Source: Chloroflexota bacterium
Lineage (GTDB): Bacteria; Chloroflexota; Dehalococcoidia; UBA2979
NCBI GenBank assembly: GCA_009840945.1
Contig: VXMU01000118.1
Location: 2,454 to 66,453 of the forward strand
DNA length: 64,000 nt
Reading direction: 5' to 3'
Translations under genes and position numbers: made by a program
Notes under the pieces: model-generated
Told to the model about the DNA's origin: nothing
Database searches by the model: none
Seen by the model: only the letters and a program-made list of their open reading frames with translations
Shown here: one piece after another, positions 1-64,000 of the stretch
Position numbering within the stretch: the first letter of the stretch is position 1
Layout: the number at the start of each line of letters is the position of its first letter

Positions 1-871
1 TCATGAGCGGCGCGCGGAACCTCGTCGGCAGGAATCCCAGCCCCGCGATCCGGCGCTTCGGCGCGCGGATCTCGCGGACCTGCGTGGCCAGCGACATATC
101 GATCAGCGTGCCGTCGACCGGCGTCGCGAGGACCCACAGGCGCAGCGCCATACCGATCGAGTGCTCCTCGATCTCCACGAACGAGTAGCCCAGGCCGTGG
201 ATGCTGGCGCTGGCGGACAGGTCGAACGTGAGCCTGCCGAGCTTCGCGATGCGGCGGACGCTCTTGAAGTTCCAGCGACTCAGGAGCAGCGAGCCGTCGA
301 CCGTGACGGGCTCGGTCCGCTCCACGCTGCCGTACCCGTGGACGTAGCGGAGGTGCGCGATGTCGACGACGTTCTCGCTGGTCTCCTGCGGGTGGCCGGG
401 GAAGGTGACGGTGCTGACGATGATGTTGCTCCACCCGGCCTGGTCCGGGTCCTCCGCGGGCAGCAGCCAGTGCGGCTCGCGACCGCCGATTCCCCACCAC
501 GCGAAGATCAGCCCCGCGACCTCGCGCGTCTCGTAGACGCGCAGCCGCGCGGACCGGGGCGGCGCGGCGTACGGCGTGTCGACGCACTGGCCGGTCGCGT
601 CGAACTCGAAGCCGTGGAACGGGCAGACGAGCCGGCCGTCGCAGACGCGCCCCCCGGCGTCGGGCCCGAGGTCGGACCCGAGGTGGGGGCAGACGGCCTG
701 AGCCACGCAGATGCGTCCGTCGTCGTCGCTCCAGATGACGATCCGCTCGCCCATCCAGGTCTTCTGGATCAGCCCGGCCTTCCGCACGTCCTCGCGCGTT
801 GCGAGGAAGTACCAGCCCTCGGGGAACGGGGACAGCGCGCCAATTGCGGGCTCACCATGTCGCGTCGGCAT
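1..871 (-). CDS. Rieske [2Fe-2S] non-heme iron oxygenase alpha subunit (KshA/Neverland-like); 3' end lies off-window
   Basis: Absent from the ORF track because there is no stop in the window. My minus-strand translation from ATG 871-869 gives MPTRHGEPAIGALSPFPEGWYFLATRED... It contains the Rieske motif CPHLG...CPFHG and then the mononuclear Fe motif ENVVDIAHLRYVH (D-x2-H-x4-H). GGAG lies about 10 nt upstream of the ATG. Confidence 0.8.
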   Translation of the reverse strand, partial: MPTRHGEPAIGALSPFPEGWYFLATREDVRKAGLIQKTWMGERIVIWSDDDGRICVAQAVCPHLGSDLGPDAGGRVCDGRLVCPFHGFEFDATGQCVDTPYAAPPRSARLRVYETREVAGLIFAWWGIGGREPHWLLPAEDPDQAGWSNIIVSTVTFPGHPQETSENVVDIAHLRYVHGYGSVERTEPVTVDGSLLLSRWNFKSVRRIAKLGRLTFDLSASASIHGLGYSFVEIEEHSIGMALRLWVLATPVDGTLIDMSLATQVREIRAPKRRIAGLGFLPTRFRAPLM

Positions 872-1026
872 CGTTCGACACTCCTCGCCCACAGACAGGA
901 TACGAAACGAGCCGACGCGTCGCATCGGGGATGCCCCGCCGGATGCGGGCGCGAGGCGACCGAATGCAGGCGTCGTCGGCGACGTAACGGGACGGTCTGC
1001 GGTATGATCGTTACGGGATACGAACT

Positions 1027-3051
1027 ATGACTCTGTCCACAGCACCCGCCACCACGGGGCAGCTCACGCTCCCCGAGGAACTCGTCCTCATGCTCCTCAA
1101 CGAGGAGAGCGGCTACTTCCACCAGGTACCCGGCTGGGCCCTGAACTGCGCCGTCGCCGGCGCCGCGCTCGCGGAACTCTCGCTCCTCTCGCGCATCGAC
1201 ACCGACCTCGAGTCGCTCGTGCTGCTGGACGACACGGAGACGGGCGACCCCGCCCTCGACCCGATCCTCGAGGCGATCGCGTCCGAGCGGATGCAGCGCA
1301 ACGCCCAGTACTGGATCGAGCGGCTGGCTCCGCAGGCGGAGACGATCATCGACGTGTCGCTGGACCGGCTGGTCGACCTGAAGATCCTCGATCACCACGA
1401 GGGCGACTTCTGGTCGCTCGCCCCCACCGTCTGGCGCTCCGAGATGTTCGGCGGCGCCGACGAGAGCACGGCGGCCGAGTTCGTCCGGACGCGCATCAGC
1501 AAGGTGATCTTCAACAACGAGATCCCGGACCCGCGCGACATCATCATCGTCTGCCTCATCAACACCTGTGACGTCTTCCGGTTCATGTTCCCGCTGGACG
1601 AGGAGTCCGAGGAGCGCATCGAGCTCATCTGCAGGATGGACCTGATCGGCCGCTCCATCGCCGAGGCCGTCTCGCACAACCTGGCGGGTCCGCTGCTGAG
1701 GCGCTCCGGGCTCACCAAATCCATCCCGAAGGTCCCGCTGCGCAAGCTCCTGTTCCACCGCCACCTCCGGGACGGCAACCTGCCCGCGCTGTTCGCCGAC
1801 CTCGCCGCGACCTACGGCCCGGTCTATCAGATCCGCCCGCCGTTCAGGCCTCCCATGCACGTCGTGGCCGGGCCGGAGACGAACCACTGGGCGCATCGGC
1901 AGGGGCGGATGTACCTGCGGGCACGTGACTACCTGCAGGACTTCGAGAAGGTCTACGGCGCGTCCGGCATCCTGCCCGCGCTGGACGGCGCGGACCACTT
2001 CCGGTTCCGCAAGGCGATGGCGTCCGGCTACTCGCGCGCGAGGCTCGAAGGCCAGCTGGACGACCTCTACAGCAACACTCGGGAGGGCCTGTCCGAGTGG
2101 AGCGTCGGCGACACCTACAACGGAACGAAGATGTGTCGTCGTCTCATCAATGCAGAGGTCTCACCGCTCATGATCAGCGTGGACTCGCAGGACCTCATCG
2201 ACGACCTGACCGAGTACAAGACGCGCGCGCTGACCACCCACGTACTGAAGGTGCTCCCCAAGTTCATGCTGCACACGCCGGGCATGCGGCGCCGGAGGAA
2301 GGGCATCGCGAAGCTGCTGGAGCGGGTTCAGGGCGTCCACACCGCGGCGCAGCGAGCCGGGCAGCCGCGCGACCTCGCCGACGACCTGCTCAGCCTGCAC
2401 GAGAGCGATCCGCAGTTCCTGCCGGAGTCGAACCTGCGCTTCGCGCTCACCGCGCCGCTGATCGCCAGCGTCTACCTCGGCGATGCACTCAGCTTCGCGG
2501 TGTACGCCATGGCCTCCCAGCCCGACCTCTACGAGCGGATCGCCGCCGAGGCTGATGCACTGTTCGCGGACGGCGACCCCGCGCCGGAGGACATCACCCG
2601 CGAGGCCATCGACGTGACGCACCGCTTCATCATGGAGAGCATGCGCGTCTACCCCATCGTCCCGATGTCGGTGCGGAAGGTCATGAACGCGTGCGTCGTG
2701 GAGGACTACGAGCTCCCCGAGGGCGCCGAGCTCTTCATCGCCCAGTCGGCCGCGCACTACATGGCGGACGTGTTCCCGGAGCCGACGAAGTTCGACATCG
2801 ACCGCTACCTGCCGGACCGCAACGAGCACCTCAGCCCGGGGTACGCCCCGTTCGGCCTCGGCACGCACACGTGCCTCGGCAACCGGTGGATGGAGCTGCA
2901 GCTCGCGGTGAACCTGCTGATGATCGCGCACTACTTCACGGTCGAGATCTCGCCGAAGAACTACAAGCTCAAGATCGACCCGTTCCCGTCGCTCTCGCCG
3001 AGGAAGCTCAAGTTCCGCATCGCCGAAAAGCGCCGCGACCTCCCCGCCTGA
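1027..3051 (+). CDS. GPP34 (GOLPH3/VPS74-like) domain fused to a cytochrome P450
   Basis: 674-aa ORF. The N-terminal ~230 aa carry the GPP34-family signature LTLPEELVLMLLNEESGYF...AVAGAALAELSLLSRI. The C-terminal ~440 aa carry EXXR (MESMR) and the heme-thiolate loop PFGLGTHTCLG. Confidence 0.85.
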   Translation: MTLSTAPATTGQLTLPEELVLMLLNEESGYFHQVPGWALNCAVAGAALAELSLLSRIDTDLESLVLLDDTETGDPALDPILEAIASERMQRNAQYWIERLAPQAETIIDVSLDRLVDLKILDHHEGDFWSLAPTVWRSEMFGGADESTAAEFVRTRISKVIFNNEIPDPRDIIIVCLINTCDVFRFMFPLDEESEERIELICRMDLIGRSIAEAVSHNLAGPLLRRSGLTKSIPKVPLRKLLFHRHLRDGNLPALFADLAATYGPVYQIRPPFRPPMHVVAGPETNHWAHRQGRMYLRARDYLQDFEKVYGASGILPALDGADHFRFRKAMASGYSRARLEGQLDDLYSNTREGLSEWSVGDTYNGTKMCRRLINAEVSPLMISVDSQDLIDDLTEYKTRALTTHVLKVLPKFMLHTPGMRRRRKGIAKLLERVQGVHTAAQRAGQPRDLADDLLSLHESDPQFLPESNLRFALTAPLIASVYLGDALSFAVYAMASQPDLYERIAAEADALFADGDPAPEDITREAIDVTHRFIMESMRVYPIVPMSVRKVMNACVVEDYELPEGAELFIAQSAAHYMADVFPEPTKFDIDRYLPDRNEHLSPGYAPFGLGTHTCLGNRWMELQLAVNLLMIAHYFTVEISPKNYKLKIDPFPSLSPRKLKFRIAEKRRDLPA

Positions 3052-3099
3052 CCTCCCGTCGAGCCACCCGCCGACGGCCCGACAGCCCGCGCTTCAGGC

Positions 3100-3335
3100 G
3101 GAGAGCCGTCTGACGCCCTCGCCCCCGACGCATGAGTGCCTTCTGATCACCCGGCGCGAGGAGCCGTCCGATCCCCTCACCCCGGCCCATGAGTGGCCCT
3201 CCGATCCCCCGACGCGGGGAGCCGTCTGATCCCTCTCGCCCCGGCGGGGCGTTGGCGCTCTGAACACCCGGTGCGGGGAGCCGTCTGATCCTCTCTCCCC
3301 CCGGCCGGGGGGAGAGGGTGAGGGTGAGGGGGCGC
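3100..3335. repeat. Degenerate tandem repeat, 58-59 bp period, 4 copies, in a convergent intergenic region
   Basis: The core GAGCCGTCYGAYSCCCTC starts at 3103, 3161, 3219 and 3278. Each unit holds a weaker half-repeat (gccYtcYgaWcMccc), giving about 29-bp sub-periodicity. Confidence 0.8.
3293..3316. terminator. 24-bp perfect palindrome (10-bp GC-rich stem, GGCC centre) between convergent genes; possible bidirectional terminator
   Basis: CTCTCCCCCC-GGCC-GGGGGGAGAG. It lies between the P450 stop (3051) and the MMPL stop (3437). There is no U-tract on either strand. Confidence 0.4.
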
Positions 3336-3436
3336 GGGGTGCGACCACCCCACCGGGAAGCCTCGAAGACTTCTCACTCTTGGCCAGCGGACGTATCGGA
3401 CTGCCCGTCTTGTCGCGGCACCAGGCCGACCCCGCC

Positions 3437-5920
3437 CTACGCCGAGGTCTCCTCGTGCCGCCGGTGCACCGCCTCGATCGCCAGGTCCAGCTCGTCCGAC
3501 ATGCGCTGGACCGCCGAGCGCAGCCGCATGTTCTGGTACGCCCCCCACACCGTCATCGCGGGCGGCACGACGAGGATCGAGACGATCAGCGAGTAGGCGA
3601 TCGTGATCGCCGCCGTGATGCCGAACTGCTGCGACGCGGCCAGCGGCGAGGCGACGAGCACGCCGAGCCCGAGCGCCGTCGTGAGCGCCGAACCGAGCAG
3701 CGCGGAGCCGGTGGTCGCGAGCGTGCGGATCGCCGCCTGTTCCGGGTTGCGCACCTGTGCGAACTCCTCCCGGTAGCGGTGGATGACGTGGATCGTGTAG
3801 TCCACCCCGATGCCGATCGAGAGCGCGGTGATCATCGACGTGATCAGCGTGTATGGGATGCCCAGCAGCGACATGGTGCCCAGCACGGATACCAGCACCA
3901 GCACGATCGGTCCCACGGCGACGATCGCGAGCAGCGGCTGTCGCAGCGTGACCCAGAAGAAGATCGCGAGGATCCCGAGCGCCACGGCGATGGTCGTGGT
4001 GATCGCCTCCGTCTGCCGGGCCGTGATCGAGTCCGTGACGGTCACCGAGATGATGCTCAGCGAGGTCGCCGTGATGGCGTCGTCCTGTCCGAGCCACAGG
4101 TCTTCGAGGTCCCCCTGGATCGCCTTGATCGCCGGGGGGTCGCCGACGTAGCTCGGGAACTGGAGGAGGATCGCGTCGACGCCGTCGGGGTCGTCGACGA
4201 GCAGGTGCCCGAAGGCGGGGTCGAGCGCCTCCAGCCGGTCGATGAACTGCTGCATCAGCACCGGATCGAGCTCGATCCCCGCCGAGGCCTCGTCGAACAG
4301 CGCGGCGAGCTCCGGGTCGTACCGGTCGCCGGGCTCCCCGCTGTCGGTGGTCCAGTCCCGCAGCAGCGACTCGTAGGACACTGAGAGGGGGCCCGCGGCG
4401 CCTCGCGGGCGTCGCTCCTCGTCCTCGAAGGCCGCGGCGAGGTCGCGCAGGTTGAGGAGCGTACGTGTCTCGGTCGCCTCGGCGCGCACGAGCGCGCTCG
4501 TCATCTCCGTGGAGCCGCCCACGGCCGCGTCGAGGGTGTCCATGTCCTGGAGGAGGCTCCCGCCCCGGGGCAGGATGTCGCGGATGCTGAACTCCGCCTC
4601 CAGCCCCCGGGCCGAGAATCCGAGGAAGGCCGTCACCGCCAGCACCACCACGATGTACGGCGCGGGCCGGCGCGCGACGCTCCGCCCCAACAGCTCCGCC
4701 GCGCGGCCGATGCCGGGCAGCGCGCCCGAGATCGGGCGCGGCGGCCGCAGGGTCCCTCGCGCCTCGCGGCGGCGGTCGATGATCGTCCGCCCGGCCGGGA
4801 CGAGCGTCAGCATCACGATCAGGCTGAGCCCCACGCCGAGCCCGGCGATGACGCCGAAGTCGCCGACGATGTCGATCGGGGAGAACAGGCTCGCGAAGAA
4901 GCTGACCATGGTGGTCGCGGCTGCGAGGACGAGCGGGACGGTGACGTTCCGCATGCCCACCCGGACAGCCGTCAGCACGGGCTCGCCGGCGAGCCGCTGC
5001 TCGCGGTAGTGCGAGACGGCCTGGATGGCGTAGTCGACCGTCAGGCTGATCACGATGATTGGCACCATCGAGGTCAGCGAGTTCGGCGGGCCGGTCAGCG
5101 CCACCGCGTTCGGGCCGAGCCAGCCCTCCGCGCCGATGATCCAGACCAGCGCCATGAAGAGTCCCGCGAGCGTGAGCAGCAGGTCCGAGATGGTACGCAT
5201 GAAGAGCAGGAGCAACGCCGCGATCAGCAGCAGCGCCAGCCCGATCAGCGGCCCCATGCCCTCTTCCGTCGCTCGCCGGTACTCGTCCTCGACCACCGTG
5301 GGGGAGATGCTGCTCACCCGCAGCGGCCCCTCGTCGGCGTCCGCGAGCGCGTCGATCCGCCGCTCGGCGTCCTGGACGCGCTCGTCGTCGGTGTCGAGCA
5401 GGCGGATCGTGGCGATCGCGACGGGCGTCCCGTCCGTGTCGGTGCCCGTCATCGCGGCGAGCGCGTCGCCGATCACCGGAGCGCCGCGGGCCGCGTCGAT
5501 CTGGGCCTGCGTCACCGCGTCGATGCGGTCCAGCTGGAGCGCCGCCTGCACCAGCGCCGCCGGTGTGATGACGGGGTCGACCGGCGGCAGGAGGGCGCCG
5601 ATCGCGGCGTCCGTGACGATCTGGTCGACCAGCGCGTCCATCTGCGCGAGCCCGTCGGGCGTGAGTGCCTCGCCGCGGAAGAGCAGCGTGACGACGCTGG
5701 TCTCCCCAGCATCGCCAAAGAGCGCATCGATCTCCTGCAGCGTCTCGGCTACGGCGCTCCCGCGCGGCAGCGTCTCCTCGGTGGTGGGGAGCGGGGCGCG
5801 CAGCGACGCGCCCGCGCCGAGCACGACCGTGGTGACGACGAGGGCAGCGATGGTCAGCCACGGCCGTACCGTGACCAGCCAGCTCACCCGAGTCAGTACC
5901 TGGGTCATGACACGCGTCAT
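3437..5920 (-). CDS. MMPL-family (RND superfamily) membrane transporter
   Basis: 827-aa ORF with two MMPL-type halves (TVDYAIQAVSHYREQ and IGVDYTIHVIHRYREE) and many hydrophobic helices. Confidence 0.9.
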   Translation of the reverse strand: MTRVMTQVLTRVSWLVTVRPWLTIAALVVTTVVLGAGASLRAPLPTTEETLPRGSAVAETLQEIDALFGDAGETSVVTLLFRGEALTPDGLAQMDALVDQIVTDAAIGALLPPVDPVITPAALVQAALQLDRIDAVTQAQIDAARGAPVIGDALAAMTGTDTDGTPVAIATIRLLDTDDERVQDAERRIDALADADEGPLRVSSISPTVVEDEYRRATEEGMGPLIGLALLLIAALLLLFMRTISDLLLTLAGLFMALVWIIGAEGWLGPNAVALTGPPNSLTSMVPIIVISLTVDYAIQAVSHYREQRLAGEPVLTAVRVGMRNVTVPLVLAAATTMVSFFASLFSPIDIVGDFGVIAGLGVGLSLIVMLTLVPAGRTIIDRRREARGTLRPPRPISGALPGIGRAAELLGRSVARRPAPYIVVVLAVTAFLGFSARGLEAEFSIRDILPRGGSLLQDMDTLDAAVGGSTEMTSALVRAEATETRTLLNLRDLAAAFEDEERRPRGAAGPLSVSYESLLRDWTTDSGEPGDRYDPELAALFDEASAGIELDPVLMQQFIDRLEALDPAFGHLLVDDPDGVDAILLQFPSYVGDPPAIKAIQGDLEDLWLGQDDAITATSLSIISVTVTDSITARQTEAITTTIAVALGILAIFFWVTLRQPLLAIVAVGPIVLVLVSVLGTMSLLGIPYTLITSMITALSIGIGVDYTIHVIHRYREEFAQVRNPEQAAIRTLATTGSALLGSALTTALGLGVLVASPLAASQQFGITAAITIAYSLIVSILVVPPAMTVWGAYQNMRLRSAVQRMSDELDLAIEAVHRRHEETSA

Positions 5921-6025
5921 CTTACGTACGGCTCGCGCAGAGCGCCTTGCCCCATGTGTAGCCCCGCGTGCGCGGAGGGTCCGCGCGACGGCCCGCGGAC
6001 CCTCCCGCGCGTGCGTCGACCGGGC

Positions 6026-7408
6026 CTACGCGGTCCTGAACCCGGACCCGTACATGATGCTGCCGTAGTGATTGAACGACCGCCGCGCCTCGGGGTCGGT
6101 GAAGGGGTAGTCGGCCCCGAGCTGCCTCGCCGCCGCGAGGCCGGTGACGAAGCAGGTCTCCTGGCTGTTGACGAGCGTGTGGGCGCCGCAGTGCCACGTC
6201 CGGCGCCTGCCCTGGATGAAGCGGAACAGGCTCACGAGCACGGTGACGTGCCGCACGTCATGCACGATGTGCTGGAACCAGTGCCGCTTCACGACCTTGC
6301 TGTCGTCGATGGCGCTGATCGGGTTGTAGGTCACGAGGCACGGCCGGTCCGAGTCGTGAGCCCACGGCTGCTGGTTGTGCATGATGTACGTGATCTCGTA
6401 GTTGTCCGGCCGCGCCCCGTACTGCTCGATGTGGTTGCTGCGCGTCGTCAGCGGACGCACCTCGTTGTCCGGCAGCACCGAGGCGTCCGAGTGCACCACC
6501 GCGTGGTTGTGGAGCTCGCTCTCGTAGCGGACCGACGACAGGATGTGGCGCTCGAGGAACGTCGGGCGGTCGAGCATCATCAGCGTCTGGTTCGCGTTGC
6601 ACGCGAAGATCACCTCGTCGAACGTCTCGCGCACACCCTCCTCGTCCTCGACCACGACGGACGAAGGCCCTCGGTACACTTTCCGCACCGGCCGGTTCAG
6701 CGAGATCTTGTCGGTGAAGCCCGCCGAGAGGTGCTCGTAGATGCGTCGTGTGCCCCGGTCCCACGTCTGCATCGGGGTGGCGTGCTCGATGTCGAAAAAC
6801 TCGAGGTAGCGCGCGAAGAGCGCCGCGGGCATGTCGAAGACGTTCGTCGCCATCAGGAAGTTGACGAACATCGGCTTCAGGATCTTGTAGCGGAAGTCGG
6901 CGGAGAAGCCGCCGACGTTCAGCAGCGTGCCCATGCTCACGTAGTTGAACGGGTTGAGCGCGTTCAGGAACGTCGAGTGCGACCGGCTCAGCCAGCCGAA
7001 GCGGTGCAGCCACCGCAGCAGTTTCTGGAACTTCTCGATCTCGGGCTGGAGCTCCTCCCGGATGTCGGAGTCGAAGTCGTGCGCGTAGACGCCGCCGCGG
7101 TAGCGCACGCTGTAGTTGAACTGCACGTCGAACACATCGATGCCGAACTGCTCCAGCAGCAGCAGGATGTGGTCGTACACGGACGGGATGAGCGCCGTCA
7201 CCGAGATGTCGAAGGGGATCGAGCTGCCGTCGCCCTGCGGCATGTCGGCGGTGACGGCGTTCCCGCCGAGCTGCTCGCGGGCCTCGTAGAGCCGGAAGTC
7301 GAAGCGGTCCGGGTGGTGGTGCAGCGCCCAAGCGGCGCCGAGGCCCGAGATGCCGCCGCCGATGATCGCGATCCGCCTCGGCGCGGTACGTGTCGTCTCG
7401 CTCGCCAT
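6026..7408 (-). CDS. NAD(P)/FAD-dependent oxidoreductase (amine-oxidase-like fold)
   Basis: C-terminal 460 aa of the 864-aa track ORF, starting at ATG 7408. The N-terminus MASETTRTAPRRIAIIGGGISGLGAAWAL is a Rossmann dinucleotide-binding motif. The rest of the track ORF is read-through across the next gene. Confidence 0.8.
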   Translation of the reverse strand: MASETTRTAPRRIAIIGGGISGLGAAWALHHHPDRFDFRLYEAREQLGGNAVTADMPQGDGSSIPFDISVTALIPSVYDHILLLLEQFGIDVFDVQFNYSVRYRGGVYAHDFDSDIREELQPEIEKFQKLLRWLHRFGWLSRSHSTFLNALNPFNYVSMGTLLNVGGFSADFRYKILKPMFVNFLMATNVFDMPAALFARYLEFFDIEHATPMQTWDRGTRRIYEHLSAGFTDKISLNRPVRKVYRGPSSVVVEDEEGVRETFDEVIFACNANQTLMMLDRPTFLERHILSSVRYESELHNHAVVHSDASVLPDNEVRPLTTRSNHIEQYGARPDNYEITYIMHNQQPWAHDSDRPCLVTYNPISAIDDSKVVKRHWFQHIVHDVRHVTVLVSLFRFIQGRRRTWHCGAHTLVNSQETCFVTGLAAARQLGADYPFTDPEARRSFNHYGSIMYGSGFRTA

Positions 7409-7446
7409 GGCCCCAGCCTGCCCGTCTCGTCCGCCGCCGGCCAGCG

Positions 7447-8484
7447 TCAGGCCGCGCGCATTGACTCGACGACGCGCCGTGCGGCCGCCACGGCGCCCTC
7501 GACCCCCGCGTCGTCGACGCCGAGGTGGGTGACCATGCGCACCCGCTGCGGCCCGGTCCCGCTGCACAGCACGCCCTCTGCCGCCAGCCGCTCGCGGAAC
7601 TCGACCCCGTCCAGCGCGTCGTCGATCTCGAAGAAGACAATGTTCGTGTCGGGCGCGTCGATGTCGATCGCGCCTCCCGGCAGCGACGCCAGGCCGTCGG
7701 CGAGCCGCGCGGCCCGCTCGTGGTCCTCGGAGAGGCGTTCGACGTGATGTTCGAGCGCGTGCAGCGCGGCGGCCGCAATCACGCCGGCCTGCCGCATCCC
7801 GCCGCCGAGCTGACGACGCAGCACGCGTGCGCGGTCGATCACCTCGCGCGGCCCGGTGAGCACGGAGCCGACCGGCGCGCCGAGGCCCTTCGAGAAGCAG
7901 AACGAGACGGTGTCGGCGAGGCCCGCGATGGTCGCGGCGTCGGTCTCCAGCGCCAGCGCGGCGTTGAAGATGCGCGCACCGTCCAGGTGCACGGCGGCCC
8001 CCGCGCCGCGCGCGACCTCGGCCGCACCGCGCATGCTGTCCAGGGGGATCGCCGCGCCGCCACAGCGGTTCTGCGTGTTCTCCAGGCAGACCAGCACGGT
8101 CCGCGGCGCGGCGGCCGGCGCACGGACGACGGACGCCACCTCGTCGGGGTCGATGCGGCCGCGGTCGTCGTTGGCGACGCTGCGCAGGCTGATCCCGCCC
8201 AGCGCGGACGCGCCGACCGCCTCGTGGTGGAGGATGTGCGACTCGGAGCCGACGACGGCCTCGTCGCCCCGTCCGCAGGTGACGAGCAGCGCGAGCAGGT
8301 TCGCCATCGTGCCGCTCGGCACGTAGAGCGCGGCCTCCTTGCCGATGCGCTCGGCCGAGGCCTCCTCGAGGCGCCGCACCGTGGGGTCGTCGCCCAGCAC
8401 GTCGTCGCCGACTTCGGCGCGCGCCATCGCCTGGCGCATCGCGTCGGTGGGCTGGGAGACGGTGTCGGACCGCAGGTCGATCAC
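7447..8484 (-). CDS. ltaE: Low-specificity L-threonine aldolase (beta-eliminating lyase family, PLP)
   Basis: GTG 8484 is preceded by GGAGGAG. The protein begins VIDLRSDTVSQPT and has the PLP-lysine motif FCFSKGLGAPVGS. At 345 aa it is typical of the family. The track's longer N-terminus overlaps the katG upstream region. Confidence 0.85.
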   Translation of the reverse strand: MIDLRSDTVSQPTDAMRQAMARAEVGDDVLGDDPTVRRLEEASAERIGKEAALYVPSGTMANLLALLVTCGRGDEAVVGSESHILHHEAVGASALGGISLRSVANDDRGRIDPDEVASVVRAPAAAPRTVLVCLENTQNRCGGAAIPLDSMRGAAEVARGAGAAVHLDGARIFNAALALETDAATIAGLADTVSFCFSKGLGAPVGSVLTGPREVIDRARVLRRQLGGGMRQAGVIAAAALHALEHHVERLSEDHERAARLADGLASLPGGAIDIDAPDTNIVFFEIDDALDGVEFRERLAAEGVLCSGTGPQRVRMVTHLGVDDAGVEGAVAAARRVVESMRAA

Positions 8485-8729
8485 GGTGCTGCTCCTCCTG
8501 TCGCCGCCGGTACGGAGCCCCCGGCGTGCGTCGCCCGCCCATTCTCCGCGAAGTCGCGCGTCGCCGCTGCGGGCCGCCTCGATGATGGGCCGATTCGACG
8601 CGCGCGAGGTGCTTCCGCAAGCGGGACGCCTGATACGATCATCGCGTACGACATCCCGACAACGCGAGACCCGGCCGCGCCGGTCGAGGTCGTCGCCACG
8701 GCCCTCCACGGTGGGGCCGGCGAATCTGA

Positions 8730-10877
<2,148 letters not shown>

Positions 10878-10903
10878 GCGCGGGGTGGGGCGAGGATCGG
10901 CCG

Positions 10904-11956
10904 ATGGCTGGAGGACATAACCGGGGGCTCGTCCAGACCGTGCTCGGTCCGGTCGAGCCCTCGGCGCTCGGCCCCACGACGACGCACGAGCACCTCCACA
11001 GTGACCTCTCGTTCCTGTTCCGCCCGGCACGCCACGCGCCGTCACGGGAGCTCGAGGAGGCCTCGATCACCCTCGAGAACCTCGGGTGGATCCGGCGGCA
11101 CTACTACAGCAACCACTCGAACCTCCGGCTCTCGGACGTGGACATCGCCATCCGCGAGGCGCGGATGTACCGCGAGGTCGGCGGCCGCACGATCGTCGAC
11201 GCGACCACGAGTGGCATCGGGCGCGACCCCGAGGTGCTGGTCCGCATCGCGCGCGCGTCGGGCGTGCACATCGTCATGGGCGCCGGCTTCTACGTGGACG
11301 CGAAGCACCCCGACGACATGGACGAGCGGAGCGTCGAGGACCTCGCGGCAGAGATCGTCGCGGACATTACCGAGGGCGTCGGCGACACCGGCGTCCGCGC
11401 GGGCGTCATCGGCGAGGTGGGCTGCGGGTGGCCGGTGACGGCGAACGAGCGGAAGTCACTGACCGCCTCGGCCGTCGCGCAGCGGGCGAGCGGCGCGGCG
11501 GTCCTCATCCACCCCGGCCGCAACGAGGGCGCGCCCGCCGAGATCCTCGATGTGCTGGCGGACGGCGGGGCCGACCTCTCGCGGGTGATCATGGGGCACC
11601 TCGACCGCACGGTGTTCGACTTCGACATGCTGCGAGGCATCGCCGAGTCCGGCTGCTATCTCGAATGGGACCTGTTCGGGAACGAGGGGTCGTACTACCC
11701 GCAGGCGGAGATCGACATGCCCAGCGACGCACAGCGGCTCGACCTCATCAAGCGCATCGTCGACGAGGGCTACGGCGACCGCGTCGTGCTCGCGCACGAC
11801 ATCTTCACCAGGCACCGCCTGGTGACGTACGGCGGGCACGGCTATGGCCACATCCTCCAGAACATCGTCCCGGTCATGGCGCGCAAGGGCTTCTCCGAGG
11901 CGCAGATCGAGGCGATCACGGTCGGCAACCCGGCGGCCGTCCTCACCCTCGCCTGA
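10904..11956 (+). CDS. Phosphotriesterase-related (PTER/Php, amidohydrolase fold) protein
   Basis: In-frame ATG at 10904 (MAGGHNRGLVQTVLGP...), with the TTTHEHL HxH metal motif. 350 aa. It starts 27 bp after the katG stop. Confidence 0.8.
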   Translation: MAGGHNRGLVQTVLGPVEPSALGPTTTHEHLHSDLSFLFRPARHAPSRELEEASITLENLGWIRRHYYSNHSNLRLSDVDIAIREARMYREVGGRTIVDATTSGIGRDPEVLVRIARASGVHIVMGAGFYVDAKHPDDMDERSVEDLAAEIVADITEGVGDTGVRAGVIGEVGCGWPVTANERKSLTASAVAQRASGAAVLIHPGRNEGAPAEILDVLADGGADLSRVIMGHLDRTVFDFDMLRGIAESGCYLEWDLFGNEGSYYPQAEIDMPSDAQRLDLIKRIVDEGYGDRVVLAHDIFTRHRLVTYGGHGYGHILQNIVPVMARKGFSEAQIEAITVGNPAAVLTLA

Positions 11957-12041
11957 CCCTGCCGCGCGGCCCGCGCCGCGCGTTGACCCGCCGGGTGCGT
12001 CTCCCTAGGCTCACGGTGGACACCATGAGGAGGGTGAGGAC

Positions 12042-13202
12042 ATGGACTTCGAGATGCCCGCCGAGGTGCTCGATTTCCGCGCGCAGGTGCAGGACTTCAT
12101 CGCCACGCACCGCACGCCCGAACTCGACGCCGAGATCGCCGAACACCACATTCACGGCTACGGCCCCGCCGCGCAGGCCTTCATGCAGGCGATGGCGCGC
12201 GAGGGCCTCGCCGCCGTCGCGTGGCCCGAGGAGTACGGGGGCCAGGGCAAGGGCGCGCTCTTCCTCTGGGCGCTCGCCGAGGAGTGCTCCCGCGAGGGCG
12301 TGCCCTTCGACACCCTGACCTTCATCTCCGTCGGCCCGATGATCATGCGCAACGGCACCGAGGAGCAGAAGCAGGACATCCTGCCGAAGGTGCTGCGCGG
12401 CGAGATGAACTTCGCCATCGGCTACACGGAGCCCAACGCCGGGACGGACCTCGCCTCGCTCCAGACGCGCGCCACGCGCGACGGCGACGAGTGGGTGATC
12501 AACGGCCAGAAGATCTACACCTCTTCGGCCCACCTCGCGACGCACGTCTGGCTGGCGGCGCGCAGCGACCCCGACGCGCCGAAGCACCGCGGCATCTCGA
12601 CCTACGTGCTGCCGCTCAACACGCCAGGCATCACCGTGCGCCCGCTCTGGGTGATGGGCGAGGGGCGCACCAACGAGACGTTCTACGAGGATGTCCGCAT
12701 CCCCGCCGACTCGCTGATCGGCGAGGAGAACCGCGGCTGGTACATCGTCAGCGGCGCGCTGGACCTCGAGCGCGTGGCGATCGGCACCTACCGCCCGCTG
12801 GAGAAGACCGTCGAGGACCTCCTCGCGCACATCAGGGCCGAACGGCCCGAGCTGCAGGGTGACGCGTTCGCCCGCAACGCCGTGGCGGACGCGCTGATGC
12901 GCGTCGAGGTGGCCCGCGCGCTCGCCACGAACAACGCGGCGATGGTGCACAGCGGCCTCATCCCCACGATGGAAGCGTCGATGGGCAAGGTCTGGACCTC
13001 GGACTCCCGCGAGCGCATCAACGACGCCTTCATGGACCTGCTCGGCCGCAGCGGCGGGATGCAGGTCGAAGCGGAGGGCGCCCCGCTGGATGGGGAGCTC
13101 GAGGCTGCGTGGCGCAGCGCGCCGCCGGGCCGGTTCGGCGGCGGCACCAACGACATCCAGCGGCGCATCATCGCCAACCGCGGCCTCGGCCTGCCACGCT
13201 AG
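12042..13202 (+). CDS. Acyl-CoA dehydrogenase
   Basis: 386 aa with ACAD N/M/C-domain pattern (GYTEPNAGTDLASL, WVINGQKIYTS, GGTNDIQRRIIA). GAGGAGGG RBS upstream. Confidence 0.9.
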   Translation: MDFEMPAEVLDFRAQVQDFIATHRTPELDAEIAEHHIHGYGPAAQAFMQAMAREGLAAVAWPEEYGGQGKGALFLWALAEECSREGVPFDTLTFISVGPMIMRNGTEEQKQDILPKVLRGEMNFAIGYTEPNAGTDLASLQTRATRDGDEWVINGQKIYTSSAHLATHVWLAARSDPDAPKHRGISTYVLPLNTPGITVRPLWVMGEGRTNETFYEDVRIPADSLIGEENRGWYIVSGALDLERVAIGTYRPLEKTVEDLLAHIRAERPELQGDAFARNAVADALMRVEVARALATNNAAMVHSGLIPTMEASMGKVWTSDSRERINDAFMDLLGRSGGMQVEAEGAPLDGELEAAWRSAPPGRFGGGTNDIQRRIIANRGLGLPR

Positions 13203-13355
13203 CGCGCGTCGCGGCTCCCCGGCCGGCCGCTGGCGGCGGGCGACTGTGAACGGCGCAGGCGAGTCGACGATCGTCGAGCAGGGGGCGTCGTCCGACGCGC
13301 CCTGCGCTCGCTGGGTATCCGGCCGTTCCGCTTCTTCTGGGCGAGCAACTTCATC

Positions 13356-14537
13356 GTGGCGATGGGCCTGATGGTGCAGTTCACCGCCCGCGCCTGGCTG
13401 GTGGTGCAGCTCACCGACTCGGCCCTGGTCCTCGGAGCGGTCGAGGCGTCGTGGGCTGTCACCTTCTCGCTGGGATCGATCCCGATGGGCCTCATCGCGG
13501 ACCGCTTCAACCGGCGCACGCTGCTGCTGATTGACAACGTGGCGGCAGTGCTCATGGCCCTCGTGCTCGGCGTGCTGGTCGTGACCGACCTCGTCGCGGT
13601 CTGGCACGTGTTCGTCGCGTCGCTCGTCGCCGGGCTGCTGGGCGCGGTGCGCTTCCCGGCGAGCCAGGCGATGACGGGCAGGCTCGTGCCGCAGGACCAC
13701 TTCATGAACGCTACCTCGCTGAACACGGCGAGCCACAGCGTGCCGAGCGTGGTCGGCCCCGCGCTCGGGGGGCTGCTCGTCGGCGGGGTGGGCGTCGGCG
13801 TTGCCTACTTCGCGACGTCGGGCGCGCACCTGGCCGCCGCCGTGATGCTGCTGTTCGGCGTCGCGGCCTCGTTCGGCTCGATCGAGCGCGACGACTCGCG
13901 CTCGATGACCGCCGACCTGCGACAGGCGATCGCGTACCTGCGCGCCGACGCGCACCTGCTGCGGCTGACGACGGTGGTCGTGATGCCGTTCGTCCTCGGC
14001 TCGTCGTACGTGCTGCTGCTCGCGCTGTTCGTCGAGGAGGAGCTGGGCGGCGGCGCGGCGATGTTCGGCTTCCTGAGCGCGTCGCTCGGCGCCGGCGGCG
14101 TGGTCGGGGCGATGGCCATCGCCGCCGTGGGGCGGCCGAGGCAGATCGGCTACCTCATGTTCCTCGGCATCGTGGGCATCGGCGCTGCGGCGCTGGTCTA
14201 CGGCTTCTCGCACTGGCTCCCGCTCACGGCGCTCGCCCTCATGGTGGGGGGCGCGGCGCAGAGCGCGATGTTCGTCTCCTACGAGACCTTCCTGCTGCTC
14301 CGCGTCCCGGACGAGATGCGAGGCCGCATCATGGGCCTCACCTTCACGATCTTCGGGCTCTTCCCGGCGGGCGCCATCTTCGCCGGCGCCCTCGCCGACA
14401 TCGTCGGCCTCCGCGCCGTCGCCATCCTCGAGGGCGTCGTCGTGCTGTTCCTCGCCGCGTTCGCGTGGCGGTTCGCGCTGCGCCACGTCGCCGGCGCGTC
14501 CGACGCCGAGACTGCGGACGCGACTGAGATGGTGTGA
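13356..14537 (+). CDS. MFS transporter (true start probably upstream; see findings)
   Basis: 393-aa ORF starting at GTG 13356, with 10 or more hydrophobic helices. MFS-like sequence (LRSLGIRPFRFFWASNFI) continues in-frame upstream, where there is no ATG, GTG or TTG. Confidence 0.8.
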   Translation: MAMGLMVQFTARAWLVVQLTDSALVLGAVEASWAVTFSLGSIPMGLIADRFNRRTLLLIDNVAAVLMALVLGVLVVTDLVAVWHVFVASLVAGLLGAVRFPASQAMTGRLVPQDHFMNATSLNTASHSVPSVVGPALGGLLVGGVGVGVAYFATSGAHLAAAVMLLFGVAASFGSIERDDSRSMTADLRQAIAYLRADAHLLRLTTVVVMPFVLGSSYVLLLALFVEEELGGGAAMFGFLSASLGAGGVVGAMAIAAVGRPRQIGYLMFLGIVGIGAAALVYGFSHWLPLTALALMVGGAAQSAMFVSYETFLLLRVPDEMRGRIMGLTFTIFGLFPAGAIFAGALADIVGLRAVAILEGVVVLFLAAFAWRFALRHVAGASDAETADATEMV

Positions 14538-14598
14538 TCACGGAGCGCCCGGAGTCGCGAGGAGCGGGGCAAGGGCTGGTCGCGGGGCGGGTGCGCCG

Positions 14599-15801
14599 CT
14601 ACGTCCTCGGCAGCCCCAGCCCGCGCGTCGCGATGATGTTGCGCTGGATCTCCGAGGTGCCCCCGGCGATCGTCATCGGCACCGAGAACACGTACGAGCG
14701 CGCGCCTCGCGCCGCCATCGGCGCACGCGGGTCGTCCTCGTCCCAGAGGTTCGAGTAGAGGCCGAACGCGTTCGCGGCGGTGCGGGCGATGCGCTGCGTC
14801 AGCTCCGTGCCGAACACCTTGCCCATCGACGCCTCGTAGTTCGGGACGCGCCCGGCGTCCTGCATCGAGGCGATCCGCAGGCAGAGGTTGTAGTGCACGT
14901 CGGCGGCGATGGCGATCTCCGCGACCTCGCGGCGCAGCGCCGGCGAGCTTGCCACGCGCGACCGCCCGCGCCCCTCGTCGCTGGCGAGGTAGTCGGCCAG
15001 CTCGCGCACGTCGCGGCGGACTGTCGCCGAGCCGGCGATGCCGGAGCGCTCGAAGTCGAGCGCGGTCGCGCCGACGTACCAGCCGCGGTTCTCCTCGCCG
15101 ATGCGGTTCTTGACCGGTACGTGGACGTCCTCGAAGAAGCTCTCGTTGAAGCCGTGCTCGCCGCCCATGTTGATGAGCGGGCGGAACTCCACGCCCGGCA
15201 GGTCGGTCGGGATCAGCAGCGCGCTGATGCCGCGGTGCTTCGGCGCGTCGGGGTCGGTCCGCACGGGCACCCACAGGTAGTCGGCGAGATGGCCGTTCGA
15301 GGTCCAGATCTTCTGGCCGTTGACTACGTACTCGTCGCCGTCGCGCACCGCGCGCGTCTGCAGCGAGGCGAGATCCGAGCCCGCGCCGGGCTCGGAGAGC
15401 CCGGAGTGCATGAGCAGCTCGCCGCTCACCATCCGCGGCAGGAAGTCGCGCTTCTGCTCCTCGTCGCCGACGAGGATGATCGTCGGGCCGTACTGGATCA
15501 CGCCCGGCCCGCCGACGGCCGGCGCGTGGGCGGTCGCCATCTCCTCGCGCAGGATCGTCTGCGCCCAGATGGTGAGGCCGGCGCCGCCGTACTCCTCGGG
15601 CCAGTGGGGGGCGAACCACCTGCGCTCGGCGAGCGCGTTGGTCCAGTCCTCGGCGGCCTGGCGCTCCTCGGGGTCGTCGGAGCGCCGGTCGGCGGCCCAG
15701 TTGCCGCCGGGGGTGCGGTAGCGCTCGGGAAGCTGCGTGTCGAGCAGCTCGCGCACCTCGGCGCGGAAGGCGGCCTGCTCCGGGTTGTCGCTCCAGTCCA
15801 T
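14599..15801 (-). CDS. Acyl-CoA dehydrogenase
   Basis: 400 aa with GLSEPGAGSDLASL, YVVNGQKIWTS and GGTSEIQRNIIA. Confidence 0.9.
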   Translation of the reverse strand: MDWSDNPEQAAFRAEVRELLDTQLPERYRTPGGNWAADRRSDDPEERQAAEDWTNALAERRWFAPHWPEEYGGAGLTIWAQTILREEMATAHAPAVGGPGVIQYGPTIILVGDEEQKRDFLPRMVSGELLMHSGLSEPGAGSDLASLQTRAVRDGDEYVVNGQKIWTSNGHLADYLWVPVRTDPDAPKHRGISALLIPTDLPGVEFRPLINMGGEHGFNESFFEDVHVPVKNRIGEENRGWYVGATALDFERSGIAGSATVRRDVRELADYLASDEGRGRSRVASSPALRREVAEIAIAADVHYNLCLRIASMQDAGRVPNYEASMGKVFGTELTQRIARTAANAFGLYSNLWDEDDPRAPMAARGARSYVFSVPMTIAGGTSEIQRNIIATRGLGLPRT

Positions 15802-16021
15802 GCCGTGACCTTAGCCGACGCCCGCCCCACCCGCCACGCGCGCCGGCCGACGGCACGTGCTCTGTTTGAGGAGAAGGTTGTCACTAGCCTGCTGGCTCGA
15901 CGAGCCGATTGCGCAGGAATCTGACGGCCACATCTGCCCCGCTCAGCGGGGCCGGTCGGACGACGGGTCTCGCATAATCGCTGTCCAACAGTAATCCAAC
16001 AGGAACTGAGGTTCGTGCCAA

Positions 16022-16216
16022 CTACATCGCGGTGCTGCGCCTATGAACTCGCAGAAGCGTTAGCCCAGGAAGACCAGCCTCTTCCCGAACCGCCGCTCCT
16101 TCGTCTGCCGTCCCCCACCACAGCGCACCGTCCGTATCGTTCGACCACCCGATGGGGCTTGCACTCGCCAGATACTGCTTATCTTGTTCGTTGGCCAGTA
16201 CCCAGACGTACGGCAT
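16022..16216 (-). CDS. Small hypothetical protein (64 aa)
   Basis: ATG 16216 has GGAGG 4-5 nt upstream (MPYVWVLANEQDKQYL...). It lies in a lower-GC non-coding-looking island and I recognise no family. Confidence 0.3.
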   Translation of the reverse strand: MPYVWVLANEQDKQYLASASPIGWSNDTDGALWWGTADEGAAVREEAGLPGLTLLRVHRRSTAM

Positions 16217-16604
16217 CGGGCCTCCAGATCTAGTATCCACTCACCCGCAAGCGCTGCGGCTGAGCCTTTCCGTTCAGCCGCATACGCGGGTACACGAAAC
16301 TATAGCACACGACGTAGATGGCTAGTGCATGCCAGTGGTCCCCGAGCTTCCTCGAGTGGCGGTGCGTCTCCTGCGCAAGACGGCCCCATGGACATCTGCA
16401 TCGTGAGGTTCTGGCACTCGACAAGGGAAGTCGAGGTTACGCGCGATCTTCCAGTTCCCGACGAGCGCGAGCTCCCGCTCCACCTAACTGCAACCGCCCA
16501 TGCGTAACGGGGGCTGACTCAACTACCTGGCTGTCCACACGGTGTTCGCCCCATCGGGACAATGGGCGAAGACGTCTCGCCGAGATCCGTAGTGATTCCG
16601 CCGC

Positions 16605-17588
16605 GTGGTAGCATCCTCGCCCGTGGCGACTGTAGCCGTCATCGGCGCCGGGGCGGTCGGCTCCTACTACGGTGCGCGCCTCGCGCAGGCCGGGCACGAC
16701 GTGCGCTTCCTGCTCCGACGCGACTACGACGCCGTCGCCGCGCGCGGCCTGCGCATCGAGTCGCACCACGGCGACTTCACGCTCGAACGCCCCGCCATCG
16801 CCCGCGACGCTGCCGCCATCGGCCCCGTCGACTGGGTGTTGTGTGGCCTCAAGACCACCGCCCTCGACGACGCGGCCGCGCTCATCCGGCCGTGCCTCAC
16901 GCCCGAGACGCGCGTGCTCGCCATCATGAACGGCCTCGGCGTCGAGGAGAGCCTCGCCGGCTCGCTCGGCACGGGGCGCGTCTTCGGCGGGCTCGCCTTC
17001 ACATGCATCAACCGGGGCGAGCCCGGCGTCATCCACCACATCGAGTACGGGCAGGTCGGCATCGCGCACCTCGGCGACGACCCCGCCGAGCTCGACCGCG
17101 CCCTCGCGCTCTGGCAGGACGCGACCGTCGAGATCACGCGCCAGCCGTCGCTGCTGCGTGCGCGCTGGGAGAAGCTCTGCTGGAACGTGCCGTTCAACGG
17201 CCTGACCGTCGCTGCCGGGGGCGTCGACACCGAGGTGATCGTGACCGACCCCGCACTGCGCGCGGAGGCGCGCGCGCTCATGGAGGAGGTGGTGGCCGCG
17301 GGGAACGCCGACCTCGCCGCCGCGGGCGCCGCGGGCGCCGCTGAGCGCATCGACGGCGAGGCCGTCATCTCGCGCATGTTCGAGCTCACCGACGTGATGG
17401 GCCCGTACCGCCCCAGCACCCTCATCGACTACCTCGAGGGCCGTGCGATCGAGGTCGACGCCATCTTCGCGGAGCCGGCGCGCCGCGCGCGCGACCTCGG
17501 CGTGCCGACCCCGCGCATGGAGATGCTCACCGCGCTCCTCGCCCGGCTCGACCCCGCCAGGACCCCACCCCCGCAGGCGACGACGTGA
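16605..17588 (+). CDS. panE: 2-dehydropantoate 2-reductase (ketopantoate reductase)
   Basis: VAVIGAGAVGSYYGARLAQAGHDV Rossmann N-terminus and an ApbA/PanE-type C-terminal domain. The start could be GTG 16605 or GTG 16623. Confidence 0.8.
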   Translation: MVASSPVATVAVIGAGAVGSYYGARLAQAGHDVRFLLRRDYDAVAARGLRIESHHGDFTLERPAIARDAAAIGPVDWVLCGLKTTALDDAAALIRPCLTPETRVLAIMNGLGVEESLAGSLGTGRVFGGLAFTCINRGEPGVIHHIEYGQVGIAHLGDDPAELDRALALWQDATVEITRQPSLLRARWEKLCWNVPFNGLTVAAGGVDTEVIVTDPALRAEARALMEEVVAAGNADLAAAGAAGAAERIDGEAVISRMFELTDVMGPYRPSTLIDYLEGRAIEVDAIFAEPARRARDLGVPTPRMEMLTALLARLDPARTPPPQATT

Positions 17589-19669
17589 CTCGACGCCTGG
17601 CGGCGTCCCTCGGGCCGGCCGTCGCCGGCGCGGCCATGCTTGTGGCCGTCGTGGTCGTACTCGTGGCCACGGGGAGGGGCGCGGCGGCCCAGCCCGCCGC
17701 CGCGCAGGAGGCGGGCGCCGTCACGCTCACGCTCCTCCACAACAGCGATGGCGAGTCCACGCTCCTCCCACTGACGAACACTGTCGAGGTCGAGGGCGCC
17801 CGCACGGCGGTGCCCGTGGGCGGCGTCGCCGCGTACCAGGCCGTGGTCGGCCGCGAGGCCGCGGAGGCGCGGGCGCGCGGGCACGCCGTCCTCAACGTCT
17901 ACGCGGGCGACGCGTACCTCTCCAGCGCGACATTCGTGTGCGGCCAGGTCGAGGGGAACCCGTTCTTCGACGCGGTCGCGCAGGCCGCGATCCCCTACGA
18001 CGCCCACATCATCGGCAACCACGAGTTCGATAAGAGCCCGGACGCCCTCGAACGCTTCATCCGCGCCTTCGACGGCCAGCCGTTCCTCAGCGCGAACCTC
18101 GACTTCTCGGGCGAGCCCGGCTTCGACGACCTCCTCGACGCCGACGGCCTGATCGACGGCCCGGTCGAGGACGGCCGCGTGGTCGGCCGCTCGATGATCG
18201 TCACGGACGAGGTCACGGGTGCCCGCTTCGGGCTCGTGGGGGCGACCACGCCGGGGCTGCCGCTCATCTCCGTCCCCCGAGGGGTGACCGTCACGCCCGA
18301 CGTCACGACGATGGCCACCGCAGTCCAGGCCGAGGTCGACCGGCTCCTCGCGCGCGGCGTGAACCGGGTGATCCTGGTCAGCCACCTCCAGCACATCGGC
18401 GTCGACACCGAGCTCATCGGCCTGCTGCGCGGCGTCGACGTGGCCGTCGCCGGTGGTGGCGACGACCTGCTGCACAGCCCGGCCGCCGATGCCTCGTTGC
18501 AGCTCCTCCCCGGCGAGCGGTCGGAGGTGCGCGGCGCCTACCCCATCGAGGCGACCGACGCCGACGGCCGGACCGTCTACCTGGTCACAGCGCCCGGGAA
18601 CTACCAGTACGCGGGACGCCTCGATGTCCACTTCGACGCGGCGGGCGAGGTCGTCGGGGTGGTCGCCGAGGCGAGCTACGCGCGCCCCGTCGTGCCCGGC
18701 GGCGACGCCGCGACCGCAGCGGGGTTCGCGGCCAGCGTCGAGCCGAACGCGGCGCTCCTCGACGCGGTGGAGCGACCGGTGGCCGAGTGCCTCGCCGGCC
18801 TCGCAACGACGCGCGTCGCGACCACCGAGGTGCTCATCGATGTCTCGCGCACGACCGTGCGGACGCGAGGGGGCAACGGTGGGAACCTCGTCACCGACGC
18901 CTTCCTGTACAGCTACGACCGGTTCGCCGCGGACTTCGGGCTGCCGGCCCGCGGTCCGGACCGCCCGGTGGTCGCCCTGCAGAACGGCGGCGGCATCCGC
19001 CAGAACGCGGGCGACGTACTACCGACGAGCGGCTCGGTCCCGGGCGACATCTTCCTCGTGAACACCCTCGACGTGTTGCCGTTCGGCAACGGCGTCACGG
19101 TCATCCCGGGCGTGACCCCCGCCGACCTCAAGGCGGCCTTCGAGCACTCCATCTCGCGCTACCCCGCCGCCAGCGGTGGCTTCCTTCACGTCGCCGGCAT
19201 GACGGTCGTCTACGCCCCCGCGCTCGAGGTCGGCTCGCGGGTCCTCGCCGTCACGCTCGACGACGGAACGGCGATCGTCTCCGACGGCGTGGTCGCGCTC
19301 GGCGCGCCCTCCGTCACCGTCGTGACCAACAGCTTCACCGCGAGCGGCGGGGACGGCTACGCGATGCTCGATGAGTACGAGAGCCGACTTCACTTGCCGA
19401 TCAGCTACGAGCAGGCGCTCCGCGACTACCTGTCGAGCCTCGGCACCATTTCCGCGACCGACGCCCGCTACGCGCCGGACGGCGCGCCGAGGATCGTGTT
19501 CCTCGACGCGACCGAGCCCGCCAGCGCACAGCCCGACGCACCCGAGGCCGGCTCTGGCGGAGCTGCGCTCGGCTCCCCGCCGGGCACGCCGAGCCTCCAC
19601 GTGTTGCTGGCGATGCTGCTCGCCCTCGCGCTGACCGCCGGAGTGCGCCTCGCCACGCACCGGGGCTGA
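17585..19669 (+). CDS. Secreted bifunctional metallophosphatase/5'-nucleotidase with a C-terminal hydrophobic anchor
   Basis: GTGA start/stop overlap with panE. It has a signal-like N-terminus, metallophosphatase motifs (LLHNSDGES, AGDAY, GNHEFD), a 5'-nucleotidase C-domain and a terminal hydrophobic helix followed by RLATHRG. Confidence 0.85.
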   Translation: MTRRLAASLGPAVAGAAMLVAVVVVLVATGRGAAAQPAAAQEAGAVTLTLLHNSDGESTLLPLTNTVEVEGARTAVPVGGVAAYQAVVGREAAEARARGHAVLNVYAGDAYLSSATFVCGQVEGNPFFDAVAQAAIPYDAHIIGNHEFDKSPDALERFIRAFDGQPFLSANLDFSGEPGFDDLLDADGLIDGPVEDGRVVGRSMIVTDEVTGARFGLVGATTPGLPLISVPRGVTVTPDVTTMATAVQAEVDRLLARGVNRVILVSHLQHIGVDTELIGLLRGVDVAVAGGGDDLLHSPAADASLQLLPGERSEVRGAYPIEATDADGRTVYLVTAPGNYQYAGRLDVHFDAAGEVVGVVAEASYARPVVPGGDAATAAGFAASVEPNAALLDAVERPVAECLAGLATTRVATTEVLIDVSRTTVRTRGGNGGNLVTDAFLYSYDRFAADFGLPARGPDRPVVALQNGGGIRQNAGDVLPTSGSVPGDIFLVNTLDVLPFGNGVTVIPGVTPADLKAAFEHSISRYPAASGGFLHVAGMTVVYAPALEVGSRVLAVTLDDGTAIVSDGVVALGAPSVTVVTNSFTASGGDGYAMLDEYESRLHLPISYEQALRDYLSSLGTISATDARYAPDGAPRIVFLDATEPASAQPDAPEAGSGGAALGSPPGTPSLHVLLAMLLALALTAGVRLATHRG

Positions 19670-19693
19670 GGGGCGACGGCCACGCTCCTCGGC

Positions 19694-22024
19694 CTACTCG
19701 TCGGCGCCCCCCGCGGACGCGGGGGGATCGGGGCTCCTGACCAGCAGCTGCGTCAGTGGCGCGACGCCCTCGGCGAACAACGTCCCGAACGCCCGGTTCA
19801 CGATCGCGGGGGCGTCGAGGAGATACGGGACGTACCGGCCGTCCAGCCGGGCGTAGAGCGCCGTGATGCCGAGGCCTCGAGCGCAGGCCTTGAGGTCGGC
19901 GACCGTCCCGCCCTCGTACGCAACGAGGCTGAAGCCGGGGGAGATGTCGCCGAGGATGCAGGCGCCGTCCGGCTTCGCGGCGGGCGGCGGGCCGCCGAAG
20001 ACCCGGTCGGGCAGCTCGTCCCCGATCGGGGTGTTGCGGCGGATCACGTCCGCGAGGGTCGTCGAGCGGAGCTCGAAGAGCAGTCCGAGGTTCGCGACGA
20101 AGTACGGGTCGCGCTCGTACCAGTAGCGGTCGCCGTCACGGAGTCGCCGGAACTGCTCGACGAGGATCGCGTGGAACGTCTCGCCCACCAGCGCCCCCGG
20201 CAGGTGGTCCTCGGCGAGTCCACCCACCCAGAGGTCGAGGTACCCGATCTCGCCGTAGGCCGACCGCAGCGCGGCCTCCATCTCGGGGTCCGAGGACACG
20301 TCCCCGAAGTCCTGGACCGGCGGCAGTCCGTAGGCCATGCGCGTGGTGTTGTAGTCGGCCAGCCCATGGTCCCTCGTGCGCTGGATGTTCAGCGCGGCCA
20401 GGTCACGCACCGGACCGCCCGGCGCGCCGAAGAGCATGTTGCGGACCTCGTCGATGAGCAGTGGGTCGATCTCCTGCGCCTGCTGGATGGCGAGGCCGCG
20501 GAGGAACCCCTCGATGCCCTCGGCTTCGACCAGCTCGGGGTTGAAGAAGGACGCCGCCAGCGAGAACGCCTGCGTGCGCCCGGACGCGTCGATGTGCATC
20601 AGGCTGGGCGAGAGCATCGTGTGTCCGAAGCGGTACGCCGCCGTCGAGAACTCGTTCGAGATGGAGGGATCGACGCGCGGGTCGTAGCCCTCGTACGGCC
20701 CGAGGGCGCCCGGGCCGAGCAGCAGGGGCAGGAACTCGTTGTAGGTGATCGCCTGCATGAGCGCGCCGACGATCTTGCGGGCCAGCTCGAAGATCTCCTG
20801 GCCCATGAGCGACGGGTTCTCCGCGGCGATGATCGCGGCCAGGCGGTTGTGCTCCCGGACGAAGAGGGCGTGCATCGAGGTGAGCCCGACGTGCTCGTTG
20901 GCCCGGATGTCCCCCGCGAGGAAGAGCGCCGTGGTCCGGCCCCGGTTGCCGTCGTCGTTCGGCAGGAAGTCGTCGTTGTAGCGGAGCAGCCGCCCGTCGT
21001 GGGATGTCCTCAGCCTGCCCGTGCCGTCGTTGGTGCGGAGGGCGCGCGTGCGGCCGGGGTCCGAGCCGTAGACGTTGGAGGCGTCGATGAACGCGGTGAT
21101 CGTGTTGATCGGCGTCCGGGGACTGTCCGGTGTGACGCCGGTGGACGGGTCGAACGCGGAGCGACTGAACGGCATCGTGATGCCGCTGATGAATCGGTTA
21201 AACGCGGGGTCGCGCTGCGGGATGGGGATCGGGAGCGATTCCTGCTCCGCCGCCGGGGTCAGGCTGAGGTCGTGGTCCAGGAACTGGCCCCACTGCCACA
21301 CCATGTCCGTCACCCCGTAGGCGTTCGGCATCGACCCGTCCTGGGCCGAGACGAGATTGCTGACCTCGCGCGGGCCCGGCAGGTCGGGGGGCGGAGATCC
21401 GGTCAGGCCGTACAGCGCGGCGACGTCCGCCTTTCGGAGCAGCGTCGCGCCGGGCACGCCCAGCTCCGGGCGGTCGCGGTTGTTGCCCCAGCCGTCGACG
21501 GATCGCGCCTCGAACGCCTTCGGGAAGGCGCAGAGCACCACGGGCACCGTGAGGCCGGCGCGCCACTCGAGGTCGGCCTCGGTCCAGGCGAACAGGCGGC
21601 CGCCGCCCCGGGCGTCGGCGAGGTTGAGCCACACATCCCCGAGGCCCAGCGTGAGGCCCTCGACGCCGTCGTCGAGCGCCGGCGAGAACTCGACGAGCAC
21701 GCGCCAGGTCCCGGCCGCGTCGCGGGAGCGGTTCTGGATGATGTTCGTGACGGTGTAGGTACCGCCACGCCACGCGAACGTGTTGCCGGTGAGGCGGCCG
21801 AAGTCGCGCTCCGGGAGCGTGCTGTAGCCGCCGAGGCCACGGTTGATCCCGACCCGCATGCTCGCCGGCAGCAGCTCGCGGCCGCTCGCCTCCAGCGACA
21901 GCTCGGCCGGCCCGAGCTCGGCGTGGGAGGCCCGCGGGGAGGCGAGCAGGGCGAGGACCACCGCCAGGCCGACGAGCGACGCTGTCAGGGGGGTGCGGCG
22001 CCTGCTTCGAGTGCCGCGGCTCAC
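19694..22024 (-). CDS. Secreted animal-type heme peroxidase family protein with unassigned N- and C-terminal domains
   Basis: 776 aa. It has an Arg-rich signal peptide (MSRGTRSRRRTPLTASLVGLAVVLALLA), the distal-His motif WQWGQFLDHDLSLTP, the proximal-His motif TAAYRFGHTML and RTRDHGLADYN. Confidence 0.9.
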   Translation of the reverse strand: MSRGTRSRRRTPLTASLVGLAVVLALLASPRASHAELGPAELSLEASGRELLPASMRVGINRGLGGYSTLPERDFGRLTGNTFAWRGGTYTVTNIIQNRSRDAAGTWRVLVEFSPALDDGVEGLTLGLGDVWLNLADARGGGRLFAWTEADLEWRAGLTVPVVLCAFPKAFEARSVDGWGNNRDRPELGVPGATLLRKADVAALYGLTGSPPPDLPGPREVSNLVSAQDGSMPNAYGVTDMVWQWGQFLDHDLSLTPAAEQESLPIPIPQRDPAFNRFISGITMPFSRSAFDPSTGVTPDSPRTPINTITAFIDASNVYGSDPGRTRALRTNDGTGRLRTSHDGRLLRYNDDFLPNDDGNRGRTTALFLAGDIRANEHVGLTSMHALFVREHNRLAAIIAAENPSLMGQEIFELARKIVGALMQAITYNEFLPLLLGPGALGPYEGYDPRVDPSISNEFSTAAYRFGHTMLSPSLMHIDASGRTQAFSLAASFFNPELVEAEGIEGFLRGLAIQQAQEIDPLLIDEVRNMLFGAPGGPVRDLAALNIQRTRDHGLADYNTTRMAYGLPPVQDFGDVSSDPEMEAALRSAYGEIGYLDLWVGGLAEDHLPGALVGETFHAILVEQFRRLRDGDRYWYERDPYFVANLGLLFELRSTTLADVIRRNTPIGDELPDRVFGGPPPAAKPDGACILGDISPGFSLVAYEGGTVADLKACARGLGITALYARLDGRYVPYLLDAPAIVNRAFGTLFAEGVAPLTQLLVRSPDPPASAGGADE

Positions 22025-22173
22025 CTCGGACCGCTCCGCGAGCGGGGAGGTGCTTCGCCGGACAGCCCGGAAGCCACGAGCGGCGCGAGCCGCGAAGGAC
22101 GCGGCTGCTTCCAGGTGATACGCCCGGGGCGAAGGCGCAAGTGCGACATGCGACGATGATGTTAATGCCCGGC

Positions 22174-22187
22174 CTCTTGATCAAGAG
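22174..22187. promoter_or_regulatory. 14-bp perfect palindrome CTCTTGATCAAGAG in the AT-rich region upstream of the peroxidase gene; candidate operator
   Basis: Read directly. It lies 150 bp upstream of the peroxidase ATG (22024), inside the only strongly AT-rich stretch in the window (about 22140-22370). Confidence 0.35.
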
Positions 22188-22418
22188 TTACCGGGTGACA
22201 AAACTACCAAATCTCATGCGATGATTATCTTGCGTCATGCGGGGATGACGATTGAGAGCACTATCACAAGGTGAAGGCGATGCTTCGCGCTCGTCTTTGT
22301 ACGCTGCATTAGATGCCACGAATTATAGACGAGTAACCGGTATGGGTCGCAAAACGCTATTGATCACGTCGTGAGAAGCAACGTGCCGATCCCGGCCGGG
22401 GCGCCCGGCGACCGCGGG

Positions 22419-22865
22419 CTACGAGTCGGAGAAGGCGGCGCGCATGTTCCGGGCGAAGTCCCGCACCATCGCGTCGGCCTTGCGGCGGATCAGGGGCTGA
22501 CCCAGCTCCGCGAGGCGACCCGAGAACTGGACGTCGGCGGTGACGCGCACCTCGGAGTCGCCGGGGCCGAGCGGCTCGACGCGCGCCTCGATGGTGGCGT
22601 CCACGCCCGCGCCGATGCGCCGGTCGCGCCCGCCGCCGCGCGCGCGCAGCGTCCCGTCGGCGTCGCTCTGCACCTCCGCCTGCCCGGTCAGCGAGAAGCT
22701 GACGGGACCGAGGCGCACCCGCAGGCGGCCCTCGTACTCGTCGCCGCCGAGCGCGGTCACGTCCTCGACGCCCGGGACGCAGGCGGCCACCTTCGGGATG
22801 TCGGCCAGGAAGTGCGCGACGGCCTCGGACGGTGCGTCCACGGCGATGGTGTGCTCGAAGATCAT
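22419..22865 (-). CDS. CoxG-like SRPBCC family protein
   Basis: 148 aa beginning MIFEHTIAVDAPSEAVAHFLADIPKVAACVPGV. There is a 4-bp ATGA overlap with the upstream FAD-subunit gene. Confidence 0.85.
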   Translation of the reverse strand: MIFEHTIAVDAPSEAVAHFLADIPKVAACVPGVEDVTALGGDEYEGRLRVRLGPVSFSLTGQAEVQSDADGTLRARGGGRDRRIGAGVDATIEARVEPLGPGDSEVRVTADVQFSGRLAELGQPLIRRKADAMVRDFARNMRAAFSDS

Positions 22866-23728
22866 GCGTCCTCCGCCAGCAGCGTCCGTTCGAGGGCGCG
22901 CCGGGTGAAGACGACGGCCATCTCGCGCTTGTAGTCCGCCGAGCCGCGGAAGTCGTCGAGCGGGTCGACGTGGTCTCGCACGGCCTCGGCTGCCTCCCGG
23001 ATCGCCTCGGCGGTCACGGGCTGCCCGGTGAGCGTGCGCTCGACCTCCGTGGCGCGGACGGGGGTGGGGGCGGCCGCGATCAGCGCGACCCGCACATCCG
23101 TGCAGACCCCGTCGTCGACCTCGCCCACCGCCGCGACGGCGACCGTGGCGTAGTCGTCCTCGGTGCGCGGCAGGAACTTGAGGTACACCGAGCGCGCGTC
23201 CGGCGCGGGACGCGGCACCGCGACCGACTCGATGATCTCGTCGGGCTCGAGGGCGCTCTCGTAGTAGTCGAAGAACAGGTCCTCCACCGCGATGGTGCGG
23301 GCGCCGCGGCTGGAGACGGCGCGCACGCTCGCCCCGAGCGCGATCAGCGCGGCGGGTGGGTCCTGCGCGGGGTCGGCGTGAGCGAGGCCCCCACCCACGG
23401 TGGCCATGTTGCGGATCCGCACGGTCGCGACGCGCCCGTACGTCTCGGCCAGCAGCGGCGCGGCCTCGCGCACCAGCGGCGAGGTCTCCACGTCGCGGTG
23501 ACGCACGAGCGCGCCGATGTGGAGCGCCTCGCCGTCGAGGCGGATCTCCGACATCCCCTCGATGCCGTCGAGGCTCACGAGGTGCTCGGGCAGCGCCAGC
23601 GACTGCTTCATCAGCACGACCAGCGCGGTGCCGCCGGCGAACGGGCGCGCGTCGTAGCCGTGCTCGTCGAGCAGCGCGAGCGCCTCTGGCAGCGTCCCGG
23701 GTCGGTGGAACGTGAAGTCGTGGAGCAC
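22862..23728 (-). CDS. Molybdenum hydroxylase FAD-binding (medium) subunit
   Basis: 288 aa. FTFHRPGTLPEALALL...AGGTALVVLMK is the CO dehydrogenase/xanthine dehydrogenase flavoprotein fold. Confidence 0.9.
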   Translation of the reverse strand: MLHDFTFHRPGTLPEALALLDEHGYDARPFAGGTALVVLMKQSLALPEHLVSLDGIEGMSEIRLDGEALHIGALVRHRDVETSPLVREAAPLLAETYGRVATVRIRNMATVGGGLAHADPAQDPPAALIALGASVRAVSSRGARTIAVEDLFFDYYESALEPDEIIESVAVPRPAPDARSVYLKFLPRTEDDYATVAVAAVGEVDDGVCTDVRVALIAAAPTPVRATEVERTLTGQPVTAEAIREAAEAVRDHVDPLDDFRGSADYKREMAVVFTRRALERTLLAEDA

Positions 23729-23729
23729 G

Positions 23730-24185
23730 CTACGCCTCGCCCTGCGAGGCCGCCGCGATCGCCTCGAGGATCTGGTAGTAGCCGGTGCAGCGGCAGAGGT
23801 TGCCCATCATCCAGCGCTTCGCATCGTCCTCGCTGGGTGCGGGGTTCGCGTTGAGCAAGGAGCGCGCCGCGACGAGCTGGCCCGGCGTGCAGATGCCGCA
23901 CTGCAGCCCGCCACGCTCGAGGAAGGCCTCCTGGATCGGGTCCAGCCGCTCGTCGTCCGCGAGTCCCTCGACGGTGACGACGTCGGCGCCCTCGGCCTGC
24001 GCGGCGAGCGCCAGGCAGGACGCCACCATGCGGCCGTCGAGGAGCACCGTGCACGCCCCGCAGACGCCGACCGAGCAGGCCTCCTTCGTGCCCGTCAGGC
24101 CGAGGTCCGCGCGCAGCAGGTCGATGAGCAGCTGTCCGGGCGGCGCGTTGGTCTCCACCGGCTGTCCGTTCACGGTCAGACGCAT
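23730..24185 (-). CDS. Molybdenum hydroxylase [2Fe-2S] (small) subunit
   Basis: ATG 24185 (MRLTVNGQPV...). It has both Cys clusters: CSVGVCGACTV and CGICTPG...CRCTGY. 151 aa, embedded in a longer shadow ORF. Confidence 0.92.
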   Translation of the reverse strand: MRLTVNGQPVETNAPPGQLLIDLLRADLGLTGTKEACSVGVCGACTVLLDGRMVASCLALAAQAEGADVVTVEGLADDERLDPIQEAFLERGGLQCGICTPGQLVAARSLLNANPAPSEDDAKRWMMGNLCRCTGYYQILEAIAAASQGEA

Positions 24186-24187
24186 GG

Positions 24188-26443
24188 CTACTCCGTCGAT
24201 TCCGGCGCATCGGCGCGGCTGCTCCGGGACGCCTCGTCCGCCAGCGCGCGGTAGACCTTCTCCGAGGTGAGCGGGAGGTCGGCGATACGCACGCCGACGG
24301 CGTCCGCGACCGCGTTGGCGATCGCCGCTGCCACCGGGACGTTCGGCGTCTCGCCGATGCCCTTGATGGCGTAGGGCCCGACGCCGTCCTCGGACTCCAG
24401 CAGCACCGTCCGCAGCTCCGGGATGTCGAAGCTCGTCGGGATCTTGTAGTCGCCGAACGAGAGCGTCGTCACGCGGCCGTCCTCGATGGCCAGCTCTTCC
24501 ATGAGCGCGTAGCCGAGGCCTTGCACGACCCCGCCGTTGATCTGGCCCTGGTGTCCAACGGGGTTGAGGACGCGCCCCACGTCGTGGGCCGTGGTTAGGC
24601 CGAGCACGCGCAGTTCGCCGGTCTCCGGGTCGACCTCGACCTCCGCTACCTGCGCGACGAACCCGGTCACGCGCACTGGTTCCCGATCCTCGATGTAGGC
24701 GCGGCCGACGACGCGCTCCTCCCACTCGACGAGCAGCTCGGGCCAGCGCAGCACCTCCTCGCGCCCCTCGACGCGGATCTCGTCGCCGTCGAGGGTGATT
24801 GCGGCCTCGGGCTCGCCGAGGCGCTCCGCCACGAGCTGCACCAGCTTGCGGCGCGCGTCCTGCGCGGCCTGGTAGGCGACGTTGGTGTTCACGCGCGATG
24901 CGCGGCTGCCGCCGATGCCCGAGTCGTCGACCGTGCCGTCGGTGTCCCACACCTGGAGCTCGATGCGGTGCAGCGGAGCGCGCAGCTCCTCGGCGACGAC
25001 CTGCTGGAGCGTGGTGTGGGTGCCGCTGCCCTGGTCGAAGATCGCCGTGCCCAGCACCACCCGGCCGCCCGGCTCCAGTGCGACCTCGGCGTTCCCGATA
25101 CCCCCGCCTGAGCCGTGGTCGCCGATGGCGATCCCGCGGCCGACGAGCGGCGCCCTGGGCTCCGCGTACCCGGCGGCGTCCGCGGCGGCCTCGAGCGTCT
25201 CCTTCACGCGCACGTGCTCGAAGTGCTGGCCCCATGCGGTCTCCTCGCCGTCGTCGATGAGGTTGCGCATGCGGAACTCGAACGGGTCCATGCCGAGGCG
25301 GCCCGCGACCTCGTCGAGGTGGCTCTCCAGCGCGAAGACGGCCTGCGGGGAGCCGGGGGCGCGCATGTGCCCGCCGGGCACGATGTTGGTGTAGACGTGG
25401 ACCGCCTCGATGCGCGTGTTGGGGATGTGGTACGGGCCGGCCGCGCGCGGCGCGCCGCCGATCACGCCGGCCGGCTTGTAGCCGGCGTAGGCGCCGCTGT
25501 TCACGAAGAACTGCACGTGGTGCGCGCGGATCGTGCCGTCGCGCATCACGCCGGTGCGCAGCCGTGTGCGCGTCGAGTGACGCGGCATGCCCGCCATGAA
25601 CTCCTCGATGTAGTCCGCCACCATCCGCACGGGCCGGCCGGCGGCCTGCGCGAGGAAGTAGCAGACGGCCAGGTCCATCGGCGTGCCCTTGCCGCCGAAG
25701 TCGCCGCCGATGTGGGAGTGGTGCAGCACGATCTCGTCGCGCGAGATGCCGACCGTGGCGGCGAGGTCGTCGCGGATGTTCTGCGGCGCCTTCGTGTTCG
25801 TCCAGACGTGCGCGCGCCCGTCCTCGAATGACACCACCGAGGCGTGCGGCTCCAGGTAGGCCTGGTGGTGGCGCTGCGTCTCGTACACGCCCTCGACGAT
25901 GATGTCGGCCTCCGCGAAGCCGGCATCGAGGTCGCCTCGGTTGTCCACCGTCCAGCGATAGGCGTTCGAGGGCTCGTCGAGCGGCCGCATGCCGGGGTAC
26001 GAGTTGAGGTCGGGGTGCAGCACCGGCGCGTCCGGCGCCAGCGCCGCGTCCAGGTCGAGGACGGCCGGGAGCTCCTCGTAGGTGACTTCGATCAGGTCGG
26101 CGGCGTGTCTGGCTATCTCCTCGGTCTCAGCGGCGACGGCGGCGACACGCTCGCCCGAGTAGCGCACGACGCCGCGCGCGAGCACGGGGATGTCCTTGAT
26201 CATGCGCCCGTACAGGTAGTGGCCGACATCTTCGCCGGTGATCACCGCATGCACGCCGGGCAGCGCGCGCGCCTCGGCGGTGTCGATCTCGACGATGCGC
26301 GCGTGCGAGCGGGTGCTGTGGACGAGCGCGCCTGAGAGCGCTCCCGGGATCGGCTGGTCGGCGACGTAGCGCGCGGCGCCGGTGACCTTCGCCACGCCGT
26401 CGACGCGCGGCGTCGGCATCCCGATCTCGACGTAGTCCGCCAC
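24188..26443 (-). CDS. Molybdopterin-binding (large) subunit of a xanthine dehydrogenase/aldehyde oxidase-family hydroxylase
   Basis: The probable start is GTG 26443, with GAGAGGA 6 nt upstream. Motifs include PRVDGVAKVTG, GGDFGGKG and GGHMRAPGSPQA. The CODH-specific AYXCSFR and AYRGAGR loops are absent. Confidence 0.88.
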   Translation of the reverse strand: MADYVEIGMPTPRVDGVAKVTGAARYVADQPIPGALSGALVHSTRSHARIVEIDTAEARALPGVHAVITGEDVGHYLYGRMIKDIPVLARGVVRYSGERVAAVAAETEEIARHAADLIEVTYEELPAVLDLDAALAPDAPVLHPDLNSYPGMRPLDEPSNAYRWTVDNRGDLDAGFAEADIIVEGVYETQRHHQAYLEPHASVVSFEDGRAHVWTNTKAPQNIRDDLAATVGISRDEIVLHHSHIGGDFGGKGTPMDLAVCYFLAQAAGRPVRMVADYIEEFMAGMPRHSTRTRLRTGVMRDGTIRAHHVQFFVNSGAYAGYKPAGVIGGAPRAAGPYHIPNTRIEAVHVYTNIVPGGHMRAPGSPQAVFALESHLDEVAGRLGMDPFEFRMRNLIDDGEETAWGQHFEHVRVKETLEAAADAAGYAEPRAPLVGRGIAIGDHGSGGGIGNAEVALEPGGRVVLGTAIFDQGSGTHTTLQQVVAEELRAPLHRIELQVWDTDGTVDDSGIGGSRASRVNTNVAYQAAQDARRKLVQLVAERLGEPEAAITLDGDEIRVEGREEVLRWPELLVEWEERVVGRAYIEDREPVRVTGFVAQVAEVEVDPETGELRVLGLTTAHDVGRVLNPVGHQGQINGGVVQGLGYALMEELAIEDGRVTTLSFGDYKIPTSFDIPELRTVLLESEDGVGPYAIKGIGETPNVPVAAAIANAVADAVGVRIADLPLTSEKVYRALADEASRSSRADAPESTE

Positions 26444-26524
26444 GCACCGGTCCTCTCGCACGCTGCCGCGAGCCGGATTATCGCACCGGCGGTCGGCGTG
26501 CGCCCGCGCGCCGGGAGCGTCGCG

Positions 26525-28237
<1,713 letters not shown>

Positions 28238-29224
28238 CTACGACCCCGTCCCGGCCGCCTCCCGGGCCTCCTCGGCGATCGCCGCGCGCACGGCCTTGAC
28301 CACCTGCTGGAAGCCCCGTTCGCTGCCCGGCAGCATCAGCAACGTGAAGAAGCCGTGCGTTTGGCCGTCGTGGCGCTGGAAGTTGACCGGCACCCCGGCC
28401 GCCTCGAGGCGTTCGGCGTAGGCCTCGCCCTCGTCGCGCAGCACGTCGTGCTCCGCGGTCAGCACCACCGCCGGGGGGAGGCCCGCGAGGTCGGCGGCGC
28501 GCAGCGGCGAGGCGTCGGGCTCGGCGCGCCGCGCGGCGTCGGGGACGTAGTGGTCCCAGAACCACTCCATACCCTCGCGCGTCAGCAGCAGCCGGTTCGC
28601 GGGATCGGTGTACGAGGGCCGGTCGAAGTCGGCGTCGGTGACGGGGTAGACCAGGATCTGCGCCGCGATCGGCGGACCGCCGCGGTCGCGCGCCCGCAGC
28701 GCCATCACCGCCGCGAGGTTGCCGCCCGCGCTGTCGCCCGCGACGAACAGTGGCGCGCCCGGCCTCGACAGCTCCTCGACGCGCTCGCCGGCCCACTCCA
28801 GCGCCGCGTAGGAGTCGTCGACGGCGACCGGGTAGCGATGCTCGGGCGCGAGCCGGTAGTCGACGAGCACTACCGTGCACGACGTGCGCTCGGCGAGCTT
28901 GCGCCCGACGGTGTCCGACTCGTCGATGGAGCCGATGACCCAGCCGCCGCCGTGGTAGTACACGATCACGCCGGCCGGCCGCTCCAGCGGCGTCAGCACG
29001 CGGACCGGCACCTCGCCGTCCGGCATTACGAGGGTGTGGTTCTCGACGCGATGCATCGACGGCGCGGGGCCGATCATCTCGGCCATGCCGGCGAACATCG
29101 CACGCGCCTCCTCGACGGTGCTCTCGTGCAGCGGCGTGCCGCCGGCCTCGGCCATCTCCTTCAGCAACCGTGCGGTCGCAAAGTCGAGCGTCATGCGGTC
29201 TTCCCCGGCTCCCGCGGTGGCCAT
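28238..29224 (-). CDS. Alpha/beta hydrolase, hormone-sensitive-lipase-type esterase
   Basis: Oxyanion motif HGGGW and nucleophile motif GDSAGGNLA. The start may instead be ATG 29194 (MTLDFATARLL). Confidence 0.88.
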   Translation of the reverse strand: MATAGAGEDRMTLDFATARLLKEMAEAGGTPLHESTVEEARAMFAGMAEMIGPAPSMHRVENHTLVMPDGEVPVRVLTPLERPAGVIVYYHGGGWVIGSIDESDTVGRKLAERTSCTVVLVDYRLAPEHRYPVAVDDSYAALEWAGERVEELSRPGAPLFVAGDSAGGNLAAVMALRARDRGGPPIAAQILVYPVTDADFDRPSYTDPANRLLLTREGMEWFWDHYVPDAARRAEPDASPLRAADLAGLPPAVVLTAEHDVLRDEGEAYAERLEAAGVPVNFQRHDGQTHGFFTLLMLPGSERGFQQVVKAVRAAIAEEAREAAGTGS

Positions 29225-29373
29225 CGGGCCGCGCGGGCACCAGCATATAGGCGCGGCACGCGTAGCTCAGCCCCTCGACGGCGCCGGCGCCACGCACGGC
29301 CCACGCCGACCCGGCGGGCCGGCGAGGGCCGTGCCCGCCGGTGGCGATCGGCAGGGCCGATACGCGGCGGCGC

Positions 29374-30714
29374 TTACCGACTCCGCATCCGGTACAGGCG
29401 ACGTCCGAGCCAGAAGAGCCCGACGGCAAGCGGCACGACCCAGAGGAACGGGATCGCGATGCCGAGCCCCAGCACGCCGAGGCGGGCGAGGGTGACCACG
29501 GCCCCCCAGCTCCCCCGCAGCCCGTCTGCGAACGTCGGCAGCGAGTCGTCCTCGATGACCTCGTACTCGAAGACGTCGTAGTCGACCGTCACGGGGATGC
29601 GCAGCGGCTCGCCGTCCGCGTCCACCGCCACGGCGGAGAATCCCCACGACGGCGCGGTCCCCAGCTCGGCCTCGGTCAGGAAGTAGCCGAGCAGCCGCTC
29701 GCCCGGTTGCAGCGGTTCGCCGACCGAGCCCTCGAGGGCGACGAAGTCGTCGTCATCGAGGCCAAGCCCGATGTCCTGGATCTCGATCTCGACCATCGCA
29801 ACGTCTCCGGTGTTCTCGACCGAGACACAGACCGTGACCGGCGTCTCCTCGAGGACGGCGAGGTCGTCGGCAGGGCAGCGCTTGCCGCCGTCGTCTGCCG
29901 CGTAGCCGGTCTCTTCGAACTCGACGCGCGCCTCGGGCGGCGCGGGTGCCTCGGGCACGGGCTCGACCAGGGTGAGGAAGACCGTCGCCAGCGCGACCTG
30001 GCCCTGCACCGTGCGGAGCTGGCCGCGTAGCCGTTCGAGGTCCGTCTCGCGCGTGAGCAGCTGCGATTCGAGCTCCGCGACGTCCTTGAGTTCGACCGCG
30101 TTCTCGAGGAAGGTCCGGAGCCGCTCGACCGAGGCGCTGGAGGTGATGATGCGGCTCTCGAGGTCGACGACGCGCTCGGTGACGTCCTCGGCAGAGATCT
30201 GCTGGCTCTTGAGCTCGCCGAGGGCGACCAGCCGGGCCATCGCCTCGTTGAAGTCCTCCGGCAGCACCTTGAAGGTGAGCTCGGTGCGCGGTCTCGGCTC
30301 GGTCGTCGTGTCCTGCGAGTAGACCAGCCCGCCAAGCCCTGCGATCGCCACCTGCGCCTGCTGCGTCGCCCGCCCCACGTCGTCCACCTCAACGAGCAAC
30401 GTGCCGACGTAGATGATGTCGCGCCCGGTGTCGATCTGCTCGAATGCCACGCCGCTGCCGTCGCCGGAGGCGTCGTCGGAGACGCTTGCGGACGGACGAG
30501 GAGCTCGTGTGGCGCTCGGGGCCGGGGCGGTCGTAGCGGCTGCGGCAGCGGTCGAGCCCCGGCCCCCGCTGACCGAGGTGGTCGACGCTGCGGTCGTGCT
30601 TCTCGTCGTGGCGGCCGCGTCGTCGTCGTCACCTTCATCGCCGTTGCTGCATGCCGTGAGTACCGCGGCAGCCGCCAGCAGCACGACCACGACCAGCGCC
30701 GTCCACCTTGCCAT
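29374..30714 (-). CDS. DUF4349-type lipoprotein with C-terminal membrane helices
   Basis: Lipobox LLAAAAVLTAC. The DUF4349-like core (IIYVGTLLVEVDDV...coiled ESRI..LE..L..) has an extra ~150-aa insert before the terminal TM helices. Confidence 0.7.
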   Translation of the reverse strand: MARWTALVVVVLLAAAAVLTACSNGDEGDDDDAAATTRSTTAASTTSVSGGRGSTAAAAATTAPAPSATRAPRPSASVSDDASGDGSGVAFEQIDTGRDIIYVGTLLVEVDDVGRATQQAQVAIAGLGGLVYSQDTTTEPRPRTELTFKVLPEDFNEAMARLVALGELKSQQISAEDVTERVVDLESRIITSSASVERLRTFLENAVELKDVAELESQLLTRETDLERLRGQLRTVQGQVALATVFLTLVEPVPEAPAPPEARVEFEETGYAADDGGKRCPADDLAVLEETPVTVCVSVENTGDVAMVEIEIQDIGLGLDDDDFVALEGSVGEPLQPGERLLGYFLTEAELGTAPSWGFSAVAVDADGEPLRIPVTVDYDVFEYEVIEDDSLPTFADGLRGSWGAVVTLARLGVLGLGIAIPFLWVVPLAVGLFWLGRRLYRMRSR

Positions 30715-30865
30715 CAGGGGACTCCTTCGATGCGGCGTTCGCGTCCTTTGATCTACATACGTCGGCTGCGGGCGAGCGGTTCCACACGTCGCCGCGTTCG
30801 CTGCGGCGGACTTGCCCGCCCGCGGCGCCCCGCGGGCGCGCTTCCCACGGGCAGTCGCCTATCCT

Positions 30866-32653
30866 GTGCGGGCTGTGGAAACCGACCAGCTCCTCGTCCT
30901 CGCCGTGCTCGCGCTCACCTTCGTCTTCTTCGTGTGGGGGCGATGGCGCTACGACGCTGTGGCGCTCCTCGCGCTGCTCGCGCTCGTGCTGGGCGGGGTC
31001 ATCCCGGGCGACGGGGCGTTCACCGGGTTCGGCCACCCCGCGGTCGTCACCGTCGCCGCCGTGCTCGTCGTCAGCCGGGGACTCCAGAACTCGGGTGCCG
31101 TCGATGTGCTCGCCAGTTGGCTCACCATGGCCGGGACGTCGCCCACCCGGCAGATCGCGGCGACGTCCGGGCTGGCCGCGGCGCTCTCCGCCTTCATCAA
31201 CAACGTGGGGGCGCTGGCGGTCCTGATGCCGACGACGCTCCGGCTGTCCCGGCAGGCCGGCATCCAGCCCTCGACGGTCCTGATGCCGCTGGCCTTCGCG
31301 TCGCTGCTGGGGGGCCTGGTCACGCTCGTGGGCACGCCGCCGAACATCGTGATCGCCACCTTCCGCCAGGACGCCGCGGGCGAGGCGTTCGCGATGTTCG
31401 ACTTCGCGCCCGTGGGACTCGGCATCGCGGTCATGGGGCTCGCGTTCGTCTCGCTGGTCGGCTGGCGGCTCATCCCGCGGCGCGAGGAGGCGGCCAGCGA
31501 ACAGCTCTTCGAGATCAGCGACTACCTGTTCGAGGTCCTGGTCCCCGAGGGCTCACCGACGGCCGGCCGGAGCATCGCCGAGCTCGGTGCCGAGTCGAAC
31601 ACCGACTTCGTCGTGGTCGCGGTCGTGCGCGGCGACTACCGGATCGAGCTGCCGTCGAGCTTCGAGCTGCTGCGCACGGGCGACGTGCTGGTGGTCGAGG
31701 CGAGCAGCGAGGCGCTCGATGCGCTGGTCGTCGAGGCCGGGCTGGAGGCGGCGGGCGGCAACGACCACGCGATGGCCGGGCTCGGCGGCGGCGACATCGT
31801 CCTCGCCGAGGCGGTGATCACGCCCGGCTCGCCGCTGCGAGGGCGCACGGTGGTGCAGGCCGACCTGCGGCGTCGCCACCACGTCAACGTGCTCGCCGTC
31901 TCACGCAACGGCCGCCTCTCGCGCGCGCGGATGCAGGAGACGGCGCTGCGCGTCGGCGACGTGCTGCTCTTCCAGGCGAACCGCCACGAGCTGACTGCGA
32001 CGCTCGAGGCGTTGCAGTGCCTGCCGCTCGCCGAGCGCGGGCTCAGCATCGGGCGGCGGGAGCGCCGCGCGCTCCTTGCGGTCACGATCTTCGGCGGCGC
32101 GCTGGTGACGGCGGCGGCGCTGCGGCTGCTGCCGATCCAGGTCGCGATGGCGGGCGCCGCGGCGGTGATGGGGCTCGTCGGGCTCGTCTCGCCCCGCGAG
32201 GTCTACGAATCGATCGACTGGCGGGTGATCGTGCTCCTCGGCGCGATGATCCCCGTGGGCGGGGCGCTGGAGGACACCGGACTGGCGGCCGAGGCGGCCT
32301 CGATGCTCGTCGCCGTGAGCGGAGACCTGCCGCTGTGGACGAGCGTCGCGGCGGTGCTGGTGATCTCGATGTTCCTCTCGGACATTGTCAACAACACGGC
32401 GGCGGCAGTGCTGATGGCGCCAATCGCGCTCGGCGTCGCCGGCGGGCTCTCCGCCTCGGCGGACCCGTTCCTGATGGCCGTCGCAGTGGGCGCGTCGGCC
32501 GCGTTCCTGACGCCGATCGGCCACCAGTCGAACCTGCTGGTGATGGGCCCCGGGGGTTACCGCTTCGGGGACTACTGGCGCCTCGGCCTCCCCCTCGAGG
32601 CCGTGATCACGGTCGTCGCCGTACCCCTGATCCTGCTCGTCTGGCAGCCCTGA
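30866..32653 (+). CDS. SLC13/DASS-type anion permease with two internal TrkA-C (RCK_C) domains
   Basis: Hydrophobic halves flank two RCK_C-like segments (FEVLVPEGSPTAGRSIAEL... and LAEAVITPGSPLRGRTV...). The start is GTG 30866 or GTG 30875. Confidence 0.85.
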   Translation: MRAVETDQLLVLAVLALTFVFFVWGRWRYDAVALLALLALVLGGVIPGDGAFTGFGHPAVVTVAAVLVVSRGLQNSGAVDVLASWLTMAGTSPTRQIAATSGLAAALSAFINNVGALAVLMPTTLRLSRQAGIQPSTVLMPLAFASLLGGLVTLVGTPPNIVIATFRQDAAGEAFAMFDFAPVGLGIAVMGLAFVSLVGWRLIPRREEAASEQLFEISDYLFEVLVPEGSPTAGRSIAELGAESNTDFVVVAVVRGDYRIELPSSFELLRTGDVLVVEASSEALDALVVEAGLEAAGGNDHAMAGLGGGDIVLAEAVITPGSPLRGRTVVQADLRRRHHVNVLAVSRNGRLSRARMQETALRVGDVLLFQANRHELTATLEALQCLPLAERGLSIGRRERRALLAVTIFGGALVTAAALRLLPIQVAMAGAAAVMGLVGLVSPREVYESIDWRVIVLLGAMIPVGGALEDTGLAAEAASMLVAVSGDLPLWTSVAAVLVISMFLSDIVNNTAAAVLMAPIALGVAGGLSASADPFLMAVAVGASAAFLTPIGHQSNLLVMGPGGYRFGDYWRLGLPLEAVITVVAVPLILLVWQP

Positions 32654-32781
32654 CGTACGGGTCCGCGAAGTCGTGGCACACCAGTGTCCCGACGCGTGCC
32701 ACCGACGTGCCCGAGCGGTCGACGCACCCTCGATTGCCTCGCGTATCGCCCCCGCCCTGGTGCTAGCATCGCCGGACGGAA

Positions 32782-33519
32782 GTGCTGCGCGGGAGGCCCA
32801 AGATGACGTCAAACTCTGCAGCCGGTTGGGCACTCATCGCGGCGGTGGTCATCGGCTTCGTCGCATCGTTGATCACGCCGGGCGGGTTGCTGGTCGAGCC
32901 CACTGATACCGCCGCCTTCAGCGAGGCGGCGGGCGTCCTCGGCAACAACTCGGAGCTGGCCCAGTTCGCGACGTTCGCGCTCGTGGTGAGTATCGTCCTC
33001 TACTGGTTCGGGCTCAGCAGCCTGCGCCGCGCGTTCAGCGGCGACTCGGTGATGGACACCGTGTCCCGCTTTGCGTTGAACATCTTCCTCCTCGGCTACG
33101 TGATCCTCATCGTCGAGTTGAGCTTCCGGCACATCCTGACGCACGTGCTCGCGCACGGCGTGGGGAGCAGCGCCTCCGAGGAAAAGGCGATGGCAGTCAC
33201 GCTCTTCGCGGCGGCGGCCGGCCTGCACATCGCCTTCCTTTACGTCTCCTCAATCGGGTCGACCGTCTTCGCGTACGGCCTGGCGCGGCGGAGCGCGAGC
33301 ATGGACATCTTCCAGCTCGCCTCGTGGGGGCTGGCGCTCACCGGCCTCGCCATCTTCATCGTGCTGATGGTTGCCGAGCACATGCCGGACGTGGACCTGC
33401 ACGGGGTGGCGGTCGCCAGCAATCTCATGCTGCTCTTCGCCTCGCTCTGCATCGTGGTCATCGCCGTGGGCATCATGCGCGGCCGTCGCGAGTTCGTCGG
33501 CGACGACGCAGCGGCATAG
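32782..33519 (+). CDS. Hypothetical integral membrane protein (about 6 helices)
   Basis: 245-aa ORF with coding-like GC3 and repeated hydrophobic segments. The start is probably ATG 32803. I can assign no family confidently; it is possibly DUF4386-like. Confidence 0.6.
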   Translation: MLRGRPKMTSNSAAGWALIAAVVIGFVASLITPGGLLVEPTDTAAFSEAAGVLGNNSELAQFATFALVVSIVLYWFGLSSLRRAFSGDSVMDTVSRFALNIFLLGYVILIVELSFRHILTHVLAHGVGSSASEEKAMAVTLFAAAAGLHIAFLYVSSIGSTVFAYGLARRSASMDIFQLASWGLALTGLAIFIVLMVAEHMPDVDLHGVAVASNLMLLFASLCIVVIAVGIMRGRREFVGDDAAA

Positions 33520-33601
33520 GCGGCGGCGGGCAGCGTCGAGGTGGCCTCGGCCTGCCGGGGCGGGGCAGGGCCGGGCCTGTGCGTCGCGCCGTGAGCGCGG
33601 C

Positions 33602-34702
33602 TCAGTCCATCACGAGCACGCTGCGCGCGACGTCGCCGCGCTCGAGGGCCTCGTACGCCTCGTTGATCTCGTCGAGCGGGTAGGTGCGGCTGAGCAGCGG
33701 GTCGACCTGCAGGCGGCCGCCCATGTAGAGGTCGACCATTTTCGGGAGGTCGACCCACGGGCGCGCGGAGCCGTACCACGAGCCACGCAGCACCTTCTCG
33801 GTGCGCGGCAATGAGAGCGCGGGGAGGGCCACCATCTCGTCCTCGGCCGCCATGCCCACGACCACCGTCGTGCCGCCGAGGCGCGTCGACTCGTAGCAGT
33901 CGACGATCGTCTGCGGGAAGCCGATCGCCTCGAACGCGTAGTCCACGCCGCCGCCGGTCATCTCGACCACCCGCGCGGCCGTCTCGCCCTCGCTCGCGTC
34001 GAGGAGGTCGGTCGCGCCGAACTGCCGCGCGTACTCGAGCTTGTTGGCCTTCACGTCGACGGCGATGATGCGCTCCGCGCCCGCGAGCACGGCGCCCTGG
34101 ATGCAGTTCAGCCCGACGCCGCCGCAGCCGATCACGAGCACCGAGCTGCCCGCCTCGACGCGCGCGGTGTTGATGACTGCTCCGACGCCGGTCATCACCG
34201 CGCAGCCGATGAGCGCCGCCCGGTCGAGCGGTACGTCGTCGCGCACGGGCACCGCCCCCGACTCCGGTACGACCGCGTACTCGGCGAACGAGGCGACCCG
34301 CGCGAAGTGGTGGAGGTCCCGGCCCTCGCTGGTGTGTAGCCGCGTGGTGCCGTCGAAGAGCAGCCAGCGGTCGCTGTCCGCGCCGTTGCAGAGCACGGGC
34401 TCGCCTCGAGCGCAGTGGTCGCACCAGCCGCAGTTGGGGCGGAAGTTCAGGATCACGTGGTCACCCGGCCGCACCCGCGCGACTCCCGCGCCCACCCGCT
34501 CGACGATGCCCGCGGCCTCGTGGCCGAGCACCATCGGCAGCGGCGGCCTCCACTCGCCCTTCATCACGTGGTAGTCGGAGTGACACACGCCCGACGCGGC
34601 GATGCGCACCAGCACCTCGCCGTCCTTCGGGTCATCGAGCCGCACGGGCTCGACGATGAGCGGCGTGTTCGCCTCGTACAGCACGGCCGCCTTGATCTCC
34701 AT
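33602..34702 (-). CDS. Zinc-dependent alcohol dehydrogenase (class III/formaldehyde-dehydrogenase-like)
   Basis: ATG 34702 (MEIKAAVLYEANTPL...). Motifs are GVCHSDYH, GHEAAGIVERVG and VIGCGGVGL. 366 aa; the remainder of the 628-aa track ORF is read-through. Confidence 0.9.
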   Translation of the reverse strand: MEIKAAVLYEANTPLIVEPVRLDDPKDGEVLVRIAASGVCHSDYHVMKGEWRPPLPMVLGHEAAGIVERVGAGVARVRPGDHVILNFRPNCGWCDHCARGEPVLCNGADSDRWLLFDGTTRLHTSEGRDLHHFARVASFAEYAVVPESGAVPVRDDVPLDRAALIGCAVMTGVGAVINTARVEAGSSVLVIGCGGVGLNCIQGAVLAGAERIIAVDVKANKLEYARQFGATDLLDASEGETAARVVEMTGGGVDYAFEAIGFPQTIVDCYESTRLGGTTVVVGMAAEDEMVALPALSLPRTEKVLRGSWYGSARPWVDLPKMVDLYMGGRLQVDPLLSRTYPLDEINEAYEALERGDVARSVLVMD

Positions 34703-34836
34703 GGTGCCCCCCGGGAGTGGACGGTGGCTTCGCCCGGATTCTAGCGCCGCGGCGCGCACGACCGCCCACGGCCCGCGACCGAGGGGGAAACGGCTGGTGC
34801 GACTCCCGACGCCGCGGTCCGGCGACCCGGTGCCTG

Positions 34837-35907
34837 CTACGGCAGGACGCCGGTCTCGCGGAGCAGCCGCAGCGTGCCCTCCAGGTCCGCCAGGTCGCTC
34901 AGGTCGATGGCCGGTGGCTCGAGGTCCGCGATCGAGGGCAGGCCGGGTGCGCCCGCGACGCCCGCGATGAGCGGGTACTCCGCGTTTGTCTCGGCGTAGT
35001 AGCGCTGCGCCTCCTCGCTCAGCATGAAGTCGAGGAAGCGCCGGGCGGCGTCGGTCTGCTCGGAGGTGCGCAGGATCCCCGCGCCGGCGACGTTGACGAG
35101 GGTGCCGATGTCGCCGGGGCCCGTGTGGTGGTTGCGCGCGGGGAAGTCCTCGCCGTGCTCGGCGAGGAAGCGGCTCAGGTAGTAGTGGTTGACCAGCCCC
35201 GCGTCGACCTCGCCGCGGCCCACGGCCTCGACGATCGAGGAGTTGCCCGGGAACTCGGGCGCGTCGTTGGCGCGCATGCCCTCGAGCCATGCGCGTGCGC
35301 CGCCCTCGCCCTCGCCGACGCGCAGGGCGGTGACCCACGCCTGGAACGAGCCGTTCGTCGGCGCCCACGCCACCCGGCCGCGCCACTCCGGCTCGGTGAA
35401 GTCGAGGATCGATTGCGGCAGCTCGGAGGGGTCGAGTGCGTCGGTGTTGTAGACGACCACGCGTGCGCGCCCGGACAGCCCGACCCACTGGCCTTCGCGC
35501 GAGCGGTAGGCGGGCGCGACGCGTTCGAGGATGTCGTCGTCGATGTCGGTGAAGAGCCCGGCCGCCTGCACGGCGCCGAGGGCGCCCGCGTCCTGCGAGA
35601 TGAAGATGTCGGCGGGGCTCTGGTCGCCCTCCTCGACGAGCAGGGCTGCGAGCTGCGCGGTGCTGCCGTAGCGGACGCCGACGCTGATGCCGGTCTCTTC
35701 CGTGAAGCGCTCCAGCAGCGGCCCGATCAGCTCCGCGCTGCGGCCGGAGTAGATCGTCAGGCTCTGCTCCTCGTCACTCCCGCAGCTCGCGGCAACGAGC
35801 GCGGCCACGCCGACCACGACAGCGCCGAGCAGCGCGAGAGTGGTACGCGCCCGTTCGCGCAGCCCCAATCCCCGTGGTAGCCCCATCCGGAATGCGTGCA
35901 ACGTCAC
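34837..35907 (-). CDS. ABC transporter periplasmic substrate-binding lipoprotein (Fe3+/AfuA-FbpA-like), orphan
   Basis: Lipobox LVAASCGS. SLTIYSGRSAELIGPLLERFTEETGI...ISQDAGALG matches the pattern of family-1 extracellular binding proteins. No permease or ATPase gene is adjacent. Confidence 0.75.
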   Translation of the reverse strand: MTLHAFRMGLPRGLGLRERARTTLALLGAVVVGVAALVAASCGSDEEQSLTIYSGRSAELIGPLLERFTEETGISVGVRYGSTAQLAALLVEEGDQSPADIFISQDAGALGAVQAAGLFTDIDDDILERVAPAYRSREGQWVGLSGRARVVVYNTDALDPSELPQSILDFTEPEWRGRVAWAPTNGSFQAWVTALRVGEGEGGARAWLEGMRANDAPEFPGNSSIVEAVGRGEVDAGLVNHYYLSRFLAEHGEDFPARNHHTGPGDIGTLVNVAGAGILRTSEQTDAARRFLDFMLSEEAQRYYAETNAEYPLIAGVAGAPGLPSIADLEPPAIDLSDLADLEGTLRLLRETGVLP

Positions 35908-36146
35908 TACTACCCCTGCTCATTCGTCATTACCGTGTGTGTCCGCGCGTGTACCCTGGGCGTTGTGACCAGTAGAACCTATGTCGAGATATTAGTGCAA
36001 GCTACATTCGTGATGCAGCACGCAGCGTGTCCTCGTGAGCGCTACCCGGGTCGCGGGCTCCTCGGGTCCAGCGGGGATGGACGGGCGCGCCGGGCGGTTA
36101 CTACCCTTGACACATACGCGGCGGTTCTCCACGACAGGGGTGCGTC

Positions 36147-36410
36147 ATGGCAGCGAGCTTTGAACGTCAGGGGATCGACTTCTTCCTGGAAGAGCTGATT
36201 GCGGTGCTGGAGCTGCAAGCCGCACAGCCCGCCATCGTCATCGAGCCCCAGAAGATCTACGAGGCGATCGAGGCGCGGCTCAGGGAACGCGACGCCATCA
36301 CCCCGGACGAACACGCCGGCCGGGAGTACGCGTACTCGCTGGTGACGCGGCTCTACTTCCTCGCGAATCGCCCCTGGGACGAGCAGGGCAGCCCGGTCCC
36401 GGCGGGCTAG
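36147..36410 (+). CDS. Small hypothetical protein (87 aa)
   Basis: ORF with coding-like codon bias. Its TAG stop lies inside the IS481 target duplication. I recognise no family. Confidence 0.4.
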   Translation: MAASFERQGIDFFLEELIAVLELQAAQPAIVIEPQKIYEAIEARLRERDAITPDEHAGREYAYSLVTRLYFLANRPWDEQGSPVPAG

Positions 36411-36411
36411 C
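36406..36411. repeat. Left copy of the 6-bp target-site duplication GCTAGC
   Basis: Identical hexamer at 37449-37454, immediately outside the inverted repeats. Confidence 0.85.
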
Positions 36412-37387
36412 TGTACTGACTACAGAGGTGTGAGACACGGCTGACGGGCGGGAGGCCGCCGAGCGAGCCGTGGGGACGGCGTCTGTTGTACCACCTCAGC
36501 CACCCGGCGAGGGCGCGCGTGCGGTGCGCGCTCGTCGGGTAGGCGAAGGCGTATGCCCAGCTGCGCAGCAGCATCTGGATGAAGCGCTCCGCCTTGCCGT
36601 TGGTGCGCGGCGTGTAGGGCCGGGTGCGGAGGTGGCGCAGCCCCCGCTCGGCGCAGCCCTCACGCCAGGCGTGCGAAGCGTACGCGGGCCCGTTGTCCGT
36701 CATCACCGCCTCGACGCTGACGCCCTGCTCGCCGAACCACTGCAGCGCGCGCTCGAGGAAGGCCAGGGCGTCGCCGCGGCGGTCCGTCGGCAGCACCTCG
36801 GCGTAGGCCAGCCGGGAGTGGTCGTCGACGGCGACGTGGACGTGCTGCCAGCCGGCGTAGGGGCTGCGGGTTACTCCGTCGCGGAGGATGCGCTTGCCGA
36901 CGTTGAAGAAGCGCCCCAGTTTCTTGGTGTCGATATGCAGCAGCTCACCCGGGCGCTCACGCTCGTAGCGCACCACGGGCGGCCTGGGCTCGCGCGGCAG
37001 CCGTGAGCGGCCCAGCCGCCGCAGCACCTTCCCGATGGTCGAGGCTGGACGGCCGAGCAGGGCGCCGAGCGTGAGCGGACCTGCGCCACTGCGCTCGCGC
37101 GCCACCACGATCTCGGCCTCCTCGGCGGGGGTGAGTCGGCGCGGCTGGCGCTTCGGCGTCGAGGGGCGTTCGCGCAGCCCTGCCCAGCCGCCTGTGCGGT
37201 AACGCCTGAGCCAGCGGTAGCCCGTGGCGCGACTGGCGCCCACGCTGCTGGCGGCCTCGGCCGGGCTCATGCCGCCGAGCGTGGCATCCACGGCGCGGCA
37301 GCGTGTCTCGTAGGAGTAGCGCATCCGCTTGGGGCGACTGGTGGCATCATGCATCGGGACCTCCTTCGGAGCTTGGAGCTTGTTCAA
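36407..37387 (-). CDS. IS481-family DDE transposase
   Basis: 326-aa ORF with an N-terminal HTH region and DDE residues in HIDTKKLGRF, TDNGPAY and NGKAERF, then RYNRRRPHGSLGG. The likely start is ATG at 37354 (MHDATS...). Confidence 0.92.
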   Translation of the reverse strand: MNKLQAPKEVPMHDATSRPKRMRYSYETRCRAVDATLGGMSPAEAASSVGASRATGYRWLRRYRTGGWAGLRERPSTPKRQPRRLTPAEEAEIVVARERSGAGPLTLGALLGRPASTIGKVLRRLGRSRLPREPRPPVVRYERERPGELLHIDTKKLGRFFNVGKRILRDGVTRSPYAGWQHVHVAVDDHSRLAYAEVLPTDRRGDALAFLERALQWFGEQGVSVEAVMTDNGPAYASHAWREGCAERGLRHLRTRPYTPRTNGKAERFIQMLLRSWAYAFAYPTSAHRTRALAGWLRWYNRRRPHGSLGGLPPVSRVSHLCSQYS

Positions 37388-37448
37388 CCCCGAGTCTCGT
37401 TGGAGGTCCCTTTGCGATCAGGTGTCTCGCAGGTGTGTAGTCAGTACA
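36412..37448 (-). mobile_element. IS481-family insertion sequence, 1037 bp, apparently intact
   Basis: The terminal inverted repeats are 36412-36438 (TGTACTGACTACAGAGGTGTGAGACAC) and 37422-37448. They match at 23 of 27 positions, with the outer 13 bp and inner 7 bp identical. The element is flanked by a GCTAGC duplication, which fits the NCTAGN target known for IS481. Confidence 0.9.
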
Positions 37449-37454
37449 GCTAGC
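37449..37454. repeat. Right copy of the 6-bp target-site duplication GCTAGC
   Basis: See the left copy at 36406-36411. Confidence 0.85.
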
Positions 37455-37577
37455 CGGGGCAAGGCGCCGCTGCACCGGGCTCCCCCGAGCCCCGGCCCGT
37501 GCGGCTGCCCGTGCGCAGGGCGCTCGAGGTCGTAAGGGTGGCGGTTCGGCTGCGAGGGACGCGGCGAGCCTCGGCCT

Positions 37578-37856
37578 TCAGAGTCGCGGGAGACAATCGG
37601 CGCAGTACTGCACGTTGACGCCGGCGGCCGTCATGGCCCGAACCAGCGTGTCGTAGCGCTCCCAGCGGCCCACGGCCTTCTCACGGTGCGCCCACCTCGC
37701 CACGTGCCGGCCCGCCGCGCGGTGCAGCGTGTTGACGTGCGTCGGCGGGTCGAAGTTGACGAAGAAGCCTCGGAGGGCCAGCGGCGCATCGGGCGTGGCA
37801 CGCCTCACGTGGGACACCCTCACACCTGCAACGCACGAGTAGAGCCAGCGGATCAT
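37578..37856 (-). CDS. Small hypothetical protein (92 aa)
   Basis: ORF with high-GC3 codon bias, downstream of the PKS gene on the same strand. I recognise no family. Confidence 0.35.
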   Translation of the reverse strand: MIRWLYSCVAGVRVSHVRRATPDAPLALRGFFVNFDPPTHVNTLHRAAGRHVARWAHREKAVGRWERYDTLVRAMTAAGVNVQYCADCLPRL

Positions 37857-38146
37857 GCCACCGCGATATCACCGTCCCGTGACCGTTCGAGGCGAGTCGC
37901 CGTGATGTTCTGTAACCGTCAGACAGCTACAGCCGCGGTCACCGCGCTGATGCCGGATCCGCCGACTCGAGCGCCGAGGGGGCGCCCGTGTGCTGGCCAT
38001 CGAGGGGGATAGAGGCGCGGAGGAGACTGCACGAACGAGACCGGCGAGGGCGCGCGACGACCTCAGACTGCTGCTCCACGCGCTCGCCTGCCTGCTACGT
38101 CGCGCGCGTACGTTGCCGCCGCTCTGGGGCGAGGGCGGTGGGGTCG

Positions 38147-41100
38147 CTAGGCGTCGCCCGCAGCGGGTGAGCGCCTCGGCTCCATCCAGAATCGGCGACG
38201 CTGGAACGGGTAGCCCGGCAGCGCGATGCGCCGACGCGACTCGCCCGCGAACAGGCCATCGAAGGCGATCTCGACGCCCGACTCGTACACCCGGGCAACC
38301 GATCGCACGAACTCCTCGTATGGGTCCTCAATGTCCGCTCGCAGCACTCCGGGGACCACCGTGAACGCCTCGCCCGGTGGGACACCCGCCCCGGCGATCT
38401 CGACGACCAGGTCCGCGCCGCTCCCCGAGAGCGCATCCGCACGGAGCGCGGACGGCTGCGCGCGACGGAGCCAGTACGCTGCGTCGAACGTCTCGTCCGG
38501 GTCCACGGCTCGCCCGCTGACGCTGCTCAGCAGCGTGACGGACGGCCGCGCCGGCGTGGTGTCGCCGAGCGCCGCCTCGACATCGGCCAATGGCGCACCC
38601 GCGGGGGCTGTGCCGTCGCCGGTCGACAGACGCCCCAGGGCGACGGCGACGCGCATGCCGGTTTCGAGGTCCAGGACTCCCGCCGTGTGGGCTGCCGCCA
38701 ACTCGCCGGCCGCGCCTCCGCCCGCAACGACGGCCGGCTCGAGCCCGACGCTCGCCCAGAGCGCGGTCAGTGCGCACTGCACTGCGTAGCCGGCGGCCGG
38801 GTCCGAACGCGCGACATCCGAGTCGTCGTCGCCGAAGATCACGGCGAGCAGGGATTGCCCCGTCGCCGCCTCGAACGCCTCGGCGCAGCGGTCGAGGACG
38901 GCCCGTACGGCCGGCTCGGCCTCGTACAGGGATCGTGTGACGTCGGGCGATGGGTTGGCGTCGCTGCCATAGGCGAAGGCCACCCTGACCGCCGGTGAAG
39001 GCTGCGATCCGTCGTCCGGGTCCGTGACCGCGACCGCGCGGAGGCCCTCGGTCAGCGACTCGGCGTCGTGGAAGACGAGGCCCGCTCGGTGCGCGAAGTG
39101 GCGCCGGCCCGAGCCGGCTGTCCACGCGGCATCCGCCAGCGTGGCCTCGCTCGCTCGGCTCGCCGGTCCGTCGGCGGCGTACCGGTCGACCCACGATAGG
39201 TACGAACGCGCGAGGTCACGGAGAGCCGCATCCGTCCTCCCCGAGAGGGGGAGCAGGCGCGCCGTGCGCGCTTCCGCAGGCGCGGCCGATCCGTCGGCCG
39301 ACGGCCCGATGGGGTGGGGAGCCCCAGTCGCCCACGAGTCGTCGCCGGAGGCGTCCTCCGCGGGCCACACGGCTCCCTCGACCACCACGTGCGCGTTCGC
39401 GCCGAACAGGCCGAACGCGCTCACCCCGGCGATCGGCGCGCGGTCCGGGTGCGCGGGCCATGGCGTCGCCGAAGACGTGACGCGAAGCGGCAGACCGCCC
39501 CAGTCGAGGTGCGTCGAGGGGTTCTCGAAGTGCAGGTGGGCGGGGATCACGCCGCGTTGCATGGACAGCACCACCTTGATCAGGCTCGCAGCGCCCGAGG
39601 CCGACTCGAGGTGTCCGATGTTGGTCTTCACCGATCCGACCAGCAGCGGCTGACCCGGTTCCCGGTCCCGGCCGTAGACGGCCGCGGCCGCCTCGAGCTC
39701 GATCGCGTCGCCGAGCTCCGAGGCCACGCCGTGAGCCTCGAGGTAGTCGACGTCCGTCGGAGCGAGCCTCGCGTCCGACAGGGCGTCTTCGATGACGCGG
39801 CGCTGCGCCAGCCCGTTGGGCGCGGTCGGCGAGGCGCCTGAGCTGTTCTGGTTAACGGCTGATCCACGGACCACCGCCCAGATGCGGTCGCCGTCCGCCA
39901 CTGCATCGTCCAGGCGCTTGAGGAGCACCACGCCGCACCCCTCGCCGCGGACGTGACCATCCGCTGAGGCGTCGAACGTCCGGCATTCCCCGTCGGCGGA
40001 GAGCATCCCGAAGTCCGCCATGCCTCGCGTTGCGCGCGGCGAGAGGACTGCGTTGACGCCACCGGCGAGCGCGATGTCCACCTCGCCGCGGCGGAGCGCG
40101 CTCGCCGCGTGGTGCACTGCCACAAGCGCGGACGCGCAGACGACGTCGAACGGCAGGGCCGGTCCGTCTATCCCGAGCGCAAACGCCACGCGCCCGATGC
40201 CCTGCGGTCCGTTGACACCGGGGTAGCTGATGGGGCTCCCGTGCGCGGCCATCATGTCCTGGTACTCGCTGCCGCCGATGCCCGCGTAGAGGCCGGCGCG
40301 GCTGCCGCGCAGCCGGCCCGGGTCCACGCCCGCGTCCTCGAGCGCGTGCCAGCTCGTCTCCAGCAGCAGACGGAGCTGCGGGTCCATGTTGCGGGCCTCG
40401 ACCGGCGAGACGCGGAAGAACGACGCGTCGAACTGGTCGATCCCATCTACGAACGCCCCCTGGCGGTAGAGGGGTTCGCCCGCGGCTGCGTCGCCCTGCA
40501 GGCCCGACCATGCGCCGGAGCCGTTGCGCTGCTCGCTGACGCCGCTGGCGGCCGCGTCCAGCAGTCGCCAGAAGGCCGCGACGTCCTCCGCGCCGGGGAA
40601 GCGGCAGGCCATCCCGACGATCGCGACCGCGTCCTCCGCCACGGCGCTCCGAGGCGGCGCGAGCGGCTCGGGCGCAGCAACGGGCTGCGCCGGCGTCTCG
40701 TCGCCCGCGGCCTGCAGCGCCTCCACGAGGTGCGCGCCGAGGTCCTCCGCGTTGGGGTAGTCGAATGCGATCGTGTTCGAGGCGGTGTACACCCCGCCCA
40801 GTGCGTCGTTGAGCCGCGCGCGCAGCTCCAGCGCCATCAGCGAGTCGATGCCCAGCTCGAAGAAGGCGACGTTGGCCGCGGGCCTCGACGGCAGCCGCAG
40901 CAGCGTCTGCAGGAGGTCCTGCACGAACGCCACCAGGATGCCGTAGCGTTCGCCCTCGGGGGCCTCGCGCACCCGCGCCACCAGGTCGCCGGCCAGCGCG
41001 TCGGCCTCGTCGAAGTCGTCCGAGGCGGCCGTCAACAGCTCCTCGATGAGCGGCGGGACGCTGCGGAGACCGGCGGCGAACGTCGACCAGTCCATCGACG

Positions 41101-44100
41101 TGACCGCGCCGACGGCCAGGTCCTGCCGTACGAGCCGGTCGAGGGCGCGCACGCCCTGCTGGGGGGTCATCCACTCGGCGCCGGACGCCGCCAGCGTCGA
41201 CTCGATCCGTTCGCGGTGCTGCTCCGCCTCCCCGACGCCCAGCCACGCGCCCCACTGGACGGCCTGTCCGGGCAGGCCCAGCGCACGCCGGTGACGGGCG
41301 AGTTGGTCCAGGAACGCGTTCGCGGACGAGTAGTTGGCCTGGCCGGGGTTCCCCCGCACGCCCGACATGCTCGAGAAGAGGATGAAGAGGTCGAGGTCGA
41401 GCTGCTCGGTGGCGCGGTGCAGCTCCCAGGCGCCCAGCACCTTCGGCCACACGATCTCCTCGAAGCGCTCCCAGCTCTGGTTGATCAGCGCCGCATCGGA
41501 GAGCGCTCCGACGCTGTGGATCACGCCGCCGAGCGGCGGCAGCTGCTCATCGATCCGCGCGAGCATGTCCCGCAGCGCGCGGGCATCGGCGACGTCGGCG
41601 ATTTCGACCTGGACGGTCGCGCCCCGCTCGCGCAGCGAGCGGATCACGTCCTCGGCGGCCTCGTCGGGCGGTCGTCGCCCGTTGAGGACGATGACGCCCG
41701 CGCCGCGTTCGGCCAGCCAGCCCGCGACCGCGCCGCCGATGCCCCCGAGCCCGCCGGTCACGAGGTACGTACGGTCCTCGCGCAGCCGGCCCGTCGCGAT
41801 CGGCGAGGCCGTGAGGACCGCGACCTCGCCGCCGAGATCGGACATGGCGAAGTCCGCCGCGGCGGCTGCCTGGGCGACCGGCCATTGGCGCACGGGCGGC
41901 GCGTGAAGCTCGCCGGTGGCGAGGCGGGCGACCACGCTGCCGAGCGCGGCGCGCACCCGCGCCGGGTCGTCCTCGATGTAGTCCGCGAGGGAGGAACTCG
42001 CTTCCGCGTCGAGCTCGTCCAGGATGAGCGTGAGGGGAGCGGCGGCGAGGTCCGGCGCCCGCACGCCCGCGGGCGCGGGCACGGCCAGCGCCGACGGCAC
42101 CACGGCGGTCGGTCCGATCGCCTCGGAGGAGAGTCCCACGACGCGGTCATCGCCCCTGAAGCCTGTCACGTCGGGAGCAGCCTCGAGCACGCGGCCGCAC
42201 AGGACGCGGACGCCCTCGTCGGCTCCCGTGGCCTCGACGGCCACGCGGATCTCGCTGGCGGCGAGGGGGCGCTCCCCGGCGGGCTCCACTCGCAGGTCAC
42301 CATCCGGGTCGCGGGTGATGCGCCACTCGGCGTCCTCGGGCAGCGAGAGCTGTGGCGTGCCGTTGGCGCCTCGCACGAGCCTCGGCGCGCGGCGGTCGCC
42401 GGCGCGGTACGCGACCAGCGTCTCGCCGTCGGGGGCCAGCAGTTCGTCGATGAAGCCGTCGGGGAGCGCGTCCCCGTCCGGGTCGAGGTCGATCACCCTC
42501 GCGGGCAACCGCGCCAGCTCGCGCGTCACGACCTTGCCGAAGCCCCACAGCATTGCGCCGGCGAGCGCGCCGGTGTGCTCGTGATCGAGTACCTGCCCGC
42601 CCCGGCTGACGAACCAGACGCCGTGCTCGGGCTCCGCGTCGGCGTCGACCAGCCCCTGCACCAGCGCCAGCGCGCTGCCGGAGGCGTGCGTGACGTCCTG
42701 TCTCATCTCATCGGTCGTGGCGCCTGCCCCGTGGCCGTCGAGGGCGGCCAGATGCACCACGCCCCGCAGCGGAACGTCGTCGGGCAACGCCTCGACCATG
42801 GAACGCCATGATTCGCGCTGGTATGGGTCGACGAGGGCACCGGTTGGTCCGGGCCCGTCCGTCGGCGTGGCGCTCGCGATCACGACCGTCTGGTTGCGCG
42901 CCGCCAAATCGGCGGCGATGCGGTCTGCGACCCCGCCCCGGTCCGGCGAGAGGATCCACGCGCCGGGCGTATCGGCAGCGTCCCCGTCCGCCGCGTACGG
43001 GCGGTCGCGCCAGATCACCTCGTACATCAGGTCGTCGAGGGCGTCGACGGAGGAGAGGAGCGCGGCGCGCGTCGCCCGCTTCGCCGTGTAGCCGCTCACC
43101 CCGCCGATCGGCGCGCCGTCGCTGTCGTAGATCCAGATGTCGGCCTTGAGCACCTCGGGCGCGCCCGCCGGGGCAGCGGCCGCGCCTGCGTCGCGCATCT
43201 GCGCGCGGCACACCAGCCGCTCGGGGAGGGGGCCGTTGAGCCAGAGCCGCTCCCACCCGAACGGCATGTACGCCGCCGTGTCGTCCTCGCTCGCGCCGCG
43301 AGCGCCCGCCACCACCTGGAAGCAGGCGTCGAGGAGCAGGGGGTGGACATCGATGCCGCTACGGTCGACCTGACCCGGCAGGGAGATCTCGCCCAGCGCC
43401 TCGCCAGGCGACTGCCAGACGTCCGTCAGTCCGCGGAAGGCGGGGCCGAGGAAGACACCAGTGTTGCCGCGGGCGCGGTAGAGCGCGGACGCATCGCCGC
43501 GCGCCATCGCGGACTTGATGCTCGCTACGTCGATCGCCCCGGCGGCCGCGGCGGTCGCGGAGCCGGCCGAGACGCGACCGTCCACGTGCAGCGTCCACTC
43601 CGGGTCCGGCCCGCGACTGAACGCCTCGACGCGTCTCGCGCCGCTGCCGTTGCGGGGCGCGATGACGAGCTGCAGCCGCCGGCTCAGCTCACCATCGTCC
43701 GACTCCTCGGGGAACATGAGGGGGCTGTGCAGCTGCATGTCGTCGACGACGACCGCGTCCGACCCCTCGGCGAGTGCCGCCGAGGCAGCCATCGCCCCGT
43801 AGAGCGCGCCGGGCGCGACCACCCGTCCGAAGACGCGGTGGTCGGAGAGCCACGCCGGCTCGGACGGGTCGAGCTGGGTCTCGAACGAGACCTCGCCCGC
43901 CGGGGATTCGTGCCGCGTACCGAGCAGCGGGTGGCCGCTGTCCGCCCGGCGACGCTTGTGACCCTCGATCCAGTACCTGCTCAGCTGGAACGGATACCCG
44001 GGCACGCCCACGCGGCTCCGCCGCTCCCCCTGGTAGAGGCCCTCGAAGGCAACGTCGAGGCCGGCCTCGAACGCCTGGGCCACGGCCTCGGGGAAGCTCG

Positions 44101-46765
44101 TCTCCGCCTCGGTCCCGCCACGCTCGACGGGTCTGAGCATGCTGGGAATGACCACAGCCGCCCCGGGCGTGCCCGGAGGATTCGGCCAGATCATGCTCAC
44201 CATCGGCCCGAGGACCGCGTGCGGGCCGATCTCGATGACCGTATCGACGCCCATCTCGGCCGCCGTCTGGACGCCGTCCGCGAAGGCGACCGGCTGGCGC
44301 GCGTGGTGGCTCCAGTACGCGCCGTCGAGCGCCTGCCCCGGCTCGAGGAGCCGGCCGCTGACGTTGCTGATGAAGTCCACCCGCGGGGGCGCGACGGTTA
44401 CCTCGTTCGCGCGCGCCTCAAGCGCCGGCAGCACCGGCTCCAGCAGCGCGCTGTGGTAGACGCGGCTCATGGTCAGGCGTCGCACGCGCACTTCCTCGGC
44501 CTCGAAGCGCTCCGTGATGGCGTCGACTTCGTGCACGAGGCCGGTCACGACTTGGTTGACCCCGTTGTCGACGGCGATCCCCAGTGCGGCGCGTTCGGAG
44601 GTGGCGTTGACCTCGTCGATCATCGACTCGACGCGGTCGCGCGGCGCGAACACGGCCGCCATCGCGCCTTCCTCGGTGTCGGCGACGAGCCGTCCGCGGG
44701 CGATCGCGATGCGCATCCCGTCCTCGATGCTGAAGACCCACGCGGCCTGGGCCGCGGGAAGCTCGCCGAAGCTGTGGCCGATGACGACGTCCGGCCGGAC
44801 GCCGACGCTGGCCCACAGCGCGTTCAGCGCGCAGTCGAGCGCGTAGAGCGCCGGCTGCGTCCACTCACTCAGGTCGAGGTCGGCGTCATTCCGGCCGAAC
44901 ATCACGTCGAGGATCGAATCGCCGGTCTCCTCCACGTGGACCGCCTCGCAGCGGTCGAGAACGGCCCGGGCGACGGGCTCGGTGTCGTACAGCTCCCGGC
45001 CCATGCCGACCCACTGGCCGCCCTGCCCGGAGTAGGCGAAGGCCACCTTGCGCGACGACCCCGGCGGCGGTCCCGCCTCGGCGCCCGCGAGGTCGGCAAG
45101 GCGCTCGCGGAGCGACTCGGCGTCGTCGAACACCAGCCCCGCGCGGTGGTTGAAGCGGCTCCGGCCGACACTCGTCGTCCACGCGAGGTCGGCGAGCGCG
45201 TCCTGCGTCCATGCGCCGTCGCCAAGCCGGTCGAGGTAGCGCTGCGCCAGCTCGCGGAGCGCCGGGTCGTTCTTCGCCGACAGCGGCAGGACGCGTGTCA
45301 GTCGCGACTCGAGGGCCTCATCGGGGACGGCGAGGTCGGCGAAGGGCTCCTCCAGGGGCGCGTCCACGGTCTGGGCGGGTCCGGCGATCCAGTCCTCGGT
45401 CGGACTGCCGGCGATCTCGGTCTGCTCGAACCCCTCGACCACGAGGTGGGCGTTGGTGCCGGACATGCCGTAGGAGCTGACGGCGCCCCGAGGCGGCCGT
45501 CCCGGCGTGGCCGGCCAGGGTGTGGCCTCGCCGGTCACGCGCACGGGCAACTCGTCCCAGTCGATGTCCGGGCTGGGGTTGGCGAAGTGCAGGTGCTTCG
45601 GGATGAGCCCTCGGCGCATCGCGAGCACGGTCTTGATCAGGCCGGCCATCCCGGCGGCCGACTCCATGTGGCCGACGTTGGTCTTCACCGAGCCGATCAG
45701 CAGCGGGCTTTCCGGGTCGCGGCCTTCAGCGTACACCCTGGCGAGCGCGGCCACCTCGATGGGGTCGCCCACCGCCGTCCCGGTCCCGTGCGCCTCCAGG
45801 TACTGGACGTCCGAGGGGGCCAGGTCCGCGCGCGCGAGGGCGTCGCGCAGGACCGTGACCTGCGCGGGCTCGTTGGGGACGGTGTACCCGCTGCTGGCGC
45901 CGCCGTGGTTCACGGCCGTGCCGCGCAGCACGCCCCAGATGCGGTCGCCGTCGGCGAGCGCCTCGTCCAGCCGCTTGAGCACGACCACGCCGCAGCCCTC
46001 GGCGCGCACGAACCCGTTGGCGGAGGCGTCGAACGCCTTGCACTGGCCGTCGGGCGAGAGGATGCCGGCAATCGTGCGGGCCTCGAAGAGCCGGGGGTCG
46101 AGGATCACGTTCACGCCCCCGGCGATCGCCAGGTCCAGCTCACGTTGATGCAGCGCCGTGACGCCCTGGTGCACCGCGACCAGGGACGACGCGCAAGCGG
46201 CGTCGGTCACCGTCGTGTGACCCTCGAGGCCGAGCACGAACGCGACGCGGCCGCTGACGCCGTTGAGGTTCGTGCCGATCCCGGCGTAGAGCCCGACCGC
46301 GGGGTCGGGCTGCTCGGCGGCCTCGTCGAGCCACTCGAGCACGAGGTGGCGGTAGTCCATGTTGCTGATGCCGGTGAAGACGCCGGTACGGCTGCCCTTC
46401 AACCCATCCGGGTCGAGTCCCGCATCCTCCAGCGCGCGCCAGCTGGTCTCCAGCATCAGCCGATGCTGGGGGTCCAGCGTCTCCGCCTCGACAGGCGAGA
46501 TGCGGAAGAACGCCGGGTCGAAGAGGTCGATGTCGTCCAGGAGTCCCGCGAAGCGTGAGGCGTCACCCGCGACGTCCGTGTATGGGAAGATCTGGCCGAA
46601 GCGCCCGGCCCCGGACCCCGGGTCGCCCTCGGTGATGGCGTTCTCGCCGCCGTCCAGCAGGCGCCAGAACGCGTCGAGGTCGGGTGCGCCTGGGAAGCGG
46701 CATGCCATCCCCACGATGGCGATCGGCTCGGCGGGCTCGTTCGTGGCGCTGTGAGGTTCCAACAC
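38147..46765 (-). CDS. Type I polyketide synthase, 2872 aa: KS-AT-DH-psiKR-(ER remnant)-KR-ACP-KS-(AT remnant)
   Basis: Domain motifs were read from the translation (residue numbers from my own count, which totals 2872):
- KS1: DAACASS (C191), EAHGTGT, KTNVGH.
- AT1: GHSFGE (S665).
- DH: HPLLGTRHESP and LLLDACFQ.
- KR: YLVTGGLGGIG and NYSSAN.
- ACP: LGIDSL (S1975).
- KS2: VVCASAL (C2210), EAHG, KTNIGH.
- Final ~265 aa: AT-like, but without GHSxG. Confidence 0.95.
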   Translation of the reverse strand: MLEPHSATNEPAEPIAIVGMACRFPGAPDLDAFWRLLDGGENAITEGDPGSGAGRFGQIFPYTDVAGDASRFAGLLDDIDLFDPAFFRISPVEAETLDPQHRLMLETSWRALEDAGLDPDGLKGSRTGVFTGISNMDYRHLVLEWLDEAAEQPDPAVGLYAGIGTNLNGVSGRVAFVLGLEGHTTVTDAACASSLVAVHQGVTALHQRELDLAIAGGVNVILDPRLFEARTIAGILSPDGQCKAFDASANGFVRAEGCGVVVLKRLDEALADGDRIWGVLRGTAVNHGGASSGYTVPNEPAQVTVLRDALARADLAPSDVQYLEAHGTGTAVGDPIEVAALARVYAEGRDPESPLLIGSVKTNVGHMESAAGMAGLIKTVLAMRRGLIPKHLHFANPSPDIDWDELPVRVTGEATPWPATPGRPPRGAVSSYGMSGTNAHLVVEGFEQTEIAGSPTEDWIAGPAQTVDAPLEEPFADLAVPDEALESRLTRVLPLSAKNDPALRELAQRYLDRLGDGAWTQDALADLAWTTSVGRSRFNHRAGLVFDDAESLRERLADLAGAEAGPPPGSSRKVAFAYSGQGGQWVGMGRELYDTEPVARAVLDRCEAVHVEETGDSILDVMFGRNDADLDLSEWTQPALYALDCALNALWASVGVRPDVVIGHSFGELPAAQAAWVFSIEDGMRIAIARGRLVADTEEGAMAAVFAPRDRVESMIDEVNATSERAALGIAVDNGVNQVVTGLVHEVDAITERFEAEEVRVRRLTMSRVYHSALLEPVLPALEARANEVTVAPPRVDFISNVSGRLLEPGQALDGAYWSHHARQPVAFADGVQTAAEMGVDTVIEIGPHAVLGPMVSMIWPNPPGTPGAAVVIPSMLRPVERGGTEAETSFPEAVAQAFEAGLDVAFEGLYQGERRSRVGVPGYPFQLSRYWIEGHKRRRADSGHPLLGTRHESPAGEVSFETQLDPSEPAWLSDHRVFGRVVAPGALYGAMAASAALAEGSDAVVVDDMQLHSPLMFPEESDDGELSRRLQLVIAPRNGSGARRVEAFSRGPDPEWTLHVDGRVSAGSATAAAAGAIDVASIKSAMARGDASALYRARGNTGVFLGPAFRGLTDVWQSPGEALGEISLPGQVDRSGIDVHPLLLDACFQVVAGARGASEDDTAAYMPFGWERLWLNGPLPERLVCRAQMRDAGAAAAPAGAPEVLKADIWIYDSDGAPIGGVSGYTAKRATRAALLSSVDALDDLMYEVIWRDRPYAADGDAADTPGAWILSPDRGGVADRIAADLAARNQTVVIASATPTDGPGPTGALVDPYQRESWRSMVEALPDDVPLRGVVHLAALDGHGAGATTDEMRQDVTHASGSALALVQGLVDADAEPEHGVWFVSRGGQVLDHEHTGALAGAMLWGFGKVVTRELARLPARVIDLDPDGDALPDGFIDELLAPDGETLVAYRAGDRRAPRLVRGANGTPQLSLPEDAEWRITRDPDGDLRVEPAGERPLAASEIRVAVEATGADEGVRVLCGRVLEAAPDVTGFRGDDRVVGLSSEAIGPTAVVPSALAVPAPAGVRAPDLAAAPLTLILDELDAEASSSLADYIEDDPARVRAALGSVVARLATGELHAPPVRQWPVAQAAAAADFAMSDLGGEVAVLTASPIATGRLREDRTYLVTGGLGGIGGAVAGWLAERGAGVIVLNGRRPPDEAAEDVIRSLRERGATVQVEIADVADARALRDMLARIDEQLPPLGGVIHSVGALSDAALINQSWERFEEIVWPKVLGAWELHRATEQLDLDLFILFSSMSGVRGNPGQANYSSANAFLDQLARHRRALGLPGQAVQWGAWLGVGEAEQHRERIESTLAASGAEWMTPQQGVRALDRLVRQDLAVGAVTSMDWSTFAAGLRSVPPLIEELLTAASDDFDEADALAGDLVARVREAPEGERYGILVAFVQDLLQTLLRLPSRPAANVAFFELGIDSLMALELRARLNDALGGVYTASNTIAFDYPNAEDLGAHLVEALQAAGDETPAQPVAAPEPLAPPRSAVAEDAVAIVGMACRFPGAEDVAAFWRLLDAAASGVSEQRNGSGAWSGLQGDAAAGEPLYRQGAFVDGIDQFDASFFRVSPVEARNMDPQLRLLLETSWHALEDAGVDPGRLRGSRAGLYAGIGGSEYQDMMAAHGSPISYPGVNGPQGIGRVAFALGIDGPALPFDVVCASALVAVHHAASALRRGEVDIALAGGVNAVLSPRATRGMADFGMLSADGECRTFDASADGHVRGEGCGVVLLKRLDDAVADGDRIWAVVRGSAVNQNSSGASPTAPNGLAQRRVIEDALSDARLAPTDVDYLEAHGVASELGDAIELEAAAAVYGRDREPGQPLLVGSVKTNIGHLESASGAASLIKVVLSMQRGVIPAHLHFENPSTHLDWGGLPLRVTSSATPWPAHPDRAPIAGVSAFGLFGANAHVVVEGAVWPAEDASGDDSWATGAPHPIGPSADGSAAPAEARTARLLPLSGRTDAALRDLARSYLSWVDRYAADGPASRASEATLADAAWTAGSGRRHFAHRAGLVFHDAESLTEGLRAVAVTDPDDGSQPSPAVRVAFAYGSDANPSPDVTRSLYEAEPAVRAVLDRCAEAFEAATGQSLLAVIFGDDDSDVARSDPAAGYAVQCALTALWASVGLEPAVVAGGGAAGELAAAHTAGVLDLETGMRVAVALGRLSTGDGTAPAGAPLADVEAALGDTTPARPSVTLLSSVSGRAVDPDETFDAAYWLRRAQPSALRADALSGSGADLVVEIAGAGVPPGEAFTVVPGVLRADIEDPYEEFVRSVARVYESGVEIAFDGLFAGESRRRIALPGYPFQRRRFWMEPRRSPAAGDA
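38186..38980 (-). other. Vestigial AT-like domain (residues ~2596-2860) lacking the catalytic motifs
   Basis: AT1 has GQGGQW, VIGHSFGE and the ~65-aa small subdomain with YHS. AT2 has GSDANP, VVAGGGAAGE and a deletion in their place. Confidence 0.75.
39371..40633 (-). other. PKS domain KS2 (residues ~2045-2465), Cys/His/His present
   Basis: VAIVGMACRFPG ... FDVVCASALVAVH ... EAHGVASELGDAIE ... KTNIGHLESASG. Confidence 0.85.
40721..40948 (-). other. PKS integrated ACP (residues ~1940-2015)
   Basis: FFELGIDSLMALELRARL, attachment Ser1975. Confidence 0.85.
41231..41773 (-). other. PKS domain KR, catalytic half (residues ~1665-1845)
   Basis: TYLVTGGLGGIGGAVAGWLAERGA ... FSSMSGVRGNPGQANYSSANAFLD. 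Confidence 0.85.
43061..43936 (-). other. PKS domain DH (residues ~944-1235)
   Basis: HPLLGTRHESP (HxxxGxxxxP) and HPLLLDACFQ. Confidence 0.8.
44051..45043 (-). other. PKS domain AT1 (residues ~575-905), active-site GHSFG present
   Basis: AFAYSGQGGQW ... VIGHSFGELPAA ... RVYHSALLEP. The specificity motif is neither the classic HAFH nor YASH. Confidence 0.85.
45431..46729 (-). other. PKS domain KS1 (residues ~13-445), catalytic Cys/His/His present
   Basis: IAIVGMACRFPG ... DAACASSLVAVH ... EAHGTGTAVGDPIE ... KTNVGHMESAAG. Confidence 0.9.
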
Positions 46766-46787
46766 GATGCCGCCCCTTCTCCGACTC

Positions 46788-48524
46788 TTACCGCGATCCC
46801 TCTACGAGTACTGTAACGATATCGATTCCGTAGTACTGCTGATGGCGGACCGAGGATGCACGGGATCGGAGCAATCGGAGCGACATCTCGTCGACATCCG
46901 GCAGCTCGGCATCTTCACTGAGGTACGCGAGTTGATCTTCCAGGTTCTCTTGGTCCGAGGAGCCCACGAACTCCAGCTCCACCATTCCGGCCTGGGGGCG
47001 CGCGGTGATGGTCAACCTTCCAGCGCCGTCTGCGCTGTCGCCATTCCAGCCCGCGAGGCTGGACACGGTTTCCTCGCCGACGGAGCGCAGGCGCTCAGTC
47101 GATGGTTCGTTCCACCCGAGGCCGGACGCGAGGTCGCGCATGAACTCGTCGATGGCCGGGAGAGCCGCCGCATCCATCGCGGCCTCCAGGCGTCGGGGGC
47201 GTCCCCCGGTGTACTCGAGGATGAGGCTGAGCAGAATGGCGGAGAGCGCGCCGTACAACACGCCGCTGCCGAAGACTGCCCCCAGCTCGTCCCCGAGCAC
47301 ATGCGGGATGACATCGTGATTGTCGAGTCCAAGGCCAAGCGCGAGCGAGAGCCCGATAGTCAGCGTCTTCTGCTGGTCGAGGCCACCCTGGAAGGCGGTC
47401 TGAGCGCCGCCCACGAAGATGATGCCCAGCGCCAGGATCAGGTAGGCGCCCATGACGGGACTGGGGATCGTCAGGAGGACCGCGCCCACCTTCGGAAAGA
47501 CGGCCGCGACGAGGAAAATCACGGCGATGGCGTAGCCGACACGCCGGGAAGCGACTCCCGTGAAGCTAATCAGCGAGGTGCTGAACGAGGCGTACGGCTG
47601 CACCGGGGGCGTCCCAGTGACCCCCGCGAGGAGCATCCCCAACCCGTTGGTGCTCACAGTGCCCTGTACATACCGGAAATCGACCGCCCGGGGCTCGCGT
47701 TGGGACGCTCGCTGAATGATCATGCTGTCGCTGATGGCCTTCGTGCAGAGGACCAGCGTTAGCACCACGAAGGTTGGAAGCAGCGCCCAGAACTCGGGAC
47801 CCGGGGTGAGGTCGAGACCCGGGAACTGCGCTTCCGGAAAGCCGAGCCACGGCGCATCGAGCACTCGCTGGATCTCGTACTGACCGAGCGCCGCCGTCAG
47901 CGCGCAGCCGGCGCCGATGCTGATCATCGTCGACCACTGGCGCCACGGGCCCGAGCCTCGCAGCACGAACGCCACCGCGACCACGAGGGTCAGGGTACCC
48001 ACGGCCGGACCGGCGAAGGCGGGGGCGCCTTCGGGCAGTTCCGTGAGGCGGTCGGTTCCGAATCGCACGAGCGTCACGGCGACGAGCATCAGGACGGTGC
48101 CCGACACGACGGGCGTGATGATGCGACGCAGCACCGGGAGCCAGAGCGCGACGGCGAACTGCACGAATGCACAGACCACCAGGAGGCTCGCCAGCGTGTC
48201 GGGACCTCCCTCGGAGAGGGCCACGATCGTGATCGCGACGAACTGGACGGTGGGACCGGTGATCACGATGTGCCCGGACCCGAGCCGCGGCGCACGGGTG
48301 GCGTGCAGAGCGGTGATCACGGCGTTGATGAGCAGTGCACAGAGGACAGCCCAGTTCAGGTACTCGTCACCCTGATCGGCCGCCCGCACGGAGATGGCCA
48401 CGATCAGGATCGTCGGCGCCAGTACGAGCGCGACCCCCTGCAAGCCGACGGCGGTCGCAACGAGGGGCGAACACGCCTCATCCGGCGTGTACCGCACGTT
48501 TTCGTTCACGCCCTGTGCTGCCAT
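46788..48524 (-). CDS. NCS2 (xanthine/uracil/ascorbate permease)-like transporter with a ~134-aa cytoplasmic C-terminal extension
   Basis: 578 aa. The N-terminal ~440 aa are polytopic with AVGLQGVALVLAPTILIV (compare the GLQH motif of NCS2). The last 134 aa are soluble and not part of the permease fold. The gene sits 22 bp upstream of the PKS start. Confidence 0.7.
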   Translation of the reverse strand: MAAQGVNENVRYTPDEACSPLVATAVGLQGVALVLAPTILIVAISVRAADQGDEYLNWAVLCALLINAVITALHATRAPRLGSGHIVITGPTVQFVAITIVALSEGGPDTLASLLVVCAFVQFAVALWLPVLRRIITPVVSGTVLMLVAVTLVRFGTDRLTELPEGAPAFAGPAVGTLTLVVAVAFVLRGSGPWRQWSTMISIGAGCALTAALGQYEIQRVLDAPWLGFPEAQFPGLDLTPGPEFWALLPTFVVLTLVLCTKAISDSMIIQRASQREPRAVDFRYVQGTVSTNGLGMLLAGVTGTPPVQPYASFSTSLISFTGVASRRVGYAIAVIFLVAAVFPKVGAVLLTIPSPVMGAYLILALGIIFVGGAQTAFQGGLDQQKTLTIGLSLALGLGLDNHDVIPHVLGDELGAVFGSGVLYGALSAILLSLILEYTGGRPRRLEAAMDAAALPAIDEFMRDLASGLGWNEPSTERLRSVGEETVSSLAGWNGDSADGAGRLTITARPQAGMVELEFVGSSDQENLEDQLAYLSEDAELPDVDEMSLRLLRSRASSVRHQQYYGIDIVTVLVEGSR

Positions 48525-48539
48525 GCGGCGTCGCCCCCG

Positions 48540-49457
48540 TCAGCTCCGGAGCAACGCCAGCGAGTCCAGGAACTCGCGCATGACGTTCACGCATTCCGAA
48601 GGCTGCTGCAGTTGCAGCATGTGAGTGGCGTCGGGGAGAAAGTCATAGTCGACCCCCACGATGTCACCCAGATCGAAGGTAGGCAGGTACGAATACGGGA
48701 GCGTGGGGTCTGCGCCGATGACCTTGACCGGGCACTGGACGGACACGAGGTCCACCAGGACGGCGAACATCCGCGCGTACTCGATGATCTGCGCTTCGTA
48801 TTCGGGTGGACATCTGAGCTCGTACCCGCGTCCGTCGGGGGCTTCGCGGAGTGTTGTTTCCGCGGCGAGGAGCCCGACGCCATCTACGACGTCATGAAAG
48901 GTGGGTGTGAAGCCGATCAGGTCGGCGAAGTTCTGCTTGCTGCGGCAGCGGTTTGACCGGCCCCGCGCCCGTTGCGCCTGATCGATGGCCGCGTCGTCGA
49001 ACTCCTCGTGGAGTACGCCCGGCCTGCGCAAGGGGGGATCGAAGAGCACGAGCGCATCGAGGTTGCCCCCGCTGCTCGGCGCCAGCAGTGCGGCCAGTGA
49101 CGAGACGGAGTGATAGACGCCAACCGTTGGCTTCGGTCCCCACTCAGCGCCGATCGCTTCGATCACAAGGTCGTGGTCGGCCGCCAGCGTGGGGAGGGTG
49201 TGGCCCTCGAGCGGGCCGACCGTGTTCTGGCCGTGGTTCCGCAGGTCGTGGACGACGACATCGAACTCGTCCGTCAGGAGCGACCAGAACGGGTAGTAGA
49301 GGTCAATCGCGAGGCCGTTGCCATGGCTCAGCACCAGTCTCGGTCCGTCCGGATTCCCATGACGGCGCACCCTGATGGCGGTGTCCGCGCCGACCTGGAG
49401 GTCAAGCACGGAGTCGGGCTCGGGCACCTCCCACACGGTCATTGCCGAGTCCATCAC
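48540..49457 (-). CDS. Alpha/beta hydrolase (paralog 1)
   Basis: LVLSHGNGLAIDLYYPFW, nucleophile elbow GVYHSVSS, C-terminal His in DATHMLQLQQP. It is roughly 60% identical by eye to the product of 51648-52538. The start may be ATG 49442. Confidence 0.8.
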   Translation of the reverse strand: MMDSAMTVWEVPEPDSVLDLQVGADTAIRVRRHGNPDGPRLVLSHGNGLAIDLYYPFWSLLTDEFDVVVHDLRNHGQNTVGPLEGHTLPTLAADHDLVIEAIGAEWGPKPTVGVYHSVSSLAALLAPSSGGNLDALVLFDPPLRRPGVLHEEFDDAAIDQAQRARGRSNRCRSKQNFADLIGFTPTFHDVVDGVGLLAAETTLREAPDGRGYELRCPPEYEAQIIEYARMFAVLVDLVSVQCPVKVIGADPTLPYSYLPTFDLGDIVGVDYDFLPDATHMLQLQQPSECVNVMREFLDSLALLRS

Positions 49458-49480
49458 GCAACTCCGGACTTCGCCGCTGC

Positions 49481-50188
49481 CTACCGGTGCAACTCGTAGG
49501 CGACCGCCGCGGCGTACTCGTCATCGCCAAGATCTTCCACGTGCCAGCTTACTCCCGGCGAGTCGGGTAGCACGACAGTGCCGTCCGTACGACCTTCCCG
49601 CACCGCTCGGGGAATCTCAAAGGCGGTCGGTTCCAGCACCAGGCCGGCGCCGTGGGCCTTGAGCAGCGCCTCCTTCATGGTCCAGAGCCTGAAGAACAGG
49701 TGGAGTCGGGGGGCACCGTCGAGCGCGGCGAGCTCGGCGCGCTCCTCGGGTCCGAACGTGGCGTCGACCAGCAGGTCGAAGTTGCGGTGCTCGACGCGCT
49801 CCTCCACGTCCACGCCCACGCGACCCTCGGCCGCAAGTGCTATCAGGCCGTGCCGGCCGCCGTGGCTGACGTTGAAGCCAACGCGCACCGGCTCGCCCCG
49901 CAACCGGGCGAAGGGCTTCCCGTGTGGCGCGATTCCGAACGAGAGCTGGTCATTGCAGCAGCCGAGGTGGCTGGTGAGCAGGGCGCGCAGCGCGGCGCGG
50001 CACAGCGTGAACTGCCGGCGCGGGCCTGCGTAGGCAAACCCGCGCCGGCGGCGATGCTCGGCCTCGTCCAGCAACGCGAGCGCGGCCGACTCACGCGCCG
50101 AATCCTCGGCGAGGTCGACGTGGAATACGGTGACGCTACCCGATGTCTTCAGCGTCTCCCACCAGGCAGCGGGGACACCTGACGACAC
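49481..50188 (-). CDS. Sfp-type 4'-phosphopantetheinyl transferase
   Basis: 235 aa with FNVSHGG, VGVDVEER and WTMKEALLKAHG. Confidence 0.88.
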   Translation of the reverse strand: MSSGVPAAWWETLKTSGSVTVFHVDLAEDSARESAALALLDEAEHRRRRGFAYAGPRRQFTLCRAALRALLTSHLGCCNDQLSFGIAPHGKPFARLRGEPVRVGFNVSHGGRHGLIALAAEGRVGVDVEERVEHRNFDLLVDATFGPEERAELAALDGAPRLHLFFRLWTMKEALLKAHGAGLVLEPTAFEIPRAVREGRTDGTVVLPDSPGVSWHVEDLGDDEYAAAVAYELHR

Positions 50189-50238
50189 GTTCGCGACTGG
50201 GCTTCGTGACCGATCGTTCGGAGGAACGATGGAAGCGG

Positions 50239-50484
50239 TTAGGCGGCCAGGCCGTCCAGGTGCTCGACCAGGTCTCGCGGGGTCAGGAGCTCGGCGAACT
50301 GCTCGCGCGAGATCTCGACACCGAACTCCTCGTTGACGAGCCGCCAGAAGGCGACGATGTCGGCCGAGGCGACGCCCGCGTCTGCCATGTTGCGGTCGAG
50401 GTCCAGCGCGCCACCGGCGCTGCGCCCCTCGATCTCAATGTTGTCGTCGATGATCTTGACGATGCGCTCTGCCGTCGTTGCCAT
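50239..50484 (-). CDS. Discrete acyl carrier protein (81 aa) with an atypical attachment motif
   Basis: ATG 50484 has GGAG 7 nt upstream. The protein has a four-helix ACP-like pattern: ...NMADAGVASADIVAFWRLVNEEFGVEI... GVAS replaces the usual G(L/I)DS. Confidence 0.7.
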   Translation of the reverse strand: MATTAERIVKIIDDNIEIEGRSAGGALDLDRNMADAGVASADIVAFWRLVNEEFGVEISREQFAELLTPRDLVEHLDGLAA

Positions 50485-50646
50485 ATGCGTACTCCGTTCC
50501 GTGCCCATGCCCATTCTCGTGGATGGCACGATGGTACGTCCGAAGTGACGGCACCAGCAACCGGCATTGCCACGAATGGAACAACGAATGAACTCGTTAT
50601 GATCCGTACGTCGGGCAGCATCGGAGCAGGGAGCAGGTGGGCGGCA

Positions 50647-51447
50647 TCACAGGCCCTCGAACCGTGGCTCGCGGCGCTCCGCGAACGCGCGGAACCCCTC
50701 CCTGGTGTCGCGGCTGGCGAAGAGGCCAAGCTGCGCCGTCCACTCATACTCCAGGTAGTGGATCATCGTTAGTTCCGTCGAACGCTGTAAGAGTCTGCGC
50801 ATGGCCGTGTAGGCGAGCGGTGGGCCGCTCGCTATCTTCCGCGCATACGCCAGCGCCTCGTCCAGGAGCTGGTCGTCGGGCACGACACGGTTGGCCAGGC
50901 CCAGCTCCAGGCACCGTTCGGCGCTCACCGGGTCGCCGTCGTAGAGCAGTTCGTGAGCGCGACCCAGGCCGACGATCTGCTGGAGTCGGTAGGCGGCGCC
51001 GAAGTCAGACGCGAGACCGCGTTTGATGAAGATCGATCCCATCCTGGCCGTCTCTGCCATCAGCCGAACGTCGCAGCAGAGCGCGAGGCTGAAGCCACCT
51101 CCGGCCGCCATGCCGTTGACGGCCCCGATGACGGGCACGTCTGATTCCGAGAAGGCCACGGCCACCCGTGTCGACCAACCGCGGCGGTCGAGTCGCTCTT
51201 CACGGGTCCGCACGAACGTGGCGACGGTGAGTCGGCCGCTCTCGCCTATCTCGGCGCCCGCGCAGAACGCGTCCCCCGCCCCGGTGAGCACAAGGGCGTT
51301 GACGTCTTCGCGCTCGTTGGCCTCGGCAAGCGCCTCAACCAGGAGCTGCAGCATCTCCAGGTCCATGGTGTTCATGGCGTCCGGGCGGTTCAGGGTCACA
51401 AGCATGACGCCATCGTCCACGCTCGTGAGGACAGCAGGGTCGGACAT
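50647..51447 (-). CDS. Enoyl-CoA hydratase/isomerase (crotonase) family protein
   Basis: ATG 51447 (MSDPAVLTSVDDGVMLVTLNRPDAMN) with a GGGAG RBS. Oxyanion-hole motifs are LTGAGDAFCAGAEI and NGMAAGGGFSLAL. Confidence 0.88.
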   Translation of the reverse strand: MSDPAVLTSVDDGVMLVTLNRPDAMNTMDLEMLQLLVEALAEANEREDVNALVLTGAGDAFCAGAEIGESGRLTVATFVRTREERLDRRGWSTRVAVAFSESDVPVIGAVNGMAAGGGFSLALCCDVRLMAETARMGSIFIKRGLASDFGAAYRLQQIVGLGRAHELLYDGDPVSAERCLELGLANRVVPDDQLLDEALAYARKIASGPPLAYTAMRRLLQRSTELTMIHYLEYEWTAQLGLFASRDTREGFRAFAERREPRFEGL

Positions 51448-51647
51448 GCGCACTCCCAACTGCTGGTGCTGCGTGAGTGGACCAGACGTTAGCACGACTC
51501 CCACAGCGGTCGTCGTGGTGGGGTGCGATACTCCCGGCTCAAGCCATGCCCCGGGATGGCGCGGCGCGTCGAGCTCCGGGCGGCGGTCCAGACTCAGGCC
51601 GATCTACGCTGCGCGCAGGGCGAAGCGAGGATTCAGGAGCACGGGTC

Positions 51648-52538
51648 ATGTGGCAAGTGCCCGAACCCCTCTCAACGGTGGACGTAGCCGTGGACGAGGA
51701 CACCACCATCGTCCTGCGTCGCCACGGGAATCCCGACGGGCCCCGCCTGGTGCTGAGCCACGGGCTGGGCCTGGCGGTTGACCTCTACTATCCGTTCTGG
51801 TCGCAGCTCACCGCGCAGTTCGACCTGTTCGTCTACGACATGCGGAACCACGGCCAGAACCCGCTCGGGCCGCTTGCCGCGCACACCTTGCCCTCGCTTG
51901 CCCGGGATCACGACCTGGTGCTCGAGGCGGTCGATCGTCACTTCGGTGCGAAACCAAAGGTGGGCGTATGCCACTCCGTCGGAGCGCTCGCGATGCTCCT
52001 GTCACCCAGCAGCGGTGCCGGGCTCTCGGCGCTGGTCCTCTACGACCCGCCCATCAGGAAGCCCAACGTCGACCGCGACGCGTACGACGACGCAGGCGCG
52101 CAACTCGCTGACTCGGCCCGGCGGCGTAGGGAGTGGTTCCCCACAAGAGAGCAATTCATCGAGAGCGCGAACTCCGCTCAGACCTTCGCGCGCGTCGTCC
52201 CCGGGGTGGTTGAATTGCTCGCGGATACTACATTGCGCGACGACCCCGAGGGCGAGGGGTACGTGCTGCGATGTCCCTCGTCGTACGAGGCGCAGATCAT
52301 CGAGTACGGGCGCGTTTTCGTTTCGGTGGTGGACCTGTCTTCGTACCGCTGCCCGATCAAGGTCATCGGCGCGGACCCGACGCTCCCGTTCTCGTATCTC
52401 CCCACGTTCGACCTCCACGAGATGGTGGAGGTCGACTACGACTTCCTGCCCGACACCACCCACTTCCTGCAACTGGAACAGCCCGATGAATGCATCGCGC
52501 TGATGCTCGCGTTCCTCGAGCAGCGGGACCTGCTGTAG
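51648..52538 (+). CDS. Alpha/beta hydrolase (paralog 2), divergent from the crotonase gene
   Basis: ATG 51648 has AGGAG 9 nt upstream. MWQVPEPLSTVDV..., nucleophile elbow GVCHSVGA and DTTHFLQLEQP. Confidence 0.8.
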   Translation: MWQVPEPLSTVDVAVDEDTTIVLRRHGNPDGPRLVLSHGLGLAVDLYYPFWSQLTAQFDLFVYDMRNHGQNPLGPLAAHTLPSLARDHDLVLEAVDRHFGAKPKVGVCHSVGALAMLLSPSSGAGLSALVLYDPPIRKPNVDRDAYDDAGAQLADSARRRREWFPTREQFIESANSAQTFARVVPGVVELLADTTLRDDPEGEGYVLRCPSSYEAQIIEYGRVFVSVVDLSSYRCPIKVIGADPTLPFSYLPTFDLHEMVEVDYDFLPDTTHFLQLEQPDECIALMLAFLEQRDLL

Positions 52539-52751
52539 CGGCCGCGACGGCGCCCGCCGCCACGACTGGAAGAGGGCGGAGCCCGGTCCGCAGCAGCGGC
52601 AGCACGTCGTCCGCGAACCTCGTGGCAGCGGCCCCGCCTCGGGCCGTCGGGCCGATGCTATTCGGCATTCCATCGTCCGCGCTATCCGCCACTGAGCGAG
52701 CGAGTAGTCGCTCGTGCGCCCGTCGCCTCTGCACGTCACGGTCGGTGGCCA

Positions 52752-55700
52752 TCAGTTGCCGTCTGTACCGACCCCGGCTGGCTCGTCGCTGCGGACGACG
52801 AGCGGCGTGCCGGCGGGCACGCCCGCGGCGAAGAGCTCGCGGAATGACCGGTTCACGAAGTCGGGCGCGGCGAGGATGTTCGACACCCACGCGCCGCCGT
52901 GGAGGACGTAGATGGCCGTGACGCCGAGGCTTGCCGCGCAGGCATCGAGGTCCCCGACGCTGCCGCCCTCGTAGACCACGAGGCTGAAGCCCTCGGCCAC
53001 TTCGCCACGGAGGCAGGTCGCGAAGGGCTCGGTGACCTCGGGCGCGGGCAGGGCTGGCGTCGCCGGGCCGTCGCTGCGTACGACCAGCGGGGTGAGCGCC
53101 GGGACGCCGTCGGCGAAGAGGGCTCGGAAGGACGCGTTTACGAAGTCGGGCGCGGCGAGGATGTGCGAGACCCACGCGCCCTCGTGCAGCACGTAGAGCG
53201 CCGTGATGTGGCGGCCCTCCGCGCAAGCTACGAGGTCGTCGACGCTCCCGCCCTCGTAGGCCACGAGGCTGAAGCCGACGCTGACCGCGCCGCGCAGGCA
53301 GTCCGCAGGCGGCCCGACCTCACCCAGCGCCACGCGGTAGACGCGCTCGCGGCTGCCGTCCGCCGAGGTCACGGTGACCGCGATCTCATCGAGACCGGCG
53401 AGTGCGACCTGGTGGCCCTCGGCCGCCTCGTCGGCGTCGGCGGGCGTGACGGCCACCGTTGCGCCGTCCCGCACGGCCTCCGCGACGACCGTCGTCGAGG
53501 TGACGCCCGCATCCGCGACGCCTTCGTACTCCCTGCGTGCGGGGTCGAACGTGCCGATGTCGATGCCTTCGAGGGTGAGCGAGGCGAGGCGGGCGTCGAA
53601 GGCGTCCGGCATGTTGTAGCTGTAGACCCGGTCGTCGTTCTCGTCGGCGACGTACATCACCTCGCCCTCCGACCAGATCCCGCGCGGGCTGTTGTTGCCG
53701 ATGCGGCCCAGCTCCACGAAGTCCTCGTCGACGACGCGTTCGAGGGCGGGCGGCTCCTCGGGCGGGCCGTCGGTGGGCAGTGCGGGGAGGCGGTAGGCGT
53801 AGATGCGCTTGGGGTCGTGGTTGGAGACCCAGACCGTGACGCCGTCCGACCAGATGCCGTGCGGGCTCCCGTTCGCGTCGTGCAGTTCGTACTCGCCGAG
53901 GAACTCGCCGCTCGCGAGGTCGTAGGCGAAGAGCCCGTTCTTGCCGCCGTCGAGGACCCACATCACGCCGTCGCCGGCCCAGATGCCGCGCGCGTCGCGG
54001 TTGCGCCTCGTAAGCGCGATGTCGCGCTCCTCGACGCGCGCGCCGGTCGCGAGGCCGTAGGCGAAGAGCTGCTCCTGCCCGCTGTCGGAGACCCATGCCG
54101 TCGCGCCGTCCGACCAGATGCCGCGGGGCGCGCGGTTCGTCTCGTCGAGGGCGAACTCACGCTCCTCGACGCGCTCGGCGGTCGCGAGGTCGTAGGCGTA
54201 GACCCCGTCGTTCGCGCCGCTGCCGTTCTGGGCGACCCAGAGCACCGCGCCGTCGCCCCACAGCCCGGTCGGTTCGCCGTTGCCGGCCGCGAGGAGGTCG
54301 ATGTCGCGCGTGACGTTCCACTCGAAGTCGACGTCGCTCGGGGTGGGGCCCGAGGGGCCCCCGCCCGGCGCCCCGACGAAGAAGCCGCCGCCTCCGCCGA
54401 AGGAGGACCTGGCGACCCTGGCGACGGTGATGATGACGGTCACGGAGTCGTCGGTTACGCCGGACGGGTTGTAGCCGGAGTTGAACCCGTCGTGCACATC
54501 GACGGTGACGTTGTGGGTCTCCTGCACGTCCGGGTCCAGGACGGCCTTCGTCCGGATCTGACCCGTCTCCGGGTCGATCTCGAAGTTGTTGGCGTCGGGG
54601 CCGCTGAGCGAGTAGGTGAGGACGTCGTCCGGGTCGGGGTCGTCTGCCTTCACCGGTGGGCCGACGGACCGTCCGGCCTGCGTCCCCTGGCCGACCGAGC
54701 GTGGCACCTCGGCCTCGTCGAAGGCGGGGGCGGAGTTCGACGAGGGCCTGCTACTGCTCTCCCCGATCCGCGAGTCGAGTTCCGCCGACGCGGACTTGTT
54801 GCCGCCGCGGTTGTCGGAGTAGTCCACGCTCACCCGCAGGTAGCTGCCGACATCGTCGGCGACCGCGGTGTACGAGCTCGAGGTGGCGCCGGCGATGTCG
54901 TGCCAGCTCGAGCGGTTGCTGGACCGCGCCCACTGCCAGGCCTCGCCGGTCACGCCGTCGTCGCCGTCGCTGAGCTCGGCCTCGAACTGCGTCCCATTCC
55001 ACCCGCGCGGCGGCGAGAGGGTGACCACGCCCGCCTCCTCCACGTCCGTCACCGCCACGGTCACGTCGAGGCGTCCCTCGAGGCCGCCGGGGTCGGTCGC
55101 GGTCACGGTGACCGGGAAGCTCGTGTTGCCGTCCTCGTAGTCCGGTGGCGTCGCGAAGTAGAGCTGGCCGCGGTCGGAGATCCAGAAGTCGTTGCTGCTG
55201 ACCGACCACTCGAGGGTGTCGCGCTCGGGGTCGGCGGCCGTGTAGGTGGCGACCGCGGCGCTGCTGTTCTCGGCGATGGACGGCGAGGTGTCGCCGCTGA
55301 CCACCGGCGCCTCGTTCACGTTGGTCACCGAAATCGTCACGGTCCGGGTGGCGTCGACGGCGTCCATGTCGTCGTCGCCGTTCTGGTCGCGGCCGTCGGT
55401 GACCTGCACGGTGACGCGGTACGTCCGCTTGCCCTCGAAGTCCAGGGTCACGTCCTGCGCGAGCCGGATCTGCCCGGTGCCGTCGTCGATGGTGAACGAA
55501 GCGGCGTCCGTCCCGGTGAGCGAGTAGGCGAGGGGGTCGTTGACAGCCGAGTCGCCCGCGTTCAGGTCGGTCGCGGCCACCGGGTCGCCGATCGCGTCGC
55601 CGCCCTGCGCGTCCTCGGGCACGTCGCGCGTGCCGGTCTCCGTCGCCGGGAACGCCGGCGCCGAGTTGACCGGCGGCGGGTCGCCGACGCGCGACGAGAC

Positions 55701-58700
55701 CTCCGAGGCGGTCTTGTTGTCGCCGTGGCCGTCGTTGTAGGAGGCCGTGGCGCGGATGAAGTTGCCGGCGTCGACCAGCGTCGGGGTGTACCTGTCGCTC
55801 GTCGCTCCCACCAGGTTGACCCAGTCCGTGCGGCCGTTGGGCGAGCGGTGCCAGGCCCAGCTGATCGAGCCCGGGACCGGCTCGTCGTCGTCTTCGAGGA
55901 CGGCCGTCACCTCGACGCGGGCCTGGATGGTGGCGGTGAGGGTGGTGAGCGTGACGCTGCCGGGCTCGTCTTCGTTCCCGACGGTGATCGTCACGTCGAT
56001 CGAGTCGTCGATGGCGGCCGAGGTGTTGCCGAGGCCGTCCTTGCCGTCATGCACGTCGACCGTGACCTGGTAGCTGGACTTCGTCTCGAAGTCGAGCGGC
56101 TCCTGCACGCGCAGCTGGCCGGTGCCGGCGACGATGCTGAAGGACGCGGCGTCCGTCCCGCTCAGCAGGTAGGTGAGCCGGTCGTTCTCGGGGTCCTCGG
56201 CGGCTACGGGGTCGCCGATGCTCGTGCCGGCCGAGCTGTTCTCCGGCACGGTTCGCGCGCCGTCCTCGCCGGCGGGGAAGGTCGGCTGCTGGTTCTCGCC
56301 GAAGACGCGCAGCGAGGTGATCCCCTCGGCGCGCTTGCCGCTCCCGCGGTTATCCGTGTAGCCGACGGACGCGCGGAGGAAGAAGCCCGCGTCGGCCAGC
56401 ACCGTGGTGTAGCTGCTCGTGGTCGCGCTGGAGGTCGTGTTGGGGATGTTGGTCCAGCCCGTGCGGCCGTCGCGGGAGCGCGCCCACCGCCAGCTGCGGC
56501 CGCTGATGCTGCCGTCGCCGTCGGCGAGGGTGGCCTGCACCGTCACGCCGACCCCCGGCTCGGGCTCGGAGAGCGTGACCACGCCTTCCTCCTCCACGTC
56601 GAGGACGCGGACCCCGACGGTCGTCGAGGCGTCGACCACGCGCTCGGTCTCGACGGTGCCCTGGTCGTCCCTGCCGTCGCTCACGTTGACGGGCACGAGC
56701 AGCAGCCCCGTCGTGGTCTCGAAGTCCAGCGCCTGCACGGTCCGCAGCTGGCCGGTGGTCGGGTGGATCTCGAAGAGCGCGCCGTCGCCCCCCTCGCCGA
56801 TCGCGAACGTGAGCGGGTCGTTGTCGCGGTCGGTCGCCGTCACGCGGTCGCCGACGTCCACGCCGGCGTCCGTCTCCGGGATGTTCTGTGCGCTGCCCGT
56901 GCGGATGCGAGGCGGCGCGTTGGGGATCGGGTCGGGCGTGATCGCGGCGGTCGCTTCGCTCTCGGCCGACTTCCCCCCGCCCCGGCGGTCCGTGTACGGG
57001 TTCACGATGGCGCGGATCTCGAGGCTCGTCTCGTCCTCGTCCGCGACGTAGGTGTAGGAGCCGAGGCCGGTGTTCGAGTGGATCAGCTGCTGCCACGCGC
57101 CGCCCGACGTCCGCGTCTGGATGACCCAGGCGAACCCGCCCTCGCCGGGAACCTGGGTGAGCACGATGCCGCCGTCCGGGTCGGAGATCGTGAACGTGAC
57201 GCTCTCCCCGACGGCCGGGTTGAGGTTGCTGACGGAGATCGCGCCGTCCTCCTCCACGTCCTGCACGGTCAGCGTGACGTCGTGACGGACGGCGCGGCGG
57301 GTGGGCCCGCTCTGGCGGTCGGTCGCTACGACCGTGTACTGGTAGACGTTGTCGCCGTTCGCGTCGTCCGGGTCCTCGAAGTTGGGTGTCTCCCTGAAGA
57401 CGACGTTGCCGCCGAGGTCGATCTCGAAGTCGAGGCGGTCCGGACCCTCGAGCGACCAGTCGACGAAGCCCTCCTCGTCGCGCGCGGTGTACGAGACGAT
57501 GACCGGGAAGGCGTAGGGAGGCTCCTGGAAGTTCGCGTCCAGGGTTGCGTTGTGCTCGTCGAAGGAGAGGGTGACCGAGGGGCTCCCGGTGAACTCGGGC
57601 TGCTCGTTCACGTCGTCCACCTGGACCAGGAATTCGTCGCCGATCTCCCCGAGCTGCCCGACGTTCTCAGCCGTGTTGTCGGGCGGCGTGTTGGCGTCCC
57701 TGGCCAGGATGATCAGCTCGTAGACGTTGCTGGTGGAGCCCGAGCCGGTCGACTGCTCGAAGTCCGGTAGCTCGGCGAACCGCAGGACGCCCTGGCCGTC
57801 GGCGTTCTTGGTGATCGTGAAGTCGCTGGCGTCGGCGCCGGCGAGCTCCCACGTGATCACCTCGTTCTCCTCGTCGCGGGCGGTGAAGACGGCGACGTCG
57901 TCGATGTCGGCGAGGGCCACGCCCGCGTCGTACTCGATCTCGTTGTAGAGCGCGTTGGGCAGGTCTGTGATCTCCGGCGTCTCGTCGATGTTGGTGACGG
58001 TGACGGCGATCTGGTATGGCCTGATCCTCGATGTGACCCCGGGGGTGTCCCGCAGGCGCATGGTGACCTTGTAGACGTTGTCGCCCTCCGTTTGCCCCGA
58101 CTCGGGGGAGTCTGCGGGCATCTCGTAGTTGGGGCGGTTCTTGAACCGGAGGCGACCGAAGCGGTCGCCAATGGTGGTGACGCTCGAAGCCTCGAGGTCG
58201 CTGGTGTCCAGGCCTGCCAGCGTCTCGTAGAAGATGTCCTGGCCTTCCTCGTCGTGCCCCCGGTACTCGCCGATGAGGGAGTCCCACGAGGCGGCGTCGT
58301 AGGGGATCTCGGCGAAGGTGGGATTGAGGTCGCCCTGGATGAGGACGGGGATCTCGTTGAGGCCCGTCACCGTGACCGTGACCTCGAAGGTGCCGACGCT
58401 GTTGCTCTCGCCCTGCTGGTCGTCCGCCCGCACCTGGATGACGTACTCGTTGTTCCCGTCCATGTCGTCGGGTCGCTCGAAGTCCGGCCGCGCCGTCATC
58501 TCGTCCGTGACCGGGTGGGTGACCGCCGCGATGTCGAACGACAGCACGCCTGTCGAGGCGTTGATGCTGAAGTGCGCCGCGTCGTCGCCGGCCACCGACC
58601 AGCTCACCGTGTCGTTGTCGTCGTCATACGCGGTGAACGTCGCCACCTCGTAGTCCGAGGCCGGGATGTCGCCCGGGACCCGGGAGAAGTCGATCTCCTG

Positions 58701-60065
58701 GAAGCTCGGCGCCATGTCCCCGCTGACCACCGGCGTCTCGTTGAGGTCGTTGACCATGACCGCGACGATCTGGGTGTCCTCCAGCCGTGGGCTCGCGTTG
58801 TCCCTCACCCGCACCGTCAGGTCGTAGGTGTTGTTGCCGCCCGTGTCGTCCGGCATCTCGTAGTCCGGCGGGCTCTTGAACGTGAGCTCGGCCGTCCCGT
58901 TCACGTTCGAGGTGATGTTGAAGTCACCCGCGTCGTTGCCCGAGAGGTCCCACGACATCGTCCCGGTCGTCATGTCCGGGTCCGTCGCGATGTACGTCGC
59001 GACCACCCCCGTGGCGTTCTCGTCGAAGGAGACGGTCGCGGGGGCGGTGGTCAGCGTCGGCGTCTCGTTGACGTCCGTGACGGTCACGGCGAGGGACTTC
59101 GAGACGCTGAGGTGGTTCGACGCTCCCCGCGCGCCGTCGATGCCGTTGTCCGTGACCGTGACCGTGACGTTGTAGACCCCGTCGCCGCCGGCGTCCTGCC
59201 GGTCCTCGAAGTTCGGAGCGTTCTTGAAGGTGAGCACGCCGCTGGTCGAGCCGATCTCGAAGAAACCCCCGTCGTCGGCGCTCTCCACGGACCAGGTCAG
59301 CGTGTTGGCCGAGTCGTTGGTCTCGCCGTTGCTGTCCGGGTCGTCTGCGTCGTAGTCGAGGACCGAGGTCTGGTTCTCGGCGACGGAGATGGCGGTCTGG
59401 GTGGTCTCGATGGTGGGCTGCTCGTTCACGTCCGTGAGGCTGATGATCACCGAGATGGTGTCGTCGATGTTGGTGTTGGTGTTGCCGGCGGCGTCCTTGC
59501 TGTCCCGCACGCGCACCGTAACGCTGTAATTGACGGTGCCTTCATAGTTGTAGTTGATGCCGGACTTGGTCTTGATCTGGCCGGTGCCGGAATCGATGGT
59601 GAACGATGACTCGTTGCCGCCCGTCCCGAACGAGTAGGTGAGCGTGTCGTTGTCGTCGTCGCTGGCAGCCACGGCCGAGCCGACGTTCACATTCGCTCCG
59701 CTGTTCTCCGCCACCTCCCGCGTTGCCGGCGAGGTCTCGTCGAACTCCGGTTCGTTGTTGCCGGCGCTGATCTGGCCCGTCACAGCGTTGGCGCTCTTGC
59801 CCGACCCCTGGGGGTCCGTGTAGGACGCCGTGGCGCGCAGGAACCTGTTCACGTCCACGGCCACCGGTTCATAGGTATTGGATGTCGCCCCGCTGATGGG
59901 GGCGAAGGGCCCTGAGGCCGAGGCCCCCAGCGCCCACTGCCAGCTCACGCTGGTCGGAGTCCCGTCCAGATCAGTCACCGACGCCGTCAGCGTCTCGCCT
60001 CCCGATTCGGTGCCCGCGATCGTCACCGTGCCGGGCTCGTCGAGGTTGTTGAGGTTGATGATCAC
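52752..60065 (-). CDS. Giant cadherin-repeat surface protein, C-terminal 2437-aa reading frame (continues the upstream frame after a frameshift)
   Basis: The frame contains:
- Repeated cadherin-like units (..ENxxxGxxIGxPVxAxDxDxDxLTYSLxGxDAxxFxIDxxTGQI..YxVTVxVxDG..DDxIxVTIxV).
- W-x-W Ig-like modules.
- A 5-blade GIWSDG propeller.
- A cadherin-like beta-sandwich.
- Two copies of an unassigned C-terminal domain. Confidence 0.9.
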   Translation of the reverse strand: MIINLNNLDEPGTVTIAGTESGGETLTASVTDLDGTPTSVSWQWALGASASGPFAPISGATSNTYEPVAVDVNRFLRATASYTDPQGSGKSANAVTGQISAGNNEPEFDETSPATREVAENSGANVNVGSAVAASDDDNDTLTYSFGTGGNESSFTIDSGTGQIKTKSGINYNYEGTVNYSVTVRVRDSKDAAGNTNTNIDDTISVIISLTDVNEQPTIETTQTAISVAENQTSVLDYDADDPDSNGETNDSANTLTWSVESADDGGFFEIGSTSGVLTFKNAPNFEDRQDAGGDGVYNVTVTVTDNGIDGARGASNHLSVSKSLAVTVTDVNETPTLTTAPATVSFDENATGVVATYIATDPDMTTGTMSWDLSGNDAGDFNITSNVNGTAELTFKSPPDYEMPDDTGGNNTYDLTVRVRDNASPRLEDTQIVAVMVNDLNETPVVSGDMAPSFQEIDFSRVPGDIPASDYEVATFTAYDDDNDTVSWSVAGDDAAHFSINASTGVLSFDIAAVTHPVTDEMTARPDFERPDDMDGNNEYVIQVRADDQQGESNSVGTFEVTVTVTGLNEIPVLIQGDLNPTFAEIPYDAASWDSLIGEYRGHDEEGQDIFYETLAGLDTSDLEASSVTTIGDRFGRLRFKNRPNYEMPADSPESGQTEGDNVYKVTMRLRDTPGVTSRIRPYQIAVTVTNIDETPEITDLPNALYNEIEYDAGVALADIDDVAVFTARDEENEVITWELAGADASDFTITKNADGQGVLRFAELPDFEQSTGSGSTSNVYELIILARDANTPPDNTAENVGQLGEIGDEFLVQVDDVNEQPEFTGSPSVTLSFDEHNATLDANFQEPPYAFPVIVSYTARDEEGFVDWSLEGPDRLDFEIDLGGNVVFRETPNFEDPDDANGDNVYQYTVVATDRQSGPTRRAVRHDVTLTVQDVEEDGAISVSNLNPAVGESVTFTISDPDGGIVLTQVPGEGGFAWVIQTRTSGGAWQQLIHSNTGLGSYTYVADEDETSLEIRAIVNPYTDRRGGGKSAESEATAAITPDPIPNAPPRIRTGSAQNIPETDAGVDVGDRVTATDRDNDPLTFAIGEGGDGALFEIHPTTGQLRTVQALDFETTTGLLLVPVNVSDGRDDQGTVETERVVDASTTVGVRVLDVEEEGVVTLSEPEPGVGVTVQATLADGDGSISGRSWRWARSRDGRTGWTNIPNTTSSATTSSYTTVLADAGFFLRASVGYTDNRGSGKRAEGITSLRVFGENQQPTFPAGEDGARTVPENSSAGTSIGDPVAAEDPENDRLTYLLSGTDAASFSIVAGTGQLRVQEPLDFETKSSYQVTVDVHDGKDGLGNTSAAIDDSIDVTITVGNEDEPGSVTLTTLTATIQARVEVTAVLEDDDEPVPGSISWAWHRSPNGRTDWVNLVGATSDRYTPTLVDAGNFIRATASYNDGHGDNKTASEVSSRVGDPPPVNSAPAFPATETGTRDVPEDAQGGDAIGDPVAATDLNAGDSAVNDPLAYSLTGTDAASFTIDDGTGQIRLAQDVTLDFEGKRTYRVTVQVTDGRDQNGDDDMDAVDATRTVTISVTNVNEAPVVSGDTSPSIAENSSAAVATYTAADPERDTLEWSVSSNDFWISDRGQLYFATPPDYEDGNTSFPVTVTATDPGGLEGRLDVTVAVTDVEEAGVVTLSPPRGWNGTQFEAELSDGDDGVTGEAWQWARSSNRSSWHDIAGATSSSYTAVADDVGSYLRVSVDYSDNRGGNKSASAELDSRIGESSSRPSSNSAPAFDEAEVPRSVGQGTQAGRSVGPPVKADDPDPDDVLTYSLSGPDANNFEIDPETGQIRTKAVLDPDVQETHNVTVDVHDGFNSGYNPSGVTDDSVTVIITVARVARSSFGGGGGFFVGAPGGGPSGPTPSDVDFEWNVTRDIDLLAAGNGEPTGLWGDGAVLWVAQNGSGANDGVYAYDLATAERVEEREFALDETNRAPRGIWSDGATAWVSDSGQEQLFAYGLATGARVEERDIALTRRNRDARGIWAGDGVMWVLDGGKNGLFAYDLASGEFLGEYELHDANGSPHGIWSDGVTVWVSNHDPKRIYAYRLPALPTDGPPEEPPALERVVDEDFVELGRIGNNSPRGIWSEGEVMYVADENDDRVYSYNMPDAFDARLASLTLEGIDIGTFDPARREYEGVADAGVTSTTVVAEAVRDGATVAVTPADADEAAEGHQVALAGLDEIAVTVTSADGSRERVYRVALGEVGPPADCLRGAVSVGFSLVAYEGGSVDDLVACAEGRHITALYVLHEGAWVSHILAAPDFVNASFRALFADGVPALTPLVVRSDGPATPALPAPEVTEPFATCLRGEVAEGFSLVVYEGGSVGDLDACAASLGVTAIYVLHGGAWVSNILAAPDFVNRSFRELFAAGVPAGTPLVVRSDEPAGVGTDGN

Positions 60066-62424
60066 GGTGATGCTGTCGTCGATCGTCGTGTCGTTCTGGT
60101 TGGCGGCCGTTCTTGCCGTCGTGCACGCGCAAGGTGATGGAGAAGCCGGACTTGGTCTCGTAGTCGTAGGTCACGCCCGACTTCGTCGAGAACTGCCGGG
60201 TCGCGGCGCTAAACGTGAAGGACGAACTGTCGGCCCCGGCTACCGAGTAGATCAGCGTGTCACCATCGACGTCGGTGGCCGGCACGGGATCGCCGATGTT
60301 CACGCTGGCGCCCGTGTTCTCGTCGAGCATGAAGGTGACGCTCGACCCGTCGTCAAACGTCGGCGCGGTGTTGAGGATCTGGTTGGTGACCGCGTTCGCC
60401 ATCCGGTTGCCCTGGAGGGTGTCGCCGTAGACGACCGAGGCCCGCAGGTACATGCCGACGTCGGCGGGGACCACGGTGTAGGTCGCGGAGTTGGCGTTGG
60501 TGATGTCGTCGAACGAACCAGTCGCCGAGGCGCCCCGCGCCCACTGCCAGGTGATGGAGCCGATATTGCCGTCCGGGTCGGAGACGGTGGCCGTCAGTGT
60601 CGCCCCGACCGCGAGGTCGCCCGCGATGGTGACGGAGCCGGCTTCTTCGACGTTTGTGAGGCTGATGGTGACGTTGATGCTGTCGTCGACCGCCGTATCG
60701 ACGTTGCCGTTGGCGTCCTTGTTGTCGCGGACGTTGACGGTCACCGTGTAGGTCTTCTTGGTGCTCTCGAAGTCGTAGTCGATGCCGCTCTTGGCCTGGA
60801 TCTGGCCGCTGTTCGCGACGATCTGGAAGGACGAGGCGTCCGCGCCGCTCAGCGTGTAGGTGAGCGTGTCGCCGTCGTCGTCGCTGGCTGTGAAGGGCAT
60901 CCCGACGTTCGTGCCGGCGGCGCTGTTCTCGGACAGCGTTGGCATGGTTGACAGGCCACTGTCGAACGCGGGCTCGTTGTTCACGGTGTTGTTGGTCACC
61001 GACTCGTTGGACAGGGCGGCGGCGGCGTTGCCGGCCTCGTCCTGGACCGGCGTGGCGCCCATCCCGGTCGGGACGGTGTAGCTCACGGTGACCGTCTCCC
61101 CGGCGATGACCGTCGACGCCAGCGCCAGCGTCACCGCCATGCCGCTGATCGAGACGCTCGACGGCGCGGCCGACGTGCCCGCGACCGTCACGGAGTAGGC
61201 GCTGGCGAGGGGCGTCGAGGCAGAGTCGAGCGTCTCATCGTAGGTCAGGACCAGCGAGGTCTCGTTTACGGTCGCCGTGTCCAGCGTCGGCGCGGTGCTG
61301 TCGGTCGGGAGGATCGTGCCCTTGATCCGCATCTTGACGAAGAACCGGTTGTCCTCGGTCCAGGCGTCCGATGCGCTGGCCCTCCAGAAGATCGTGTCGC
61401 CGATCGACCATCCGGCTGCCCCGCCGCCGTCATCACCCGTTGTCGAAACCCGGTCGATGCTTCCATTGAGAGAGCCCCCGCTCCCGTTGTCGACGAACAC
61501 GGCGTACGTGGTGCCGGGGTCAAGCGTCGTGCCCTCGGCCGCCGTGAATGTCTTCGCCCCAGCGGTGCTGACGTCGTCGGGGTTCGTCAGCGTGGCGTGC
61601 ACCGCGTTCGGGGTTCCGTCGGTGTTCGTCGTGAAGATCCTGACGCGGACCGTCGTCGCCGAGCTTGTACCTACGAGCCTTATCTCCACGCTGTTGAGGC
61701 CGTAGCCCAGCGTGTTGCTGCCCGTCGTGAACGGCTGCGCCTGGGCCGTGTTTGTTTCGCTCGCATCCGTCTGACCCCAGTTCGCGACCAGCGTGACCTC
61801 GTTCCGCGGGACGGAGCGCAGTTGCGCGCCGCCGTCCTGCACGGCCGGCTCCGACCCCGCCTCGGGCGTGGGTTCGGGCGTGGGCTCGGACGTCGGCTCG
61901 GGGGTGGTGGCCTCGGGCAGCGTGATGTCAGTCCGGCCCGAGCGGGAGCCGAGGTCGTTCGAGCGGATCCGGTAGCGGTAGTGCTCCCCGCGGTTCACGT
62001 CCTCGTCGGTGTAGGTCAGCGTCGAGCCGTCGACGGTGGCGAGGAGAGCCATGCGCGCGCCCTCGACCTCCATCTCGCGGCGGTAGACGGCGTACTCGTC
62101 GGGCGTGCAGTCGGGCGAGGCCTCCCAGGTCAGCACGACCGCCGCGCCGTCCTCGCTGGGCGCGCTCGCCAGGTTGACCGGCGGCACGCTGCACGTCGCG
62201 TCGGCGCGGACGCCGGTGGTGCGCGCGAGCAGCACCGCCAGCAGCGCGACGAGCACGAACGCCAGCGCGAGCAGGCGGAACGCGCTTCGGCCACCGCGGG
62301 AGCCGCGGCCGGACCCTCGCGCGCCCCGCGTGCGCGGACCCCCCGCGATGAGCCGTGCGGCGAGCCGCAGGGGGAGCCTGAGGGCGCGGGACGGGAGGTC
62401 GTGCCAGGGCGGGTGGCGCTTCAT
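59971..62424 (-). CDS. Giant cadherin-repeat surface protein, N-terminal reading frame (signal anchor, FN3, SwmB-type Ig repeat, first cadherin units); frame breaks near 60102-60108
   Basis: The probable start is ATG 62424 (MKRHPPW...), followed by the hydrophobic anchor FRLLALAFVLVALLAVLLA. Next come an FN3-like segment (VVLTWEASPD...YAVYRRE...YRYRIRS) and a SwmB-type repeat (APTLDTATVNETSLVLTYDETLD...VTVSYTVP...VQDEAGNAA). The last ~35 codons before the stop at 59971 are out-of-frame junk. Confidence 0.85.
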   Translation of the reverse strand: MKRHPPWHDLPSRALRLPLRLAARLIAGGPRTRGARGSGRGSRGGRSAFRLLALAFVLVALLAVLLARTTGVRADATCSVPPVNLASAPSEDGAAVVLTWEASPDCTPDEYAVYRREMEVEGARMALLATVDGSTLTYTDEDVNRGEHYRYRIRSNDLGSRSGRTDITLPEATTPEPTSEPTPEPTPEAGSEPAVQDGGAQLRSVPRNEVTLVANWGQTDASETNTAQAQPFTTGSNTLGYGLNSVEIRLVGTSSATTVRVRIFTTNTDGTPNAVHATLTNPDDVSTAGAKTFTAAEGTTLDPGTTYAVFVDNGSGGSLNGSIDRVSTTGDDGGGAAGWSIGDTIFWRASASDAWTEDNRFFVKMRIKGTILPTDSTAPTLDTATVNETSLVLTYDETLDSASTPLASAYSVTVAGTSAAPSSVSISGMAVTLALASTVIAGETVTVSYTVPTGMGATPVQDEAGNAAAALSNESVTNNTVNNEPAFDSGLSTMPTLSENSAAGTNVGMPFTASDDDGDTLTYTLSGADASSFQIVANSGQIQAKSGIDYDFESTKKTYTVTVNVRDNKDANGNVDTAVDDSINVTISLTNVEEAGSVTIAGDLAVGATLTATVSDPDGNIGSITWQWARGASATGSFDDITNANSATYTVVPADVGMYLRASVVYGDTLQGNRMANAVTNQILNTAPTFDDGSSVTFMLDENTGASVNIGDPVPATDVDGDTLIYSVAGADSSSFTFSAATRQFSTKSGVTYDYETKSGFSITLRVHDGKNGRQPERHDDRRQHHRDHQPQQPRRARHGDDRGHRIGRRDADGVGD

Positions 62425-62682
62425 CCAGTCGTACACGGGGCACCACCCTCGGGAGATGCTCCGGCGGGACTGACGTTCGCCCGTGGCGGTCGGTTCGCCG
62501 CGATCAGCCAGCAGAGCCCGGGCGTTCTGTTGTCCAACGCGGAGCATCAATGCGGGCTCAAACGATAGACGACGGGACGCACGAGACTGTCAGAGATCTA
62601 TGAGATACGGCCCCAGAGGCGTAAAGTATCTGTTAGTATTTCGTGACGGCGTTCACCAATACCGAATGACAGGAGGGGAACG

Positions 62683-64000
62683 ATGGTCGAGGAAAACACC
62701 CCGCCGGCGCCCGAGGCCCAGGCTCTCCGCGAACGCCTCTCCCGGCTGAGCGAGGCCAGCGCCCGCATCAACGAGAGCCTCGACTTCAACGTCGTCCTCC
62801 AGGAGACCATCGACAACGCGCGACGCCTGACCAATGCCCGATACGGTGTGATCGCGACGACCGACGAGGCCGGCGGCCTGGACGCGCTCCTCACCTCCGG
62901 CACGACCGAAGAGCAGCACGATGTGCTCGTCACGCACCCCGGCGGGATGAGGATCTTCGATCACTTCAGCCAGCTCTCGGCGGCTCTGCGTGTCGAGAAC
63001 TACGGCGAATACGCCGAGTCGGTTGGAATCGATGGCCAGCTGCCGATGACCGTGTTCTCCGGTCTGGCGGCGCCGGTGAGACACCGGGACGAGCTGGTGG
63101 GAATCATCTGGCTGGGACACGACCGGGCGGACCAGGCGTTCAGCGATGAGGACATCGAGACGATGGTCATGTTCGCCTCGCAGGCGGCGCTGGTCATCGC
63201 CAACGCCCGCCGGCACCGCGATGTGCAGCGGGCCCGCGCGGACCTCGAGACCCTGGTGAACACGGCTCCGGTCGGGGTCGTGGTGGTCGACGCAACGACG
63301 GGGGATCTCGTGTCGGTCAACCAGGAGGCGAGGAGGCTCGTAGACGTCCTCAGCCCCGGTCAGCCGCCCGCGGAACTCCTCGCAGCGTTGACCCTGCACC
63401 GAGCGGATGGGCGCGAGGTCTCGCTGCGCGACTTCCCGCTGGCGGAGGCGCTCCGAGGCGGAGAGACGGTGCGAGGCGAGGAGATCACCCTCTCGATGGG
63501 CGAGGACCGCTCGCTGACGGTCCTGCTCAACGCCACTCCCATCGTGACCGAGAACGGCGAGCTGGAGCGGTTCGTCGCCACGGTGCAGGACATGACGCCG
63601 CTCAAGGAGCTGGAGCGGCTGCGCGCCGAGTTTCTCGCCATGGTGAGCCACGAGCTGCGCGCTCCGCTGACCTCCGTCAAGGGCTCGATCGCCACGCTCC
63701 TGAACCCCTCGAGCCCGCTGAACCCGGGCGAGGTGCTCCAGTTCCACCGCATCATCGACTCGCAGACGGACCAGATGCGGGAGCTCATCGCCGACCTGCT
63801 CGATGTCGCGCGCATCGACACCGGCACGCTCAGCGTCGCCCCGGAGCCCACGGACCTCGCGACCCTCGTGGGCGACGCCCGCGAGGCCTTCCAGAGCGGG
63901 GGCGGTCAGCACACGCTCCTCATCGACCTCGAGCCCGAGCTGCCGCTGGTTATGGCCGACCGGCTGCGCATGGTGCAGGTGCTGAACAACCTGCTGTTCA
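62683..64000 (+). CDS. Sensor histidine kinase with GAF and PAS domains (3' end off-window)
   Basis: Absent from the track because there is no stop in the window. My translation from ATG 62683 (AGGAGG 6 nt upstream) gives MVEENTPPAPEAQALRERLSRLSEASARINESLDF..., which is GAF-like. It continues with LETLVNTAPVGVVVVDATTGDLVSVNQEARRL (PAS-like) and the H-box EFLAMVSHELRAPLTSVKG. Confidence 0.85.
   Translation, partial: MVEENTPPAPEAQALRERLSRLSEASARINESLDFNVVLQETIDNARRLTNARYGVIATTDEAGGLDALLTSGTTEEQHDVLVTHPGGMRIFDHFSQLSAALRVENYGEYAESVGIDGQLPMTVFSGLAAPVRHRDELVGIIWLGHDRADQAFSDEDIETMVMFASQAALVIANARRHRDVQRARADLETLVNTAPVGVVVVDATTGDLVSVNQEARRLVDVLSPGQPPAELLAALTLHRADGREVSLRDFPLAEALRGGETVRGEEITLSMGEDRSLTVLLNATPIVTENGELERFVATVQDMTPLKELERLRAEFLAMVSHELRAPLTSVKGSIATLLNPSSPLNPGEVLQFHRIIDSQTDQMRELIADLLDVARIDTGTLSVAPEPTDLATLVGDAREAFQSGGGQHTLLIDLEPELPLVMADRLRMVQVLNNLLF

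Follow-up and report, generated by a model that had tools for sequence, protein, structure and literature searches.

The sponge symbiont ubiquitous (Sup) group of polyketide synthases (PKSs) has been known from sponge symbionts since 2007. Its members are unusual, small, monomodular enzymes, very abundant and diverse, and confined to the symbionts of high-microbial-abundance sponges. They occur in several phyla, Chloroflexota among them, and are the proposed source of mid-chain methyl-branched fatty acids, a role that has never been demonstrated (PMC4245539, PMC3908369, PMC9426513). Our search of the literature found neither a demonstrated Sup product nor a functional test of Sup. The original Sup papers (Fieseler et al. 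2007; Hochmuth et al. 2010) reportedly describe an extra KS-AT at the C-terminus of SupA, and the genes for a free ACP, a phosphopantetheinyl transferase (PPTase), and a hydrolase are said to adjoin supA. The sponge widespread FAS-like (Swf) group comprises SwfA (KS-AT-DH-ER-KR-ACP), the reductase/sulfotransferase SwfB, and the radical SAM protein SwfC, and is recognized by the motifs DPQ[I/V]R and HATGT in the KS and GHSSGE, IAFH, and QCALVEL in the AT; its one complete module implies either iterative use or a single elongation (PMC3908369).

Here, we analyze a window of 64,000 nucleotides from a Chloroflexota genome. The window contains a seven-gene block that, by architecture, distribution, and literature description, most likely belongs to the Sup group. 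Like Sup, the window PKS has a single complete module, begins with a KS that carries DPQxR- and HGTGT-type motifs, and is part of a large family that spans several phyla including Chloroflexota; genes for a free ACP, a PPTase, and a hydrolase lie beside it, as is said of supA. Unlike Sup, the window PKS lacks the C-methyltransferase (MT), the defining domain, and its ER is gutted; therefore, the methyl-branched saturated chain proposed for Sup is out of its reach. In addition, the window adds a PaaG-like crotonase and a duplicated hydrolase. The Sup family is known yet uncharacterized, and the window holds an MT-less, ER-gutted form of it. An earlier note on this DNA had called the cluster an orphan of unrecognized type, which no longer holds, since the cluster fits the Sup group and the family numbers at least 562 loci.

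The window PKS resembles Swf in being a monomodular, FAS-like PKS of sponge symbionts without a loading module. However, homologs of SwfB and SwfC are absent from the block, KS1 carries DPQH (of the DPQxR type) and HGTGT, AT1 carries GHSFGE, and the terminal KS-AT is not part of the Swf description. The motifs and the missing reductase/sulfotransferase and radical-SAM genes rule against Swf membership. A GPP34-P450 fusion is also encoded in the window; proteins built this way have been reported from sponge symbionts only. Among the family, bins named SB06xx are tied both to Ircinia ramosa, a sponge, and to Poribacteria living as sponge symbionts, and the remaining MAG series, whose record titles are silent on habitat, are presumably of sponge origin as well.

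Gene order and PKS domains

The PKS gene (38147–46765, minus strand) encodes a Sup-type protein of 2872 residues. Pfam and alignment to full-length relatives give the order KS1-AT1-DH-ψKR-ER remnant-KR-ACP-KS2-AT2°, where AT2° has an AT-like fold without the nucleophile Ser; there is no MT and no release domain. The same strand encodes an NCS2-like permease of 578 residues (46788–48524; Pfam Xan_ur_permease, 1e-37), a family-specific α/β serine hydrolase and candidate thioesterase, Hyd1 (48540–49457; Pfam and homolog alignment), an Sfp/HetI-type PPTase (49481–50188; Pfam), a free-standing ACP of 81 residues that retains the Ser of its GVAS motif (50239–50484; Pfam), and a protein of crotonase fold whose active site resembles that of PaaG and is of the isomerase type (50647–51447; Pfam and alignment). 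Hyd2, a divergently transcribed paralog of Hyd1 (60% identity), lies on the plus strand (51648–52538; Pfam). From the PKS to the crotonase, the intergenic gaps derived from the ORF coordinates are 22, 15, 23, 50, and 162 bp, and the divergent gap between the crotonase and Hyd2 is 200 bp. The positions of the seven genes, their spacing (15–162 bp, and 200 bp for the divergent pair), and every family call had been described correctly in the earlier note, as judged from the ORFs and Pfam. Scans of 37400–52800 for promoters and terminators found none.

The accessory genes are indeed lower in GC (65–70%; GC3 83–90%, or 83–86% excluding the 246-bp ACP gene) than the PKS gene (73%; GC3 91%). The IS481 element placed about 700 bp downstream of the PKS is also present: a complete IS481-family element occupies 36405–37455, with inverted repeats of 34 nt and with GCTAGC at either end, 691 bp past the PKS stop and outside the seven-gene block.

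The window PKS consists of one ACP-bearing module that starts directly with a KS, followed by a carrier-less KS-AT°. All of its domains are encoded on the minus strand. The catalytic Cys-His-His is retained in both KS1 (45584–46729, residues 13–394; Cys191, His326, and His366; Pfam) and KS2 (39524–40633, residues 2045–2414; Cys2210). AT1 (44201–45040, residues 576–855), with the active site GHSFGE, is the sole catalytically intact AT. The DH (43058–43933, residues 945–1236) carries the motifs HPLLGTRHESP and DACFQ; the KR (41243–41770, residues 1666–1841) and the integrated ACP (40727–40924, residues 1948–2013; GIDS motif) follow downstream, and these four domains are all assigned by Pfam. AT2° (38150–38968, residues ~2600–2872) has GGGAAGE in place of GHSFGE, matches its Pfam profile weakly and only over positions 16–120 of 319, and ends in the post-AT linker YPFQRRRFW. 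No ACP, TE, R, or C domain was found by Pfam in the last 317 residues, even at E ≤ 1. The domain order, the missing loading module, and the missing terminal carrier and release domains therefore stand as first described.

The C-methyltransferase of canonical members, ~390 residues long, is cleanly deleted. Alignment with the loci L011, L016, and L018 places the junction between residues 1259 and 1267 (42965–42989, minus strand), and the PKS of L066 has the same deletion. The ER remnant (41801–42328, minus strand, residues ~1480–1655) retains its N-terminal, GroES-like part along with ~60 residues at the C-terminal end, and the Rossmann NADPH-binding core is deleted. The remnant gives no Pfam match and is clear in alignment to full-length relatives only, which bears out its earlier recognition.

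The dN/dS ratios, computed per domain against two relatives, are 0.11–0.12 for KS1, 0.04–0.06 for AT1, 0.16–0.21 for DH, 0.06–0.08 for KR, and 0.13–0.15 for KS2, compared with 0.35–0.41 for AT2° and 0.50 for the ER remnant. Strong purifying selection acts on KS1, AT1, DH, KR, ACP, and KS2, and constraint is relaxed on AT2° and the ER remnant.

Conservation across the family and history of the locus

With the KS2-AT° part of the window PKS as query, 5263 proteins are matched at E ≤ 1e-30. A genome scan yields at least 562 loci; every one of the 78 best comes from a MAG, and together these MAGs represent more than ten phyla. We surveyed the genes within 10 kb of the PKS in 65 species-level loci of at least 20 kb from many phyla. 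The architecture KS-AT-DH-MT-ER-KR-ACP-KS-AT, and with it the MT, is present in 63 of the 65. Homologs of the hydrolase, ACP, permease, and PPTase lie within this distance in 54, 41, 34, and 30 loci, respectively, whereas the crotonase and the duplicated hydrolase are missing from 64 of 65 canonical loci.

The KS2 Cys is retained in all 111 homologs compared, and the AT2 nucleophile position is Gly in 99 of 115. The terminal KS-AT° is a family-wide design, the product of neither decay nor IS truncation. Truncation of the PKS by the IS is ruled out by relatives that carry no IS and by homologs across phyla, which end alike; the stretch from the post-AT linker to the C-terminus has a median of 14 residues. 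The assembly line had been called incomplete, but a stop after KS-AT° is the native architecture of the family. The description of AT2 as a dead remnant is right in that the Ser is missing, but wrong in implying local degeneration, since the loss is a conserved feature of the family. In a tree of family members, KS1 and KS2 form two separate clades, and the window sequences group with L001 and L066 in both. A query with the mid-region (residues 1100–1750) returned 57 short proteins, none of full coverage, and missed even known close relatives. Two candidate MT-less variants from this query were dropped, one being a multimodular PKS and the other a fragmentary contig.

The seven genes are syntenic in three close relatives. 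The complete block is present in L084 and L088, and as much of it as the shorter contigs L085 and L089 cover matches too. The PKSs of L084, L085, and L088 are 86–87% identical to the window PKS. In L084 and L088, the free ACP is 95–96% identical, the crotonase is 97% and 76% identical, respectively, and Hyd2 is conserved. Because three relatives carry the same block, the locus looks inherited within the Chloroflexota clade and not recently acquired. The lower GC of the accessory genes and the nearby IS481 element had been taken to suggest a mosaic or acquired locus. However, in a ~60%-identical relative (L001) the GC3 of the ACP, PPTase, and hydrolase genes is offset in the same way, though that of the permease gene is not, the flanking genes are conserved with relatives, and the IS lies outside the block; the GC3 offset and the flank synteny rule out recent horizontal acquisition as read from GC. 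By these comparisons, the form of the cluster in the Chloroflexota clade has lost the MT and the ER core, and the crotonase and second hydrolase are conserved beside it.

Accessory proteins

The crotonase lacks both hydratase glutamates, with GGGFS and GSIF at their positions, in the register set by the motif of rat ECH (Glu144 and Glu164). It is therefore rejected as a canonical enoyl-CoA hydratase. In a HMMER alignment, PaaG shows the same substitutions, and an Asp of the crotonase aligns with the catalytic residue of T. thermophilus PaaG, Asp136 (PMC7497051). The crotonase scores 162 bits against the PaaG model TIGR02280 (cut-off 345) and 209 bits against its best NCBIfam model, EchA19 (cut-off 400), and no paa genes are found nearby. 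It is thus not a PaaG equivalog, and what it shares with PaaG is the Asp and the active-site pattern only. FabM is a crotonase-fold enoyl-ACP isomerase. The missing glutamates and the Asp136-like Asp recall FabM and PaaG, and the gene order, in which the crotonase stands beside a module expected to halt at the enoyl stage and then a further KS, recalls FabM and FabA-FabB. However, the crotonase is orthologous to neither FabM nor PaaG, its isomerase activity is a prediction from sequence, and the window holds a type I PKS, not a type II FAS. Among the surveyed loci, it is this Chloroflexota clade alone that has a crotonase beside the PKS. A metagenome scan with the crotonase gave only generic crotonases of at most 42% identity, so few genomes stand behind a link between crotonase gain and ER loss. 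A β-branching cassette, which would pair the ACP with the crotonase, is rejected because the cluster has no HMG-CoA synthase homolog.

Across 120 homologs of Hyd1, H44-G45, H115-S116, and H278 vary little or not at all, and several Asp residues are invariant; the candidate triad residues are among the invariant positions. The nearest matches carry Chloroflexi MAG names. The AF2 model of Hyd1 (pLDDT 86.9) has Foldseek matches that include the CurM thioesterase among other hydrolases, and Hyd1 is a candidate thioesterase. The NCS2-like permease falls below all NCBIfam cut-offs; it is a recurrent neighbor of Sup-type PKSs, yet has no place in the model proposed below. It is plausible that the PKS functions together with the free ACP, the PPTase, and the hydrolase, as these recur across the 65 loci and the block is syntenic in relatives. 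To this extent, the earlier suggestion that accessory genes serve the PKS in trans is supported.

Possible functions of the locus

The locus is probably a Sup-type, monomodular PKS/FAS-like lipid cluster, present as a clade-specific variant in a sponge-associated Chloroflexota genome, and it may act by the following mechanism. KS1 would be loaded with a fatty-acyl primer, AT1 would provide malonate, and the KR and DH would then leave a 2-enoyl chain on the internal ACP, where canonical members would form a saturated 2-methyl chain. KS2, held by the non-catalytic AT° scaffold, would receive the chain from the internal ACP and join it, by decarboxylative condensation, to malonate carried by the free ACP and loaded in trans by AT1 or FabD. 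The chain would then be extended further, or be released by a hydrolase, and the expected product is an acyl chain of lipid-like character, not a complex polyketide. We infer the primer, iteration, ACP loading, KS2 substrate, and hydrolase target beyond the domain calls.

A more specific and distinctly tentative idea is a re-tooling of the Sup module in this clade, in which methyl-branching would have given way to mid-chain unsaturation that needs no oxygen. Module 1, without ER and MT, would halt at the trans-2-enoyl thioester; the PaaG/FabM-like crotonase would move the double bond to the 3-position; and KS2 would elongate the chain onto the free ACP, keeping the double bond inside the chain by the logic of FabA/FabB or FabM/FabF.

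Alternatively, the PKS could be an iterative polyene or polyunsaturated synthase, which we consider unlikely. KS-AT-DH-KR-ACP without MT and ER is also the domain set of iterative polyene-forming type I PKS modules such as those for polycyclic tetramate macrolactams and enediynes. In this scheme, several rounds on KS1-AT1-DH-KR-ACP would build a conjugated polyene, KS2-AT° and the free ACP would add the last unit or serve in chain-length control or transfer, and the hydrolases would release the product. The domain set without a working ER fits, as does the conservation of two hydrolases and the crotonase, and the Swf literature allows iterative use of a single module (PMC3908369). However, the ancestral module is FAS-like, fully reducing, and methylating, as in 63 of 65 loci; the still decaying ER remnant (dN/dS 0.50) suggests that the change is recent and that the scaffold has stayed the same; and the sequence says nothing on iteration.

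The first interpretation of the locus, as a novel orphan in which KS2 would condense long acyl chains head-to-head, one from the internal and one from the free ACP, in the manner of Pks13 or OleA, is improbable. Pks13 is an ACP-KS-AT-ACP-TE protein with an active AT and TE that depends on FadD32 and an acyl-CoA carboxylase (AccD) and requires a carboxylated partner chain; OleA is a non-decarboxylative, thiolase-type enzyme. The cluster displays none of these traits. The likeness is that of a condensing enzyme ending a lipid pathway with two carrier proteins at hand, and the free ACP is conserved together with a terminal KS that has no carrier of its own. However, the cluster type is not an orphan, and the Cys-His-His of KS2 resembles that of elongating, decarboxylating KSs. 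The other requirements of Pks13 also speak against it: AT2 lacks the Ser, there is no TE and no second integrated ACP, and neither an acyl-AMP ligase nor an acyl-CoA carboxylase was found among the scanned ORFs of the 64-kb window. A Pks13-type mycolic condensase is accordingly rejected.

It is very improbable that the loss of the MT, ER core, and AT2 Ser next to an IS marks a decaying, non-functional cluster. The relaxed constraint on the ER remnant and AT2°, the IS481-family element 691 bp away, and a related Chloroflexi genome (L086) that retains only a truncated crotonase and one hydrolase would fit such decay. However, the 8.6-kb PKS ORF has no frameshift and no internal stop, its catalytic domains show dN/dS of 0.04–0.21 against two relatives, the accessory proteins are 76–97% identical in relatives, the AT2 Ser loss is family-wide, and the IS is outside the block. 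The idea that the PKS is a fragment of a longer assembly line, cut by the IS481 element or continued by PKS genes elsewhere, draws on its end at a KS-AT without carrier or release domain and on the IS downstream, but is essentially refuted, as homologs of many phyla end at the same post-AT linker, relatives without any IS stop at the same point before unrelated genes, and no other KS-containing ORF is present among the scanned ORFs of the window.

Returning to the Sup-type lipid cluster, few biosynthetic genes of sponge microbiomes are as abundant as those for Sup-type PKSs. The window variant is informative because the MT and ER have been removed while KS2, the free ACP, and the hydrolase stay under strong selection, and a product comparison between this variant and a canonical cluster would bear on both the methyl-branched fatty-acid hypothesis and the hand-over between KS2 and the free ACP. 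For genome mining, this architecture belongs among the Sup-like lipid clusters and should not be listed as a truncated or novel drug-type assembly line. If the re-tooling toward unsaturation is true, the locus would be a type I PKS counterpart of the anaerobic unsaturated-fatty-acid pathway, and a natural experiment in which methyl branches and cis double bonds would be interchangeable for one membrane role in sponge symbionts.

Gene content and accessory enzymes

All seven genes and the small gaps described in the earlier note reappear in the ORF list. The minus strand carries the PKS (38147-46765), a permease (46788-48524, Pfam Xan_ur_permease), the hydrolase Hyd1 (48540-49457, Abhydrolase_6), a PPTase (49481-50188, ACPS and AASDHPPT_N), a free ACP (50239-50484, PP-binding), and a crotonase (50647-51447, ECH_1). 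The second hydrolase, Hyd2 (51648-52538, plus strand, Abhydrolase_6), is divergent. The Pfam domain order of the 2872-residue PKS is KS-AT-DH-KR-ACP-KS-weak AT, matching the earlier reading of the protein. In the translation, Cys-His-His is intact in both KS1 and KS2, which are 53% identical; the active site of AT1 is GHSFGE, and AT2 reads GGGAAGE. When the last 317 residues are scanned alone (Pfam, E ≤ 1), the sole match is Acyl_transf_1 (profile positions 16-120 of 319), with no carrier or release domain, as had been claimed. The protein ends at the post-AT linker motif YPFQRRRFW.

Hyd1 and Hyd2 are paralogues (60% identity). Across 120 homologues, H44-G45, H115-S116, H278, and several Asp show no or almost no variation. 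The AlphaFold model of the hydrolase (pLDDT 86.9) matches generic α/β hydrolases, with the CurM off-loading thioesterase as the second-best structural match (E 1.5e-15). A thioesterase role would agree with the model but is not established by it.

The crotonase scores under every NCBIfam cut-off. Ser and Phe replace Glu144 and Glu164 of rat enoyl-CoA hydratase, in a register read by motif that we take from the well-known rat sequence GGGCE...GQPE. The closest relatives of solved structure are those of Thermus thermophilus PaaG (E 3e-49), and the Asp of GLASDFG aligns with PaaG Asp136 in the HMMER alignment. The loss of the hydratase Glu residues together with this pairing suggests that the active site is isomerase-like, not hydratase-like. 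PaaG is homologous to Δ3,Δ2-enoyl-CoA isomerases, and its Asp136 shuttles a proton between C2 and C4 (PMC7497051).

The PPTase is HetI/Sfp-like. The permease is NCS2 (nucleobase:cation symporter-2)-like and scores far under the subfamily cut-offs; it carries a C-terminal extension of ~140 residues and recurs across phyla beside PKSs of the Sup type (sponge symbiont ubiquitous PKS). A nucleobase-type transporter at this place is explained by no lipid-pathway model.

Domain losses, proposed pathway, and terminal KS-AT°

Alignment of the window PKS with three full-length canonical proteins, i.e., family members with a C-methyltransferase (MT) and an ER, maps its domain losses. The MT (~390 residues) is wholly missing, with a clean junction at residues 1259-1267. 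Of the ER, the GroES-like N-terminal part and the last ~60 residues remain, and the Rossmann core is gone. The PKS of a Chloroflexi MAG (L066) shares the MT deletion and, in the alignment, has no ER left at all, and another relative (L001) gives no tblastn match to either domain.

The pathway that we infer, as distinct from the observed domain content, active-site status, conservation, co-occurrence, and selection, would run as follows. Module 1 would extend a fatty-acyl primer and, because it lacks ER and MT, leave a 2-enoyl chain. KS2, scaffolded by the C-terminal AT-like domain without nucleophile Ser (AT°), would move the chain forward in a decarboxylative condensation with the malonate borne by the free ACP, which AT1 or FabD would load, and a family-specific serine hydrolase would release the product. 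More speculatively, the isomerase-like crotonase might shift the double bond to an unconjugated position, letting it persist through later elongation; if so, a methyl-branching system would have been converted to an unsaturating one. We consider it rather unlikely that the PKS instead works iteratively as a polyene synthase, and quite improbable that KS2 performs the head-to-head condensation (Pks13- or OleA-style) put forward in the earlier note.

A third possibility, that the cluster is decaying, is largely excluded by comparison with closer relatives. A hydrolase search retrieves much closer relatives, the named ones being Chloroflexi MAGs. Two of these (L084 and L088) carry all seven genes in the arrangement of the window, and two others (L085 and L089) carry as much of the block as the contig accommodates. 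The window PKS shares 86-87% identity with the PKSs of L084, L085, and L088, which have the same ER remnant; the crotonase, free ACP, and Hyd2 of L084 and L088 are 76-97% identical to those of the window. Nei-Gojobori estimates of dN/dS for the window PKS against L088 and L084 are 0.04-0.06 for AT1, 0.06-0.08 for KR, 0.11-0.12 for KS1, 0.13-0.15 for KS2, 0.16-0.21 for DH, and 0.17-0.18 for ACP, values that point to maintenance of the catalytic domains, KS2 included. AT2° (0.35-0.41, partial coverage) evolves in a scaffold-like manner, and the ER remnant (0.50) is drifting.

The fourth possibility is an assembly line truncated by an insertion sequence. As noted earlier, an IS481-type transposase gene is the downstream neighbour of the PKS. 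It belongs to an apparently intact IS481-family element (36405-37455, 1051 bp) with 34-nt terminal inverted repeats at 88%, GCTAGC at both ends, and a 326-aa transposase. The element is complete, single-copy in the window, and outside the conserved block, 691 bp past the PKS stop; the 691-bp spacer has no match among the relatives fetched. However, the PKS ends at the post-AT linker throughout the family (median 14 residues from YPFQ to the C-terminus, 115 homologues), and relatives without a nearby IS end at the same place, followed by unrelated genes. Truncation is thus largely excluded, and the earlier description of the PKS as incomplete does not hold. In the alignment, 99 of the 115 homologues have Gly at the AT2 nucleophile position and 5 have Ser; KS2 retains its Cys in 111 of 111, one of its two His in 107, and the other in 111. 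A neighbour-joining tree of 41 KS domains separates KS1s from KS2s as two clades, in both of which the window groups with L001 and L066; the one seeming exception is a labelling artefact, a locus with a single KS passing the length filter. The terminal KS-AT° is a design feature of the family.

Flanks and probable inheritance of the locus

GC and GC3 are lower in the accessory genes than in the PKS gene, which bears out an observation from which a mosaic or acquired locus had been suggested. In L001, GC3 is likewise lower in the ACP, PPTase, and hydrolase genes, but not in the permease gene. The zinc-type ADH downstream of the cluster (33605-34702, minus strand) shares 89% identity with the L001 ADH at 15008-16108, likewise downstream of the PKS. 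Upstream, the neighbour is a giant cadherin-repeat protein, whose C-terminal part shares 73% identity with the protein encoded upstream of the L084 cluster. Therefore, the locus looks inherited within the clade, and a mosaic or acquired origin is disfavoured. The cluster proteins of the window and L001 are only 50-72% identical, versus 89% for the flanking ADH, so either the cluster evolves much more rapidly than the flank or an exchange of the cluster took place at a conserved site.

Two giant cadherin/Ig-repeat proteins of 2437 and 859 residues (52752-60065 and 59971-62550, both minus strand) lie directly upstream of the cluster and look like eukaryote-like adhesion proteins.

In a related Chloroflexi genome, GCA_026705685 (L086, 9444-10909; L087, 730-2195), a 5'-truncated crotonase gene (170 aa, 88% identical) is followed by a hydrolase gene (86% identical to Hyd1), with no ACP, PPTase, permease, or PKS gene beside them. 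The pair lies in a region syntenic with ~8.7-29 kb of the window and looks like a decayed remnant, indicating that the cluster can be lost. A 776-residue protein of the window (19694-22024, minus strand) has a full-length animal haem peroxidase domain (E 3.5e-147); its gene lies between a 5'-nucleotidase gene and genes for CO-dehydrogenase/xanthine-dehydrogenase-type subunits.

A 674-residue fusion of GPP34 (Golgi phosphoprotein 3) and cytochrome P450 (1027-3051, plus strand) independently marks the window as sponge-symbiont DNA. The 'GPP34_L' architecture is reported from sponge-symbiotic bacteria only, and an SB0661-series Chloroflexota bin is linked to the sponge Ircinia ramosa (PMC11706023). 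Given this fusion and the Chloroflexi names of the closest hydrolase matches, the window is best read as part of a sponge-associated Chloroflexota genome.

The wider family and its relation to Sup

The PKS is not the orphan that had been proposed. A protein search with its KS2-AT° part (residues 2040-2872) yields 5263 matches at E ≤ 1e-30, mostly 47-60% identical and belonging to MAGs of Chloroflexi, Nitrospira, Gemmatimonadetes, Acidobacteria, Latescibacteria, Proteobacteria, and others. When one genome per species is scanned, at least 562 loci emerge, of which the best 78 are all MAGs. The loci were surveyed by tblastn with the window domains and accessory proteins, plus MT and ER from a relative, and counted for the 65 loci that are 20 kb or longer. 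The order KS-AT-DH-MT-ER-KR-ACP-KS-AT is present in 63. A Hyd1-type hydrolase lies within 10 kb in 54, a free ACP is found in 41, an NCS2-like permease in 34, and a PPTase in 30. Any crotonase is found in one locus only (35% identity, probably unrelated). Exact protein look-up finds the window's order, ACP-PPTase-hydrolase-permease-PKS, in L001; in L002, the ACP, PPTase, and hydrolase come after the PKS.

Sup-like KS-AT-DH-MT-ER-KR-ACP modules are also repeated within multimodular PKSs (L073 and L076, Bryobacterales MAGs; L132), indicating that the module type is not limited to monomodular clusters.

SupA reportedly carries an extra KS-AT, with ACP, PPTase, and hydrolase genes adjoining. Compared with Sup by published description rather than by SupA sequence, the family found here agrees on every point tested. 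The open literature describes Sup enzymes as unusual, small monomodular PKSs that are dominant, with up to 123 variants per sponge specimen, and confined to high-microbial-abundance sponges; subsequent reports place them in MAGs from Chloroflexota, Spirochaetota, Proteobacteria, and Acidobacteriota. They are candidates for producing fatty acids with mid-chain branches, a proposal that the canonical MT-containing FAS-like module of the present family suits; we found no report of a functional test in the literature. Assignment to Swf (sponge widespread FAS-like) is excluded, since Swf differs in its domain set (KS-AT-DH-ER-KR-ACP), its SwfB and SwfC partners, and KS and AT motifs of its own.

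The window cluster is a clade-specific variant of an abundant, biochemically uncharacterised family. It is of value chiefly as a natural domain-deletion experiment on what Sup-type PKSs make.

Follow-up and report, generated by a model that had tools for sequence, protein, structure and literature searches.

The giant gene, its neighborhood, and its frameshift

The window analyzed here is a 64,000-nucleotide stretch of Chloroflexota bacterium DNA (Dehalococcoidia, UBA2979; contig VXMU01000118.1). It carries on its minus strand a giant gene (52752..62424) whose predicted product runs from an export signal through a head and a long stalk of repeats to a C-terminal cassette, in the domain order listed by the initial annotation. 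All positions given below for parts of this gene are on the minus strand. As had also been noted, a GAF-PAS-HisKA sensor kinase gene (Pfam; plus strand, 62683..64000, running off the window) is transcribed divergently from it. The kinase at the orthologous locus (L001) is a hybrid with receiver and Trans_reg_C domains, and homologues of the kinase occur no more than 10 kb from the cassette genes at 8–9 of 67 loci. Other neighbors of the giant gene encode hydrolases, enoyl-CoA hydratase, PPTase, permease, and PKS. No T1SS (ABC transporter/MFP/TolC) or sortase-type genes were found among the neighboring and larger ORFs scanned in the window, in agreement with the earlier statement that secretion and anchoring genes are not adjacent. 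A GPP34-P450 fusion, a hallmark of sponge symbionts, is also encoded in the window.

The giant gene is split over two ORFs, 52752..60065 (2437 aa) and 59971..62550 (859 aa), which overlap by 95 nt; the ATG at 62424, proposed as the start in the initial annotation, lies inside the second. Deletion of one G at ~60108 yields a 9672-nt ORF of 3223 codons plus stop, with zero internal stops. The extra base sits at 60105..60111 in the context AAC-G-GCC GCC (GACGGCAAGAAC-G-GCCGCCAACCAG), in which neither a homopolymer run or simple repeat nor a slippery motif is present. The repaired junction, VHDGKN|AANQNDTTIDDSITVIINLNNLDEPG, reads as a normal cadherin-repeat end. It aligns to the intact 3213-aa orthologue L004 with 0 gaps and 48 of 81 residues identical, and the region around it gives single in-frame HSPs over 230 aa with both L004 and L028. 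Over residues 446–3218 the protein is colinear with L004 in one HSP (2798 columns, 67% identity). The proposal that the two ORFs are a single gene interrupted by one frameshift is thus borne out by both the one-base repair and the gapless junction alignment.

The 1-nt insertion reflects either inactivation of the gene in the very recent past or an error in the sequence. Programmed frameshifting is unlikely; it would require a shift of +1, and neither a slippery nor a stop-codon motif occurs in AAG AAC G GCC GCC. Chimeric assembly at the site was considered, as colinearity with L001 is lost ~15–30 nt away, but the intact, more distant L004 is colinear across it, which argues that the arrangement in the window is ancestral and that the L001 copy has been rearranged or degraded. 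A long-standing pseudogene is ruled out by the dN/dS values against L001 (stalk, 0.21; cassette, 0.31), which show that the gene was recently under purifying selection. A recent pseudogene or off-state variant in this strain is a substantial possibility, if short of probable. The exportable product would then be an 817-residue N-terminal fragment with a 49-residue out-of-frame tail, and the cassette would not be made, since the downstream ORF has no signal peptide. Consistent with a real lesion, the extra base lies outside the homopolymers and simple repeats where sequencing errors concentrate, and the breakpoint of homology with L001 is close by. L001, the closest relative (94–98% nucleotide identity), carries seven non-multiple-of-3 indels in 7.3 kb of colinear sequence and more upstream, whereas the genes flanking its broken copy are mostly intact; related chromosomes hold at least 8–10 paralogues, so that loss of one copy would be cheap. 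Against this stand the single lesion in 9.7 kb, the long open frames of both halves and their matches to homologues, the intact state of L004, and the dN/dS values, which indicate selection over nearly all of the divergence. Furthermore, L001 is a "10x" contig, so faulty assembly may account for its many frame breaks. For a population-level test of the frameshift, near-identical proteins across the junction were sought; the best match was 57% identical. Given the frameshift here and the many breaks in the L001 copy, the giant protein may not be produced at all in this species.

Export signal, head, and stalk

The N-terminal export signal (residues 1–74, 62203..62424) consists of a 48-residue Arg-rich n-region, a hydrophobic core of 19 residues (49–67) that is unusually long, and a probable signal-peptidase site, VRA|DATC. 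In closed chromosomes, the full-length cassette paralogues begin with Sec signals of the classical cleavable kind (e.g., ...VGA|QT and VRA|QS), and L035 has ...AHA|DPAC, which is homologous to the predicted cleavage site of the giant protein. The segment is therefore probably a cleavable Sec signal peptide, cut at VRA|D. The initial annotation had called it a signal anchor; the hydrophobic export signal stands, but the VRA|D site and the classical signals of the paralogues argue against an anchor.

The head begins with an FN3-like domain (residues 75–172, 61909..62202) that is 78% identical to its counterpart in L004. Pfam gives no match to this region, and all seven of its weak PDB sequence matches are FN3 domains (best E 0.0035), so the earlier FN3-like label is retained tentatively. 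A Thr/Pro/Glu-rich linker (residues ~173–200, 61825..61908), visible directly in the translation as described, leads to a domain at residues 218–370 (61315..61773). This was part of a ~200-aa β-rich region initially left unassigned; it is a choice-of-anchor R domain (NCBIfam NF041539, E 2.3e-25, 89.4 bits against a cut-off of 30, profile positions 10–155 of 155). The class is defined in NCBIfam by a location upstream of alternative C-terminal anchors. The domain is missing from the orthologues L004 and L001 and recurs in other cassette proteins, sometimes in many copies; in one (P0112) the hinge and cassette come immediately after it. The head ends with a SwmB-type Ig repeat (residues 374–453, 61066..61305), an earlier assignment that profile matches corroborate (PF13753 SWM_repeat, E 4.4e-16; TIGR02059, E 8e-11).

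The stalk (residues 500–2663, 54435..60927) is built from 14 cadherin-like repeats interspersed with six "W-x-W" modules. These counts, obtained with self-HMMs, are the same as those in the initial annotation, and the W-x-W modules can now be named as AIR9/SCAB-Ig-type Ig domains (Pfam SCAB-Ig and IG_AIR9 matches, ~1e-15). Pfam Cadherin (PF00028) matches the stalk with multiple repeats above the gathering score (E 2e-73, 243 bits, nine stretches). The linkers between units are rich in D, N, and E (e.g., DVNEQP and DxDxD) and, by sequence, are of the classical cadherin Ca2+-linker type. The stalk is probably stiffened by Ca2+.

The C-terminal cassette and its family

The last ~530 residues form a cassette composed of a poly-Gly hinge, a five-bladed β-propeller, a cadherin-like sandwich, and two terminal domains. 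The Gly-rich hinge (SSFGGGGGFFVGAPGGGPSGP, 54345..54407), an element of the initial annotation that is plain in the translation, lies where the variable part gives way to the conserved cassette. The family consensus at this point is a poly-Gly run followed by PTPSxVDFEW, where the window protein has GGGGGFFVGAPGGGPSGPTPSDVDFEW; F28, W30, and D35 are invariant in an alignment of 27 sequences.

The propeller (residues ~2694–2942, 53598..54344) has five blades in an AF2 model (block pLDDT mostly 80–93), and its best Foldseek matches are five-bladed as well, as the earlier blade count had predicted. The repeat motif, G-I-W-S-D-G-x-T-x-W-V, is present in the window protein. The best structural matches are the glutaminyl cyclases 3mbr and 3nol (TM 0.67–0.69, 12–16% identity), a similarity at fold level only, as no cyclase occurs among the Pfam or PDB sequence matches. 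The best structural matches also include NHL and lectin-like folds, and there is a weak sequence match to a fucose lectin. Pfam gives only partial NCH3 matches. The blades show a weak likeness to virginiamycin B lyase (E 8e-6); neither this nor the cyclase fold provides a catalytic basis for regarding the propeller as an enzyme. The domain that follows (residues 2946–3031, 53331..53588) matches PF12733 (E 3.6e-8, 34 bits against a cut-off of 24), in keeping with its description as a cadherin-like β-sandwich.

The protein ends with two copies of an ~83-aa α/β domain, each with two invariant cysteines (copy 1, residues 3040–3122, 53058..53306; copy 2, residues 3135–3217, 52773..53021; 62 of 88 positions identical). 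Copy 2 is followed by six residues and the stop (...PLVVRSDEPAGVGTDGN), with no hydrophobic tail. The AF2 model of the domain is confident (pLDDT 95.3, pTM 0.84), with the topology b-a-b-b-a-b. Foldseek found no match to it in PDB (best E 0.48, TM 0.33) or BFVD (best E 0.37), its profile gave 0 matches to PDB sequences at E ≤ 10, and there was no match in Pfam or NCBIfam; the description of a duplicated, unassigned terminal domain was correct. Scans of longer C-terminal segments yielded only chance-level Pfam matches (last 190 residues, E ≤ 10) and, among NCBIfam models that include sorting tags, only a sub-threshold match to Vgb lyase (last 558 residues). The cysteine pair is consistent with an extracytoplasmic disulfide. 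By residue count the domain is acidic, which speaks against simple charge-based binding to anionic wall polymers.

A profile search with the terminal domain returned 877 representatives of 50% identity clusters at E ≤ 1e-3. Among the best 147 of these, most have two copies, with a median of five residues beyond the last. The propeller and PF12733 sandwich are present in 100 of the 147 and the propeller is missing in 47, the longer of which are LRR, subtilase S8, Spondin_N, Calx-beta, RCC1, and 8xFN3 proteins. In a few proteins the terminal domain is internal, in 3–5 copies, or is followed by a long tail. A search for wider relatives with the Cys-less variant from P0245 gave no matches. A second carrier was found in the window itself by tblastn with the cassette: the product of a gene at 19694..22024 (minus strand) combines a signal peptide with an animal-type haem peroxidase (PF03098, E 3.5e-147) and one terminal domain at the extreme C terminus. 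The terminal domain is an independent C-terminal module.

In searches with the whole cassette, 951 proteins matched at E < 1e-5. The best 120 are 59–94% identical to it, and 113 of them cover at least 92% of its length. The parts N-terminal to the cassette are unrelated and highly variable, and include FN3, cadherin, Calx-beta, AIR9, and choice-of-anchor R domains as well as a PEP-utilising enzyme domain. Species-representative genomes contain 335 matching stretches, almost all in Dehalococcoidia or Tepidiformaceae MAGs, and the carriers are nearly confined to sponge-associated Dehalococcoidia MAGs. Chromosomes among the loci kept (e.g., OZ244720.1 and OZ253575.1) hold at least 8–10 copies, often in tandem. 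The giant gene is one member of a large family of paralogues whose defining feature is the C-terminal cassette. The modules of the composite architecture proposed initially are therefore upheld, but not its status as a one-off; orthologues with the same terminal modules, which the initial annotation had suggested seeking, exist and include the intact L004.

The neighborhoods of 67 cassette loci were clustered in search of a conserved partner. None (receptor, sortase-like enzyme, or exporter) was found among the 2172 clustered flanking ORFs; no family occurs in more than ten loci, and the commonest are kinase-like, transposase-like, or antisense ORFs. Literature word searches for the cassette, or for giant adhesins in sponge Chloroflexota, returned nothing specific.

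A possible shared attachment module

We tentatively favor the view, which we rate as a little less than probable, that the cassette and its terminal domains are a shared module for the non-covalent attachment or docking of Sec-exported cargo. The pattern of architectures suggests both this function and the nature of the partner. The giant protein of these sponge-symbiotic Chloroflexota (Dehalococcoidia) would be exported through Sec and would comprise a signal peptide, a head (FN3-like domain, choice-of-anchor R domain, and SWM Ig repeat), the stalk, the hinge, and the cassette. The cassette, or minimally the tandem terminal domain, would hold many exported cargoes (adhesion repeats, LRR, RCC1, spondin, subtilase, and peroxidase) to one common partner. 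This partner would most likely reside on the monoderm envelope of the symbiont, as peptidoglycan, a secondary polymer, the S-layer, or a receptor protein, and the variable head at the N terminus would reach out into the sponge matrix. Tepidiforma, which are cultured relatives, are monoderm, with peptidoglycan and an S-layer (PMC10284905). Because the paralogues start with classical cleavable Sec signals, the N terminus is unlikely to be the tether. Known C-terminal anchors and secretion tags were rejected as the identity of the tail, as Pfam and NCBIfam scans of the giant protein gave no matches to RTX, LPXTG, SLH, PEP-CTERM, or T9SS tail models; these profile searches likewise did not assign the protein to any routine adhesin family that is already described and whose secretion partner is known.

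Several features weigh against attachment through the cassette. At 530 aa and with a propeller, the module far exceeds known wall anchors in size. A propeller is typically a ligand-binding head, which leaves room for the cassette to be the working tip of the protein instead of its foot, and, with its long n-region and 19-residue hydrophobic core, the signal of the giant protein could stay in place as a membrane anchor. In such an inverted arrangement, which we consider unlikely, the cassette would be a distal tip (a propeller "lectin" with accessory domains) for one conserved target in the sponge host or neighboring cells, the array would be the stalk, and the variable parts would set only length or spacing. 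The length of the signal, the NHL and lectin-like matches of the propeller with the weak fucose-lectin hit, the strong conservation of the cassette in the best 120 matches, which fits recognition of one invariant ligand, and the predominance of extender-type β-sandwich repeats among the N-terminal partners are all compatible with this arrangement. It is harder to reconcile with the short, classical, cleavable signals of the paralogues and the good −3/−1 site (VRA|D) of the giant protein itself. The terminal domain also ends subtilase, haem peroxidase, LRR, and RCC1 proteins that have neither stalk nor propeller, which is tag-like rather than tip-like, and the choice-of-anchor R domain lies at the N-terminal end, the usual place of heads in C-terminally anchored proteins. 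A further reading, that the terminal domains direct secretion or sorting by an unrecognised Chloroflexota export or processing system and are removed or modified during export, like the T9SS C-terminal domain or PEP-CTERM/exosortase, is very improbable. The position of the conserved domains, with their invariant residues, at the extreme C terminus of diverse cargo would suit it, as would the many eukaryote-like proteins but few recognisable secretion systems of sponge symbionts noted in PMC8163846. However, in the expected monoderm host, Sec signals on the cargo would make a second translocation step unnecessary; the domain folds well as a unit of 83 aa (model pLDDT 95), mostly occurs as a pair, and in a few proteins is internal or long-tailed; and no conserved partner gene lies near the 67 loci.

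The attachment reading can be extended, more speculatively and with a lower though still appreciable likelihood. The tandem ~83-aa domain would then be a new fold and the tag of an unrecognised surface-display or docking system in sponge-symbiotic Dehalococcoidia, by which a "eukaryote-like" repertoire would be attached to a single receptor, located on the envelope of the symbiont or in the matrix of the host; the poly-Gly boundary would be a shuffling junction at which N-terminal cargo is exchanged between paralogues and strains. The repertoire so displayed would be made up of cadherin, FN3, Calx-beta, LRR, RCC1, spondin, subtilase, and animal-type peroxidase proteins.

The same habitat and several of the same domains (PF00028, PF12733, fn3, Calx-beta, and LRR) link the family to the "eukaryote-like" proteins of sponge symbionts (Robbins et al., 2021, PMC8163846; PMC11706023). 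In these two reports cadherin- and FN3-domain proteins are enriched in sponge symbionts and Pfam domains are counted; the portions consulted describe neither a conserved C-terminal cassette nor the terminal domain. Few recognisable secretion systems by which such proteins could be displayed or delivered are reported (PMC8163846). In one dominant symbiont class, many of them share an undescribed C-terminal module, which offers a physical link and an experimental handle and could serve to define the displayed proteome. With 877 clusters and no structural neighbor in the libraries searched, the terminal domain is a candidate new family for domain databases and for structure determination. The giant gene taken alone is an ordinary, here frameshifted, member of the family.

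Comparison with characterized systems shows partial likenesses. The giant protein resembles RTX adhesins of the LapA/MpIBP/FrhA type (T1SS) in its thousands of residues, its array of Ca2+-binding Ig/cadherin-like extenders, its distinct end modules, and a presumed role in host or surface attachment. Unlike them, it has no RTX nonapeptide repeats (no HemolysinCabind match in Pfam at E ≤ 0.01 over the whole protein), T1SS C-terminal signal, N-terminal retention module, or adjacent T1SS genes; it carries an N-terminal Sec signal, and its host is expected to be monoderm. LPXTG sortase anchoring finds no counterpart in the giant protein, which has neither a hydrophobic C-terminal tail nor a Gram_pos_anchor match. 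Closer in organization are the SLH proteins of Bacillota and the CWB2 "Cwp" family of Clostridioides difficile, in which many exported proteins per genome, with unrelated functional parts (enzymes, adhesins, and repeats), carry the same small tandem module at one end, in a monoderm cell with an S-layer. The resemblance does not extend to sequence or structure, as Pfam models for SLH, CWB2, LysM, and SH3b did not match the C-terminal module and Foldseek against PDB gave nothing better than the hit cited above (E 0.48, TM 0.33). In the present family there are two copies rather than three, the module usually follows a conserved propeller and β-sandwich, and wall binding is a prediction. Dockerin-bearing cellulosomal proteins likewise combine diverse cargo with a conserved, internally duplicated C-terminal module, which suggests docking to a common receptor; a dockerin, however, is an EF-hand-like Ca2+ module of ~70 aa, the terminal domain an α/β unit of 83 aa that occurs twice, and no cohesin-like partner was found in the 67 loci. 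The giant protein also holds a bona fide choice-of-anchor domain (NF041539), but its C-terminal element is a new cassette rather than one of the catalogued anchors (PEP-CTERM, LPXTG, or T9SS tail). Finally, it shares giant size and the SWM_repeat/TIGR02059 unit with the SwmB-type surface proteins of marine Synechococcus, although it has a single such unit within an otherwise unrelated architecture.

One gene interrupted by a single base

The translations of two minus-strand ORFs, 52752..60065 (2437 aa) and 59971..62550 (859 aa; the initial annotation placed its ATG at 62424), represent one repeat protein split in two. At the break the minus strand reads ...GAC GGC AAG AAC G GCC GCC AAC CAG..., and deletion of one G at window position ~60108 yields an ORF of 3223 codons with no internal stops. 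The repaired junction, VHDGKN followed by AANQNDTTIDDSITVIINLNNLDEPG, matches the usual end of a cadherin repeat. We take the repair to be correct because the 230 residues spanning the site give single in-frame HSPs to loci in two other genomes (55% identity to L004, 52% to L028) and because the intact orthologue at L004 aligns across the site with no gaps (48/81 identical). The single gene with one frameshift proposed initially is thus upheld.

The extra base is private to the window sequence and lies outside any repeat tract; no protein near-identical across the site was present in the protein database searched. Sequence error and recent inactivation are about equally probable explanations. 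The closest relative, a 203-kb ENA contig (L001), is syntenic with the window at 94–98% nucleotide identity. Its copy of the giant gene (2340..11902) has many frame breaks and is split into at least eight called ORFs; the colinear 7.3 kb contains seven indels that are not multiples of 3, and the flanking genes are mostly intact. These breaks may reflect decay or assembly errors (the contig is labelled "10x"). Between the window and L001, dN/dS is 0.21 for the stalk (residues 500–2663), 0.31 for the cassette formed by the last ~530 residues, and 0.08 for the neighboring kinase. The first two values indicate that the giant gene was under purifying selection until very recently.

The repaired protein begins with an export signal (residues 1–74), read from the translation as an Arg-rich n-region, a hydrophobic stretch at 49–67, and then VRA/DATC. 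The FN3-like assignment proposed for the next domain (residues 75–172) is tentative: seven weak PDB sequence matches are all to FN3 domains (best E 0.0035), but Pfam gives no match. Beyond a T/P/E linker (residues ~173–200, from the translation), the region of about 200 residues previously described as unassigned contains a choice-of-anchor R domain (residues 218–370; NF041539, E 2e-25). The expected SwmB-type Ig repeat is the SWM repeat at residues 374–453 (Pfam and NCBIfam). In the stalk, a self-trained HMM returned the same counts as the initial annotation, 14 cadherin-like repeats and six W-x-W modules (AIR9/SCAB-Ig units; Pfam). A Gly-rich hinge (residues 2673–2693, from the translation) leads into the propeller (residues ~2694–2942, window 53598..54344, minus strand), for which the AlphaFold2 model and Foldseek agree with the five blades proposed. 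The cadherin-like sandwich is PF12733 (residues 2946–3031), and the two copies of the terminal domain occupy residues 3040–3122 and 3135–3217 (62/88 identical). Six residues, without a hydrophobic tail, separate the second copy from the protein end. An Arg/Gly/Val-rich ORF of 1623 codons runs antisense to the giant gene (52899..57770, plus strand); its composition is that expected of a 70% GC gene read backwards, and nothing indicates that the ORF is itself a gene.

A C-terminal cassette shared behind unrelated N-terminal parts

Giant surface proteins built from cadherin or Ig repeats are already familiar; the interest here lies in the family-defining tail and not in the frameshifted copy in the window. 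Sponge symbionts are enriched in cadherin and FN3 proteins, according to a published report (PMC8163846). We found neither the cassette nor its terminal domain described in the 2025 copy of Pfam, in NCBIfam 20, or in PDB and BFVD, and word searches of the literature, with incomplete coverage, returned nothing specific on either.

When the last 531 residues were used as a query, 951 proteins matched at E < 1e-5. Among the 120 matches listed, identity ranges from 59% to 94%, and 113 cover at least 92% of the query. The alignment runs from a poly-Gly run and the motif PTPSxVDFEW through the propeller and sandwich to the two terminal domains, which together contain four invariant Cys residues. The N-terminal parts are mutually unrelated: they include FN3, cadherin, Calx-beta, AIR9, and choice-of-anchor R domains as well as a PEP-utilising enzyme domain. 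On closed chromosomes, cassette genes encode 1000 to >3900 aa and are often in tandem, and the products mostly start with Sec signal peptides of the classical cleavable type. Of the loci retained, at least ten are on OZ244720.1 and at least eight on OZ253575.1. Nearly all of the 335 cassette-matching stretches in species-representative genomes fall in Dehalococcoidia, Tepidiformaceae, or "Chloroflexi bacterium SB06xx" MAGs. Two short, low-coverage contigs of "Gammaproteobacteria bacterium SB0675_bin_31" (L045, VYDD01000266.1; L059, VYDD01000098.1) carry a cassette 61–62% identical, which may be due to mis-binning or lateral transfer.

The L004 orthologue (3213 aa) is colinear with residues 446–3218 of the window protein at 67% identity; it has the FN3-like and SWM domains and lacks choice-of-anchor R. 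The latter is also absent from L001 and recurs in other cassette-family proteins, sometimes in more than six copies. Since its presence differs in this way, even close relatives have a shuffled N-terminal part behind which the tail is constant, and the N-terminal "head" is exchanged between them. The window segment 61874..60093, which encodes choice-of-anchor R and the SWM repeat along with the first cadherin/AIR9 units, is not colinear with L001 2913..4565, though both flanks are 94–98% identical.

The whole-cassette model has a mean pLDDT of 72, with the propeller blocks mostly at 80–93. The best structural neighbors of the propeller are five-bladed bacterial and plant glutaminyl cyclases (TM 0.67–0.69, 12–16% identity); NHL and WD40 propellers come next. 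Its sequence shows only blade-level likeness to virginiamycin B lyase and partial hits to Pfam NCH3. These matches give no basis for assigning function. Four stretches of the blades match PF22729 (NCH3, "NACHT C-terminal helical domain 3") over positions 39–59 alone (E 7e-9); on this evidence the label is misleading for cassette-family proteins. NCH3 is listed in the precomputed annotations of most members.

The terminal domain, modeled with AlphaFold2 from a 34-sequence alignment, has a predicted b-a-b-b-a-b topology (pLDDT 95.3, pTM 0.84). Foldseek found no significant match to the model in PDB (best E 0.48, TM 0.33) or BFVD, the profile retrieved no PDB sequences at E ≤ 10, and there was no Pfam or NCBIfam match. 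By comparison with PDB and BFVD structures, the model represents a candidate new fold. Searching 1.84 billion representatives with the profile identified 877 proteins at E ≤ 1e-3 (172 at E ≤ 1e-30). The best 147 of the 877, up to 5146 aa long, mostly have two copies at the extreme C terminus, and the median tail past the last copy is five residues. The propeller is missing in 47 of these 147, and the long propeller-less proteins contain LRR, subtilase with P-domain, Spondin_N, Calx-beta, RCC1, or eight FN3 domains. Within the window, ORF 19694..22024 (minus strand) encodes an animal-type haem peroxidase (PF03098, E 3.5e-147) with a signal peptide and, at its end, one terminal domain 46–54% identical to the copies of the giant gene. 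A 63% identical peroxidase at another locus (L046) has no terminal-domain match adjoining its C-terminal end. Two proteins from the profile search (P0245 and P0251) each have five copies of a divergent, Cys-less terminal domain that keeps the IGAPDFVN motif, four internal and one at the extreme C terminus; the N-terminal region of P0251 is repeat-rich. A search with this variant found no further relatives.

Possible roles of the cassette

The best explanation, to which we give slightly less than an even chance, is that the cassette would serve exported cargo as a common module for docking or non-covalent attachment. The argument is by analogy with SLH, CWB2, and dockerin modules and draws on six elements: one conserved C-terminal module with an internal duplication; a large number of unrelated exported cargoes, enzymes among them; multiple paralogues in each genome; N-terminal Sec signals; no other anchor; and cultured relatives that are monoderm, with peptidoglycan and an S-layer (PMC10284905). 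The likeness to those modules is that of a shared duplicated module on diverse exported cargo; binding by the cassette is a prediction.

The main rival inverts the polarity, so that the cassette would be a conserved ligand-binding tip, and we consider this doubtful. That the terminal domains form a cleaved sorting signal seems improbable. No conserved partner gene was found beside the cassette genes at the 67 loci compared. Consistent with the initial annotation, no T1SS or sortase families were detected among the large window ORFs tested.

Gene neighborhood and sponge habitat

In a single ORF at window 1027..3051 (plus strand), GPP34 (Golgi phosphoprotein 3) and cytochrome P450 domains are fused. 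According to PMC11706023, this architecture is reported only from sponge symbionts, GPP34 is present in 97% of sponge Dehalococcoidia, and the SB06xx bins originate from the sponge Ircinia ramosa. One such bin, "Chloroflexi bacterium SB0666_bin_12" (L002), has a matching hydratase (96% aa identity) and hydrolase (86%) beside a cassette gene. This synteny, together with the GPP34-P450 fusion, points to a sponge-symbiotic member of the Chloroflexota, most likely of the Dehalococcoidia, as the source.

Downstream of the giant gene, two alpha/beta hydrolases are accompanied by an enoyl-CoA hydratase, a PPTase, and a permease, and by a type I PKS of 2872 aa whose domain order, judged by eye, is KS-AT...KR-ACP-KS-AT. 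This cluster (38147..52538) is syntenic in L001 and partly so in the L002 sponge MAG. Immediately past the PKS is an IS481-family transposase (36407..37387, minus strand; rve, LZ_Tnp_IS481), and transposase-like ORFs recur close to cassette genes of other genomes. Upstream, the divergently transcribed GAF-PAS histidine kinase noted initially is a GAF-PAS-HisKA protein starting at 62683. Homologues (44–60% identical) occur within 10 kb of cassette genes at 8 of 67 loci, in different genomes and inconsistent orientation (L012, L016, L018, L026, L037, L054, L059, and L066), a pattern that may arise from coupled regulation or just from the kinase family being large.

Follow-up and report, generated by a model that had tools for sequence, protein, structure and literature searches.

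A paired alpha/beta module of about 80 residues at the C-terminus of secreted Chloroflexota proteins

The giant gene product considered here closes with a repeated segment that belongs to no named domain, and this raises the question of what the segment is, which proteins carry it, and what it might do at their C-terminus. The locus lies on the minus strand of the window, by which we mean the whole 64,000-nucleotide stretch of Chloroflexota DNA that was analyzed. The initial annotation described the segment as a tandem pair of Cys-bracketed modules and proposed a disulfide within each module and a sorting, anchoring, or partner-binding role.

Module copies in the window

Translation of the end of the minus-strand open reading frame (ORF) reproduced both annotated strings exactly, and the last ~180 residues of the giant ORF are two copies of one ~80-residue module. 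The copies share 58 of 77 residues, and one copy used as a tblastn query against the window retrieved the other with an E value of 3e-33; their likeness is therefore not due to chance. At the DNA level, they are 78% identical overall and 66% identical at third codon positions, too little for a recent duplication. The closest relative of copy 1 is copy 1 of another protein, P0089 (85% identity). A third copy, also noted at the outset, was confirmed by tblastn at the end of a peroxidase gene (54–58% identical to the other two). The features of the window are as follows.

52752..60065, minus strand: giant ORF, 2437 residues (translation)
52752-52754, minus strand: stop codon of the giant ORF
52752..52787, minus strand: short, hydrophilic tail of 11 residues (DEPAGVGTDGN) and the stop codon
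52788..53018, minus strand: module copy 2, residues 2350-2426, with Cys2351 and Cys2376 (translation, tblastn, and family comparison)
53019..53072, minus strand: Pro/Ala-rich linker between the copies, DGPATPALPAPEVTEPFA (translation)
53073..53303, minus strand: module copy 1, residues 2255-2331, with Cys2256 and Cys2281 (translation, tblastn, and hmmsearch with the family profile)
53313..53591, minus strand: Cadherin-like beta-sandwich PF12733, residues 2160-2245, directly upstream of the pair (Pfam, E = 2.6e-08)
53592..54341, minus strand: five propeller-like repeats of the pattern PRGIWSDG..WV.D....Y.Y, residues 1909-2158 (family consensus)
54342..60065, minus strand: variable N-terminal part with arrays of cadherin and Ig-like domains (Pfam Cadherin, E = 8e-69, eight stretches)
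59971..62550, minus strand: upstream ORF in another frame, with a signal peptide or anchor, an SWM repeat, and cadherin domains
19694..22024, minus strand: secreted animal-type heme peroxidase, 776 residues, with a signal peptide and PF03098 at residues 174-676 (Pfam, E = 3.5e-147)
19733..19960, minus strand: third, single module copy at the C-terminus of the peroxidase, with Cys689 and Cys714 (tblastn, E = 3e-23, and translation)

The giant gene probably begins in the upstream ORF (59971..62550), which a frameshift near 60100-60110 separates from the rest. The giant ORF begins just past this position. Long ORFs on the opposite strand, such as 52899..57770 (plus strand), were taken as by-products of the 70% G+C content because all domain matches fall in the minus-strand frame.

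The two Cys residues of each module are separated by 24 residues, and the only four Cys residues in the 2437-residue ORF are those of the two modules. Across the family, Cys occupies alignment column 5 in 184 of 185 modules and column 30 in 183 of 185. Both residues are lost together in one module, and both are absent from a divergent Cys-less subfamily (P0188 and P0193), which is homologous to the main family (hhalign probability 99.3%, E = 2.5e-20) and to which an extended search added no further members. The near-invariance of the pair, its joint loss, the lack of any other Cys in the giant ORF, and the export of the carriers are all disulfide-like, as initially proposed; one disulfide probably joins the N-terminal segment of the module to helix 1.

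An undescribed domain family and its carriers

To place the module among known domains, we compared it with sequence and structure collections. Profile searches of Pfam-A, NCBIfam, and the PDB sequences gave no match. DNA_photolyase and DUF7428 appeared below threshold in 17 and 7 of 43 pairs, respectively (13 bits against a cut-off of 26.6, and 12 bits against 27), in each case over a short stretch, and both were rejected. AlphaFold2 predicted the single module with high confidence (pLDDT 93.5) as an alpha/beta domain, in which DSSP assigned the order beta-alpha-beta-beta-alpha-beta (strands 13-19, 36-43, 46-51, and 74-80; helices 24-33 and 56-65). This order is common to the module model and to ferredoxin-like and ACT-type domains, whose solved members have an antiparallel 4-1-3-2 sheet, but no ferredoxin-like entry was among the module's Foldseek matches in the PDB. 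Foldseek found no match for the single module or the pair in the PDB, nor any in BFVD; against 350,542 PDB chains, the best E value was 0.43, with TM-scores of at most 0.45. The absence of a neighbor in either database suggests that the module may be a new small alpha/beta fold. Targeted text searches of the literature found no paper that describes the module or the C-terminal cassette considered below. The initial statement that the module matches no named domain thus held in all of these collections. It represents a so far undescribed family of extracellular alpha/beta domains, ~80 residues long and probably of a familiar functional kind.

An exhaustive HMM search yielded 919 protein clusters (at 50% identity) with E values of 1e-3 or lower and 172 with E values of 1e-30 or lower. 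Among the best 149 matches of the 919 clusters, 139 have exactly two copies, with 11–21 residues between them and tails mostly of 0–15 residues. Six-frame translation of 71 genome loci gave ORFs with the same two-copy C-terminal pattern. All genomic matches are Chloroflexota metagenome-assembled genomes (MAGs; Dehalococcoidia and Tepidiformaceae), many of them from sponge metagenomes, and the traceable family members come from marine sponges, as sponge-derived metagenomes or MAGs. The carrier lineage within Chloroflexota is known only from MAGs. Paralogs are numerous, reaching 13 or more loci in a genome, with 13 on OZ244720.1 alone, and carriers lie side by side in places (L037 and L068, with three carriers each).

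The N-terminal parts differ among carriers and include Cadherin, fn3, Big_9, LRR, He_PIG, Spondin_N, Calx-beta, PKD, RCC1, and Peptidase_S8 domains, to which the gene in the window adds An_peroxidase; the C-terminal pair stays constant. One protein of 248 residues (P0206) consists of a signal peptide and the pair and nothing else. Restriction to secreted proteins, on which the initial proposal depended, was borne out, with Sec-type signal peptides on carriers whose N-termini are intact. A crude heuristic assigned a signal peptide to 52 of the 99 representatives with 600 residues or more; in the window, the peroxidase has one, as does the ORF that probably begins the giant gene. The position had been called strictly terminal. 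It is nearly always the extreme C-terminus, but in rare cases modules are internal (L022) or have further domains after them (P0129).

The matches of an initial word-indexed search were all proteins of 54–146 residues, as if the module were mainly a small free-standing protein, whereas the exhaustive search confirmed the large carriers. This idea was dropped because most of the apparent stand-alone proteins have an internal GTG start in the preceding copy or are pseudogene remnants by transposases. Many fragments and shortened gene calls in the family adjoin transposases.

The pair usually forms the end of a conserved C-terminal cassette of ~530 residues, in which five propeller-like repeats are followed by the Cadherin-like sandwich and the module pair. 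The cassette starts with the motif PSDVDFEW at the head of the repeats and was found in all 67 two-module ORFs of at least 700 residues at the genome loci and in 89 of 97 representatives; PF12733 was found in 34 of 45 carriers scanned. The repeats match virginiamycin B lyase (PDB 2z2n) weakly, with an E value of 3.8e-05.

The two copies are positionally distinct. For copy 1, the closest relative in other proteins is copy 1 in 89 of 92 cases, and for copy 2 it is copy 2 in 85 of 92. AlphaFold2 modeled the pair with a pLDDT of 89, lower in the linker, and a pTM of 0.81. Taken together, the positional orthology and the pTM make the pair, rather than the single module, look like the unit of function, and from the model we infer that the two copies pack into one compact unit. 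The peroxidases have a single module copy only, which shows that the pair is not obligatory. The initial annotation had missed this unity of the pair, as well as the ~530-residue cassette, the confinement of the family to Chloroflexota MAGs, of which the traceable ones come from sponge metagenomes, and the frameshift in the giant gene.

Candidate functions of the C-terminal pair

A clue to function comes from homologs of the window peroxidase, which also have signal peptides. All eight closest homologs have the module at the C-terminus. In two peroxidases from other lineages that are 52–53% identical to the window enzyme (P0315 and P0316), three terminal SLH repeats stand there instead (PF00395 at residues 828-871 of 896), and Bacteroidota homologs have a C-terminal Por_Secre_tail of the type IX secretion system (T9SS) in the same slot. 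This substitution is an equivalence of position, not of function. It supports indirectly the sorting, anchoring, or partner-binding role initially proposed, and anchoring itself is what we infer. Our preferred reading, which we consider an even call, is that the pair is a lineage-specific, disulfide-stapled, non-covalent module for surface retention or partner binding that holds secreted proteins on their own cell. Export across the membrane would come first, directed by the N-terminal signal peptide. The C-terminal pair, itself constant and in many carriers joined on its N-terminal side to the constant five-blade propeller and Cadherin-like sandwich, would then bind a conserved component of the bacterium's own envelope non-covalently; candidates are a glycan, a lipid head group, and a protein of the S-layer or envelope. 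The variable N-terminal part, whether an array of cadherin, FN3, or LRR domains, an S8 protease, or a heme peroxidase, would thereby be displayed on the surface. Ligand contact would be likeliest at two loops, one with the invariant Gly-Gly that follows strand 1 and one with the GAPxFVN motif that follows strand 3.

Several observations count against the anchor: the pair is acidic (median pI 4.3), whereas many binders of cell-wall polymers are basic; no conserved neighboring gene goes with the carriers at the 71 loci; rare modules are internal or have further domains after them; and the peroxidases have a single copy. In its favor, sponge-associated SAR202 genomes (Dehalococcoidia) lack peptidoglycan synthesis genes (PMC6306507), and peptidoglycan-based anchors would therefore not be available in that lineage.

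Other C-terminal signals were rejected. A C-terminal signal of the sortase or exosortase type comprises a short motif and, after it, a hydrophobic helix with a basic tail. In translation, the tail of the giant ORF shows neither a hydrophobic segment nor a sortase-type motif. The family tails are short, acidic, and rich in Gly and Pro, and a hydrophobic run of at least 8 residues occurs in none of 92. A membrane anchor or a signal of the LPXTG, PEP-CTERM, GlyGly-CTERM, or PGF-CTERM type was rejected on these hydrophilic tails. A polymorphic toxin was also rejected, given that the C-terminus is conserved and the N-terminus variable, with no conserved immunity-like gene downstream.

The module resembles several known systems in arrangement. 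The SLH motif is helical, has ~45–55 residues, occurs in threes, and binds a pyruvylated cell-wall polymer attached to peptidoglycan. Like the module, it is found in tandem copies that act as one terminal unit common to unrelated secreted proteins, and SLH attachment is non-covalent. However, there were no SLH matches among 43 pairs at E values of 10 or lower, and the module is an alpha/beta domain of ~80 residues that has a Cys pair and occurs as two copies or one. The CWB2 modules of Clostridia (PF04122) are alpha/beta domains of ~90 residues that pack, as a tandem array, into a single pseudo-symmetric unit; surface proteins of a large paralogous family are tethered in this way. CWB2 has no sequence match and no Foldseek PDB match to our module, occurs in three copies rather than two, and lacks the Cys pair.

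The principal alternative, which we judge unlikely, is an assembly module like a dockerin, in which the pair would bind a dedicated protein receptor, a cohesin analog, and not the envelope itself. With the receptor borne by a scaffold or by further giant proteins, a multi-protein complex would be built on the surface. Type I dockerin (PF00404), with its duplicated calcium-binding loop-helix segments, is likewise C-terminal, internally duplicated, present on many secreted enzymes, and non-covalent in its attachment. One C-terminal module on many secreted enzymes and adhesins, with a duplicated internal structure, fits this pattern, as do carriers clustered adjacently (L037 and L068). The module has no calcium-binding EF-hand-like motif, no Pfam match, and no sequence similarity to dockerin or cohesin. 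When 2,898 neighboring ORFs from the 71 loci were clustered, no conserved neighbor gene emerged, only other giant proteins and transposases, and neither a recurrent receptor family nor a cohesin-like partner. This alternative overlaps with the anchor, and the present data do not separate the two.

We regard as distinctly unlikely that the pair is directed at the host, as a lectin-like or matrix-binding element that would fix the proteins to components of the sponge mesohyl, such as sulfated glycans or collagen, and not to the bacterium. The sponge origin of the traceable members, the stand-alone secreted pair P0206, and the two invariant strand-to-helix loops (GG and GAPxFVN), which fit a small-ligand or anion site, are consistent with it. 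The cadherin, FN3, and LRR parts are, however, the more obvious elements for host interaction, and the pair is the most conserved part, farthest from the N-terminus, across dozens of paralogs per genome. The homologous peroxidases, moreover, have a self-envelope anchor (SLH) or a T9SS sorting domain in the slot.

By analogy with the T9SS domain, the pair could be a cleaved sorting or maturation signal, recognized by lineage-specific machinery for export, processing, or attachment and then removed or covalently processed; we give this little credence. The T9SS C-terminal domain (PF18962 and TIGR04183) has ~70–100 residues at the extreme C-terminus of diverse secreted proteins, and the module is placed alike, with tails of 0–15 residues and a T9SS domain in the same slot of Bacteroidota peroxidases. 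In diderm Bacteroidota, it is an all-beta sandwich that is removed by cleavage, with a lipid anchor taking its place. By contrast, the module is predicted to be alpha/beta, with two helices and four strands, its copies are paired, neither Pfam nor NCBIfam gave a Por_Secre_tail match to it, and no sorting machinery emerged. A Sec signal peptide is already present on the carriers, the 71 loci show no conserved accessory gene nearby, and some 170 residues of well-folded tandem domain, predicted to contain disulfides, would make a large signal. Internal copies and additional domains downstream, which occur now and then, also fit poorly with terminal recognition.

Finally, that the pair has no specific function and is a passenger of a rapidly recombining, partly pseudogenized gene family, as the truncated gene calls beside transposases and the frameshift in the window gene might suggest, is highly improbable given the mean identity of 61% between copy 1s of different proteins, the invariant Gly, Cys, and Phe residues, the positional orthology kept while N-terminal parts vary freely, and the confident fold prediction.

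Significance for sponge symbionts

Giant proteins rich in cadherin, FN3, and LRR domains are a genomic hallmark of sponge symbionts, and the module is carried by these adhesins, termed eukaryote-like and rich in cadherin and FN3. Sponge MAGs are reported to be enriched in genes for cadherin and fibronectin-III, the latter being especially numerous in Chloroflexota (PMC8163846). That study covers the N-terminal repeat domains of the adhesins, and Robbins et al. point out that classical secretion systems for such giant proteins are encoded by few lineages (PMC8163846).

The family fills a gap in the domain databases, where about 900 clusters at 50% identity lack an assignment. The conserved C-terminal unit provides a sequence signature for retrieving the full set of surface proteins from these bacteria, which are uncultivated; the pair could serve as an epitope or fusion tag to visualize the symbionts in tissue, and it poses a defined binding problem that is approachable with recombinant protein. 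We propose tentatively, and regard as somewhat doubtful, that the pair, the propeller, and the Cadherin-like sandwich together form the recognition element of a new surface-display system, a new-fold class of envelope anchor in a lineage of sponge-symbiotic Chloroflexota that possibly lacks peptidoglycan. If true, this system would organize the whole adhesin and exo-enzyme repertoire of the symbionts for life inside sponges.

Module copies in the giant gene and in the window peroxidase

The initial annotation placed a tandem pair of an ~80-aa Cys-bracketed module at the extreme C terminus of a giant secreted protein, and translation of the minus strand confirmed this arrangement. The relevant features are as follows.

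52752..60065, minus: 2437-aa ORF of the giant protein (ORF translation)
53073-53303, minus: module copy 1, aa 2255-2331 (translation)
52788-53018, minus: module copy 2, aa 2350-2426 (translation)
52755-54341, minus: cassette of propeller-like repeats, Cadherin-like sandwich, and pair, aa 1909-2437
near 60100-60110, minus: frameshift in a 'ggccgcc' run (one-base frame change)
59971..62550, minus: upstream ORF with a signal peptide or anchor, an SWM repeat, and further cadherin domains
19733-19960, minus: third, single module copy, 54-58% identical (tblastn)

Both copies are contained in the final 183 residues of the giant ORF; they are separated by an 18-aa Pro/Ala-rich linker, and copy 2 is followed by a hydrophilic tail of 11 aa and the stop codon. 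The copies share 58 of 77 residues (tblastn cross-match, E = 3e-33). Their DNA identity is 78%, and 66% at third codon positions, indicating that the duplication is real and not recent. The third copy is the C-terminal end of a 776-aa protein (hereafter the window peroxidase), which starts with a typical Sec signal peptide and contains an animal-type haem peroxidase domain (PF03098, E 3.5e-147).

The giant ORF starts just downstream of the frameshift, and the cadherin sequence is continuous across it once the frame is corrected ('...VHDGKNG/AANQNDTTIDDSITVIINLNNLDEPG'). The upstream ORF is probably the true N terminus of the giant gene, and the two ORFs look like one ~3,270-aa gene encoding a signal peptide, SWM repeat, cadherins, cassette, and pair; the frame change may reflect faulty assembly or a genuine pseudogenising mutation. 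The G+C content of the window is ~70%, and very long ORFs lie antisense to the giant gene (e.g., 52899-57770, plus strand, 1623 aa). These were rejected as genes because such ORFs are typical of 70% G+C DNA and all domain matches, from domain-library searches of the minus-strand frame, are in that frame. Between the two module-bearing genes is a 2872-aa type I polyketide synthase (KS-AT-DH-KR-ACP-KS-AT; 38147-46765, minus), adjoined by an IS481-type transposase with rve and HTH domains (36407-37387, minus). The neighbourhood of the synthase, which includes 49481-50188 and 50647-51504 (both minus), also encodes a 4'-phosphopantetheinyl transferase, an enoyl-CoA hydratase, and alpha/beta hydrolases.

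Apart from the four module Cys, the 2437-aa ORF has no Cys. The two positions, initially described as invariant, are nearly but not strictly so: column 5 is Cys in 184 of 185 modules and column 30 in 183 of 185. One module lacks both together, as does a divergent subfamily. With this conservation and joint loss, the signal peptides of the carriers, and the lack of other Cys in the giant ORF, the natural reading of the sequences is the disulfide suggested initially, which would join the N-terminal segment to helix 1.

Family membership, distribution, and predicted fold

In the giant protein, Pfam-A detected cadherin and Ig-like domains as well as a Cadherin-like beta-sandwich (PF12733) at aa 2160-2245, and nothing in the last 190 residues. 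NCBIfam had no match to its module, and a profile from the three window copies matched no PDB sequence. A Pfam scan of 43 pairs (E <= 10) gave only short sub-threshold matches, to DNA_photolyase (at most 13 bits, where the cut-off is 26.6 bits) and DUF7428, and both were rejected. AlphaFold2, using an alignment of 26 sequences, gave a confident alpha/beta model of the single module (pLDDT 93.5, pTM 0.83), in which a strand (13-19), a helix (24-33), two strands (36-43 and 46-51), a helix (56-65), and a strand (74-80) follow one another. Foldseek found no neighbour of this model in PDB (best E 0.43, TM <= 0.45) or BFVD (best E 0.37). The model of the window's pair (pLDDT 89.2, pTM 0.81) had no neighbour in PDB either, and it reads as two modules packed against each other. 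Wherever a source gives a family member a name, it is 'hypothetical protein'. These searches bear out the initial failure to match the module to any named domain: the domain family is undescribed, and its predicted small alpha/beta fold may be new.

Searched exhaustively with an HMM, 1.84 billion representative proteins yielded 919 clusters at E <= 1e-3, of which 362 reach E <= 1e-10 and 172 reach E <= 1e-30. In a scan of one genome for each GTDB species, 153 coding stretches were confirmed. The best 80 of these (71 loci) were all in ~20 MAGs labeled Chloroflexi, Dehalococcoidia, Dehalococcoidaceae, or Tepidiformaceae, and a single genome often has many of the loci (13 on chromosome OZ244720.1). 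The sponge-associated (Entoporibacteria) MAGs listed in PMC7883664 include the 'SB06xx_bin' series. JGI metagenomes (241 million records) contained only eight module loci, four of them on MKWU01 contigs; two sponge-metagenome papers (PMC5649159 and PMC5099237), one of them the Aplysina aerophoba binning study, cite MKWU00000000. The exact window peroxidase sequence is also present in the Logan assembly of SRR9841446. The traceable family members are from sponges, and from the genome scan and metagenomes the family looks confined to one Chloroflexota lineage.

Conserved pair, variable carriers, and unusual forms

Of the best 149 representatives, 139 carry exactly two copies; the others carry one (five proteins), three (three proteins), or five (two proteins). 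The copies are joined by linkers of 11 to 21 aa, and in most representatives 0 to 15 aa follow the last copy. The six-frame ORFs of the 71 genome loci, up to >3,500 aa long, show the same pattern. The position, initially called strictly terminal, is mostly terminal, with internal modules in rare carriers (such as L022) and an extra C-terminal stretch of ~90 aa beyond the pair in one protein (P0129). The nearest module in any other protein was a copy 1 for copy 1 (89/92) and a copy 2 for copy 2 (85/92), and this positional orthology indicates an ancestral duplication whose two copies have since been inherited together.

The pair usually closes a larger constant cassette, in which, in the family consensus, a 'DFEW' motif is followed by five repeats ('PRGIWSDG..WV.D....Y.Y'), the Cadherin-like sandwich, and the pair; the propeller-like repeats weakly match virginiamycin B lyase (PDB 2z2n, E 3.8e-05). 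The cassette was found in all 67 two-module ORFs of at least 700 aa from the genome loci and in 89 of 97 representatives of that length. Upstream of it, Cadherin, fn3, Big_9, LRR, He_PIG, Spondin_N, Calx-beta, PKD, and RCC1 domains vary freely. Carriers without the cassette include LRR proteins, an S8 subtilase with a P-domain, RCC1 and FN3 arrays, and the window peroxidase.

Several forms depart from this plan. P0206 (248 aa) consists of a signal peptide and the pair only. L022:1-14218 (plus strand; MAG chromosome OZ244720.1) is a single ORF with four modules in a row (c1-c2-c1-c2), followed by FN3 domains, a Cadherin-like domain, another pair, and a tail with a LysM-like segment; this rare instance of internal modules is probably a fusion of neighbouring paralogues. 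P0188 (1223 aa) and P0193 (1363 aa) each have five dispersed copies of a divergent Cys-less module that is clearly homologous to the main family (hhalign 99.3%, E 2.5e-20), the last copy being the extreme C terminus ('...LLIIR*'). They share one repeat architecture; Pfam detected Kelch repeats, N-terminally, in P0193 only and nothing in P0188, and a search for further members found none. Short remnants also occur (L001:9826-10396 and L002:9190-10384, both plus strand), either as an out-of-frame cadherin fragment with 1.5 modules or as a string of small fragments, the latter after a 4044-aa gene and adjoining transposases. Transposases often adjoin module-bearing genes in other MAGs. The remnants point to frequent decay and recombination, and they account for misleading 'small protein' matches in the first homology search.

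Proposed retention on the cell envelope

The carriers have N-terminal signal peptides, and neither a hydrophobic segment nor a sortase-like motif occurs in any of 92 C-terminal tails. Within this large paralogous family no other part is as conserved or as constant as the pair; the remainder consists of adhesion-type repeats or exo-enzymes. Such a combination is characteristic of modules for surface retention or sorting, among them SLH, CWB2, dockerin, and the T9SS C-terminal domain. Comparing 120 homologues of the window peroxidase, we found that the eight closest (60-96% identity) end in the module (one copy in seven, two in one). P0315 and P0316 (52-53% identity), whose catalytic domain has the coordinates seen in the window enzyme, terminate in three SLH repeats (PF00395). 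Bacteroidota homologues end in the T9SS Por_Secre_tail, and other Chloroflexi homologues in a Calx-beta-like domain and a different unassigned module. In P0224, P0233, P0267, and P0283, peroxidases from Chloroflexi MAGs, the latter occupies the last ~90 aa ('W.G.DG....VYRWDE...W..FFP...NTL..F..G..YWI....TW.V') and has no Pfam match; it may be another lineage-specific module in the same slot. This slot substitution is the most direct evidence on function obtained and, with the constant C-terminal position, indirectly favors the sorting, anchoring, or partner-binding role suggested initially.

Sponge-associated SAR202 (Dehalococcoidia) genomes are reported to be without peptidoglycan synthesis genes (Bayer et al., PMC6306507). 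If the present lineage shares this trait, it could not use anchors that depend on peptidoglycan, and one would expect it to have a solution of its own. On the carrier features, the slot substitution, and this context, we propose, at about an even chance, that the pair serves in non-covalent retention on the bacterium's own envelope. Contact would probably be made by the GG loop that follows strand 1, which is invariant, and by the GAPxFVN loop that follows strand 3. Against anchoring count the absence of any binding partner or conserved neighbour gene in our analysis, the acidity of the pair (median pI 4.3), and the single-copy and internal occurrences.

A dockerin-like module, binding another protein, would bear the same signature of constancy on variable carriers, but the pair failed the dockerin profile tests, and we consider this unlikely. 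A lectin directed at the host, considered beside the adhesion-type repeats and the slot shared with SLH, appears somewhat less likely again. A cleaved sorting signal would match the T9SS tails in the same slot, and we regard it as improbable. That so constant a pair has no function is very improbable.

Under envelope retention, the module would most resemble SLH, CWB2, or dockerin-type terminal attachment modules in its way of working, but it belongs to none of these families: all profile tests failed, and the predicted fold differs. Enrichment of cadherin and FN3 domains in sponge symbionts is already described (PMC8163846), and our targeted literature search on these symbionts found no description of this C-terminal unit. 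The domain family is undescribed, and the functional niche that it would occupy is a familiar one. As a solid and sizeable new family, it offers a concrete experimental handle on the display of giant adhesins by uncultivated sponge symbionts.
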